A DNA stretch of 64,000 nucleotides from positions 24,304,001 through 24,368,000 of the forward strand of contig NC_135758.1 in the NCBI RefSeq assembly GCF_052425735.1. The letters run 5' to 3'. Source of the DNA: Oculina patagonica. Its lineage: Eukaryota. How positions within the stretch are numbered: position 1 is the stretch's first letter; each line of letters begins with the position of its first letter. The notes below the pieces were generated by a model that saw only the letters and a program-made list of their open reading frames with translations, searched no databases and had not been told where the DNA came from. Below are positions 1-64,000 of the stretch, piece after piece. The position numbers were made by a program, and so were the translations under genes.

Positions 1-3000
1 GAAGATAAAACTTACGAATCGAAGGCCTCAGGGGAAAATGCTTCGTACCAGCCTGAAGACTCTAAAGAAATTTCATCGGACGACCAGGGAAAAATTAAGA
101 AACCTGCTGATGTCAACACAACACTACGCAACAAAATGGAACAGTTATCAAAAAAAGTAGGCAGAGAACTTGCAGAGGAGCTAATGAGGTCTCCCGAAGA
201 TGAAGACAACGAAGTTAAAGCAGTAGTCACCTTTGGATCTGTACGGGACCTTGACGCTTTTGACGACTTAGTCGCAGGGAGAGCAACAATAGCCCAGGTT
301 TTGGAAAGTTACGAGAAACAATTAAAAAGAACATCACAAGATGGGAAAGTTGATTTCAGTCGACCGCTTGTCGAGAGTCGCATTGTAAAAGAGGACATAA
401 AATGTGCCCAGTTGCTGCGTGCCAATGAATATGCACCAAACGCTTTGTGTATGCCAAGTGATCAATTCGCAGTCGAGGAGGAAATCTGTGATTTTAGCGA
501 GGTGGAGGTTGTTAGCCATTTCAAATTTCCCAATTTTGATGACAACTTGGTACACGACCAAGACGAAATGGCCTCTAGTAAACCAAATGCTGGCGTGAAT
601 AAGACTGAGGACCGCGTAGTTCCAGGCGATCTGGATCTGAGCGCTTTAGAGGACCTAATTTTAATGGAGCCGCAAATCATGTCAAATCCCGACGAATCAC
701 TGCTTTTGTGCCAGGATAGCGAAATAGTTCAAGAGGAAATCATCAAAGTAGAGGTTCCCATGCATGAAGAGCACTTTAATTCTGAGTACATGGAAAAGCT
801 TTTTGGCAGTGAAATTCCGGTGGTAGAGATAGGGGATCAGTGCGTAGATAGGGATTCAAGTTGGGCCGAAACATATTTAAACGAAACAACACCAGAGACA
901 AGTGCACATGATAAATACGAGTTGGAGAGTCTCAAAAACAAAGTCAAAGAGCTAGAGAAAGAACTCGAGGAAGAGAAAAGTTTGAAAGAGAAGTACGAAA
1001 AAGATGTTCAAGATCTGCTAAAAGACATTGTTGACCTCAAAATGAAACAAGCAGGAGACGATGACGAAGAAACACCAGACGAGACACGTCAACGAATAAA
1101 AGAAGAGATCGAGTTAAAACAGGACAACAAACGACTTCAGGAGGACTTAAGAAAGGAAAAGAAGAGACGACTATCCATAGAGGAAAGCAAAAGGGACTTG
1201 CTAGATGAAGTAGACGGCTTGATGAGAGAAAAAGAAATGCTTCTTAAACAACAAAATGGCGCTAAAGATAGTGAAAAACTGTTAGAAGACATGATCAATT
1301 TAAGGAAGAAACTTGGAGAACTAGACACAGAAAATAAACAATTAAAGAAAGAAGTTAAAGAACTGAAAGAAGCATTAAGTGAAGTGGTGGTCACTCACGA
1401 TGACGAGAAAAATAAACTATTGGCGGATTGCGAGAAAGAGAAGTCTGAGATGATGGAAGAACTGGTGGCTTCAAAGATCGAGCTTGAAACTCAGCTACAA
1501 GAGCTGCTAGGAATGAATGACGATCTTAAAGGAACTATAAAAAATCTTCAAGAGGAACTTAAAGAGTCAAGTGAAAGGCTAGCTACAGAAGGAGAAGTTC
1601 AAGACCATAACGAATGCACAGACGCCGAAATAAACAATAATGACGAAGACAATGTTTCTTTGATGCAGAAATTGAAACAGTTGGAACTAGAAGCAAACGA
1701 AAACGAAAGAAATCTTCTATACGAAAAAGAGAAAAATGAGAGGCTAAAAGAACAACTTGACGAAACAGAAAATGCACTAAAGCAGACCTTGACCAAGTAT
1801 CAAGACGAAATTAAATCCATAGAGACAGAGAAAGCAAAGCAAGAGGATGAACTGCGAAAAGAAATCGAAATTTTAGTCAACAAGCTTGAGTTAGAGAAGG
1901 CGTCAGCTGAGCAAAAACAAAAGGACTTCGAAGAAGTTGTTCAAAGGGAAAAAGAGCGTTTGAAAGAAGATATAGAAACAGAACACGAAAGAGAGAAGAA
2001 GAAATTACAGCATGACTTTGAAGACAAAGAAGAGGAACTAAATAGGCAAGGAAAGAGGCGTTCAGCACAATTACAAGACCAGGGGGTACAATGGAAGCAA
2101 GAAAGGGAAGAACTGCAAGCAATATTTCGTGCGGAGAAAGAAAAACTACAAAAAGCGTTTGACGACGAATTAAAAATAAAAATAAATGAAAATGACGAGA
2201 AACACAAACAAACAAATGAAGAAATGAATCGCAAGTTTGCCAAAGAGAAAAAGGAAATCAAGGCGACTATTGAGAAAAAGATCTACGAACAGTTACTTGA
2301 TAAAAATATGGCTGCGGAAAGTGACTTCCAAGAAGTCCTTTCTAAAATTTTGCAAGAGCATGCTAAAGAGATCGAAGGTGTGGAGAACGACATACGGAAG
2401 GCTGAGGAAAGGTTTAAGGAAGACAAGAACAAACTGATTGAACAAAGTGACAGCGAGAAAGAAGCTTTAAAGAAATTACACGAAGAAGAAAAGAAGGCCC
2501 TTGAATCCACAGTTCAGAACCTTCTAAAGGAAGTCGTTAAGCTGAAGCAACAAAGAAAAGAAATCAGAATGATTCACAAAAAGGAGAAAGAAGCTATGGA
2601 AGAAATTTACGAAAGAGATCGACTAAAGCTTAAGGACGATTGGGAACAGTACAAGAGAGATCTGTTAAGCAAACTTCAAGAAGACTTTGACAGCAAATTA
2701 GCAAACGAGACAACGAAGCTTGAAACAAGGTTAGAAGATATGAAACAAGAACTGAACAAATCGGAACAAAAGAGAAAAGAACTAGAGGATCGCTTGAAAG
2801 GAAGTGCCATTGATAGTGAGCATGTTAGATCCTACGAAGAAGCAAAAGGCGACAAGACTGACAAAGACGACGAAGCACATTCAGGGGAACTAAAGTCCAT
2901 GAAGAAAAGCTTGGAAGATGAATACGACAAGAAGCTCAAAGAAGAAAAGCTTAAGTTTGAAGAAACGTTGCAAGGCTTACGGCGTGAAATTGGAAACTTG

Positions 3001-5658
3001 CAAGAAAAGCGAAAGCTTATTCAAGATAAGATCTACAATCAAGATCCTTCTCTTGTGGACAGGAATTTAATGGAGAAGAGCATTGCAAATTACAAAATGG
3101 AGATGCTATCGAAAATGGAAGAAGAACTAACACAGAAGATAGCTCGCGAGAAGAAGCCTCTCGAAGAGACAATTAAAGAACAACAGCTAGAAATCGATGA
3201 TTTAAAGCGTCAACGCTGGGAACTGCGGAACCAGATAAGGCGGGAGCGGTCCAAACTAGAGGAAGAGTTTGAAATTGAGAGGGAAAGAATGGAAAACCAG
3301 TTCTTAAAGGATAAAGAAGAGCTGAAAAGCAAGCTGGAGACTAGATTGCAACGAGAGATGTCAAAGAGAGCTATGGAAGACAAAGTTAGCAGAACTCTCA
3401 GTCCGATTTCTAACGTAAGTATATTGACAAAATTCTGAGAATGAAACCAGAAAATGAATGAGATAAAATTAAGCGCAAAACCTGAGTTTTGCTCCTTGGC
3501 ACACTTGCAATTTCATGATACAAAAAACCCGGCTAAATTACCGTATATTAAGGAAGATTCAAGTTCATAGTATGGAAAAAAGACGAGCGAGCAAAGTTTG
3601 ACTCCCATGCCTATTGCATTGTATATACCATTCTGATACTATTGTCCATACCGTTAAATGGTCATTTCGCCTGTAATGTTTCTGTTCTAGGAGTCACCTT
3701 ATAATCCACAAGAATCACCACGGAGGCTCAGGTCTGAAAACTTGTCTCTCAGAGACGATAATCAACGCCTTGAATTAGAAGTTAGACAGTTGACGTGCAA
3801 ACTTGAAGCCTTGGAGTCCAGTTTTGAAGGAGTCATGTCTTCGGAAAAGATTAAGGTACGATCTCCTTAAACTTTGTTACTGTCAGTAATTTCTGTTACC
3901 GCATTTTCAACATTCATATCATTTAGGCTACACTTATACAGAAAAAGCAATGTGAGTAAGCAAACAAAAGAAAGTCCACCCACATTTCTTGGCCGGAATT
4001 TGTGCCTATATTAACAGCGGAAGAAACAAAGAGCATACTTATCAGTGCTTCATGCATCCTTGGTCCAATACTTGACTTCATACTGATGATCAGATTGATA
4101 ATCATTCTTTTCCTTGTATCAGAGAATGTTTTAATAAAATAAAATAACAAGCTGAAAAATTCTGGTCTGTATGCAATCGAATCCCGGTTTCTTGAACCAC
4201 CAAGGGAAACGAAAATTGGTTCGAGAAATCGGAAACTCGAAGAATCGAGGGTTAAATGAGGGTCTGAATGGGGGGTCCACATGTCGGTAGTCAGTTAAAA
4301 TTTTTTTTCGTGTAGTTATTTTTTTGCCTGTCGCTGGTCGGTATTGGAGGATCCTGTTTCAGTTTTTTTTTTGTCGTTGTCGGTTTTTCGCCCTTTGTCA
4401 GTAGCCGGTTAACCCCATTTAGGACCCTCTTAAATTGCAGCTTTCGACTAAGTGGGGCGAAGCCAAGGAAAACGACCTTAATTTCTGTCTGCAAAAAAAG
4501 CATCTAACAGCTTGATAAAAATGCGGCACATCCTATAAATTCTCGTACGTGTATTGATTATACACAATTTAAGTGACTGCTTTTTTACAGTAAATGCTGG
4601 ACTGTAAGAAAGTCAGTTAAAATAAATGCTAAGACATACGTCACACTTAGGTTTAACGGTTTGCTTTAAATTGCAGTTTGAAAGAATGAGACGAATTCAA
4701 GAAAAAATGCCCAAGAAGGTAAGTAAAAAAAAACATGAGAGGGTGATTAAAGTAGGGTCCATATTATGCTTCATGTAAAGTTCACTTTTTTTTATCCAGT
4801 TTATGATCTTTCACGTGATAACAGGTGGCAGTCACAGTTAACTGCAAAATAAGAACTCGATTCCCTCCTGAAATAGGTCCTTCGCAGAACCTAGTCACGT
4901 GACTTTTTAACTCATGCCAGAAATCAAAAGAGCGTAATGGAATGAGTAGGTTGGTCAATTGTGAATTTAGAAGATTTGTATGAAACAAAAGGTGGGCATG
5001 GTTGTTGAAAGGATAGATAACACTATGTCTTGTACATAGTGTAGCTCGTTTTGTTAACATGTATACACTGGATGACGACTTATCCGATAGATAAATAAGC
5101 GTTATCCACCCTTTAAAAAACAAGGCGATGGATAGAAAGCTTGCCATCCAGCATACAAATAAAATCCTTTAAATTTATCAAACATTTTTAAAATCTCACA
5201 CTTAACCATCAAGGTCACGTGACAGGGCTCTATTAAGGGGCTAATATGTTGGTAAAAGGGGGCTCATTGGTACGATTAATGTGATTGGTTTCAGAGAGAA
5301 TTTCCTTTGATAAACTTCTAGTTGATAATAAACTAAATGCTTCGTTGCTATGTATTTTTTATTAAGGGCACTTTTTTCGATTAAGACTTATTGTTTTATT
5401 GTGTTCCAGTGTTCCTTTGTAATATTCTCTCGAATTCAATGATCTTTTTTTTTACAGGTTACTTTCTCGGAGGAAGTGGAGACAAGAATGATGGATTACA
5501 CAACAGGTGATGCAAATGAGACTGTACTACAAGAACTGCGAGAAAGGGACAATCAAGTCAGGCAACTATTGGAACAAAAAAGATATTACGAGGAAGTCCT
5601 GTCAGAGCTCTGTGAAGAAGCGGGACTCTTTGAACTTGACCAAAACGTTGTGATTTGA
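1..5658 (+). CDS. Giant Glu/Lys-rich coiled-coil protein, paralog 1 (5' end lies outside the window). Exons <1-3414, 3691-3855, 4677-4718, 5458-5658
   Basis: Frame 1 is open from base 1. Phase-0 GT-AG introns join in frame: AAC|GTAAGT at 3415, ttctag|GAG at 3691, AAG|GTACGA at 3856, ttgcag|TTT at 4677, AAG|GTAAGT at 4719, tttacag|GTT at 5458. An acidic head precedes ~800 aa of coiled coil; the protein ends ...DQNVVI*. Confidence 0.85.
4998..5122. mobile_element. Degenerate short MITE-like repeat (GGATA/TATCC motifs)
   Basis: GTTGTTGAAAGGATAGATAAC ... GTTATCCACCCTTTAAAAAAC form imperfect inverted ends. Confidence 0.4.
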
Positions 5659-7126
5659 TTAGCATGAACTAATATACAGTCAATATATTTTGCTCTCTGC
5701 CGTATAAAATTGTTAAAAACGTCTGTCATAAATTCAATTGTGCGCTATCTTAGCTACAAGTTTTGTTGATTAATTTATTTATTCACTTATTTATTCAGCC
5801 AAATATCTATTTTTAAGAAAGCACATTCGGTTTAATGGAAGGTCCCGTACGTTTTAAGTAATGATGTCTCACTGCAAAGACTTTTATTAAAGGTAGAGTA
5901 GGACAGCAGATACACGAAGACGTCTTTTTCTTATCTGTTACCATGCAAAAATTAATTTTAGTATTCATTTACATTAAAAACACAAATTGTAATAAGACTC
6001 AGTTGAAATCAATGTCTGCGAAAAAATTTTTAACTTTTTTATTGTTCCCCTTCTTCTTTTCTGTTAAATATTTTAAATTTTTTTTTTTTTTTAGGCCTTT
6101 TTTCCAAAAAAAATTTTAGACTCTTTTTCGGCAACCCATTTTAAATGTACTCTTGTTGGAATGACGCCATTTCCATGCACATATAATTCTCATGGCGTAA
6201 CGTTTACATGCACAAAAACGGTTTTCAGAATATATTACATAACAATTTAGTTTACGCTTTCGTGAGAAGATCGTTTATCTTAAAACGCTTGAAAAACGTG
6301 TGACAACATGCGTTAGTAGCACCTCTTTTGTACATTATTACTTACTTACTCCCCTATACCCCATCGGCGCTAGGGCGCTGCCCTTTTTTCTTATTTTTTT
6401 TTTTTTTTTTGTTTTTAACCCCTATAAAAACCCCCAACCCGGCCGCCCGGGTCCCTTCCCCCCCCCTCTTTGGGGTAGTTTTTCCCCCACCCGATTCAAA
6501 ACACACCACCCCCCCCCCCCCCCCACGCTTTGTACATTATGACGTTAATAATAGCTTCGCAAGATGTAAATAAATTAATTTAAATTGCACTGCGCTACTG
6601 CAAAATACAAAATTTGATATAAATATCAGGGAAACTCTCTTTTCAAGAAAGAGAGAATCAGTTGAAAGGCATTGAAGGCACTGCTTCAAAAATAGAAAGA
6701 TCATTTTTTTGTGATCAAACAAGGCACATATAACTTATATTGATATATATAACTTAAATTATATTGATGTTAAACTTGTCGCTTTGCATTGTAAATGTAA
6801 TTTTGTAACCTCCTAGAGGAAAGCAATAGGTAATAAAATGTTGGGCTAATTTCCTACTGGTTTTTTGATTATGTTTCTTAAAGTTAGCCGGTTGTTACCT
6901 TGTCAAACGTAAGTTCCTATGTGAATAATGGCCTAACTGACGCAACAAAAGGCAATTTTGAAAGTGAAGAGAAGAGAAGCTCCTATGAACTTGGTCTTCG
7001 ATATGGTTGGTTATTAACCCATGAAAACGTTTTCTTTGGCCTATTGTTTAACAACGTTTGCTTGCAGGCACCTTTTCCTTTTACATTCTGATACTGACTG
7101 GGCCAGTAATATATGAGGCTGTCATA

Positions 7127-7327
7127 TACCTTATTGTTGCTTATTTTCGCGGGAACTAATTTCGCGAAAATGGAACGAGCATATTTCCGATTTGGCCAAA
7201 AATACATAACTAACACAAAAAATACAATAGAAAACGGTTAAAACAATTTTTCCCGGGTCTGAAATTTGCGATTTTTTAAAATCGCAACGCAAAATTAAGT
7301 CCCGCAAAAATAAGTAACAATAAGGTA
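7127..7327. mobile_element. MITE with ~28-bp imperfect terminal inverted repeats
   Basis: TACCTTATTGTTGCTTATTTTCGCGGGA ... TCCCGCAAAAATAAGTAACAATAAGGTA, with TA at both ends. Confidence 0.7.
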
Positions 7328-8433
7328 TTAATTATACGTTTATTTTCCAAATTCCCTGTCAACAGGTTTTTTTCTAGCACATTTGTTGCTAGAATTCCCT
7401 TTATGGCCATTGCCATCTCCAATGCTAGAAGCTCTCAGGCAACCTTTACAGACTAAAACAAAACTTAGTAACCAAGGTAAATGGCCACAGTCACTTCCGG
7501 TGAAAGGCAGTGAATCTGGTAACAAATCTTGTTTCCGTGCCCGAATGAATTTATTCTGTAATCGAATCGATTTCGGCCAAGGTCAAGTAAATCCAAGCCA
7601 GATACTTGTGACAACCAAAGTTTGGCAAGTAATGTTCCATAAATTTCGATTGTGCAAAGAAGCGCTGTGGTTTTTACCTGCCTTTTGTTTTCTGTCATAA
7701 AATTTAGGACGCTTTTGCATAATTAACCAATTAACCACAGAAATATCGAGAGCTACCTGCCGATAAACTTTGAAGCTTTAAAATAATAAATTTGGGACGT
7801 TATTTAATTTGAAAGCATGAAGGCAAACACACACAAAGAAAGAATATCGCAAACAAAATTTTTTTATTCAAACGTTTATCAATTTGTATTATATAGGAAC
7901 ATTTTTTGGTTGTGGAACGATGACTAGTGAAAATTTAATTCAAACTTCACTGACAGAACGTATAAATCAAGGAAAATTGACCCCTCGCCTAATGGCGCAC
8001 TCTTTTATGAGATTTATCACATTGATCCACGTTTATCTAGAACCTGTAAAATGGACTTAAAATCTTAAAGCATCTGCAAGTACCAAACACCAGCAAATAA
8101 TGATAGAAACCGATAACTGGGAAATGTTTGGTAAAATTGATTTGCTGACATGACAACGTATCAACATTTTACCGGTGGCAAGTTAAAACAACTCCTAAGG
8201 AAACAAAATGTATGCCCAGCATAACAGACCTTCAAGGTAAGGCAGTCGGAGTTCGGATCCTTCTGTGATTTTATCATGATTCCTTTACAATGTATTGCTC
8301 TAAACTAGACGGATAGGCAAGTCGAAAGCCCGTTTTGACGAATCAGAGCAAATTCTATACAAAGGGAAAATCTTTCTCCACTGCTGTGAAATCTTTTTGT
8401 GCGGTAAATCTGTTTTATAAACAACAAAGCAAA

Positions 8434-11400
8434 ATGGTAGACAAAACCTTGCAGGTGATTCAAACCGAGAACACTCCAGCTGAAAATAATATTAATGGAG
8501 AGGCCGCCACTAGTAAGCAGGGTTTGTTAGAAAATGGATCCATTGAAATGAGTTCTGAAGAGATTTCGTTTCAAATGGAGGGTCAAATGCTTGAGGGCCA
8601 GATTGAAATTCAAAATGGGGGATTTATTGAGATGACATCTGAAATGATGGCTACAAATATGGACCCTCAAATGCAGTTACAGATGATAGGTGAACAACAA
8701 ATAAGTTCTATTGAAATGAACGGGGAAGGAATGCCGATCATGATGCAGTCACAGGGGATGAACGGGGTACAGTATCAAATGATTGATGGACAGCAATTTA
8801 TAGGGGGAGATAGTTCGGGGCAAATGCAGAATATGTCCTTTCAGTCAGAAGGAGGTGTCATTCAAGGAACATCGATGGCATACGGTGAAACTCAAATGCT
8901 CGACATGACGGCGCAAGGGATGAATAGTGGTGTGGCGCAAGGACAACTAGCTAACGGGCAGATGCTTGAGATGCAGTTAGAAGGAGGCGTTATTCAAGGA
9001 ACTGCGACAGGATATGGAGAAACACAAGTATTAGAGATGGCAGCGCAAGGGATGAATGGTTCTGGAACACAATCACAACAAATAATGACACAAGAAATGG
9101 CACTTGGAAGCAATGGCCAAATAATGCTAGCCGAAGGGATGTCAATGCAACAAAGTGAAATGACAATGCAAGAAATGCCACTAGAAATGACTGGACAACA
9201 ACTTCAGATGCAAGAAATGACTATGCAAGGAATGACTGTGGAAGGGATGAATATGGAAGGAATGTCTATGCAAGAAATGTCTATGGGAGGTATGTCTATG
9301 GAGGGAATGTCTATACAAGAAATGTCGATGGGAGGTATGTCCATGGAAGGAATGTCTATGCAAGAAATGTCTATGGGAGGTATGTCTACGGAAGGGATGT
9401 CCATGCAAGAAATGTCTATGGGAGGTATGTCTATGGAAGGAATGCCTGCGGAAGGGATGTCTATGCAAGAAATGTCCATGGAAGGAATGCCTATGCAAGA
9501 AATGTCTATGGGAGGTATGTCTATGGAAGGGAATGTCTATGCAAGAAATGTCGATGGGAGGTATGTCTATGGAAGGGATGTCTATGCAAGAAATGTATAT
9601 GGGAGGTATGTCTACGGAAGGGATGTCTATGCAAGAAATGTCTATGGGAGGTATGTCTATGGAAGGGATGTCTGTGGAAGGGATGTCTATGCAAGAAATG
9701 TCTATGGAAGGAATGCCTATGCAAGAAATGTCTATGGGAGGTATGTCTATGGAAGGAATGTCTATGCAAGAAATGTCTACGGAAGGAATGTCTATGGAAG
9801 GGATGTCTATGCAAGAAATGTCTATGGGAGGTATGTCTATGCAAGAAATGTCCACGGAAGGAATGTCTATGGAAGGGATGTCTATGCAAGAAATGTCTAT
9901 GGGAGGCATGTCTATTCAAGAAATGCCATTGGAAATGCAAAGTCAGGAGATTGGGTCTGTGGAAGGAGGAGATATACAAGAGCAACAGTTTCAGATGAGC
10001 GAAATGTCAATGCAGGAGATGCCGCTTGAAATGGGTGAAATGACAATGCAAGAAATGCCACTCGAGATGACCGGGGAAGAAATACAGATGCAAGAAATGT
10101 CTATGCAAGAAATGCCATTGGAAATGCAAAGTCAAGAAATTGCATTTGTGGAAGGAGGCGAGATTCAAGAACAGCAACTTGAAATGGGTGAAATGACAAT
10201 GCAAGAAATGCCACTCGAGATGACCGGGGAAGAAATACAGATTCAAGAAATGTCTATGCAAGAAATGCCATTGGAAATGCAAAATCAAGAAATTGCATTT
10301 GTTGAAGGAGGCGAGATTCAAGAACAACAACTTGAAATGGGTGAAATGACATTGCAAGAAATGCCACTTGAGATGACTGGGGAAGAAATACAGATTCAAG
10401 AAATGTCTATGCAAGAAATGCCATTGGAAATGAAAAGTCAAGAAATTGCATTTGTGGAAGGAGGCGAGATTCAAGAAGAACAACTTGAAATGAGTGAAAT
10501 GACAATACAAGAAATGCCATTCGAGATGACTGGGGAAGAAATTCAGACTCAAGAAATGACAATGCAAGAAATACCACTCGAAATGACTGGGGAAGAAATT
10601 CAGACCCAAGAAATGACAATGCAAGAAATGCCACTTGAAATGACTGGGGAAGAAATTCAGACTCAAGAAATGACAATGCAAGAAACGCCACTCGAAATGA
10701 CCGGGGAAGAAATTCAGACTCAAGAAATGACAATGCAAGAAATGCCACTCGAAATGACTAAGGAAGAAATTCAGACTCAAGAAATGTCAACGCAAGAAAT
10801 GCCATTAGAAATAACAAGTCACGAAATTGCGTTCGTGGAGGGCGGTGACATAAAAGAAAACCAGATAGCCACGGAAGAGAAAACGGTACAAGATATGCCA
10901 TCAGAAGAAGTTGAAAAGCCACTATCGACGAGTGAAGAAAACTCCTTGGAAATAAAGAGCGAGGAAATTAGCTACACGCCTGAAAGCAAGATTCAGGAAC
11001 AACAGTTGCCTAAGGAAGAGGGTACAATTAGAAGAAATACCATTAGACACAAATGAAATTCAAGAGGAGCCGTTGCCTGTGGAAGAGAAAACAGAGGAAG
11101 CATTTGTATCGAATATCGGTTCCTTTGAGCCTATCGCAGAATCTACCTGGAGCGTCGAGGTAGTAGGAACCATAGAAGAACAAGAACCCGAACAAAGCTG
11201 GAGCATGGAAGTGATTGGAACTATAGACGAAAAAGGAACTGACCAAAATTGGACTGTAGAAGAAGTTGGAGTTATCGACTCCAATGAAGTCAGTAAAGAT
11301 ACTACTGTACAGGAGAGTGAAAAGAAACCTGATCACATTACTGAAACTACAAAAATACCTGATAAACCAGATAAAACACAAAAAGAACCAGAAAAAAGTT

Positions 11401-14400
11401 CGCCTGAAGAAAGTTGGACTATCGAGGACGTGGCAGTAGTCGATTCTGAGGAGGACCAACCGAAATCAGTCGATAATAATGAAACAAAGACGTCTAAACA
11501 AACGGAAGAGAAAAAGCTTTCCGTTACACAAAAAGAGACCTGTGATCATAGCATATTGATAGATCAATTTCTGGAGAGGATCAGCCGACTGGAGAAAGAG
11601 AAAGAGTACTTAGAAGGACGCTATGATGCGCTACGACTTGAAAAAGAAACAGTTGTAACTCCACGTGGAGATCAACTGACCATGTCCCAAGACCATCACC
11701 ACTGCTGCGATATCCTGAAAGATTACAGCAGCTTAATAGAGTACATCACAAGCTCACGCGATACTTCATTGGAAGAATACAGCGACATGCGTGGCTGCAG
11801 TTCACGGCCACGTTTGTGATATTCATGGCAGTGCAAGAGAAACCATTAGAAACTCATCTCAGATGTCAACTGACTATGAGTACTACAAGTCCAAATGTGA
11901 CCAAATAAAACGCGAGAAGGAACGCTTGGAAAGGGCATACGAAACAGAGAAGAGACAGAAGGAAGAGTTTGAAAGAGAATACCAAAATGAAAATGACGAA
12001 AAGGTTTATCTTGAAGAAAGATATCAAGGAATGTTGGACAGCATAAATCGATTTGACGAGACCATACGCTCTCTGAGACGGGACAATGAGCTGTTGCAGA
12101 GCAAGCTGAATGACTGGGCAAAGTCACGAGTCATGACCAACACATAGACACGAACAGCATGACCTTTGACCAAGGTGATGACGGAGTGGACGTTACACAA
12201 TACAGGAAAAACATCCGTGCATTAGAGAAGGAGAACAGAGAATTCAGGTCAATTCTCGACGTCTTGAGCAAGAAGAACGAGAGCCAGGAAAGTTTGAAGA
12301 ACATCGAGCTTGGTTTAGCGAGGGAAAATGAATTTATTGAGCTAAAGAGAGAAAGAGTTAGATTAGAGGGTAGCGTAAAAGAGATGAAAAGAACAAACAA
12401 GCATCAACAAGAGAGGATAGAGGAGATACGAAGGGAGTCGACGACAGAGATATCTCGCTTGAAAGAAAAAGTCCGGAAATTGGAGAGGTCTCTGAAAGAC
12501 AACGAAAGCATCCTTGAGGAAAAGGAAGACGAGATTGCCAACCTTAAGAAACGACATTCAGAAGAAATTCAAGGAATTGAGATGAGACTACAAACTCAGC
12601 TTTCAAACACACTGCTTGCAAAGAATCAACAAAAAGATTTACAATCCAAAATAGAACGACTGGAAGAAGAGAGGAGCAGATTAAGGGAAGAGTTGAGATC
12701 TTCATCAACCAGTGGCAGAGATAGATATGTTGGGATAGATGCGGAATACCAAGATATCGAAATGGTTCGTCAAAGGTACGAAGACGAGCGAAGGAGTAAG
12801 ATGAGACTCGCCAGTGATATGAAATACTTGCTAAGTGACATTATGGACCTTAAAGAAAGAAACCAAAGACTGCAAGAGGATTTCACTCGTGAAAGAGTAG
12901 AAATTAAAGCAATGATAGAAAAACAAGCTAACGAAATTACCCAGGAATATCTCACTCAAATAAGCAAATTGCAGAGGTCGCTAATAGAGGAAACTAAACG
13001 CAGACAAGAAGCAGAAGCTGCTAGAGGTGGGCTTTTTGTCAACCAGGAAAATAATTCTACCTTTACAAGCCGGCCAAAGAGAAGTAAATGCAGGACCTGG
13101 TTGGGGTAACAATGATTTTCAGCTGCAACTGAATGACGAGATTCGACGGCGAGAAACGCTTGAGATAGAAAATAAGAAACTTTTATACAAAATGAATGAA
13201 ATTCTTTCTGGTAACGGAAACAGTCGCAATGACGAGGTATTTGAAAATGTAAAGAACAATGGAACCTCTTTGAGCCGAAATGATACAAAAGTGTCTTCAC
13301 GAGATAACAAAGAAAAGCAAAAGGAATTACAAAGTGAAATAGAAGATCTTCAAGGGAAACTTGAAGATTTGAAAAAAGAAGCTAAACGAAACAAAGAGAC
13401 AAAGAGAAGAAACGAAGATCTCGAAGAAGAGGTCACTCATCTGACTCGAAAGCGAGACGAACTATTGGCTGCTCAAAGAAATCTTACTCGAGAGGTCGAT
13501 CACTTATCTCGTACCCTGGACGAGGTGGAGAGGCGTAACAGGAAGCTTGCAGACGAAACTGAACGCTTCACCAGGAAAATTCAAGACCTCGAAGATTCTT
13601 TCCGACAAGAAAAGATATCTTTGGCCAGAAATTACGAAAACGAAAAAGCAAGAGCTGTAGAAGAAGTAGTGAAAATAAAAGAGGCTAGTGAGAAAAGACT
13701 TAAGACAAACAGAGACAACTAGAAAACTTGAAGAGAAAATTCAGCTCCTAGAGAAACAAATGTTGGCAAACGTCGGGACGCAGAGTAGAGGCTTAAACGG
13801 GACACCCCCTTCGCGTGCTGGCCCATCATATGGCGTTTCAGGAGATCTTATAGGGCAAGCTGTTCATTCCCACGACGACAAATTGAAACAAGAAGTTGAA
13901 AATCTAGAGGCTATGCTACGAGATGTTAATAAGAAGCATACAGATGACCTCAGGAACCTTGAGGCACAAAAACAACGAATGTCGGAAGAATTTCAGAGAG
14001 AAAAGCAGTCGTTAGAGGAGTACTTTGAAAAGGAAAACAGCAGTCTTCAAAGGCGCCTTCGTGACGTGGAGTCTAGTGTCCGAGGTGAAGATGTAAGGTC
14101 AACGACCGCCGATGGCATAGTAAGTAATAAAGATACCTTTGACAACTCTGCTAGGCGTTTACCAGGAACAACTGGACTTAGGGATGGCGGAACAAGGGAT
14201 ACATTTGCTAGCGGATTTCGAATCCAGTAGGAAAGAAGATTATTACGTACAGGCCGGGAAAGGCGAGTCAGAGAAGAAAATTCAAGAGATGCAGAGAAGA
14301 TTCGATGAAGAAAAAAGAGAAATTTTAAATCGTGCGTCAAAGGAGAAGGCAAAATTAGAGGACGAAGTAAGAGAGGCCAAAGAGAAGCTAACAAGTTACC

Positions 14401-16833
14401 GCCGTTTACTCGAGGACGAAATAGACGACTTGAAAAGGAAACACAGAAAAGAGCAAGATTATCTGCATGAGAAGCTGTCGAAAGAAAGAGCCGAGTTTGA
14501 GGAAAGACTTCGCATCACGGAGCGGAATGGTCCAAAGGCCATGGATGACATGCCGTCTGCACAAAGGAACCGAAGTCATTTTGGCGAAGATAGCCAGATG
14601 CGAAGAGATGTGCAACATTTTGAAGGTGAACGGAGTAATCAAAATAGATCAAAAGTCATGTTTGAAATGCCTGCTACACAAAACAACCAATATGGTTTTA
14701 ACGAAGGTACCAGGATGCGCAGAGAAGGACAAAATTACTCAGGCGACCTGGGAAATCAAAGTGTTTCTAGCGCCACCCTGGTTGGGATGACAGCTTCACC
14801 ACTGAACCGGTATAATTTTGACGACGGTGGCAGAATGCAAAGTGGAGGGAAGAATTTTCCAGGCGAACTGGTAAATCAAAATTCGAAGCTTTGTGGAGCA
14901 AAAAGTAGAGTTTCAAGCTCAGATGCAAAACGAGAAGAGAAAGCTAATGGAAACAATACATTCGCTCACAAAGGAGATAAATGCTCTAAAATGCGAGAAA
15001 AGAGAGTGGAAGAATTGTTACAAAAAGAAGTTGAGAAGCTAACCAGAATTCATGAAGTCGAGAAGATGAGTATTCGGGAAAGAGCCACGAGAGATAAAGA
15101 GGATGAGCTATCTCGGATAAAAGAAGATCACGAAGGACGATTGGCCTCAGAACGGAAAAGATTACAAGGGATTATTGATGATTTTAGACGGAAGATGTCA
15201 TCGACAGAAAGAAAAGTCAAAGACATGGAGATGCAGCATAAGAACGAGAAGATGCGGTACCAAGAAGAAAAACTCGTTGCCGAAAAGAACCTTGTCCAAA
15301 GTCAAGAAGAGCTAAAGGTGACACTAGAGCGAGAGTACAGAAAAATGTTGAATGATGAAAAACAGAAGTTTGACCAAACGGTGAAGTCGTTAACTAAGCA
15401 GATCTCTTTCTTGCAAGATCAAAGAAAGGAAATTCAAGAGAAGTTGCTAAATAATGAGTTCGTCGGGAAATGCCAATCTGAGAACAGAGCAGCTGTCAAG
15501 AAATAGAGTTGTAATTCAAATGGAGCAGGAGTTCTTTGAGCGAGTGGATCGAGAGAAACGGCCAATGGAGGACAAGATTAAAGATCTTCAACAAGAAATC
15601 AAGAAACTAAAGAGAGAAAAATCTGAATTGAAAGGAACTCTTGAAACCGAGAAACAAGAGCTTGAAGACGAGTTGGAGAAAATGCAACAAGAGATGAAAC
15701 GAAAGCTTAGCAAAGCTAGAGAAGAAATGGAGAAAAGAACTGATGTTGTAGGGCAACATATGATGGCAAGCAGAATGAAAAATGTTTTGGTGAGTTCACT
15801 ATTTTCAATTATTACTCAAATTCGGTTGCTTAAAAGTGTTGGATGAGGCTGTTTTTGAATGTCTGCATCTATTGCTTAAAAGTGTTGGACGATCCAGTTT
15901 TTGAATGCCTGTATCATTTTCTTAACAGGTTAGTTCCGACCTATGTCAGCAGTCAACACAATCGGACGTGAGACAGTACAAGGACCAAATTAACTTAATG
16001 GAGCAAAGGAACATGACACTTCAAGCCAAAACAGAGAGGCTTGAGAGAGAACTTAGAGTTATGGGCGACAGACTAAGGACCTTGGAAACACGTAACAAGG
16101 ATTTGGAGGCTGTAAACAGGGAGGAGTGGGTAAGGCCACAGTCTGACTTGGTCAGATATGACACAGTATGTATAGCCATGTTTTCCGGCTCAAATAACTG
16201 GTATTTTTAACACTTAGTACATCAAGTAACTCATTGCAGTTGATATGCTTATATTGGTTTAAGACTGCAGTGCATGTTTAATGTGTCTTATAAAACGTTC
16301 GTTTACAGATTAACAGAAACGACATGTCGCGATCAAATCTGGGATACTATGGAGATTCAGAAATGAGAGGAGCTAGCGATCTGTCACTTGGTCTAAACGT
16401 TGGTGGCGTGAGATCTGAGACCAGAGTGTTCCAACCAAACCTTTCTCCTAGACTCAGTGCAACAAATGGCCAGTATTTAGTAGGCTCAGGGCAATCCTAC
16501 GGTGACATCTTTGACAGGGTTCGATATACTATGCACACTACAGGAACCATTTCAGATGCTCTCGGGGTACCACTGACAGGCTCCGGCGGATTTAACAGCG
16601 GAGGATTTATTGGCAGCACAAGTGTTGGGCGGAGGCAAAGTGAGCCATTAATAACTGGCTCATTCAACCAGGCGACGGCGACTTCTCTTGGAAGCAGGAA
16701 TGTTGTGGGCAGTAGCTATCTTGGTAATACGCGATTTGTAATGGGTACTGCAGGAGGAAATTCCACAACAGAAGGGATCAGAAGTACCTCTATTACTGGG
16801 GAAGAAAATCAGCAGCAGGCTTCCCAAACATAA
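8434..16833 (+). CDS. Giant protein (~2700 aa reconstructed), paralog 2: Met/Glu/Gln/Gly repeat head, coiled-coil body, Gly/Ser/Thr-rich tail. Exons 8434-15789 (8 single-base frameshifts in this assembly), 15929-16129, 16309-16833
   Basis: Nine consecutive overlapping or abutting ORFs (8335..15846) join by 1-nt corrections. AAAATGG start at 8434; TTG|GTGAGT at 15790; aacag|GTT at 15929; TGG|GTAAGG at 16130 (alternative donor at 16166); tttacag|ATT at 16309; TAA at 16831-16833. Confidence 0.75.
9160..10810 (+). repeat. Coding tandem repeat: 15-nt unit (ATGTCTATGCAAGAA / ATGTCTATGGAAGGA), then 150-nt and 60-nt higher-order units
   Basis: Encodes MSMQE/MSMGG/MSMEG pentapeptides, then a 50-aa unit (about 10096, 10246, 10396) and a 20-aa unit (QEMTMQEMPLEMTGEEIQT-like). 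Confidence 0.95.
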
Positions 16834-19010
16834 TTATCAACAGTGTAAACTCTTTGATACAAAGGAAAATGATGATGATGATGATTATGATAATGACTAC
16901 GACGACGATAAAAACAGTTTTTATCTTAAAGGTACTTTTCTTGAGTAAAAATAAAGTTGACACTAATTTACTAGCTACTAATGCCACCTGAAAAACCTCA
17001 GTTACGATAGATTCGTACAAAAGCGCAAGTGCTAACGTCTCAAATTCATTAAAGGGACAGTTTTAACGTAGCCATGAAGGGCAATACTGTACTTAATAAA
17101 TGACAAGTGACAATACAAAGAAAAAAGTTAAATTTATCACCATAATATTTACCTTTTGGTAGTACAATCGAAACTCTATATTTGGTTTAGCAGTAAGGGG
17201 ACAACGAGAACGTTAGATATTTTTCCACCTCTAGTAGGGAGATCTACGCACTCCGCAAAGGTCTTCTTCCAATGGGAGTTTCGATTGCATAATTAACGTA
17301 AATATATATTATTAAAAATCTCTTTTCTTTGGGAAATTGTAAGGTAGCTTTTGCAGTTTTAAGGCTTTTGCTACTTAATTGAATCACTTTTCTGCCTTTT
17401 TTTTTCAAAAAAAAGGTGCGACTGTAAAACGTTTCAGTTTGTTATTCTGAGATTTCATTTGGATAGTTGCACTAATACGAAAAAAGTCTTATAGACAAGG
17501 CATTTACGTCAACCTGTATTTCATGATGGAAGAAAATATAATTATAAAATGAAAAACTTATCTTAGAGATGGTAAGAGAAAGGAGAAGTAGAAGATGTCA
17601 CGACAATAATGAGTAGGTTACACTAGATAGAGTGTAACGTGTTCTTAGACTGTGCGATTGAGGATACGATACATTTGTTTGCTTTATTTGTTTACCACAG
17701 ATGTCTGAATAGTCTTGCAAAGGATTGGCAATGCTATTGACGCCATTTTTCATGAAAGATTTTTATCTCTTGTACTAATAGTTTGCTAGTAAACATATTC
17801 AGGCGCTATTGGGTAGATTAACGACCTAAATAGCGCCAGATAAATCAGTGGTATTTGTAGATTGTGTACTGGCGATGAAAAAGGAACTACTTTATGTCTG
17901 GTGAAAAGTAAACTCCCCCGATGATACGAATTACCTTGGGGTACGATTTTCGGCGGGAGCTGCTGCTATAGCAACGAACTGAAATGACAACTAAGGCAGA
18001 GTTCGCTATATTTTTGATTGGACAATTGCAATCCGAATTTTTTTGGCTATTTCTGTTTCAGAGTTTGCTAAGAACGATAACTATTTTCCCGTATAATTAA
18101 TTTATCTTATTTAGTTTATTTCAAGATAAAACTGATATTACTTACTTGCAATTAAAGTATGTAACAAAGTAAACCTTAGCAATGAGTATCTTGACTTCGC
18201 ATTTAGCACTGACGTAGCAAGAAATGTATTGAAATTGAGGCAAAGTTAATTTTTTTAAAAATTGTTTTCAATTGTATTTATATTGATCCAATCTATATAT
18301 AGATTCTTTCCTTCCGAGTATGTGTATTTTAGCGCTGCTAAATTAATAGATCGAGCTACATATTAACCCAACAGTTTGACTAAGTTTACTAAAACTAGTT
18401 GTAGTCCTTTGCTATGCAAGTTAGACATGTTGTTAAATTTCCGACTTTCTCTTATTGATTCCTTTGTTCAGTTAGGACGCTTTACAATTTAAATTGTTTG
18501 TCTAAGAAACGCCTTGCAACAAGCATACTAGTGCAGTTTCATATATTTTAAGTCTTTTTCAGGTAATATTTGTTTCAAATGATTTATTTAGGACTCAAGT
18601 TCTGGTAAACAGTGATGTAAGTCTCCAAAATAATGTAATGGGTACAAAGTTAATAAAGGGTTGTCAGAGTAGTTACAGCCTTGTTTCTGTGTTCTTCAGA
18701 GTAATTTAAAGGGCCCAAGGGTTTTGGATATCACGGATTTTAACAGATTTTCAAACAGCCAAAAGCTACATTTTTGTCGTAGGAAACCTAAAAATAATGG
18801 TCAATTTTTATTAACAATTACTACATTGGAGCACTGAAACTGTTAACAAGCGTCTTTGGCTGCGGATGGCATGGATGGAAATGGATTGCAATTTAAACAA
18901 TTGAGGTTAAACTTTTCAAGTTGTTTCCGTGCGTCTCTTTAAAAAATCAGTATCTATAGCCGTTGGTATGATTTATATCCTCAAATTAAGGTGATATCTT
19001 CCTTTAGATA

Positions 19011-19466
19011 CAGTAAACACCCGCGTGTAAGAACCTACAATTTTCTAAGTTTGGCAAAATAGGTTCTTGTATTTGGGGGTAGTTATTGGTAATTTAGGCT
19101 AAGTAGGTTCTTAATAAGGTTCTTAATTTCTAAGGAGGAGCCATAGTTTTTGATTGTACGAGAAGAAAAGAAAAATGGGTTTGGTCCTTCATTATGCAGC
19201 ATTTATTCATAACTGTATTGCTTCAAGCCTCATGCAAGGTCCAAAGAAGACAATAACAGTCTATGTGAATCTGTCTTTTCTTTATTTGTTAATGCAGTTT
19301 GGGATGCTCTGTTAAAAATGTTCATAAAAATTTTCTATAACCCACATATAAGAACCTGCTGAAATTTGCTAGGCTAAACAGGTTCTTATATTTTGGGGTA
19401 TTAAAATGGCAAATTTCTGCCAGCAGGTTCTTAAACCACTAGGTTCTTACACGCGGGTGTTTACTG
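19011..19466. mobile_element. Tc1/mariner-superfamily MITE
   Basis: Perfect 27-bp TIR CAGTAAACACCCGCGTGTAAGAACCTA, flanked by a TA target-site duplication (19009-10 and 19467-68), with internal AGGTTCTTA subrepeats. Confidence 0.9.
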
Positions 19467-20836
19467 TATTCAAAAAGAATGTTTTTCATGGATTAAGTTG
19501 CCTACCACTAATGCTAGAACCAAAAACCTGTGAAATCCCCGTGACATAGCTCCTTTTACTTCAGTAAAAATTTGAGAAGGAAAGTACTGACACAAGGGCA
19601 TTTGTTCTTGTCAGGTGTTATTAGATAAAAACCACCATCATAAAATGCAGTAACATTGACGCTGGAAGAAAACGCCTTTGTATCAGTACTTTCCTTCTCC
19701 AATTTCTGGTTAAACTGATTTTCAAGCTCTCTTTTCTGGCCATGGTACGTTAAAATTCTCCAACCAGAACCACTGACTCAATCTGAATCTGTAAGAACGG
19801 GAACCACAGAAGGGTCTGGAACGAGCTTTATTTACCAGTCCCTCTCGTTTCATTATTTCAGTGATAAGTAAGCAAAAAAACTTATCATTCAAGCAATGGA
19901 TAGCAAACTGTAGTTGGCTGGGATTGGTAGTAATACCAATAAAATGTTTCCGTAATTTTATTTAGCAGTCCTCCAGTCGAAAAAAAGCTAAAACGTTCCA
20001 CATTCTTTATCTACTCGCTCTAAACGTAACTTATCCGGCTTCACTTTGATTAGTTCATTATCGACACTAATTAATCTATATCAACACATAAACTCTTAAG
20101 ATTTCCAGTTATTAGATAGAAATAGACATATCAGGCAGCGTGCACTCGTCGGAAACGAGTTAGGTTGGTAATTGTACCGCAGAATGATTTTACCTTAAAT
20201 TCATCTCTCGCATCAAATGGAAATAAACCGCTACATGGTTTAGATTTGGCTTGCTTTCAATTAAAATTAACCGAACCACCTGTATTCTAAATCCAGAAAC
20301 CAGTACCGCCCATTAAGATAACAATTACTGCCCTTTAATATAACAGCTATGGCTAAGTTTACAAAACAAATTACATGTCAAAAACCTGCAATGGTAATAG
20401 GGCAATGATATATATGTAGCTTCTTATCAACGAAACGGAGTATCCTCTGTATAGAGAATGAAGAACAGCAAAACTGGCAATTGGCTTTCTTTTACTCTTT
20501 CCAAAATCCCTGGAGCTTTGTGGTTTCACGCGTTTTTAACATCCTACGGCTTTAAAATAGTTTGAGTGAAAATTAAAAGGAGAGCAATGTCTTTTCTGTT
20601 GTACAGTTTTAATGGTTGTGAAGAATGACACTTGCTTTATGAGCCGATGAACAATTAAAAATCGTCATCTAGCGATTTTCTCCACTTTTAATGTCCAGCC
20701 TTTATTTTAGGTTCGTGCAATCTTTGTGCAGTTATTTAATAAATTATCATAATTATTCGTACAGACAAGACAAGCTCCGCGTGACCTGTTGCAAGAGATA
20801 AGCAAATTAATTAAAGGTGTCAAAAACACCTATTCT

Positions 20837-21131
20837 GATTGGACAATGCCTTGAACTAATTTGGCACAGCTATAAATAATAACATTATTTTAAACCGAAC
20901 TGTTTACATCCTGGAACAAACTTATCCAACTCGACAAGGGCAGAGTGGACCTTTTCGTCCGCTGTTTATTGTGAGCTCCAAACAATCTAAGTAATTGCCG
21001 TTCTTAACACGGTTAATCCCAAACGCTAATATAAGAGAGGGTTTTTGTTAAGATGTAGCTATAGAGCGAAATAAGAGTGTAAAGGAATCAAAATTTAAAT
21101 CAAAGAGGGAAACATTGGTACTGTAATTCAG
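20837..21131 (+). promoter_or_regulatory. Putative promoter and non-coding first exon of paralog 3
   Basis: Reverse CCAAT box (GATTGG) near 20837, TATAAATA near 20871, and a splice donor CAG|GTAGGT at 21132. The next acceptor (~22234-22239) lies just upstream of ATG 22251. Confidence 0.4.
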
Positions 21132-22250
21132 GTAGGTTTGCTGTATAAGGAAAAAAGCGGTTTGCTTTACATCTATACAATTTTGTAACGCAGTCCTTTT
21201 GCAACTTAAAGATATAACGTTTCTGTAAAAGTAAAAAGGTTCGAATTTGACGTTAAATGTCTTATTGAAATGCCCATTTAAAAAAAATTTCTGTGCCGAA
21301 GATTGAGGCTATGGTTTACAGTGTTATCTGCAAATGTTAAAAAAATCTTGTTTCATAACCAAATGTTTATTAACGGTTAATGCTATATTTGGCTGAAATA
21401 TTATTTTTTGACCAACGTTAAGAATTTCATTCTATCGTTTTTTCTTTACAAATTTAAAACATTTCTTTACCATTAAATATTAAGCTTAAATCAGAAAAAA
21501 TCTCAACATAGAACTTAAAAAGTAAGCGCTCGATTTGAAAAGTATATGTAATTTGTCAACTTTTTGGAGTATTTATTGAAACAACTGTTGGCGGAAAATG
21601 GACTGTAACTGATTTTATCATGATATATAAAGTTACGAATTTGGTTGTATTCAGTTTTGAATTTTGATAATAAATTACATTTTTTGTAGCTTTTGCATCC
21701 CCGGATGCTACACAAAATGTGCAACCACATGATGTGGTCAAATTATATGTCACTTGTGGCTATGTAAATTAACCTGGTAAATTGCAGGGGTGATTATTAC
21801 CATATTTCTCCTTACAATATGAATCCATGTCAAGTAGGCATTTTATAGGATTAAAATGAACATTAACTTGGAACATTAGAAAAGGAGAAGTTTGGCTATC
21901 AGTAAGAAAAAACATTTTTTTTTCAAGTATAGGCTTGAATAAACGTATCTTAAAGCAATACAAATTCTTACTGCTGTACGTTAACAAGCCTGTACAATGA
22001 GCAATGAAAAGGAACTGAAGGTTTCTTATTTTATGCGCAAATATTTTATGTTATGTAGGCTACTTAATTGATGGACTTTTTAAAGATTAAGCGAAAATAA
22101 AACGACCGAACTGACAAAACATTCCTGAAAATAGAAATGAAGAGAATAAAAGCTAAAGAAATAAATAGCTACTTCCAAAAGTCGTTACTACTGAATCCAT
22201 GTGTAATTTTGTTGAATTATATGTATTTACTTAGCACAGAAACAAACGAG

Positions 22251-25200
22251 ATGTCTGCTGCCGAAATAACCGAATCCCAACCAATGGATGGATGGGGTGG
22301 TTACTACGTGGAACCTACCAACTACTCTGTGGTCACCAGTGAAATGCCAATGGAGGACCAAGGCGGAACTTGGGAAATGGAGGTCGTGGGGACAATTCCC
22401 ATGGATAACAGCGCAGAAATTGAAAAACTCAAGCAAAGGATACAAATACTGGAAGAAGAGAAGAAAGGCCTAAATGATATGTACCGAAACTCCGTCACCG
22501 AATATGAGCTTTCTAAGACAAAGATCATCCAGGAATACGAAATCAAGATCGGACAACTCAAAATCGACCGAGACAATTGGCAGAAAAAGTACAACGAGTC
22601 CCAAAGAGAAGTTCAACGACTCAAACAGAAAATTTCCACCATGGAGATAGAGAATCTTCGAATGATTGAAGATTTGAAAAGGGAGCTCGCGAACAAGTGC
22701 AAGATGGAGAAGGCAGAGATGGAAACGCGGTTTTCAACCGAAAAAGATGAAATGCAGGATAGCTATGAGGAGCAAATACAGATGCTTCGAGCGGAAAACG
22801 AGGGGCTCTTACAGACGTATCAGAAGAGCACAAAGGAATATGAGATCAAGATAGTGCAGATTCAGCAAGATTACGAAGTCAAGCTGGGACAACTAAAAAT
22901 CGACAAAGAAAAATTGGAAAAGAAAAATGCCACCCTCACTACACAAATAACAACGTGGCGCGAAAAATGCTCGGCGCTTGAAAAGCAATATGAAGAAATG
23001 CTGGCCAACTTGAGGATTGAGCTAACAGAAAAATTCCAATTAGAAAAAGGTGAGATGGAAGCCTGCTTTCACGAAAGAGAAAGAATCGATGATAACAACA
23101 CACCAAAAGGCCCTAGAAGAATACGAGGTGAAGATAACTTCGATTACTCAGCAGTACGAGGAACAGCTAGAACAGCTCAAAGCACAGAAGGATAAATTGG
23201 AGACAAGTTATAATAGTTCTTTGGAGGAAATAGCGGAGTTGAAGAGGAGATGCAAAGAGCTCGACGAAAGCCACAAATCATTGATGAAGGAGCTTCAGGA
23301 TAAGTTAAAGATGGAGTACCTTCAAAAGGAGAACGACATGGAAAGTGAGTTTGATACAGAAAAGCAAGACCTGATCACCAAATATAAGAAGATTATCCAA
23401 CAAAATGAAGTACGAATCCAGGAGATTCGGAAGGAAAACAAATTGGTTATAATGAAATTGGAGGCAGAGAAAAGAGAGTTAATAGAAAAGCACGCCGTCG
23501 AAATTGGGTCGTGGCAGGAGAAACTTACGTCCCTTGAACACAAGTACAAAGAGGATATGAAGACTTTGGAGCAAGAACTGCTGGAAAAATATGAAAAAGA
23601 GAAAGAGGAGTTTGAAGCAAACTTCACGAAAGAGCGAGACCAACTGATTGAAGGTCATAAGACTGAGATTCAAGGTTATGAAACTAAACTTACCAGCATG
23701 CAGCAAGAATACGAAGTTAAAATAGCTCAGATGGAGAAAGAAATGGAACGGTTGGAAGAAACCAACAAAACCAACATCGAAAAATTGGAACAAGAAATTC
23801 TGGTATTGAAACAGGGTCACGAGAAACAACTGAAGGAAGTCAAAGAGGAGATGACAGAAAAATGCAACAAGGAAAAGAGTGAAATGGAAGAAAATTTCGC
23901 CAAAGAGAAAACCACCTTGATTGAATCACAAAGGACTGTGGTAAATGAGTACGAAGAAAAGATAACCAGCCTCCAAGAAGAAATGGATGCCAAAGCCGAA
24001 GAGATGGAAAATGAGCTCAAGAGCTTAAAGGAGGCACACCAGAAAGCTATGGAGGCGCTGAGGCAAGAAATGGCGGAGTTAGAGAAACAGAATAAATTAA
24101 AAACAAAGGAGCTAAAAGAAGAGATGACTGAAAAATGCAACAAAGAAAAGACAGAACTGGAGTCAAGCTTTTCGAAGCAGATAGAAGAACTAAAGGCGTC
24201 CAATGCAAGCACAATAAAAACCTACGAAGAACAAATAGCGGGAATCAAAGAGAGGTACGAGAAGAAACTGGTAGATTTAGAAGCCGCTATGGAAAGTCAA
24301 GAAGAGAAGTACAAAGAGAAAATTCAAGGTTTGAGAGAGGAGTTCTCGAGCAGCGTTGACAAGTATGAACAGCTCATGAAGGACCTAAAGAAAGAACTTC
24401 GGCAGAAATATGAAAAGGAAAAGGAAGAGATGGAAAAGGAATTTGCCGATGAAAGAAGTCAGTTAACTGAGACTCACGAGCAAACTGTAGCTGATTATGA
24501 AAAGAAAATCGCCGATATGCAAGACGAGCTGAAGTCAAAACTAGAGAAATTGAAAGAAGAGAAAGAAACCTTGAAAGAGTCGCATTCCAAGAAAGAAGAA
24601 GAATTGATTAAAAAATGCACAACAATTGAGGAAAACTATAAGGTAAAAATTACCGAAATTAAAACCACCTTAAAGGAGAAATGCGACAAGGAAAAGAGCG
24701 AGCTTGAGGAAAATTTTGATCAAGATAAACAACAGCTGATCGAGAGACAAAGCGAAATTGTAAAGAAGTACGAAATGAAGATTACAGATTTGCTACAAGA
24801 TTTTGAGAAGAGAACTTCCCACTTTACAGCAGAAAAAGAGAAACTCGAGACGCAGAAGAAGAAGCTACAAGCACAACTTGATAAACTCCGCAAAGAAACT
24901 TTTAAAATAAGAGAGCAGTATGAAGCAACGATAAAAAATACGAAAGAAGAGATGACTGAAAGGTTCAAAAAAGAGAAGGCTGAGATGGAAAAACAATTTA
25001 AAATGGAAATGGAGAACTTGAAGGCACAACATAACAAGAAGTTACAACAATTTAAAAGCGAAAAGGAGGCTGCCATCTCCAAATTAGAACAAACGATAAG
25101 AGATCTCGAGACCAAGATCAAGGAGCTACAAAACCAAAATGATTTGAAGATAACAGAGCTAACAAAAGAGAACGAGAAACTAGCGGAGAGATGCCAAAAT

Positions 25201-28200
25201 CTGGATAAAAAGAACAAAGAAGAAACAGCTAGTCATAAAACAGAAATAGCCGAGTTGAAAGAAGAAATAAAGAAGCGGGAGAAATGGATGGACGAAAACA
25301 AGAACAAATATGAAAAAGATGCGGCCAAGCTCAAGGAAATTATTGCAAAGATGAAAGAAGACCTCGAGCAGAAAAACGTGCAACTGGCAGCAACAGAGAA
25401 AGACCTAGATCGAGTACAAAACAGCCTTAAAGAAAGCCAAGAAGAATTTAATGCACAAGTAGCCGCGCTGCAGAAGAAAATCGCTGAGCTGGAAAAGGAA
25501 AAGAAGGCTCTTTTTGGTCGCGTACAAAGTCTTGAACTAACCAAGAAGGAGATTGTAGCTAGGTACGAAGAACGGATTATCAAGGAACGAAAGGAAATTG
25601 AAGTAAAATGTGGGTTACAAGTATCGAAACTCCAAGAGTCGCTAACTAAAGAAGCACAAGAGAAAGGCAAGCTCAAAATTGAGATTCAAGAGCTTTCGAT
25701 AGAAGTGACAAATTGGAAAACAAAATACAGCAATGCAGAGGAAGACTATGCAAACAATATGGCAAATTTAAGGAACAACCATGAGAAGGAAATGAATGAC
25801 CAGACAAATGAATACGAAGATGCCTTGGCCAGTTTGAACAAACGGCTAGAAGAACAGAAGTCAACCAATGAGGTACTGGAAATAGAAAAGAAGGAGCTTA
25901 CTGCATCGGTCGAAGAACTGACGATAACTGTGTCAAGACTCGAAGAAGAAGCAAGCAGACAAAACCTTGAATGGGAGAAGGAACTCTACGAATTTATAAA
26001 CCAAATTGAGAAACTTGAAGACGAAAACAGAAAGCTGAGCAATGAATCGGAACAACTGCGATTGAAATTAGAAGAAGCTGAACGACTTCGAAACGAAAAT
26101 GAAGAGCTAAATAAAACCGAGATTAATCAATTTAATTTGAAAATTCAAGAGTATGAGACAAAGTTAAAAGCTTCTGTGGAGCTCGAGATTGCAAACCGTG
26201 AGATGCTTAACGAAATTACACGCTTACGATCTCAACTTGAGGGTCTGACATCTAAGGAAAACAAACTCAACCAGGAAAATGGCGAGTTAAAGTTAAAGAT
26301 AACAGAGCTGGAGTATCTCAACAAAAGACTGACAGAAGAATTAGATTCACTGGCCAAAAAGCTTTCAGACTCCGAGGAAGGATCCAAACGGGAAATAGAG
26401 CAACTCAAAGAAAACTACGAGGCCGAAGAAGCAAAATGTACCAGTGAAAAAGACAAAGCATTGGCAGAAGTACAACGACTGCAAAAGGTTATTAGTGAAC
26501 AAGAAAGCGTTATTAGACGCTTGAAGGATTCCATGAACTCTGTTGAGGAAGAAAAGAAGAGAAACGAAGAGCGTTTCAATTTTGAATTACAAAGCTTACT
26601 AGAGAAGTACGAGAGTGAAAGAAAGAAGGCTGAAACCCTAAGGGCAGAACTACAACAGAAGTCTTACATCTTCGAGGAAAAGAACCGAGAATGGAAACGC
26701 AAAACAGATGAGATCATGTACAGACATCGAGAAGAAATAGAGAACCTTACAAAAGAAAAGAAAACTCTGGAGGAATATTATGAGAAGCAATTAAAGGATT
26801 TGAAAGAAGAAGCAACAAACGAAAGGGAGTTGTGTGAAAGGAAACTGAGTCAACTCGAGCAAACGTACAAGCACGAGATCAACACAGTTAGATATGAGCG
26901 CGAGCAATACTTCAGAGAGGTAACCAGCAAGGAGATAGAGAAAGTCCAAAAAGAACTTGAAAAGGAAAAGAACGACGTGCAACAAGAGCTCCTGTCGGAA
27001 AAGAAACAGCTTATCGAGGAGTACAACAAGAGAATACAAGAAGATAACAAGAGGTATAATCAAAACGAAGAGAAGTATAAGGCCGAGGTAGCCGCCCTAA
27101 CAAGGACCAAGTCTGAGCTGGAGAGCAAGATCTACGACTTAGAGAGGACGGTTGAGAGGACCAAAGAGCAGTTGACTTATCGCTTTACAGAAGAACGTCG
27201 AAAGATCGAGTATGAATTAGAAATTCAGTTGAGAGAGGTCAAAGAAAAACACAGGCTGGAACTCATAGAACGTTCCGAAACAGACAAGATCAATATGGAA
27301 ACAAAATTCAAGACCAAAACAGAAGAATTGGAAGAGAAAATTCGCCTTGAATACCAGGCTACGATAACAATGGAAGTTTCAGTGCGTGAGAGGCAACTGC
27401 AAGACTCTCTCTACAAGCTGGAAAAAGAATTTCGTACAGAAAAGGAACAGTTGCTGGAGACGGAAAGAAAACTGAGGATGCAAAACGAGATGTTGTTAAG
27501 AGAGAAGGATTCTTTGCTTCAACAAAGCCAGAGGGATAAAGATGAACTGTCAGGAAAATTGGAACATGAAAAAGAATTGCTCAATGTCACCCTGGAGGCT
27601 ATGTCCCGAGAACTTTCTAAGATGAGAGAAGAAAAGGCTTATCTCTCCGACTCTTTCTCGAAGGAGAAAAAAGAGCTGGAGAAGAAGTACGAAACAGAAA
27701 TGGCAGAATGGAGGAACAAGATTGAAAGAGGAAAGCAAGAACTGATGAACAGACTTCGCGAAGAAAACAAACAAGCTGCTCAAGCTTACCAGAGATCAGC
27801 AGACGCAACAATCGCTGGGCTAAAGGACAAACTCGCCAAGGCAGAAAGAAAGATCATAGAAATGGAAGAACATTTCAAGAAAGAAAAGAGCAAGTTAGAG
27901 CATCAATTCGAGCACGAAAAATTGGAAAACGAGCAAAAAACTCAGAAGATTACTCAAGAGCTGAAAATTTTCCTGGAGCAAGAATTTTACAAGAGGTCAC
28001 AAGACGAAAGGAGGATCTACGACAATACCTTATCGACCTTGAGAAGCGAAATATTCGAGCTCCAGGAAAGCAAGACACGACTTGAACGTGCTTTGTCCGA
28101 ACAACAAATGATTGCCTATAGCCTTGGGAGAGACATCAATTCGCTTAAGAGTGAGACTCAAGTGACAAGTCCAAGAAAACCAGAACAAAGCCTCCTCGAA

Positions 28201-30833
28201 CGAGAACTCCAAGAACTAAGGCACAAAAACGAAAAGTTGAAAATTGCAACAAAAGAGGCGCAGTACTACAACAGAGAACTCGTCCAGTGGGACAGTGCAG
28301 GAAAGAATTGTCCAGTTTTGAAAACTGCTCAGGGATTAAAGACCATGGCCGTAGCCCCCAAACCTCCTGTATCATGCTTTGAGCCTTACAACAACGGAGA
28401 TCAAAAGGTAAATACCTATACATTATCGTGCAATATTAGAACGTTTTGGCGACATATCAGGCAGATGTTGGTCGAGTCATGCGTCGTATTTTCGAGAGAC
28501 CCAGTGTAGAGAAAATTCACATGCCAGTGATAAAAGTTCTGGGAATAGTTTAGCTGTTTTTTTAGGTACTGCATTTTAACGAATTTAACGAGTTTTAGTT
28601 CGAGCTATCGGATTAAGCTGACGCGGATATGGGCTGCTTAAAATGAGCTAACCAGGGGCGGATCCAGGGGGGTGGATTGGGTGGCTAGCCACCCCCCTTG
28701 ATCCACCAGAAAAATGAAAATAAACATATTAAATAGAAAATAAGGACAATTTCCATCCAACTTTCATAGTCAGGCGGCCGTTCAAAGTTAAGAAAGGCTA
28801 TTTTTCCAAAATAGGAGATTTTCGACAGCCTGTTTTACAAACTTCTGGCTTAATGTAGCAACACATGTGTGTTTAATTTTAAAAAGTTAGATTCCTTTTA
28901 ACTTTCAAGAGTTGTTTTAGCCTTGCTGGAATGACTTCGTCTCCATTTACATCCTTTTTAAACGAGTTTTCGTACCGTTTATACGCATCGAAGCGATTTC
29001 ACAAGCAAACGAAGTCGCCAAAGTTGCCCCCAGGCCACTTTGACAAGGGCTAAAAATTTTCACGCACGTGGGTTAGCAAAAAAACGCATATCTGTTTTTT
29101 CCTGTAAGTTCGTGGCTTGTCAACTTTAAATTTCAATCACTGTTCATGTCATAAGAACTAGACTTTTCTCCAAAATATAACTCAAGGTAAGTTAAAGAAA
29201 GAATATTTTGCCAAATTATCAAGGAAAAACAGTGGTTTAATAACTTAATTGATAGCTGTATAAAGCTGCTCAGAATGGCGGAAATCGCGTCTAAGAGGCT
29301 TCAACTTTTCAAAATTTTCTGAGGGGGGCATGCCCCCAGACCCCCCTAGGGGGATGGAGCCTTCGCCGCCATTAAATATGAGCCTCAGACCAAAAATCAT
29401 CTGCACTCCCACTTCAAAAAACTGCCTGAAAGCTCGAAACCCCGCTCATAAAAAACAAACTGGCGCTTGAAAAGTATAGTAAACAAAAAAACCAGCCACC
29501 CCCGTTTGAAAAATCCTGGATCCGCCCCTGCTAACGAAATAACGGAGAAAGGACATATAAATTATGTATGGATTTTGTATTGGACCGGTAGCAGTCATTA
29601 ATTTAAGAAAAAAAAACTGGGATTATTAAGGTAACCTTATTTATAAGTGTAGTACTCTGACTAGCGAAATTGAATGAATTTTTAAGTATCCCCACTTTCC
29701 TCTTTGCTTTTTAGAAGAAAATTAGTAATAGGTTCGTACCCAACTAAAATCATTATATTTTTTAAGCCTTCAGTCCCAAGCCCAAGATACTCTAACGACG
29801 ACTCAGCTCGAGCATCTGGGCAAAAAAGCGTTACCTTGCAAACAAACAGTGACCGAATGGAGAAAGAGTTTGAGAAACTGGGCGAAAAGCTGGATTACCT
29901 GGAAAACAGGAAAACTGAGCTAATGCAGGAGGTAATATACATTAAACTGTACTTTTTTAAAAGAACTGTGCTCGTTTTTACACGAATAGATATCAAAATT
30001 AATGGGCAGTCATGACAATGCGTTGAAGCAAATATTTTCAGCTGGTCCTAAGAAAGAAAAAATGGGCTTATAAAGCCAATTTCATTCTGACCTTGTGATA
30101 GAAAGCTCTTTTTAGTGCACAATCCTTTTTTACGCCCCCTCTCTAATAAGCCCCTTTCTGGCTCCTCTGGCAATTCAAGTTATTTTAATAATAAGCCCTC
30201 CTCTATTCAGTTCCCCTCTTTCCAAGATGGTCCATCATGAAAATGAGAACCAGCCGTGAGGGCAACTTTATGTTTTTGAAGCTATTCATCCACGCTTACA
30301 TTTTATAGTAACCAATTAATCTCAAATTTTGTGTTACTAACCAGCACTAAAACATTAAAAAGTCGACTTAATTTCCTTTGTATGAGACTTGACGATATAT
30401 GGTTGAAGAAAGCCCCCCTCGCTAATAAGGCCGCCTTTCAAACCCCCTGAGGGCCTAATAGACCTGCCGATATATGGTTTGAAGTATAAAGCCCCCCTGT
30501 CTAATAAGGCCTTCTTTCAAAACACCCGTGGGCGAAAGTAAAGTCAAATCATGGATTGAACTTTTTTCACACTGGAGCAACAAGCGCTCTATTATCAACC
30601 GAAAATTGTATAAATATGAGTCAAAATGAGATCATAGGTAGACAGATTCTTCCTGTTTTTTTTTTTCTTAAAGTTTTTCATGTTTATTCACTTTTTAGCA
30701 GCAGGCTGATGACCAAACGGCTCGTCCAGTAGGAAGCTCGTCTGTGACAAATACAGTTCGTATGTACAGCAGCAGTAGTAGCCATCAACTAGGACGGACA
30801 GATTCGTCGTCTGGACCCAACTACTACTTTTAA
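22251..30833 (+). CDS. Giant coiled-coil protein (~2150 aa), paralog 3. Exons 22251-28407 (one +1 frameshift near 23068), 29767-29931, 30699-30833
   Basis: ORFs 22137 and 23050 join by removing one T in TGCTTTCACG. AAG|GTAAAT at 28408; tttaag|CCT at 29767; GAG|GTAATA at 29932; ttttag|CAG at 30699. Ends ...SSGPNYYF*. Confidence 0.85.
28653..29530. mobile_element. Non-autonomous hAT-like DNA transposon in an intron of paralog 3
   Basis: 16-bp TIR CAGGGGCGGATCCAGG / CCTGGATCCGCCCCTG, a direct repeat CTAAC on both flanks, and subterminal AGCCACCCCC motifs. Confidence 0.85.
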
Positions 30834-32362
30834 ACTAATTTAATAAGCTAAAAGCATATAATTCTAACTCCTGAAATGCAACCTCTAGTTTATTGACATA
30901 TGGTTGTAACATCTAATATCAGAGCTCAACAGTTAGTCTATTTATATGTTTCTAACATTGAATAACAGGGTCCAACATTAAATCTATCAGTTGGCCTGGA
31001 ATTAATTGATATTGGGTTGATTAATATCGACTTTCAGAATTCATTCTCTATTCTTTTCATACTAAGTTTACTAAGTTTGAAGTCTGTGGATGAAATGCAG
31101 TTGCGTAATCATTAAATGAAAGTTCTTGAGCAGTGCTTTCGTTATTTGAAAGAGTTGTTCTGTATAGCCAAAAGACGACCTTACTATTTAAGGTTAAGAG
31201 GCGGAATCTGATGATGGCTAAGGCAAGTTTATTTGCTTTTCTACAACATGCCATTAGGCAGTCTACCATTAACACTTAATGTAACAGTTAATAGAATCAA
31301 AGCAATATATAATCATGACTTCAGCTTATTGATTCGTAAAGTTCTAATTTATATTGTCCTACAAAGGGTTATTCTTGTTTGAATCAAACTCCTTATTGTA
31401 AGTTGATTGTTTCTATGAGAACTACTATTCTGACGTTCAGTTCCACTTAGTCCATTTTTCCAAATTGACGGTCAATTTTGGCTATTTAAAAAAGTTGTTA
31501 AAACTATTCAATTGAATTTTTCCACTCGGAAATTGAGCTCGTATTATTGATATACAATAGTTTCAATGGTGGGATTTCCGAAGCTACATGCTTTGATATT
31601 CCTAACTAATTAAACGGAAATATCATTTTAAGTTAAACCATAATTGTTTTTCTTAGGAAATTATCACAGAACATATGGCTCGGTAGATATTGTTTCAATA
31701 CGAATATAATCAAATTTCACTAGTAGTTATGGGCATATTTACAGCCTCTTTAAAATTTGTAGGACTTTTGAATGTATATGTATGTAATTTAGGTGGTGGC
31801 TAAAATAAACTAGCAGTTTGAGGGTGCCTTTATGTACTCATATTTAATGGGGTGCAAATATGTACCATGTGCACCCATATTTTATAGGCAACCACGTACG
31901 ATGTACGCAATTTTTAAAAATATATATAAACAGTTGTGATAATTTGTTAACATTTTTTCTTTCACTTTGTTTCGTGTAAATTGCTTTTTAAAACTATGAT
32001 AATTCCAAACCTTTTGTAAAAAAGACTGGTAATTCAATATCTATTTAGATATGTTTAGAATGTACTTCCAGGGGAGAACACTTGTGAACTTTAATTTCTG
32101 TGAAACTTACATATTTACTGAAACTGAATGAAATAATCATTGGATATATTTTCTATAGGGACCTTGTTTCGAGGTTATCACTTTACATAACGGTATCTTC
32201 TACTTTTACGGAAGACAGATACGATTTTCATTACCAAAGCAAATCGGGGTCCATCTTAGAGACAGTTGTTTGTTATTGCAATAAAGGTGCATTGAATTTA
32301 CAAGTTGACTATTTGTTTATAACTGAGTCGTCCGTACAAAGTAAAGTAAATGTCTAGCACGC

Positions 32363-32363
32363 C

Positions 32364-32414
<51 letters not shown>
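32363..32414. repeat. (CAA)n microsatellite
   Basis: About 17 perfect CAA units, intergenic. Confidence 0.95.
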
Positions 32415-32415
<1 letters not shown>

Positions 32416-34462
32416 GCAACTGCATCAACAACAATAACAACGGATAACAAACTGTTGTAACGCGGTTACACAAGAAGAGAAATAACGATCGATATTTTTT
32501 TAAAAAGGCGTTTTGTATTCCTGTTTTTTTTTTTTTAAGGAAGTGGATCTAACAAAAGGAACATGTGCCCAGCAGAAAATGGCTAAAATATTATGGGCTG
32601 TTATTTAAGACCTTTTAAAATCGAACGGTAGCTGACGGTATGTAACAAAGAACCATTTTAAAAGTATGTTTTACTCAGGGCGAGGCCTTGTTAACATACG
32701 TTCGTCTGTAGGGACGCCTTGTGACATCAATGACCAAGTTCTCCCCTTTACACTGAGGGTCCGCTCTGAAATGGAAGAGGGTATCCATTTAGTTGTGGAG
32801 CAGTGCCAAAAACAGCGAGTGAGAAAAAGACGAAGAAACGCCTCGCCTTCAGTTTCTCGCGTCCCACTCCAGCTAACCGAAAACTTCGAAAAGGCCTAGT
32901 GACGCTTATTAAATATTGGCAGCTTATGGGAAGGTGCCTATTGGGGCGCGACAGGGTGGTTATGTCCTTTGGCATAAACACCTTAATGTGTAAAACGGAG
33001 AAGCTTTGTTTTGTTTCAAGGCCCTCACATGAAATAGACATGCAGTCGACACACATAGAAAAAACAGTTATTCTAAAAATCTGGGATATAACTAAAACAG
33101 AATAGGGGCACTTATTGTTGCAGGAGTACCTAAGTAATAAGAGCCCTTTTTGACAAAAACACATTCAACCAGGGCGCTTATTAGATGGGGGGGGGGGGGG
33201 GGGCGCTTTCTCAAAGCTGGGCACTAAATCGAATCATTGCGGTATTCTGAAGTAGAGCCAAGAGTCTCAACCAATAACACGAGAGTGATGTGGCAAATGT
33301 CCAAAACCACCTTAGTTGCAGAAAAGTCGGTTTTCTCGGAGATGAAAGTGTCACCCTACAAAAACACTTAAGTCGCACGTTACATATATATAGTCCTAAA
33401 ACCTTATTTCTCCTCAGTGTCAATTCAAAGCCATAGTTGAAATTAAAGAGAATAAAGGAACTTATCGTGAAGAGTAAACTTTGTTGATCGATGAAGTAAT
33501 AAATTATTCGAAGTGCAGAGAGATAAATGGGGGACTGTTCATATGTCAACCGTAACAGGGCTAAGATTGTTGTTTTGCCAAGCACCTTCATGTGGTATCT
33601 CCACTGTCTGGGGGCAGGGGTCAAACGTCTTGAGTCAAAGCCAGCGCTCCATAGTATGCTATTCAGGACTATTTTAAGCAATGCTTAGACTGCGGAAAAA
33701 CGAACGAAATAAAAGACATTCTAACACTTTTTATTCCATGTGCGATTGATCTATTGTTTTTAGTCAGTATTAATACAATACGTATCAACTTAAATTTTGA
33801 CTTGACGTTTGTTCAACGTCGAAACGTCGTCTTAATATGTTTTTAAAAGAGCAGTGTGAAGATATTTTCAGCCATTTTTCTGATTACTTCCAGATTGAAG
33901 GAAACTTCAAAATAATAGTCTACTTACATAAAAAAGCATCCAAGGAGTAAACAAAAACGTGAAAATATGCAAGGACGGTTTGGACTGACGAAGATTAAGA
34001 GAGATTACGAACAACAAACTTAAAAAAAACTTGCTTTCGTTTCGAGACAATTATCCTTTCTGCTATCATCTACGCGTTTATTTTGCCATTCCTGACGACT
34101 TAAGCTGAAGCAACACGTGGATAGCTAAAGCTGACTTCTATAAAGGAGTGAATAATTATTTAATTTCAGTTTCTTTTGACCTGGGGTCTTTCCATCATTG
34201 GCTAATCTGAGAGTCTAACCTGGCATTGTGTGGGGGGATAGAAGATATAAACTGGCAACGACTCCAGTAAATATTAATTTTCCATTTAAAATGTATGCAC
34301 GTCCATGTTTATCTGTTGATATCGATGCTTTATCTTTCTCCCGAATTTTTCTAATTAACTTTCACAATATGAGTGCTGACCCTGTGTCTCCTGAGCTTTT
34401 CTTGGCATGTAAATGTCGTTCAATTTTTTCGGTCCAATTTCCCATACCATATGCTTAAATCT

Positions 34463-34748
34463 CCTCCGGGGTTGGGGTGACTCCACGGACGGGGATGCTC
34501 GTCGGAAATTTTAAAAAGAACCGCTAAAAGAGACCAATCTAGGTGTGGCTCAACCTTTTGTTGACTCCTAAAAGATACCAAAAAACTAAGAATATAATTA
34601 ATATTTGTATATTTCTTCGTGTGTAACCCTAAACAAGACCATTATGGCTAAAAGTATTGACGTTTTGTCCGTAACACCTTAAGCGAGACCAAAAATCCCC
34701 GTCACTTTAATATGCGAGTCCCCCCTACCTTCCCCCTCCCCCCGCGGG
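34463..34748. mobile_element. Degenerate MITE with G/C-rich termini
   Basis: CCTCCGGGGTTGGGGTGACTCC ... GAGTCCCCC...CCCGCGGG, flanked by the near-direct repeat TTAAATCT / TAAAATCT. Confidence 0.5.
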
Positions 34749-35878
34749 TAAAATCTCATCAGTTTTACTCTACGGGGGAAGTACTTTGCATGTAATCATT
34801 GAAGAATTTAACTGTCAACTGTTTCTCAGCAGCATATCGTTAAAGATTGTTCCAGCAGTGATATGGCGTGACGCATGTGTCAGACTGATAGCTGATAGTC
34901 TTTGACCGGATTTGACTCAATGCGTCATTGCAAGGAGAGCTGAAGGAAGACGAAAGCCCTCACGTTTCCGAAAAATTCTGATTGAAATAAGTTTGGTTTA
35001 CATTTAACGCGTCAAGGATTGTCCACGGAAACCGGTACGTTAAGCTGTTAAGTTCAGCTGTATACCTATTGATCTGTATGCCATTGCTGAGATGTAATCA
35101 TAATTTTATTTATAGCTTCACGGTTAGCTACCGACTATGTGACTAAAGCTATTACGTGTGTTTATACGTGACTCCGTCTGTAAGGATATTTCCCTTAGAG
35201 TGTACATAAGATATATAGGACAATATTACACAGTACAGTACACAGCTAAACGGGCGCGGTACACTAGATAGTCGATGAAGTATTATTTAGCAACGAACGC
35301 CTGGCAATTGTTTACCAAATAGCCTAGCTAGCCTGAGGCAAATGCCCTTTTACACATTTGGCATCGATCCTCAAAACACCAAATATAAACATGATAAACT
35401 ATCCTTGCTGATTGCAACACATTTCCTTGTTTGGCGTCCCAGAATTAATGATTTTCTTCTATCTCTTCAACTGTCTGTTTGTCAATATTATAAGGCGTAG
35501 TCAATCGATAATTGATAAAAATCGACAATCGCTTGAGATCGGTAGTCATTAACAATCGATAAAGATTTGCGGATATCGATTAATAGGAGAAATCTGAAAA
35601 CGAAATTCTCGGGCGCATATTTAATTTATTAGTTTGATAAACAGTAAATGAAAGTACCATAGGTTCACTTCAGCTTTCACGTGGACATTCTTTCCATCTT
35701 TGCTGAATCAGGAATTCATTTATGATAAAACTCACAAGTTTGGAGTTTAGTGGTTGGTCTTACGTAAATATACAAAAGCTATTTGAAATTTCGAGTATGT
35801 TCCCTCAATCAATTGCTTTCTTCGGTTCGGAAGATGTTGAACATAATTGATCCTTTTATTTCCTAGAAAATAAAGAGG

Positions 35879-38800
35879 ATGGCATTTTTCACGTCCGTGT
35901 TAATTCACACATTTATCCTCGTAGGATTTTCTACCTACACCCTTGTTGCAGGTGAGAAATGAATTTTGTTATTTTTAGATCGAGAAATTAAATATAATAC
36001 AATGACATAGTAACTTCCGAAAAACTGAAATAGAAATTTGTGTGTTTTTTTTATATAGATTTACCTACTGGAAATTATGCTTTACCAAAAGAAACTTTTT
36101 TCTTTAAAAGAATCATAAATTTTTAAGCTCAAGCCGTCGTTTGTTTCATCACGGAACTGTCGTATCGAGTGAATTTCTTCACACAAAACGCCCGCTTTTC
36201 TGCCAACTCAGTACCTATGAAAGATCAAAGGCCGTACATCATGTAACGTATTTGACTGTAAGACACGTCTTTTATCATACACCATGAATTCGAGCAACCA
36301 CACTTTATTTTTTAAGCTTTATTTCCTGCACGACAAGGATTAAGTTTGTTTCCAGCTAAGTCAATGTAAGTCTCATTATTCTAAGGAGATCTGACACCGT
36401 TTACAACCGGTACCGAATTGAGCGGTATGCAGGACAAGTGTCACTAATTAACTTTGTAAATATCCTCGCTCGCCACCAGTCTTCCTGTACGTCAGTCACT
36501 TAAGGTCATTAAAGCATCCGATCACTACGTGGAAGGTCATGGGCTCAACCTGCGTTGGGACTCACGTCTCACTTCTTACTGGGCTGTTCTTAATTGTGAA
36601 TGCCAATTCAATAAAAAAGGCATGATGATACTCATTGTGAATCGTTTCTTCATAGTCCCGTACTGCACAGGAAATCAGTGTGACGTGACGAACTGTACAT
36701 CCAATCCGTGCAAAAACGCTTCACAGTGTGTGGATCACACTAATGGATTCTCTTGTGTATGCAAACCTGGCCTGACCGGAAAGTTATGCGATGTGGAATA
36801 CAACGAGTGTGACTCTACTCCATGCCAAAACGGTGGAACATGCGCAGAAGGCGTCAACCGCTTCACATGCACCTGTGCGCGCGGATTCACTGGTGTTACC
36901 TGCGAGAAGCGAACAGGGGATTGTACTGACCCACCAAGTGTAGCCAATGGGAAGGTCAGGTCTACAAAGTCATATGCCCTGTACACGTGTAACAATGGCT
37001 ACAAGACAATCGGGCTTCGCTTCATCAGGTGCAACGGAGGGAAGTGGGTTGGAAAGCCTCCCACGTGCCAGGCTAGTGAGTATCAAACAAACTATATTCA
37101 CTATAGCCGGTTGCCGATGTTATAATGCAAATTACCCATGTGGTTTCCCAGGGGGACTATCGTAATTTGTTTTGTTTCCCTTTAGAAATCATAAAAACAA
37201 ACAATGGCCGCTATCGTAAATTTAACCTGTGGCTATAAGATCGTTGAAAAACATCCAAGTTCCAGAGGTTTTTCCCTTCAACTTAAGGAAACCTGGGCTA
37301 CGGAAAGAAAGAAGAAAGAAGCCAGAAAACCTCTGGTAGGGTCAAACTGGTTGCAAACAAAGCACACGAATACTTGGTTGCATTGTTTGAAATACGGTAA
37401 AAGTGTCATAGCTTTCTTACGTAGTTTGAAAGGTGTCGGGGAGAGACTTATTATGAACATAATAAGTCTAATAAACCTTGTATTTCTGTTGATGAATTCT
37501 ACGTAACTAGCAATGCGAAATGTTTCTAGTACTTGGGGGATAATGCAATGTTGCAAGCTTTATTCCCGTTTCCTCGATGTTTAAAGATCCATTTCTTTGA
37601 ACTATCATAGTTAACATGTTAAAAGAAGAATTATTGAAAACATTAGTTTATTATTCGTCTTCCTGACAACAGAAGCAACACGTCAATTATGTCAAAGACC
37701 TCAGGGTATAAGCCACGGATACTTTGAACCGCAGGATGAGGACTTCACTGTTGGTTCAACTGTCAAGTACTTTTGTAACGACAAGTACCGTCTCAGAGGC
37801 AATGTGGAGCTGACTTGCACTGAGAATGGAAAGTGGTCACCGAAACAACTGCCTCGTTGTACAAAAAGTAAGTAAAAGATCTTATTTAAGTAGTTTGTTT
37901 AATGTAGTCTCTTTATGCAGGGATGGTTTTGCGCCAGAGAGCGTTTTTCACAGGTAATGTGTTAATAGTCAAACTCTCACTGATTCTGTTCTGCACACGC
38001 GTCTCAGATTTCTACAGTCAATGGGAAAAGTAATCAAGGAAAATGATAATTACCTTTTGATTAGGGTCAAACTTCTGCCTGTGAAGGAATTAGAGAACTT
38101 ATATAAGAACGCTGACGTTTGATGGGAAATCGCCACGTTTGGCTTTACCTGGCTTTACCTGAGCACAATTATTAAACATATGCTATCTGTGCTACCTATT
38201 TAACCTTTTTAACCTTTGTAAGTAATGTTAGTATTGTAAGAAGATTTGTTGTTCTCAATAAAAAAAAACCTTTTTAAACACCATATTCTTTTTACCCAGA
38301 GACAAAGTGCCGAGATCCAGGTATCCCGAAACATGGTCGCCGTGATGGAAGTTTGTTTTTAGAAGGAACTCAAGTTCGTTTTTCTTGTGATGAAGGATAT
38401 GAACTTGTCGGTCTTAGTTCCCTCCGATGCGTTCCTTTGTGTCGTTCATGTAAGACTGTTCGATGGAACGGAACTACACCAACCTGCAGGAAAATAGGTA
38501 ACTACGTCTTATGCATAAAGTTATGGTCATACAACCCCTTACTACAAAGGTCAACCAGTCAGCCGGTCGGTCGGTCGGTCGGTCGGTCAATAGCGCAAAT
38601 GGTATCACTAAGTGACTACTGATTCAAAACTCTTGACATTAACGGCGTTTCCACTTTTTTTCAGATCCTTTAAAAAGCCTGAAGAGGGTTGCAGAAAGCC
38701 TTCGTGAACATTTTATTGACAAATTGAGCTGGATGACAACCGACAGCTTGGCTCGGGCGGGATTATCCTCGGGTGCTGGAGGCCTCGATCTGGTGTTCGT

Positions 38801-41800
38801 ATTTGACAGCTCGGCAAGTGTCGGAGATACGAACTTTAAAAAAGGAATTGCTTTCGCCAAAACGATAATCGACGAGTTTGGAATATCCAACTCTTCAACA
38901 GGGACGAGAGTTGCTGTTGTTACGTTCAGCTCGACAGCCAAAGTTATTTTTAACCTGAAAACTAACGCTATGCCCAGCAAAAAGGAAGCCATTGCAACTC
39001 TTGGTAAGTCAACTCGATAACACATTATCTCGATTCTGTTCAAGCCTAGGTTAAAGTGGAAATCCTGCATGAGACGAATGTCTTTGTGAGAAACGAACAG
39101 ATTCCCTTTGAGTTTTGGGGTACAAATATCCTTTGTAGTATCCTTTCTACAAATTAAAGACGCCCACATCTATTTAAAACTGGCAGTTGGTGATGGTCCC
39201 AGGTGTGTCCCGCACAACAATACGAACTGCATAAACTAGGTCACTTCTCTCCATCGTATTGGTAGCTTCGAATTTTTTTTTAACTCTTTAGAAAACTTGA
39301 ACTTCATCGCTGGAGGCACTGCTACACGCCTTGCACTGAACAAGACTATTGAAGAAATTGTGCCTGAGACCCGCAAGCGCAGCAAGAAAGCGCTGTTCCT
39401 CATCACAGACGGTAGATCCAATATCGGTGGTGATCCCACTTCTGATGCCATGATACTGCGTGACAGTTGTGATTTCGAAATCTATGCCATTGGCGTGACA
39501 GACAGCGTGGATGAGCAGGAACTGCGAAGCATTGCTTCCGAACCCTTCCGAACGCATGTCTTTCTTCTTAAAAACTTTGAAGATTTGACTAAGCTTAAAG
39601 AGATGATCACTGCAAAAGGAGTTGGTGAGTTTGTTTAACCGTTGCTGAACATGTTTTTTTCGTGCTCATGGGTGCGTATCCATTAATTTTTATTAATGTT
39701 AACAAAACTCGTGGTGCCACTTAAGTTTTGACCACTTTGTGACACTATTAAAAAATAATTAAAAACTGGGCGAAAAACCCATTTTTTCTACAAAACATAG
39801 CCAAGTTGACTAGACGAGGACGAGCAGTCTTATTGTCTAGGTTAACTTTACGTACTAGTCCTAAACCTATAATTGTTAAGCCATAAACAAACAATCATGT
39901 TTCCTTTCACTGAGGCTATGTTTACACGGGACCGGTCCGGAACGGATCCGGTGATTTTCGGACCGGATAGGCCTTCTGTTTACACGGGACCGTTCTGGAA
40001 CCGGTCCGAAACGGATCCAAAGCTGGACCTGCTATTAACACCTGGATCGGTTCCAAATTGGTCCATGTAAACAGGTCCGGTTCGGTTCGGAACGGTTCCG
40101 GACCGGTCCCGTGTAAACGTAGCCTGAATGCCCGGGCGATCCTGTTCTATCAACGAAATGAGCAATAATGAGGGAACCAATCAGACTCGTTATTTGCAAG
40201 AGTCCACGAAGAGTGTCTAGAAAAAGAATCTGTAGCGCTACACTACAAAACATGTTAATCGTATAGGTTGTCCTCTAGTGTAGCAGTTGCTATTGTTTTT
40301 GCGGCTAGGGGCATTGCTTCCGTTGTTTGTTTTATTGTTCCCTCGAAGGGTAGCGAGCCATTCACGTGAGACCTCGCGAGAACTTCTACTCGACCCAAAA
40401 GAGTGTAGACCATTGAAAAATGTGGACCGTTTGCTTAGTTCGGTTTTATTTTACTACGTCAAGGTTTCTCTTCTCGGGCTTTGGAACAACAACGTTTTAC
40501 TACATGGCAGAAAGCATATTTTTTTTTTCATTTGGAAATATCCTACTTATGATTTCAATGTAACCCTTTAATCCTTTGATTTTCATTTCTTTTGCCTATT
40601 TTAAGATTACAGTGAATGTGGTGTCGCTGGAGATACTCAGCTAAGAAATGAAGCGGAAAAGAACTTCCGTATAGTAGGTGGTAGAGAGGCTAAACCAGGT
40701 GCTTGGCCTTGGCAGGCGGCTGTCTTCGTGAAAAGCAACTTCCGGTGTGGTGGTGCGCTTATTAAAGAGAACTGGGTTGTAACTGTGGCTCATTGCTTTT
40801 ATTATGACGGAAAGGTGGAAGCAAAAGACGTGACGGTTGTATTGGGTAAGCAAAGACCATTTCTACTTTATGGTATCTCACAGTAACATTTTGGGTTCGC
40901 GTAATGTCAGAGTGTTCAAGTTCAAGTTGACTTGGTTACCGTAAAAACAAAATAATTTTGGCTTACGTCTCAAATCGGAACAAATTTGTCCCTATGCAGT
41001 TGAAGCGCGCGTTATGGAAACCGGATTAACACAGACACCTCTCTTATGCATACACTAGTACTCTTTGTGTTATTTAACGGCTTTTGACTGTATAGTACGA
41101 TACTTTGTAATTTCAACGTTACAGATATCCCGGAAGAATGCAGGACTATTTCACACATGAACCTAGAAAAGGCCTAGCTAGCGACGATTCTCCAGATTCT
41201 CCCTTGAGTTCAGTGGTGTTAGAACACCTGACAGGTGTGCTTGCCTTTCCTTAGGAGCTCAGTGGTCTTTCCTTTGTAGGTCAACACTCGTGCCCGTGAA
41301 GTAAATACAGTTTATTCATTATCATTAAGGATGAAATTCGAGAAAATCCGACTCAGATGGTAGTTACTTTCGCCTTCGAAATAATGAGAAATGACTTCGG
41401 GAGATATTAATGACGCTAGCGATTGTCAGCAATGATATGTAAACTGCCATCCTTGTTTGAATCGTCAATGTAACTTAACAACGTTAACTTAACTTCCAAC
41501 AGTGCTACATCATCATTAACGACTTGTGACGCGTACCTTTTGTTAGGTGAGCATGAGCGATTTGAAGAAGAGGGAACTGAGCAGAATATACGAGCCAAAA
41601 AACTCATCTTACATCCAAATGCAAGCTTGGCGAATCTAGGAGACGACTTGGCCCTTATTCGCTTGGAGCATGCAGTGAAGTTCTCGCCTTTTGTCAGAAC
41701 AGTGTGTCTGCCTCTACCGACTGATGTGTTCTACGTTAGACCAGGGAAGTCCTGCGTGATAGCAGGTTGGGGGTCTTCTCGAAGGGTAAGTGCCTTGCAT

Positions 41801-43203
41801 CTCTTGGATTACGATCGTAAAGACTTCATGAGCCAAATCCCATGCACACCAGAACACGCCGAGACATCCTAGATCACCCAGCCTAACCCTAAACTAAACT
41901 TGTTTTAAGGTGTTCCAGAAACTCTTTCAGTTCCGGCATGTATTTTGTTCTTTGTTTCTCGTTGCACCTGCCCCGCGAATGCAAGATTGCTACAAGTTAT
42001 TGTTAACTTAGTGTTTGAACTGCGTCATCATATCTCCTGTACCGTGGAGAGTCGAGAGAGGAATGGATCGAGTTATCTACATTCCAATACGATCCAAAAT
42101 GGAGCCAAAGTATAACTCAAAATAACTGAAAAGACTAAAACGAATACCAACCAACCCTTAAGCACTCTGCTGTGATAGAGAACTAAAGTAAAGGGCATCC
42201 AAGCTGGATGATTCTCCTTATGACTCGCTGTATGATACAGAAGTTAAAAGAATATTATTTTCTTTTGTGTGATTTTTTCCCAGGTTTCTCCTGATGATTT
42301 GGCAGGACCTCCAAACGCCGTGCTTCAGCAGATTCAAATCAAGTTCGTGTCCCACAAGAATTGCCGCGAAAACGCCACGAATGCTGAAGTAATAACAGAC
42401 AAAGTTGTCTGCGCTGGGGACTCTAGAGGGGAGAAGGATGCCTGCAAAGGCGACAGCGGTTCCCCCCTTGTGGTAGGTTAAAATTAATGTAGCTGTAAAG
42501 TTGATTACAGCTCATGAGGTGACAAACGTTAACGGTAACCAGCAAAATCTAGCTTCTGTCACATTCTCGGCCACTGTTTGCCCTCGTCCATCACGCATGG
42601 AGGAAGTCTGGCTAAGAGATTATCGAGGAAATGTAATTTTAATTACAAAAAGTTTTGGCCATGAGAGATTAGCACTACTGGAATAGCAAACGATTTTATA
42701 AGCCCTCTTTTCACTTCTTGGAGAGGTTTGTGAAACTCTATCAGTTTAAATTAAGTCAAACTACGTTTATAACACGCAGATGATGTCTAATAATCCAGAA
42801 TCCGTCCAGAATCTTAAGGTCAAACAGATGTATTCAAGTAGAAATCCCACTAATATCTAACACCTTTCAAGATCACGCCGCTACCCTATTTAACAAACTT
42901 CCAACGAACCTTAAAAACACTGTGGACCATGATGCATTTTGCAGGGAGGCAAAGCGCTTCCTTTTGAAGAAAACTAAATTAACAGATTGATCTCCTGTAG
43001 CTTTTTATTTTTATTTTTCTCTTAGATGTATATAGTATAGTATTTTTTTAAACGCATAAATGTATATAGTACAATATAGCATAGTAGTATACAGTAATTT
43101 AATGATTATAGAGTTTTAATTGTAAATATCATTTTATTTGTTAGGTTAGGTTAGTTTAATTGGTAAATGTAGAGCTACTATGTAGAAATGTTACCAATAA
43201 AGC

Positions 43204-43276
<73 letters not shown>

Positions 43277-43577
43277 ACTTTGAGCTCTCAGCTCTTTTGA
43301 TTGAACACCAGCTGATAATAGTGGATAAGGGTGAAAATCTCCTCGTCTATCTCTCATCCTTTGTCCACCCTTGTAATATTTTTATCCGGTATTTTCTTTT
43401 CATTAGGTCAGGCGTTCTGCGGATGATAGCTGGGCCGTGGTTGGTTTATCGAGCTGGGGAGAAGGATGTGCGACACAAGGAAAATACGGTGTATACACAC
43501 AACTGAAAAATTACATGCGCTGGATTAAACGAAGAATCAACCCAAGGAAGAAAGATAAAAACAAGAACAAGGATTAA
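35879..43577 (+). CDS. CFB: Complement factor B/C2-like serine protease (signal peptide, 2 EGF, 3 CCP/sushi, vWA, trypsin domain), 798 aa. Exons 35879-35951, 36656-37075, 37673-37867, 38300-38497, 38665-39003, 39292-39624, 40606-40845, 41547-41785, 42284-42472, 43407-43577
   Basis: Signal peptide [24 protein letters not shown]; EGF Cys patterns; three sushi modules; vWA MIDAS (DSSAS...GGTAT...ITDG); protease motifs [13 protein letters not shown] and [10 protein letters not shown]. All introns are GT-AG and phase-compatible; spliced length is 2397 nt. Confidence 0.9.
39914..40124. mobile_element. PIF/Harbinger-type MITE in a factor B intron
   Basis: TIR GGCTATGTTTACACGGGACCGGTCCGGAAC / GTTCCGGACCGGTCCCGTGTAAACGTAGCC, a 3-bp TGA target duplication on both sides, and internal copies of the TIR motif. 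Confidence 0.9.
42795..43273 (+). mobile_element. 5'-truncated LINE (CR1/L2-like clade) 3' end with an (ATT)n tail
   Basis: Translates to [52 protein letters not shown], matching the F..A..L[WF]N.LP..[IL]K....F C-terminus of LINE ORF2. It is followed by an AT-rich UTR, AATAAA and (ATT)~23 at 43205-43273. Confidence 0.75.
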
Positions 43578-44175
43578 GGAGTAGTACGGCTCAGATATTT
43601 CGTTTCAATCTTCGTGTTGTAGAATTTTGTTCATTGTAGATGTAAGGAAAAGAGTCTGAGATAAACCCTTAATTCCCACCGAGTAAAGTTAATGTATTTC
43701 TATATGGGAATTAATTTGGAAAATGACTGTTTCGCGCAGAGGAGTATATTCGTCTTTCCATTAGGTATGTCAATTTTTTCCACAGGCCTCTACCGTGAAT
43801 CGCTTCGATTACGTCACCTGCCCCACGTGAACCGAAACGAATTAACCACGCGCCTGGTAAAGAGGACTAGGAACTAGGCAAGATTCACAGGACGTCGATT
43901 AAAACGACGTTGTTCCCACTTTGTCTTTGATTAAACTATTACACCATAGAGGAAACAGGAAGGCATCTGTTTAGGCTATGCAACCACTTTGTTGCGAGTG
44001 TGAAAGCTATTTTGTACACAGCAGTATTGCAATATATTTTAAAGTGTTAAATTAAATTAAAGGAAATGCAGAAAAGTGTTCCTTGTCTTGAATGACTTAT
44101 TAAATTCAACCCCTCAGCTTTACTAGTAAGTTGAGCATATATTGGAAGCCAGCTATCTCGGACCCTTTAATTGTA

Positions 44176-44343
44176 AGGTAAATGTAGGTTAAGTCTGCAT
44201 ACGAGCCTAGTAGCCTGTCAGGCTGGAGCTTATCCCGATTTCCGTAGCATGAAGCAACTAGGAGTATTTCTACTCCCCCTGGATGGGATGCTAGTCCATC
44301 GCAGGGTTATTCTCCAGCATAAAAATCACCGGTACCCATTTAC
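44176..44343 (-). mobile_element. SINE 3' half (second copy at ~52427-52594; more degenerate relative at ~62700-62815)
   Basis: The minus strand reads ...GGTACC...AACCCTGCGATGGACTAGCATCCCATCCAGGGGGAGTAGAAATACTCCTAG...TGCAGACTTAACCT, a core I recall from metazoan tRNA-derived SINEs. Confidence 0.65.
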
Positions 44344-45888
44344 AGCGTAGAATTCCGAAAAGTTGCCTTTTTGCGAAATAACTTCACATCACTCTTTGGT
44401 AATAAGTTTCTTTTATATGTTTTTTTCCATGAGACATACCCTTTTTAAATGAAAAGACATTTTTTATTCATATTTCATTCGTAATTGTTTCTTCAGGACT
44501 CCCATAAATGTTAAGCGTAAATTGCCTAAAGAGGTAATCAATTACCAGTACCAACACGATAAACATCAAGTACAGTCAAGAATCTACACTCAAATTGCAA
44601 TGAAACGTGTGTCCAAGTTTACAAAACAATCAAGAATGTCTTCATAACCCCAGACGTTTTGCAGTTTTGGTTGATTTAGAGTTAACTCTTGTTCCAGTGT
44701 ACTGGTGTTTCGCTCTCTGTACTCTATCCGCGCTTTTGTAACTAGTACACACGTGTACTAGATTCCAGAACGGATGGAGATTTGACTTTTGTTAGTACCC
44801 TGCCGAAAAAAAGAAGTAAAATTAGTAAAGAAACTCTGAGTAACGCAATTGCCATTTCATGCATTGTTCGTATATTCCTGTGATGCATTTCTAGAGTAAA
44901 AATTAAACATGCAAGTGTTGGGGTGGGTACGGCTAAACGTAGGCTCGTGATTAGACTATCTTCTGTTCAATTAACGGAATTTCAGTTTGAATTCGTCCAA
45001 AACTAAATGCAACACGTTTTGACTGGCTAAATAATGAACTCATAAGAGTATTTTTTTTACTTTTAAAACAACATTTACAATGAGTGCTAATTATATAAAT
45101 AGCCAAAACTAAGCAAACTAAGCAACAAAATATAATGGCCCAAATGTTGTAGTAACTATTCCATACATGGGTAAGTAAAAACCACTCTTAAGTAAATCCC
45201 TACACCTCCTTTTAAATAGCTGGTAATCTTTGATTCAAAAGTTTACCTTATAAGCTTCCAATGCTTCCATAGTCATAAGCCGGGCTTACAGGACACTTTA
45301 TCCAAGTCTCAAATCCTTTTGATCTTCGAAAGGAAGACTATATCAGTCGGTATACATAAGTTTTAACGGGTTAATTATATGATGTTCAGGCAGTTTCACC
45401 AAGAAATTATTTCACGTAAACAATTAACAATAACAACAGTCGATCGTTACATGCATCATTTTAGCTATAATCTAGTTTTTCCTTTCCTCGACGTCCACAC
45501 ATCATAGCCGACTGGAAAAGTGTGAGGACATGTCGACAGACTGGATTTGCATCATCTTCTATTTACAGCAACAAAATATGTTTTTATAATTCTTTTTCAT
45601 TAAGGGTCAAAAATGCCTCAGTGCCTGCACTGTTTCTGCATTGCTTTTTGATTGGCTCATAACTGAAAGTCGTGTAAGACATGCTCCAACCACTCAGAGC
45701 GAAGCTAGATGTGCACGTGACTATTCCTGCGTGGAGTTACGTTGCTCATTCGCGGAGTCACGTTGTTCACTGTGTATCCACAGTGGCCTGTTTTAAAAAC
45801 AACTATGGTTCTATTGAGAAAGGATTTAAAAAGTGAGGGTTCCATATTCCTAAATAATTATAAAACAGAATTTCAGCAGCCAAAAAAC

Positions 45889-48829
45889 TTACTTTCCACT
45901 TGAGTCGTTGAACTTCTTACATATCATTCTACAATCTTGGATGTCTTGTCTCACATGTTCTAACAGCGCTTCGTGCTGTCTGTTTAGTTTCTGAAAGAAG
46001 GTTAATCTCTTTTTTATTCTGTTTGTCGTGTCTTCGTTGATGCAGTTTCTGAATGCGTCAAGTCTGAGTTTTTCTTTCTCTATTAACAAGTCTTGTTGTT
46101 TCTGTGCCTCGCGGAACTGGCTGAGTAAGCCCAGAATCTTTTCACGACATTCGGTTCCTTCGTCGCCGTTTTTTGCCACCTTCTGCCAGTTATGCACCTC
46201 CGTTCGGACTTGTACCTGCAAAAATCGCAAAATATCGATTTGTAGTTGGAGGTCACAAGATAGGAAACACTTCTTTGATGAGACTGAATTGCTCTTACAA
46301 GAGGACAACTTACGTTATAAACAGTAAGATCACAATCAAAAGAGCACTAAGGTCTTCGCAGTTATACCAGGCAGTTAAAATGAAAACCTAAAGTGAAAAA
46401 ATAATAAGCTCGAACAAGATTCAAACCGATGTCCTTTGTTATCTTCGTAATAAACGCGTTAGCACTTTACTATGAACCCACTGCGACCTGATCAGAACAC
46501 ATGATGACAGCCTTTAGGCGTGGTACAGAATGCATCTTGAATTTATTTTAATAAAGAAGTTCTTTCATTATATATAGAGTGGTGACAGTATAAATGGATA
46601 ATTTACCAAGGTACGCAAGCGCATTTCGAAGAACACCCGTCTACATGTACTATGTGTGGCGAATTTATAAAAAAAGCTCGTTAATTCTTCAACGCAATCA
46701 TCTTGAAAAAACCCCGTTTACTATCAGAAATTCTGAATTTGACGAGGCAAGCCAGGCTGCTTCGACGAACATTATGTCCGTTTATTTTTGGCCCGGGGAG
46801 GAGGAGGGAGGTGCGTGCATACTGTTTTATTCTACACACGTACTATTTATTATTAAGAAATTGCAATTACCTGAATTATTTTCTTCTGTTCTTGGTAATG
46901 CTGACAAAGCTTGGTGAAGTGTTCAAACTTGTAGTCGGGAGGAGATTGCACAGTGTTGACTAGCTATTATACATATAAAAACATAATGACAATTAGATTG
47001 TTCTTACAATAGGTAATTAACGCAACTCGCAGAAATGCAAGCAAGGTGCCAGACAGAGGGTATCGCGTCCAGACTTCCCTCAAAATAAGCAAAATTGAAT
47101 TAGTTAGGACTATTTGTGCATGGAAGAGAGTTGGTACAGATACTAATAAGGTTCTTTATGCGCATAATTAAAAGTCAGTTATTTGAAAGGAAGAACCAGT
47201 AACTAGATATGCGACTGATCTACACGACCCGCGGCTAATTAAGGTTGTACCGTAAATTGGTCTCTAGCTGTGGTAAACAGAGCATCATAAAAAAACTGTA
47301 AAGGATTTTTTCACCCAGAAGCTATCAAGTGCTAGTTATAAATTGTGCGTGCGGCCAAATCGATTTCGGAGGGAGAAAAACCAGAGTACACGGAGAAACA
47401 CCCTCGAAGCAGAGACGGAGAGCCAACCATCTTTACAAAAAAACAGGCTCAGATTTTTTTTGGATTTTTTTTCTTAAGCTTAGTGATTCGAAGAGTGATA
47501 GTGTTATAGGATGGAAAAAGACTTACCTATGTCACGGTTATATCAAATTAACAATAACAAAGACATACAGACATTGACATTACGATACACTTGTGAATGA
47601 GACCTGTCCTCACAACACTGATGGTAGCTGTCTTCTAGTTGTCTTGTCATTGGTCAGTTAGTCAGACACAGAATGACTACACAAACATAGCTGCAATGCA
47701 CAACTCAAAACAAACATTTAAAAGTAACAAACAAAACAAACACGTAAATGTACAAGTAAGTAGCCTTAACATAGTTTTATGCCACAGAGACATTTCGTTC
47801 ATCCTTACATGAACAAGATGCTAACGCGAAGTGCAAAGCAATAAGGCTTAGTATCTTTAATTAAAGACAAGATATGCCAGTCAAATTCGTTTATAGCCAG
47901 GCATGGTTAAATGGATTAAAAGGGGTCAACACTGGCTTAAAAAGGACGTTTTGTTGTTATAGTTCTCGTGTTGAATTCAAAAACCCTTATTTTTATAGAG
48001 CATTCATTATCACATTTATTGTATGTATTTTTAATTCGTTTGTTTCTTATAACACCAAAGATGCCGTTAATCATTTACTTTTTTGGCTGAAGAGGGTAAT
48101 AGCAGTAACTGAAACGTCCTTACATAGTTTTTTAAAGCCAGTGTCAATCGTTTTTAATCCATATGTCAATCAGCTTATTCTGAGAAATGTAAATCTTTTC
48201 ATGGGATAAGTTTGCAACATTCAATTTGGACTCTCAGTAATATGCACAATACAAGAGTATAAAATTTGTCTTATATTGAGTTTAAAAATCCAATTTGTAA
48301 GTAAAGTTTGTAATTTTACATAAGGGTGTTGCTCTTCTGCATGGAAGATACGTATTTATTTCAATTATCCCTGCAAGTGTCAGAATAAAACGGTTTTGGT
48401 TTCATTCCAAACATTTACGAAACAGACTCTATGCGTATTGCCAAAAAACTTGAAACTGTCCTTGAGAAACAGATCTTTAAATAAAGAATAAGTCTGAAAA
48501 TCACATTTGCAGCCCGACAGGTCCGACAAGAACTCTTGCAGACCCGAGAAAATGTGTTGATGACAATATTTAAAATGCTCGACAGGTAAATACTAAGCTG
48601 ATTGCGAAGAACATTGGGCAGACCTACTGTGCAAGATGCGGGACAGACAAGCCGTAATGCATACAATAAGAAAGAAATTGAAACAAGAATGGTAATATGA
48701 TAAATTTAGTTGGTAAAATAAACAGAATTTGAGAAAAAAACAGTCACCAACCGTATTGTTGTTTTGTTTTACTGGTGGCAGTGCAGGTGGCTTATTGGCC
48801 AAGCCCATCGAGCTCATTGTAGTTCCCAT
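45889..48829 (-). CDS. Uncharacterised ~165-aa helical protein with an N-myristoylation motif (family member A, copy 1). Coding exons 48829-48752, 46963-46871, 46215-45889
   Basis: Translates as MGTTMSSMGLANKPPALPPVKQNNNT | LVNTVQSPPDYKFEHFTKLCQHYQEQKKIIQ | VQVRTEVHNW...DSSGK*. All introns are phase-0 GT-AG. The exons are conserved in the second copy while the flanking introns diverge, and the protein is homologous to the one encoded at 63158-63745. Confidence 0.7.
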
Positions 48830-51032
48830 GGCAACCTGCCAAGGGCTTGGTTTTAGGAAAGTGTTTTTCTCCAAATTTTTTCCTGAAATTATAAAAATAA
48901 AAATATAATGATTTTAAAGAAAAAGAATTTAAAAGTAATTCTTAGCACTATTTTACAGCTTAAAATAAGTTCTTTTAGTGTGTGAAACTGGTCCGGCTAT
49001 ATAATCTGCATGTCGAAAAACATGTCAAGCTTCAAAAGCGATACCTGTTTTAAAATTAACAGTCGGGCGCTGTTCCAGAATAGTTTTCTGTTAGCTTAGC
49101 TTGAATTTAGCTAATTCAAAGCAATTTGCTTCAACGAAGAGCTTTCCTTTGCAACAGTTCGCGCGAGCATTGTTCAAATTAATTATAATTTCATGCATCG
49201 AAAAGAGAACAAAAATAACAACAATACAGCTATATATAATAACAGGTCCAATACAGTTACATATTCCCTGCAGAGGTTTTCGCTGAATATTCAAGTTTTT
49301 CTACATGCCTAAAGCATAACAGGGACCACTAAGGGCTCGGATGTAACAACGTTAGAATAAAAAATGTATCAAATGAGACAATTGCAAAACGATTTCGGTA
49401 TTGAGTTGAATTATTACAAAGGCTTTGTTGCTTTAAATACTCCTAGAATCACGAGCTTAATTCGAAAAAAATAAATTGTAAAGGAGACAACCTTACATTT
49501 TTAGAGTAGCATATGCTTACCTGGGAAAGTCAGTGCACAATGTAGTTATTCGGATATACCTCTTGCTAATCGCCACTTGTTAACAAAAACCTCACGATGT
49601 GCACGTTTTACGTTGCACGACGGGCTGAGTGCAGGTGTACTGCAAAAGCTTTTCTCTTTCCCAGTTAAATCTGCTGGGAGTAAGCGCTTGTTTGCCAGTT
49701 GATTTCTGTTGATAAACTGTTTTGCTGAAAGGTTTGGGAATTGTGTAGACGCACTAACGCAGACTGATGATGTGAAGTCATCGCGTCAAAAACGTGCGGC
49801 ATCGACTGCAAGGTTAACACGCCCTGCAATATCAGACCTATGACACCACATGGGCAAAAGTGAATTGTGTTGTTTTTCTACCAGGAATTTATTGAAAATG
49901 GGCGAGCCCGTGTCAGCGGTATCACGAATTAAGGCGCGGCTTTTTGGCAACCAGCCGGTTTACAAGTAAAAGGGTTCCTTTACCGGATGAAAACTACACA
50001 AGCAAACTGCTTTTAACTGTTTAAGTTGATTCAAGAAAGTGTAAACACCTACGCGACTTTGATAATCTAATAGCGATTAATAAAGTACTAGTTGTTTTGA
50101 ATTAACCAAGAATACTAAATAAAAAGCCTAAAGATGCATCTGGACAGGGTTAGTCTCGATCCGAAGTATAATTTCACAAATATCAGTGCATGCATCGGCC
50201 ATTTTTCGCTGGTATTTGTGAGTATTTTACTTCAGATTGAGACTACCTTTGATGCTTCTTAAGTGTTTTTTTCAGCGGTCTTGGTTACTTTGAATCATTA
50301 AGGACAGCAAAGTTCTGTTATTTAATTTTTTAAAAAACCATTTTGTAATTATTGTTTTAAATTAACAATTTTTTATGTTTACCCAGGCCTCCACTAGACA
50401 CCAGCCTATGGCTTTGCCCTGAATGTGCCACCTTGCTTGCTCCTTATGTCACATTCAATTTTATAAAAGTCACTTTCCTGACGTGCAAAATTCAGATTTT
50501 CAACATTGAAGAAAACTTCAAAATAACAGTTTTCCAATATAGAAAAACACCGAAAAGAATTAATAAAAAAAGAAAATGAACAAGGACGATTACTTTGAAA
50601 GGAAGCCGGATTAAGACGGAAAACCAAACAACAACCTTGAAAAAAAAATTGGCCAATTTTTTCCAAGATTCGCCGGCTTTCCAGTCGTCAGTCCTGTCCC
50701 GAGTATTAAAATACTCGGGTAGGTACACTGGTGAAATAGGCCTTAAAGGCTCTCCTCGAATTTTGAAAATAACATTTGCGAATTTGGTCACCCGTAGAAT
50801 ATGTCATAAAGGCGTAGAGAAACAGGTAAAATTTAAAAGTTGGTTTAGGGAATACGCACAAGTGTAAGCTTAAACACAAGCATGAGTATAAGCCACAATT
50901 TGACAATGTAGAGGAGCACTCGACGCTTTGATAATTTCGTGGTAACCTTCCTTCTGGATCCGACCGAAGAAAGGGGTGCGTGTACTAGACGTCACTCAAA
51001 GTGTAGAACAGACAGCTTAAATTGCAAGGCTA

Positions 51033-51532
51033 NNNNNNNNNNNNNNNNNNNNNNNNNNNNNNNNNNNNNNNNNNNNNNNNNNNNNNNNNNNNNNNNNNNN
51101 NNNNNNNNNNNNNNNNNNNNNNNNNNNNNNNNNNNNNNNNNNNNNNNNNNNNNNNNNNNNNNNNNNNNNNNNNNNNNNNNNNNNNNNNNNNNNNNNNNNN
51201 NNNNNNNNNNNNNNNNNNNNNNNNNNNNNNNNNNNNNNNNNNNNNNNNNNNNNNNNNNNNNNNNNNNNNNNNNNNNNNNNNNNNNNNNNNNNNNNNNNNN
51301 NNNNNNNNNNNNNNNNNNNNNNNNNNNNNNNNNNNNNNNNNNNNNNNNNNNNNNNNNNNNNNNNNNNNNNNNNNNNNNNNNNNNNNNNNNNNNNNNNNNN
51401 NNNNNNNNNNNNNNNNNNNNNNNNNNNNNNNNNNNNNNNNNNNNNNNNNNNNNNNNNNNNNNNNNNNNNNNNNNNNNNNNNNNNNNNNNNNNNNNNNNNN
51501 NNNNNNNNNNNNNNNNNNNNNNNNNNNNNNNN
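51033..51532. other. Scaffold gap (500 N)
   Basis: Run of exactly 500 N, consistent with a fixed-size scaffolding spacer. Confidence 0.98.
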
Positions 51533-51657
51533 GAGCTCTCAGCCCTTTTGATTGAACACCAGCTGATGATAGTGGATAAGGGTGAAAATCTCTTCGTCTA
51601 TCTCTCACCCTTTGTCCACCCTTGTAATCTTTTTATCCGGTATTTTCTTTTCATTAG

Positions 51658-51828
51658 GTCAGGCGTTCTGCGGATGATAGCTGGGCCGTGGTTGGTTTAT
51701 CGAGCTGGGGAGAAGGATGTGCGACACAAGGAAAATACGGTGTATACACACAACTGAAAAATTACATGCGCTGGATTAAACGAAGAATCAACCCAAGGAA
51801 GAAAGATAAAAACAAGAACAAGGATTAA
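51658..51828 (+). other. Duplicate of the last factor B exon (orphan; probably the other haplotype)
   Basis: Matches 43407-43577 ([21 protein letters not shown]...KNKD*). No upstream exons are present after the gap. Confidence 0.85.
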
Positions 51829-54140
51829 GGAGTAGTACGGCTCAGATATTTCGTTTCAATCTTCGTGTTGTAGAATTTTGTTCATTGTAGATGTAAGGAA
51901 AAGAGTCTGAGATAAACCCTTAATTCCCACCGAGTAAAGTTAATGTATTTCTATATGGGAATTAATTTGGAAAATGACTGTTTCGCGCAGAGGAGTATAT
52001 TCGTCTTTCCATTAGGTATGTCAATTTTTTCCACAGGCCTCTACCGTGAATCGCTTCGATTACTTCACCTGCCCCACGTGAACCGAAACGAATTAACCAC
52101 GCGCCTGGTAAAGAGGACTAGGAACTAGGCAAGATTCACAGGACGTCGATTAAAACGACGTTGTTCCCACTTTGTCTTTGATTAAACTATTACACCATAG
52201 AGGAAACAGGAAGGCATCTGTTTAGGCTATGCAACCACTTTGGTGCGAGTGTGAAAGCTATTTTGTACACAGCAGTATTGCAATATATTTTAAAGTGTTA
52301 AATTAAATTAAAGGAAATGCAGAAAAGTGTTCCTTGTCTTGAATGACTTATTAAATTCAACCCCTCAGCTTTACTAGTAAGTTGAGCATATATTGGAAGC
52401 CAGCTATCTCGGACCCTTTAATTGTAAGGTAAATGTAGGTTAAGTCTGCATACGAGCCTAGTAGCCTGTCAGGCTGGAGCTTATCCCGATTTCCGTAGCA
52501 TGAAGCAACTAGGAGTATTTCTACTCCCCCTGGATGGGATGCTAGTCCATCGCAGGGTTATTCTCCAGCATAAAAATCACCGGTACCCATTTACAGCGTA
52601 GAATTCCGAAAATTTGCCTTTTTGCGAAATAACTTCACATCACTCTTTGGTAATAAGTTTCTTTTATATGTTTTTTTCCATGAGACATACCCTTTTTAAA
52701 TGAAAAGACATTTTTTATTCATATTTCATTCGTAATTGTTTCTTCAGGACTCCCATAAATGTTAAGCGGAAATTGCCTAAAGAGGTAATCAATTACCAGT
52801 ACCAACACGATAAACATCAAGTACAGTCAAGAATCTACACTCAAATTGCAATGAAATGTATGTCCAAGTTTACAAAACAATCAAGAATGTCTTCATAACC
52901 CCAGACGTTTTGCAGTTTTGGTTGATTTAGAGTTAACTCTTGTTCCAGTGTACTGGTGTTTCGCTCTCTGTACTCTATCCGCGCTTTTGTAACTAGTACA
53001 CACGTGTACTAGATTCCAGAACGGATGGAGATTTGACTTTTGTTAGTACCCTGCCGAAAAAAAGAAGTAAAATTAGTAAAGAAACTCTGAGTAACGCAAT
53101 TGCCATTTCATGCATTGTTCATATATTCCTGTGATGCATTTCTAGAGTAAAAATTAAACATGCAAGTGTTGGGGTGGGTACGGCTAAACGTAGGCTCGTG
53201 ATTAGACTATCTTCTGTCCAATTAACGGAATTTCAGTTTGAATTCGTCCAAAACTAAATGCAACACGTTTTGACTGGCTAAATAATGAACTCATTAGAGT
53301 ATTTTTTTTTACTTGTAAAACAACATTTACAATGAGTGCTAATTATATAAATAGCCAAAACTAAGCAAACTAAGCAACAAAATATAATGGCCCAAATGTT
53401 GTAGTAACTATTCCATACATGGGTAAGTAAAAACCACTCTTAAGTAAATCCCTATACCTCCTTTTAAATAGCTGGTAATCTTTGATTCAAAAGTTTACCT
53501 TATAAGCTTCCAATGCTTCCATAGTCATAAGCCGGGCTTACAGGACACTTTATCCAAGTCTCAAATCCTTTTGATCTTCGAAAGGAAGACTATATCAGTC
53601 GGTATACATAAGTTTTAACGGGTTTATTATATGATGTTCAGGCAGTTTCACCAAGAAATTATTTCACGTAAACAATTAACAATAACAACAGTTTAACGTT
53701 ACATGCATCATTTTAGCTATAATCTAGTTTTTCCTTCCCTCGACGTCCACACATCATAGCCGACTGGAAAAGTGCGAGGACATGTCGACAGAATGGATTT
53801 GCATCATCTTCTATTTACAACAACAAAAAATGTTTTTATAATTCTTTTTCATTAAGGGTAAAAAATGCCTCGGTGCCTGCACTGTTTCTGCATTGCTCTT
53901 TGATTGGCTCATAACTGAAAGTCGTGTAAGACATGCTCCAACCACTCAGAGCGAAGCTAGATGTGCACGTGACTATTCCTACGTGGAGTTACGTTGCTCA
54001 TTCGCGGAGTCACGTTGTTCACTGTGTATCCACAGTAGCCCGTTTTAAAAACAACTATGGTTCTATTGAGAAAGGATTTAAAAAGTGAGGGTTCCATATT
54101 CCTAAATAATTATAAAACAGAATTTCAGCAGCCAAAAAAC

Positions 54141-57100
54141 TTACTTTCCACTTGAGTCGTTGAACTTCTTACATATCATTCTACAATCTTGGATGTCTTG
54201 TCGCACATGTTCTAACAGCGCTTCGTGCTGTCTGTTTAGTTTCTGAAAGAAGGTTAATCTCTTTTTTATTCTGTTTGTCGTGTCTTCGTTGATGCAGTTT
54301 CTGAATGCGTCAAGTCTGAGTTTTTCTTTCTCTATTAACAAGTCTTGTTGTTTCTGCGCCTCGCGGAACTTGCTCAGGAAGCCCAGAATCTTTTCACGAC
54401 ATTCGGTTCCTTCGTCGCCGTTTTTTGCCACCTTCTGCCAGTTATGCACCTCGGTTCGGACTTGTACCTGCAAAAATATCGATTTGTAGTTGGAGGTCAC
54501 AAGATGGGAAACACTTCTTTGATGAGACTCAATCAGTTGCTCTTACAAAGAGGACAACCTACGTTATAAACAGTAAGATCACAAGCAAAAGAGCATAGGT
54601 CTTCGCGTATAGGGTGAAAATGAAAATGAAAAAAAAAAAAGAAGTACAAGTTACGAACCGATACCCTTTGTAATCTCGATAAAAAACGCGTTAGCACTTA
54701 CATATGACCCACTGACAACCTTTAATCCGCAATTAAATAGAGTGAAGCCTTTAGGCAGCATAAAATACAGAATACATCTCGAACTTATTTAAAGAAGTTC
54801 TTTCATTATATATAGAGTGTTGACAGTATAAATGGATGATTTACCAAGGTCCGCAAGCACATTTCGACGAACACCCGTCTACATGTACTATGTGTGGTGA
54901 ATTTATGAAAAAAATCCGTTGATTCTTCAATGCAATCATCTTGAAAAAAACACTTAACTAACAGATATTCTGAATTTGACGAAACAAGCCAGACTGCTTC
55001 GACGAACAGTTTTCCCGATTTTTCCTTTTGGGCCCGGTGGGAGAAGGGAGGTACGTACATACTGTTTCGTTCTACACATTTATTGCTTATGATTTTAATA
55101 AAATAAATTGCTTTTTTACCTGAATTATTTTCTTCTGTTCTTGGTATTGCTGGCAAAGCTTGGTGAAGTGTTCAAACTTGTAGTCGGGAGGAGATTGCAC
55201 AGTGTTGACTAGCTATTGTACATATAAAACCATAATGGCAATTAGATTGTTCTTACAAGGGTTATAAACGTAACTCACAGAACTGCTAGCAAGGTGCCAG
55301 CCGGTCGGCTTCCCTCAAGATAAGAAAAAATTAGATTGGCTAGGACTGCTTATTGATGGAACACAGTTGGTAGTGATAGGTTTTTTCGAAGGTCCTTTAT
55401 GCCTGTCATTAAAAGACCGTTATTTTAAAGGAAGAGTTGATCTTTGTTGTCGAAACCAGCTTCAAACAAATAGCTACAACATAGATATGTTACACCTCGT
55501 CTAGATAAAAATGATCTACACGACCTGCGGCTAATTCAGGTTGTACATAAAACAATAAGTCTTGACCTGGAGTTGTGGTTAACACAGATAAAACAATAAA
55601 AAGTGATTGTTTTTACCCAGAAACTCTCAATAACTCGCTATGGATTCTACGTGAGGCCAAATTGATTAGAATTTTAAGTATTGGTTTTGTGGAGGAAGAA
55701 AAACCGAAAAAAGTAAGAGATAAACCCCTGAAGCAGAGACGGAGAGCCATCTATTCAGCCATAAACCAGGCTCAGATTTCATCAGATTTTCCGGCTTTAG
55801 TGACCCAAAAAGTGATTGTGCTATAGGATGGAAAATAGACTTACCTATGTCACGGTTATATCAAATTAACAATAACAAAGACATACAGACATTGACATTA
55901 CGATACACTTGTGACTGAGACCTGTCCTCACAACACTGATGGTAGCTGTCTTCTTGTTGTCTTGTCATTGGTCAGTTAGTCAGACACAGAATGACTACAC
56001 AAACATAGCTGCAATGCACAACTCAAAACAAACATTTAAAAGTAACAAAAAAACAAACACGTAAATGTACAAGTAAGTAGCCTTAATATGGTTTTATGCC
56101 ACAGAGACATTTCGTTCATCCTTACATGAACAAGATGCTAACGCCAAGTGCAAAGCAATAAGGCTTAGTATCTTTAATTAAAGACAAGATATGCCAGTCG
56201 AATTCATTCATACCCAGGCATGGTTAAATGGATTAAAAAGGGTTAACACTGGCTTAAAAAGGACGTTTTGTTGTTATAGTTCTCGTGTTGAATTCAAAAA
56301 CTCTTATTTTCTTAGAGCATTTATTATCACATTTATTGTATGTATTTTTAATTTGTTTCTTTCATATAACACCAAAGATGCCGTTAATCATTTACTTTTT
56401 TGGCTGAAGAAGGTAATAGCAGTAACTGAAACGTCCTAACATAGTTTTTTAAAGCCAGTGTCAATCGTTTTTAATCCATATGCCAATCAGCTTATTCTGA
56501 GAAATGTAAATCTTGTCATGGCATAAGTTTGCAACATTCAATTTGGACTCTCAGTAATATGCACAATACAAGAGTATAATTTTTTTCCTATATTGCGTTT
56601 AAAAATCCAATTTGTAAGTAAAGTTTGTAATTTTAGATACGGGTGTTGCTCTTCTGCATGGAAGATACGTTTTTATTTCAATTATCCCTGCAAGTGTCAG
56701 AATGAAACGGTTTTGGTTTCATTCCAAACATTTACGAAACAGACTCTATGTGTATTGGCAAAAAAAACTTGAAACTGTCCTTGAGAAACAGATCTTTAAA
56801 TCAAGAATAAGTCTAAAAATCACATTTGCAGCCCGACAGGTCCGACACGAACTCTTGAAGACCCGAGAAAGTGTGATAATGATAATATTTATAATTCTCG
56901 CCAGGTAAATATTAAGCTGATTGCGAAGAAACATCTGGCAGACCTGCTGTGTAAGATGCGGGACAGACAAGCCGTAATGCATAAAAAGAGAAAGAAATTG
57001 AAACAAGAATGGTAATATGATAAATTTAGTTGGTAAAATGAACAGGATTTGAGACAAAAAAATAACAGTCACCAACCGTATTGTTGTTTTGTTTTACTGG

Positions 57101-57154
57101 TGGCAGTGCAGGTGGCTTATTGGCCAAGCCCACCGAGCTCATTGTAGTTCCCAT
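54141..57154 (-). CDS. Second copy (probable allele) of family member A. Exons 57154-57077, 55212-55120, 54467-54141
   Basis: Same exon sizes (78, 93, 327 nt) and splice sites as copy 1, with few substitutions (M8V, H>Q, LLSQF>FLSKF). Confidence 0.7.
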
Positions 57155-59320
57155 GGCAACCTGCCAAGGGCTTGGTTTTAGGAAAGTGTTTTTCTCCAAA
57201 TTTTTTCCTGAAATTATAAAAATAAAAATATAATGATTTTAAAGAAAAAAGAATTTAAAAGTAATTCTTAGCACTATTTTACAGCTTAAAATAAGTTCTT
57301 TTAGTGTGTGAAACTGTTGCTATATAATCTGCATGTCGAAAAACATGTCAAGCTTCAAAAGCGATACCTGTTTTAAAATTAACAGTCGGGCGCTGTTCCA
57401 GAATAGTTTTCTATTAGCTTAGCTTGAATTTAGCTAATTCAAAGCAATTTGCTTCAACGAAGAGCTTTCCTTTTCAACAGTTCGCGCGAGCATTGTTCAA
57501 ATTATTTATAATTTCATGCATCGAAAAGAGAACAAAAATAACAACAATACAGCTATATATAATAACAGGTCCAATACAGTTACATATTCCCTGCAGAGGT
57601 TTTCGCTGAATATTCAAGTTTTTCTACATGCCTAAAGCATAACAGGGACCACTAAGGGCTCGGATGTAACAACGTTAGAATAAAAAATGTATCAAATGAG
57701 ACAATTGCAAAACGATTTCGGTATTGAGTTGAATTATTACAAAGGCTTTGTTGCTTTAAATACTCCTAGAATCACGAGCTTAATTCGAAAAAAATAAATT
57801 GTAAAGGAGACAACCTTACATTTTTAGAGTAGCATATGCTTACCTGGGAAAGTCAGTGCACAATGTAGTTATTCGGATATACCTCTTGCTAATCGCCACT
57901 TGTTAACAAAAACCTCACGATGTGCACGTTTTACGTTGCACGACGGGCTGAGTGCAGGTGTACTGCAAAAGCTTTTCTCTTTCCCAGTTAAATCTGCTGG
58001 GAGGAAGCGCTTGTTTGCCAGTTGATTTCTGTTGATAAACTGTTTTGCTGAAAGGTTTGGGAATTGTGTAGACGCACTAACGCAGACTGATGATGTGAAG
58101 TCATCGCGTCAAAAACGTGCGGCATCGACTGCAAGGTTAATACGCCCTGCAATATCAGACCTATGACACCACATGGGCAAAAGTGAATTGTGTTGTTTTT
58201 CTACCAGGAATTTATTGAAAATGGGCGAGCCCGTGTCAGCGGTATCACGAATTAAGGCGCGGCTTTTTGGCAACCAGCCGGTTTACAAGTAAAAGGGTTC
58301 CTTTACCGGATGAAAACTACACAAGCAAACTGCTTTTAACTGTTTAAGTTGATTCAAGAAAGTGTAAACACCTACGCGACTTTGATAATCTAATAGCGAT
58401 TAATAAAGTACTAGTTGTTTTGAATTAACCAAGAATACTAAATAAAAAGCCTAAAGATGCATCTGGACAGGGTTAGTCTCGATCCGAAGTATAATTTCAC
58501 AAATATCAGTGCATGCATCGGCCATTTTCCGCTGGTATTTGTGAGTATTTTACTTCAGATTGAGACTACCTTTGATGCTTCTTAAGTGTTTTTTTCAGCG
58601 GTCTTGGTTACTTTGAATCATTAAGGACAGCAAAGTTCTGTTATTTAATTTTTTAAAAAACCATTTTGTAATTATTGTTTTAAATTAACAATTTTTTTAT
58701 GTTTACCCAGGCCTCCACTAGACACCAGCCTATGGCTTTGCCCTGAATGTGCCACCTTGCTTGCTCCTTATGTCACGTTCAATTTTATAAAAGTCACTTT
58801 CCTGACGTGCAAAATTCAGATTTTCAACATTGAAGAAAACTTTAAAATAACAGTTTTCCAATATAGAAAAACACCGAAAAGAATTAATAAAAAAAGAAAA
58901 TGAACAAGGATGATTACTTCGAAAGGAAGCCGGATTAAGACGGAAAACCAAACAACAACCTTGAAAAAAAAAATTGGCCAATTTTTCCCAAGATTCGCCG
59001 GCTTTCCAGTCGTCAGTCCAGTCCCGAGTATTAAAATACTCGGGAGGTACACTGGGAAATAGGCCTTAAAGGCTCTCCTCGAATTTTGAAAATAACATTT
59101 GCGAATTTGGTCACCCGTAGAATATGTCATAAAGGCGTAGAGAAACAGGTAAAATTTAAAAGTTGGTTTAGGGAATACGCACAAGTGTAAGCATTAACAT
59201 AAGTATAAGTCACAATTTGAAAATGTAGAGGAGCACTCGACGCTTTGATAATTTCGTGGTAACCTTCCTTCTGGATCCGACCGAAGAAAGGGGTGCGTGT
59301 ACTAGACGTCACTCAAAGTA

Positions 59321-59538
59321 TAGAACAGACAGCTTAAATTGCAAGGCTAGTACAGCGGAAATGAAGATACAGTAGGCTGGCTTTTTCATGGCCAATATTT
59401 CGACGAGTAGTACTAGTCTTACTCCTACTCTGGCACCGTAGAAGACTTGATCTGCTAGTCGAAATAGTGGCCATTAAAAGGCCTGCCTATATCTTAATTT
59501 CCGTCGTACTAGCCTTGCAATTTAAGTTGTTTGTTCTA
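59321..59538. repeat. Long imperfect inverted repeat (fold-back), arms ~100 bp
   Basis: GCTTAAATTGCAAGGCTAGTACAGCGGAAAT...ATATTTCGAC pairs with GTCGAAATAG...ATTTCCGTCGTACTAGCCTTGCAATTTAAG. Confidence 0.85.
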
Positions 59539-60003
59539 AAAGTAAAAGCATAACCCGAGATCATGCCCTCCCTCCCTATTTACTTCCCTCCCTCATTCTT
59601 GTCATGATGTCATTACACGACATAAAGGTAAGCATTATGCAGAAGCACAAGAAGGACGAACCTTTTTGTTTTCTTGTGCTTTAATATGGTTATGCCATAG
59701 CGATTCCTAGTAAGGACTGCAAAAGTGTGTGTTTGATCTTCTTATGCGCTAATGTTAATTCTTATGCTTGCGTCTATCGACGATTCCAAATCAAGATTTA
59801 CAGCAAGGCGCCCAAAAATGTGACCACCTTTAATTAATTCACATTCTTTCGTACAACCACCATCCAATCAGAAGCCAAGGACAGCTCCCAGTTGACTTCT
59901 GATTGGATTAAATCTGCACGGAAGAATGTGAATAAATTAAAAGTGGTCGCACTTTGGGCGCCTTGCTGTAATTTAGTTTGGCGCGCAAAAAGAGAGGATT
60001 TAA

Positions 60004-60300
60004 GGAGGCAGCGTGGCCTGGTGGCTAGGGCGGTCAACTTGTAATCCGGAGGTCCCGGGCTCAAATCCTCCTTAATTCCTGCTGGTTGGACTTGTGTTCG
60101 GTAGTCCCGATTTCAGCTCCTTCACGCTTTGTAAATAGCCAACTCAACTGGTCAGCCTCTTGCCAGTTGGGATTTTTAATTTAACAAGTTTCTGTTCTAT
60201 TGACAATATTTGTTCTTATATTTATGGTGTCCCCAATTAGCACAGCAGTGCTAAATACACTGACACTGAAATAAGATGATTTATTTTTTATTTTATTTTC
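60004..60300 (+). mobile_element. tRNA-derived SINE
   Basis: tRNA-like head GGAGGCAGCGTGGCCTGGTGG (A box) ... GGCTCAAATCC (degenerate B box), a body containing TTGTAAATAGCCAACT...CCAGTTGGGATT, and an AT-rich tail. Confidence 0.7.
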
Positions 60301-60713
60301 ATTTAAAAGAAATGGTGAAGAAATTATAACTTCAAAGAAGACCGCGTAAGATAAAATCGCAGACTTGTGTTTACACCAAACTTAGTTTTGCCCACCCGCC
60401 CGCCCGCCTACTTGATTGGTTGAAGTTAAATCAGCTGCATTGTTTGATCAAAAAGATAATCTCGAACTTAAAAGTAAAAACATTAGGAAAATTACATTTT
60501 TTTCGAATAACGTTGATGGTTAAACAAAGTTAGGAGCTCATAAAAACTGGATGAATTGTAAGGTAGATTTTAACTGAGGTCAAAATAAATTGCTTGCCGT
60601 GACGAGTAATTCTTGCTGTTAGTAAATGCGCAAAGCCATTAACTCGGTGATTCACACTTTATTATCATCTGCGCCGACTCGCTTGCTCAATGCTCAGTGT
60701 TCGCGATGCAGTC

Positions 60714-60721
60714 TATAAATA
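60714..60721 (+). promoter_or_regulatory. Putative TATA box of member B
   Basis: CTATAAATA about 70 nt upstream of ATG 60788. Confidence 0.4.
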
Positions 60722-60787
60722 TGGTATGCTATCTCGTTTGAGTTGATAAGTGTGCTTGCAGACCTTCGATTTGACTTCAGTTTTATC

Positions 60788-63745
60788 ATGGGAATTGTTT
60801 TGTCGTTTTGCTGGAGAATGCTTCACAGACTTCCCCTTACAAAAGAAACACCAAAAACAGAGACGCAGCAACAGAAGGCAGACGATTCAAGACTGACGGT
60901 AAAATTTTAGTGTTAAGGATATATCGTTCGAGCGAAAGCGCCAGGTGCCGTGCGCGGTTCAACAGATACCGGTCGCATTTCATTTTGTCGGGGCAGTTTT
61001 AAATGACAACTTAAAACAGTAAGAATCAAAACCTTGAACAATAATATTTGACTTTACACAGCAAGGATTCTTTGAAGATGACAAAAATATCTAAATTGAC
61101 TTTCGCGAGCTCGTTTCCAGTAATAAAATATGTTACACGAATTTCTCGTAACGTTAAACTTCATGTAGCACTGATAGATTTGAAACAGTTCATGATTTTG
61201 TTTCTTGTGGAATCTATGTGAGAGAAAAAAAATGTTTTTTTTAAACAAAGCTGGGCGAACTACATGAGAATATAAATAACCTGTGAATTGAGTTTAGTTT
61301 TAGCAACAGGAAATGCGATATAATTTTTTTATTTTTACATTCGTTCAAAATAGATAGTCAAATCAGTTTATCACTTTATTTTATCGTTCAATACGTGCTT
61401 CGCATGTTCGGGTATCTGTATCATTTCTACATCTTTGATTTTTTATTGATACAAAAGTGCAGTTTAAAATTTTAATGTCAACTTGAGTTTATAACGTCTA
61501 AACAGAAATAATTTTCTTATTGCCCTTTATGCGCTGCCAATCAAAATCCGTGCCTCTATTGGCGCACGAGGATTAACATTAAAATCCGTGTATTTTTTTA
61601 TCGGCCAGACTTGAAACAGGATCGGATTAGCTCTTGTGAAAAAATTTAATCAGTCGGCAGAGGAATACAGAAACCTAAAGGTTTTGCAAATATTTAAAGT
61701 GGTTATCTTGAACAATTATGGTGGATTGGGATAAAGATACACACCAGTAAAATATAAGATCGCTGGCTTTTGACTCTGAGAGTAATTTGAATGATTGACA
61801 TAATTTGAAAACACCTGCTTGCAACTTCCAAAACACGATGCCGCAAGCCCTCAGCAAGTCAGGAATATAAACTATTTTCTTCTCATCCGCATGCCAACTC
61901 TGATAAATGACTGTCTCAATAAAAGTGGAATCGCCGAAGAAAAAGCTTGATTTAAAGCTCAACTAGACAAAAACAACGCAACAAAACTAAGCCAAGGATT
62001 TGAAATAGTTATAATTGATCAACATGATTTTCAGTCAATTGATAAGACAGTTGACTCGGGGTAAAGAAAAATTTATCCGATACTCGAAATTCATATTAAA
62101 GGAAATAGTGCCGTATAAGCAGATTTAGCAGCGCTTTTGAGACTGTGATTGAAAGCCGTGAGTGACGTTCCTGCTGGATCCTGATGTAACTTGCAAACTT
62201 AGATGGCTGTCCACAACCAAAATAACATTAATATTTACATTACGGAGTTCGAAGTAAATATCGTATCGGTCTTATTTTAATGTTTTATGTATTGCATTCG
62301 ACTGCTGGCCGAGAGGAAGAAGCTAAACTTTGATAGACAACATTGTCTGGACTTCTTGAATTTCCATTACATGTGGCTCATGCAGAAATCTCAAAACCAA
62401 GTGAAAACCATTTTTATTTATAAGTCAATGGGAAAAAGCATAGCAGTACGAAGCCCCCTTTTCCTCTAGTTTGAAGGACTGATGGAATAGTTATCAGTAT
62501 ACCGCATAAGAGGAGAATCGAAGATAAGACTTCTTCCCAGAGTTTTCCCTCACTGCCAAACCCTATGACTCAGATGGAGCACGAGTCCCATATTTTAAAT
62601 TGCAACTAAAATGTAACCGCTATCTGTGAGAAATTTATCATCTGATCACATCCATTGACAACTGGGTACGCTGTTTTTTCGGTGTAACATTATGCCCCTG
62701 GGATTATTGTCCCCCCTACCCTAGATGGGATACTTGTCCATTCGCAGGTTACTCTCCAGCATTGTTTCAGATTTCTCAACAATTGGCAGGCACCCATTCA
62801 TACATTCGGGGGAAAAGTACCAAGTGATAACGAAATCCCGCCTCCGAGGCGGTACTGAGCTTGCGGTGTTTGCCCCAGAAGTCGCTAAGCGACTTAACGT
62901 AATTGTTCGCGTGATTGCTTTCGGAATACTCGGGAGCGCTCGCGTTAGTTTTTGATTGGTTGAAATAATTCGGAAACTCTTCGAGTTCTTTAAGGCACTT
63001 ATCTCCTGACAGCTGTATACTGCTGGGCGTAGAAAACGAATTGCCCTTCCAAAGAAAATAACCCGGTAGCTGGGTATAAGTAAGCATTAACATTTCAAAA
63101 TAAGCGAAAATAAATACCTTTGCTTTTGACAAAATGAATTATTTTTACATGTACCAGGATGTGCTGAGAAATGGCTCGCGGTGTTGTACTGACGTAACAT
63201 GTACCAGCTTGGTAAAGACTGCCAAGGAGCTGTTAACAAGAATGGAACAAATTCAAACACAACTTCATAACGAAGTTATCTTGTGGAAGTTGAGATTCAT
63301 AAGAGGCATCTGCAGCACAGAGAGTCGACAAAACTTCTACGAACTCCTTCGAAAGTTTAACTCGTTTCATGAAATGCTTGACGCCATTATTGAAAACGAA
63401 ATAAAGTATCTTAATGCGATAGACCCGGAACAAGAGGCAGGCGAAAATGCAGATGTTGAAGCCGCTAAAGCGTTGAAGAAAACACCAAGCGAAGACAAAA
63501 AAGCTTTAAAACGAAGAGCGAAGTTTTTCACAAAGGTACATGAACGCAATGTGAAACTGTTGTTTGTTGTCCTAAACGAAGTAGCAGAGTGCCGATCAAT
63601 GGTGGATTCTAATAGCCATGAGTGTTCAGACAGCTTAACTTTAGAAATGGAAGAAACTGGTAGATTCTTGAGCGTTTTGAAGGAATCCAACGAAGAACTG
63701 GTCGAATTTACGCCATCACGGCGTTGTTCTTACAAACCTGAATAA
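60788..63745 (+). CDS. Uncharacterised ~232-aa helical protein with an N-myristoylation motif (family member B). Exons 60788-60898, 63158-63745
   Basis: MGIVLSFCWRMLHRLPLTKETPKTETQQQKADDSRLT, then ACG|GTAAAA at 60899 and taccag|GAT at 63158 (phase 0) into the 63134 ORF. TATAAAT lies near 60715 and AATAAA overlaps the stop codon. Confidence 0.7.
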
Positions 63746-64000
63746 AATAAATTTAGAGAAGATCGTCGAAGTTATTTACGCAACTTATGCAGTTGCGAAA
63801 AGAAACCTGAAAGATAGCTCACGGAATTTTTTAAAATGATAAACATTAAAAGTGTGAGAGGTATTTGAATTATTGAGGTATTTAAACTCGTAAAATTAAG
63901 ACCAACAATATATTACTAGAGTGGGAGGGATTTGAAAATTAAAAATGAAGCCCTTAATTTACGCTGTAATTTGTTTATGGTAAAGGTCGCATTACACGAC

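Follow-up and report, generated by a model that had tools for sequence, protein, structure and literature searches.

The window analyzed here, a stretch of 64,000 nucleotides from Oculina patagonica, contains two divergently transcribed genes, A on the minus and B on the plus strand, beside a gene of the factor B/C2 type (Table 1). Their start codons, at 57154 and 60788 in the original prediction, were reproduced from the sequence and lie 3,634 bases apart, and both first exons end in ACG/GT in phase 0 (the slash marks the splice site), as had been stated. The adjacency to complement factor B, also part of that prediction, is borne out by a Pfam scan of the exon translations of the neighbour, in which EGF, three Sushi, VWA and Trypsin domains make up the factor B/C2 architecture. 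This gene, on the plus strand, is convergent with gene A, and in anthozoans the 3' ends of A and factor B are close or overlapping. Three other anthozoan assemblies share the order factor B, A, B, a dynamin-like gene comes after B wherever checked, and the head-to-head synteny of A and B recurs in Desmophyllum and in two anthozoan assemblies; in Nematostella, of this gene order, only the A-factor B pair is retained. Factor B, A, B and the dynamin-like gene constitute a block whose order and orientation are kept in several anthozoans.

Table 1 Features of the A-B locus, in window coordinates
Feature	Position	Strand	Basis
Factor B/C2-like neighbour gene	36460..43574	+	Pfam scan of exon translations; open frames
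Repeated block, copy one: last factor-B exon, A copy 1, 2.2 kb of its upstream flank; ends at gap	43282..51032		self-BLAST
Gene A copy 1, exons 48829-48752, 46963-46871, 46215-45893, 45323-45248	45248..48829	-	model translation
Assembly gap of 500 N, exactly between the block copies	51033..51532		sequence
Repeated block, second copy; begins at first base past gap	51533..59349		self-BLAST
Gene A copy 2, exon 4: (K)SKGFETWIKCPVSPAYDYGSIGSL + stop	53500..53575	-	tblastn, sequence, conserved tail
Gene A copy 2, exon 3: 323 nt, remainder of predicted three-helix bundle	54145..54467	-	sequence, model translation
Gene A copy 2, exon 2: LVNTVQSPPDYKFEHFTKLCQQYQEQKKIIQ, 31 codons; predicted helix 1 begins (from model of the Nematostella A orthologue)	55120..55212	-	sequence, L008/L009
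Gene A copy 2, exon 1: MGTTMSSVGLANKPPALPPVKQNNNT, 26 codons, donor ACG/GT phase 0	57077..57154	-	sequence, model translation, L008/L009
A-B spacer, 3.6 kb between divergent start codons	57155..60787		sequence
High-copy palindromic MITE-like repeat in spacer	~59798-59971		contig-run depth; genome search
Gene B, exon 1: MGIVLSFCWRMLHRLPLTKETPKTETQQQKADDSRLT, 37 codons, donor ACG/GTAAAA phase 0	60788..60898	+	sequence, X5 contig, orthologue starts
Gene B, exon 2: 195 codons + stop	63158..63745	+	sequence, annotation, X5 contig

Gene A comprises four exons encoding 189 aa. The earlier model had three exons and 165 aa and ended at the TAA at 54143-54141, which does not hold: this TAA overlaps the phase 2 donor of exon 3, GGAAA/GTAAGT, and a fourth exon (coding 53575-53503, stop 53502-53500) adds the tail SKGFETWIKCPVSPAYDYGSIGSL. 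The splice from exon 3 to exon 4 occurs in L001, L008 and L009; the latter two, both coral RNA contigs, join all four exons, as does the Nematostella RefSeq protein P0061. The tail is conserved in Nematostella, Actinostola and Xenia, anthozoan A proteins share the C-terminal motif W-I/L-K/R-C-P-x4-Y-D-Y/F-G-S-I/V-G-S-L/I, and the linker of hexacoral A carries a conserved KPPALPP motif. Gene A is spliced, as seen in related corals, and its annotation needs the four-exon model.

The junctions originally given for A, 48752/46963 and 46871/46215, are exact exon borders with the same splices in L008 and L009, and they belong to copy 1 of the gene. Self-BLAST revealed a 7.8-kb block present twice at 94-96 % identity; the former reading of a single A gene had overlooked this duplication and taken its coordinates from both copies. 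Copy 1 is intact and encodes 189 aa, with 9 nt and 4 aa changed relative to copy 2. Both alignments break off precisely where the 500-N gap begins and ends, as would be expected for two overlapping contig ends, the left border of the copy 1 block touches a microsatellite-like repeat with a run of ~25 Ile codons, and a single A is found in L010 and L011 (between factor B and B) and in Desmophyllum (adjoining B). The two copies are probably the overlap of two haplotype contigs, i.e. an assembly artefact. The alignment ends, the repeat at the left border and the single A elsewhere speak against a genuine recent tandem duplication in O. patagonica, with two A genes of which only copy 2 faces B. 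We regard such a duplication as possible but rather unlikely, even though both copies are intact and 9 coding nucleotides apart, and 94-96 % non-coding identity is low for alleles.

Gene B encodes 232 aa in two exons, and it is spliced and transcribed in Oculina. A spliced contig of run X5 skips the 2,259 bases between 60898 and 63158, which have GT..AG ends, and so upholds the predicted junction; on the exon 1 side the contig covers 60682-60897 and begins 106 nt 5' of the B ATG. In X5, depth is seen over the B exons and, within the intron, in one repeat bin only, and the genome's own annotation (P0001) has the identical junction. The contigs of runs X1 and X2 cover introns as well as intergenic DNA and were read as DNA-like, silent on splicing, and the poly-A tags of run X16 fell exclusively on repeats. 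B orthologues begin MGTIVSLCW and MGIVLSFAW. The annotated start of Oculina B is Met11, a position occupied by Ile in the orthologues, and the annotation therefore omits the first ten residues, including the putative lipidation signal. In the linker, a modelled short N-terminal helix is followed by a Cys-rich stretch; exon 2 encodes the Cys cluster RCCTDVTCTS, a predicted three-helix bundle in which an insert separates helix 2 from helix 3, and an acidic tail. Neither A nor B has an in-frame upstream ATG in the window, nor is there one in the coral mRNAs L008 and L009. The upstream starts of the gene caller, in the window and in the coral mRNAs, are TTG.

The spacer between the divergent start codons ranges from 1.6 to 7.6 kb across the genomes examined. 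In Oculina it carries an insertion of the MITE-like repeat, for which the genome search gave 2,695 first-look candidates genome-wide, every listed copy matching both strands; the 59801-60000 bin has a depth of ~2,650-4,440 in three contig runs. Given its variable length and this insertion, the spacer does not qualify as a compact bidirectional promoter of the classical kind. Rfam and tRNA scans of the spacer and of the B intron found nothing.

The paralogy of A and B, claimed from a partial alignment of the two proteins, is established by BLASTP (25 % identity, E 2e-06), by comparison of the family profiles (hhalign probability 95.6 %, E 1.2e-8) and by a family tree with A and B clades (support 100/99). 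The A branches are markedly shorter than the B branches, and A is the slow-evolving paralogue with a conserved C-terminal motif. The whole Oculina genome has three family loci only. Searched with a profile, 1.84 billion proteins yielded 33 representatives of the family and no non-family match; all named ones come from Cnidaria (Nematostella, Actinostola, Xenia, Hydractinia, Stylophora, Desmophyllum and Porites), labelled as uncharacterised, hypothetical or predicted protein. As anticipated, the family could not be assigned: in Pfam, the exon translations and the 17 rows of each of the two family alignments drew only scattered sub-threshold matches, none of them consistent, the PDB sequence profiles gave no match below E 0.3, the ESM Atlas feature search no usable match, and a literature search by locus names and accessions no paper. 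For A, searches and folds used orthologues and exon sequences as queries in place of the spliced 189-aa Oculina protein. Altogether, A and B are real, intact paralogous genes of a family found so far only in Cnidaria, conserved from Hydractinia to reef corals.

The structure models, made from orthologues (Nematostella A and Stylophora B), agree with the predicted helical bundle, now specified as a three-helix core for both paralogues: three long helices run antiparallel in a bundle with a core pLDDT of 80-97, preceded by a low-confidence linker. The PDB top match for both was the Habc domain of syntaxin (Foldseek E 0.03, generic bundles scoring similarly). The A model gave a VIA Z of 13.1 against 2xhe_B, within the range of any long helical bundle, and the B model gave Z 11.7-12.0 and rmsd 1.8-2.4 Å, again in the generic-bundle range (for 1s94_B, Z 11.7 and 1.8 Å over 117/118 residues). 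Against the Swiss-Prot AFDB, R9AP (E 1.6e-2, probability 1.00) and R7BP orthologues came first for A, followed by syntaxin-1A; other bundle matches were the STAT coiled-coil, MukF, BAG and spectrin-like folds. In PDB and the AFDB clusters Foldseek found nothing at E <= 0.001. With all E-values at least 0.016 and Z of about 13 typical of long helical bundles, these matches are non-significant. A complex prediction for A and B (residues 45-201 of coral A, 28-222 of Oculina B) had a median score of 0.00, a value that bears on binding in neither direction.

The N-termini are the second element shared by the paralogues. Both proteins are small and have no signal peptide or transmembrane segment, the top 19-residue Kyte-Doolittle window being 0.21 for A and 0.96 for B. 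In all N-termini recovered, from a hydrozoan to scleractinians, Gly2 is kept and position 6 holds a small residue, in keeping with the MGxxxS consensus proposed earlier. Furthermore, 19/19 start Met-Gly and fit G-{EDRKHPFYW}-x2-[STAGCN]-{P}, although the pattern itself served to pick three of these N-termini (A and B of L010, B of L011), which are not independent; in residue tests for an N-myristoyltransferase signal of the PROSITE PS00008 type, positions 3, 6 and 7 all conform in these 19, the same three included. The rest of the linker is divergent, and in both paralogues the signal sits on a separate mini-exon of the same phase. Cys8 of B, the candidate palmitoylation site, is indeed present in 3/5 B N-termini but is not universal.

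Several considerations count against reading this pattern as a myristoylation signal. The Kozak context by itself favours a G at +4, and disordered N-termini often contain small residues. A and B could accordingly be soluble, non-lipidated three-helix-bundle proteins (cytoskeletal, nuclear or chaperone-like) whose Met-Gly stems from the initiation context or from N-terminal processing, the more so as the bundle fold is generic, with matches ranging from STAT to spectrin-like folds, and as the case for lipidation is drawn from sequence, with Cys8 not universal in B. We consider this unlikely, since the full pattern is kept in 19/19 N-termini of two paralogue clades while neighbouring residues diverge, and since the signal occupies its own mini-exon in the same phase in both.

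Taken together, we favor, with moderate confidence, a Cnidaria-only family of N-terminally lipid-anchored three-helix-bundle adaptors. Judging from the N-terminal pattern, Gly2 of A and B would be myristoylated during translation and nearby cysteines may be palmitoylated in some B proteins; the lipid would tether the bundle to the cytosolic face of a membrane, and partners may be recruited there by the bundle and by the A tail. For this conserved family, N-myristoylation is a clear and testable prediction. Should A and B prove to act as membrane adaptors, a cnidarian-specific part of membrane signalling or trafficking could come to light through them, possibly tied to innate immunity via factor B.

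R7BP and R9AP are the membrane anchors of R7-family RGS-Gbeta5 complexes. Like them, A and B are small and have a modelled Habc-like three-helix core and a terminal, here putative, membrane anchor; unlike them, they would carry it as an N-terminal myristoyl-Gly, whereas R7BP and R9AP are anchored at the C-terminus, by a TM helix or by a polybasic stretch bearing palmitoyl-Cys. Such a C-terminal anchor is missing from the A tail and from the acidic tail of B, neither having a TM, no sequence similarity was detected in the Pfam, PDB and 1.84-billion-protein profile searches, and the structural match is weak (E 0.016-0.1). The modelled antiparallel three-helix bundle resembles that of syntaxin Habc, of ~120 residues, but A and B lack a SNARE motif and a TM anchor, and none of the 34 scanned alignment rows drew a Syntaxin or SNARE match in Pfam. 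The family could also be a very divergent cnidarian branch of true Habc-type homologues (R7BP/R9AP or syntaxin-like) with the anchor shifted to the N-terminus, as R9AP, R7BP orthologues and syntaxin-1A head the reviewed-protein structural matches, syntaxin Habc leads the PDB matches of A and of B, and the Oculina genome encodes an R7-type RGS (DHEX domain). The absence of Pfam or PDB profile matches and of any non-family match among 1.84 billion proteins, E-values and Z-scores at helical-bundle noise level, and the lack of a SNARE motif and of a C-terminal TM or polybasic-CysCys anchor make this homology very unlikely. Most improbable in our view is the boldest version of the lipid-anchored adaptor, in which Cnidaria-specific Habc-like proteins would do the bilaterian R7BP/R9AP job (e.g. 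tethering R7-RGS/Gbeta5) and A would be functionally coupled to factor B, a coupling suggested by the convergent arrangement kept in anthozoans. The working analogy for the favored adaptor mechanism comes from LAMTOR1 (Ragulator) and BORCS5 (BORC). Their Pfam families are missing from all scans, at E up to 1-10, and the likeness to A and B is one of design only: LAMTOR1 and BORCS5 are small and mostly helical, begin with MG and each anchor a complex at a membrane.

Genes A and B, which are transcribed divergently beside a complement factor B-like gene, form a real and conserved pair belonging to a cnidarian family that has no name. The central idea of the original prediction, a head-to-head pair of N-myristoylated helical paralogues, holds, with lipidation and function as predictions, whereas the model of gene A, its duplication and the universality of Cys8 in B required correction. 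Uncharacterised families confined to one lineage are common, but this one offers a sharply defined biochemical prediction and has long been linked to factor B.

The two-exon model of gene B encodes a protein of 232 aa, and the translation of exon 2 is 100 % identical to the 222-aa NCBI hypothetical protein ACROYT_G002100 of Oculina patagonica. The junction predicted at 60898/63158 is the one present in a 365-nt spliced contig of the sequencing run X5, in which 60682-60897 is joined to 63157-63301 and 2,259 bases with GT..AG ends are skipped. X5 behaves as RNA, since its depth lies on both B exons and falls to zero over the intron except in one repeat bin. As the contig starts 106 nt upstream of the ATG, the Met-Gly codons of B lie inside the transcript. 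The deposited annotation (ACROYT_G002100, 222 aa) uses the same junction and starts at Met11, by which it loses MGIVLSFCWR (60788-60817), that is, the conserved N-terminus and putative lipidation signal. Position 11 is Ile in Stylophora (MGTIVSLCWRILSRF) and Desmophyllum (MGIVLSFAWRILHRL) while Met1-Gly2 is kept, so the upstream start of B is the conserved one. Several upstream ATGs open short ORFs in the 5' leader (60682-60787, contained in the X5 contig), and TATAAATA is found within it at about 60716.

Exons of genes A and B in window coordinates
Exon	Position (copy 2 for gene A)	Position in copy 1	Strand	Remarks
Gene A exon 1	57154-57077	48829-48752	-	26 codons
Gene A exon 2	55212-55120	46963-46871	-	31 codons
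Gene A exon 3	54467-54145	46215-45893	-	phase-2 donor
Gene A exon 4	53575-53500	45323-45248	-	stop included
Gene B exon 1	60788-60898		+	encodes MGIVLSFCWRMLHRLPLTKETPKTETQQQKADDSRLT; donor ACG/GTAAAA
Gene B exon 2	63158-63745		+	acceptor ...ccag/GAT

Gene A had been predicted to end at a TAA (54143-54141), but this codon overlaps a consensus donor (GGAAA/GTAAGT), and L001, a Logan contig from another coral, reads on beyond it with YKGFETWIKCPASPAYDYGSIGSL. This tail was placed by tblastn at 53577-53503 in copy 2 and 45325-45251 in copy 1, and an AG acceptor of the correct phase precedes it. The resulting four-exon model yields 189 aa in each copy, with every intron GT..AG, and the copies differ in 9 coding nucleotides and 4 residues. 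All four exons are joined, spliced, in L008 and L009 (contigs from other corals, ~80 % nucleotide identity). The residues placed by the gene caller before MGTTMSS correspond to TTG codons, with no in-frame ATG there. The same layout, from the Met-Gly start to a YDYGS-GS tail, is common to proteins of Nematostella (XP_032225892, P0061), Actinostola (P0157) and Xenia (P0071). The coordinates first proposed for A were true exon borders that mixed both copies: the start at 57154 belongs to copy 2, and the junctions 48752/46963 and 46871/46215 to copy 1.

In the A gene of Desmophyllum (L005:6372-6785, genomic sequence MU826406.1), exon 3 aligns in two overlapping segments of very different identity and the annotated product, P0078, is 109 aa long and finishes in unrelated sequence, an apparent frameshift from either assembly error or a pseudogene. 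For Nematostella, P0063 and P0084 are older predicted proteins of 327 and 218 aa, and P0062 (371 aa), an unnamed protein, has an identical A core; in P0062 and P0063 this core is fused to unrelated sequence (for P0063, one source gives the name F5/8 type C domain protein), and both are probably chimeric models.

The original prediction described a single gene A and overlooked its duplication. The window corresponds to G000:C1:24304001-24368000. Its self-comparison showed that a block of about 7.8 kb (43282-51032), which includes the final exon of factor B as well as gene A with 2.2 kb of its upstream sequence, is repeated at 51533-59349 with 94-96 % identity, and therefore gene A appears twice. 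A genuine tandem duplication would agree with the 4-6 % non-coding divergence between the copies, which is high for alleles, and with the intact gene A in both. However, the sole N run in the window (51033-51532, 500 N) lies exactly between the copies, and three observations argue that the block quite probably represents overlapping contig ends of different haplotypes joined by the scaffolder: both alignments break off precisely at the edges of the gap; on its left, copy 1 follows a long trinucleotide microsatellite (43160-43297, read as about 25 consecutive Ile codons); and a single A is found between factor B and B in the anthozoan assemblies L010 and L011, and beside B in Desmophyllum.

The predicted paralogy of A and B was borne out by their exon translations (25 % identity, BLASTP E 2e-06), by the comparison of both family profiles (hhalign probability 95.6 %, E 1.2e-8) and by a maximum-likelihood tree of 29 members, in which A and B form separate clades, each with 100/99 support. 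In the B type, helices 2 and 3 are separated by an insert. Hexacorals, octocorals and a hydrozoan are all represented in the A clade, where branches are short; branches of the B clade are long. From this tree, the A/B duplication dates back at least to the divergence of hexacorals from the lineage of L010, which we read as octocoral-like. The A protein of L010 is nearest to that of the octocoral Xenia (63-67 %). Within the whole O. patagonica genome only three loci match, namely B and the two A copies, and an HMMER profile of both families recovered 33 proteins with E no higher than 0.001 among 1.84 billion representatives. All named members are cnidarian (Nematostella, Actinostola, Xenia, Hydractinia, Stylophora, Desmophyllum and Porites) and all are labelled uncharacterised, hypothetical or predicted protein. 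As in the original prediction, no known family could be assigned: Pfam gave only scattered sub-threshold matches for the window exons and 17 rows of each family alignment, PDB sequence profiles no match below E 0.3, and the ESM Atlas no usable match for the family. A literature search by locus names found no papers.

The order in Oculina is factor B-like (+), A (-), B (+) and, past the end of the window at about 3.7 kb from the B stop, a gene with a dynamin N-domain on the same strand as B (G000:C1:24371459-24374434). In Desmophyllum pertusum (MU826406.1), a single A faces B head-to-head across 7.6 kb; L011, from ENA, has dynamin (-), B (-), A (+) and factor B (-), with candidate starts 2.25 kb apart; and L010 has factor B (+), A (-) and B (+), with candidate Met-Gly exons (MGSSSSRE in A, MGIFLSIS in B, both with phase-0 donors) 1.6 kb apart. 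Since the dynamin gene also follows B in Desmophyllum (L006) and L011, the conserved block has four genes. The head-to-head arrangement recurs in Desmophyllum, L011 and L010. In Nematostella vectensis, A is paired tail-to-tail with a gene of Sushi/VWA/Trypsin type (L007) and no B was found within 10 kb of A. In another coral, the Logan contig L008:905-3514 (matching window 39380-45323) contains the A mRNA and, on the opposite strand, 3' exons of factor B in spliced form, so the convergent A and factor B transcripts abut or overlap in that species.

Shared regulation of A and B would fit their conserved divergent orientation but is not shown by it. The spacer between them is 1.6 kb at its shortest and 7.6 kb at its longest in the genomes compared, and in Oculina contains a palindromic MITE-like repeat of about 175 bp (59798-59971), for which a first look at the genome gave at least 2,695 candidates, with copies 95-98 % identical and a depth of about 2,650-4,440 in the 59801-60000 bin (three contig runs). 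A second high-copy element lies in the B intron (62801-63000; depth about 900-1,100 in three contig runs).

The MGxxxS signal noticed initially is conserved: 19/19 N-termini (14 A type, 5 B type) fit the myristoylation pattern M-G-{EDRKHPFYW}-x-x-[STAGCN]-{P}, although three of these N-termini (both from L010 and the B type from L011) had been chosen by the pattern and are not independent. The linker past residue 7 differs among Hydractinia, Xenia and hexacorals, and KPPALPP(A/V)K is common to hexacoral A proteins. Cys8 of B, proposed as a palmitoylation site, occurs in three of the five B N-termini (Oculina, Stylophora and the L011 candidate) and is absent from Desmophyllum and the L010 candidate. 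Neither protein has a hydrophobic segment (top Kyte-Doolittle 19-residue window 0.21 in A and 0.96 in B). Our best reading is that A and B are predicted N-myristoylated peripheral-membrane proteins with a bundle resembling Habc, the syntaxin N-terminal bundle.

AlphaFold2 models of orthologues, built with the family alignments, contain three helices in both types, consistent with the helical bundle originally suggested. The Nematostella A model (mean pLDDT 74.9) has helices at 36-72, 77-115 and 118-160, with core pLDDT 80-97 and values under 50 for the first 31 residues; the Stylophora B model (mean pLDDT 71.2) has them at 54-86, 91-125 and 147-197 and a further helix, of low confidence, at 2-13. 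Foldseek gave no match at E 0.001 or better against PDB and AFDB clusters, its best rows being syntaxin-1 Habc (E 0.03). In a Foldseek-independent aligner, A matched first syntaxin 2xhe_B (Z 13.1, 154 residues), and B matched the 1EZ3-derived scaffold 3lg7_A (Z 12.0) followed by squid syntaxin Habc 1s94_B (Z 11.7, rmsd 1.8 Å, 117/118 residues), although the aligner itself cautions that helical bundles ordinarily reach Z values of up to about 13. In the search of reviewed proteins, R9AP came first (E 1.6e-2), followed by several R7BP orthologues and then syntaxin-1A. An R7-type RGS, which bears only on how plausible the R7BP analogy is, is present in the genome (G000:C11:15418626-15419859), with a DHEX domain at 41 bits, above the curated cut-off. 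We read the likeness to syntaxin, R9AP and R7BP in these models as a shared common fold and not as evidence of membership. The likeness is useful as a working analogy to Habc-like adaptors anchored by a lipid or a TM helix.
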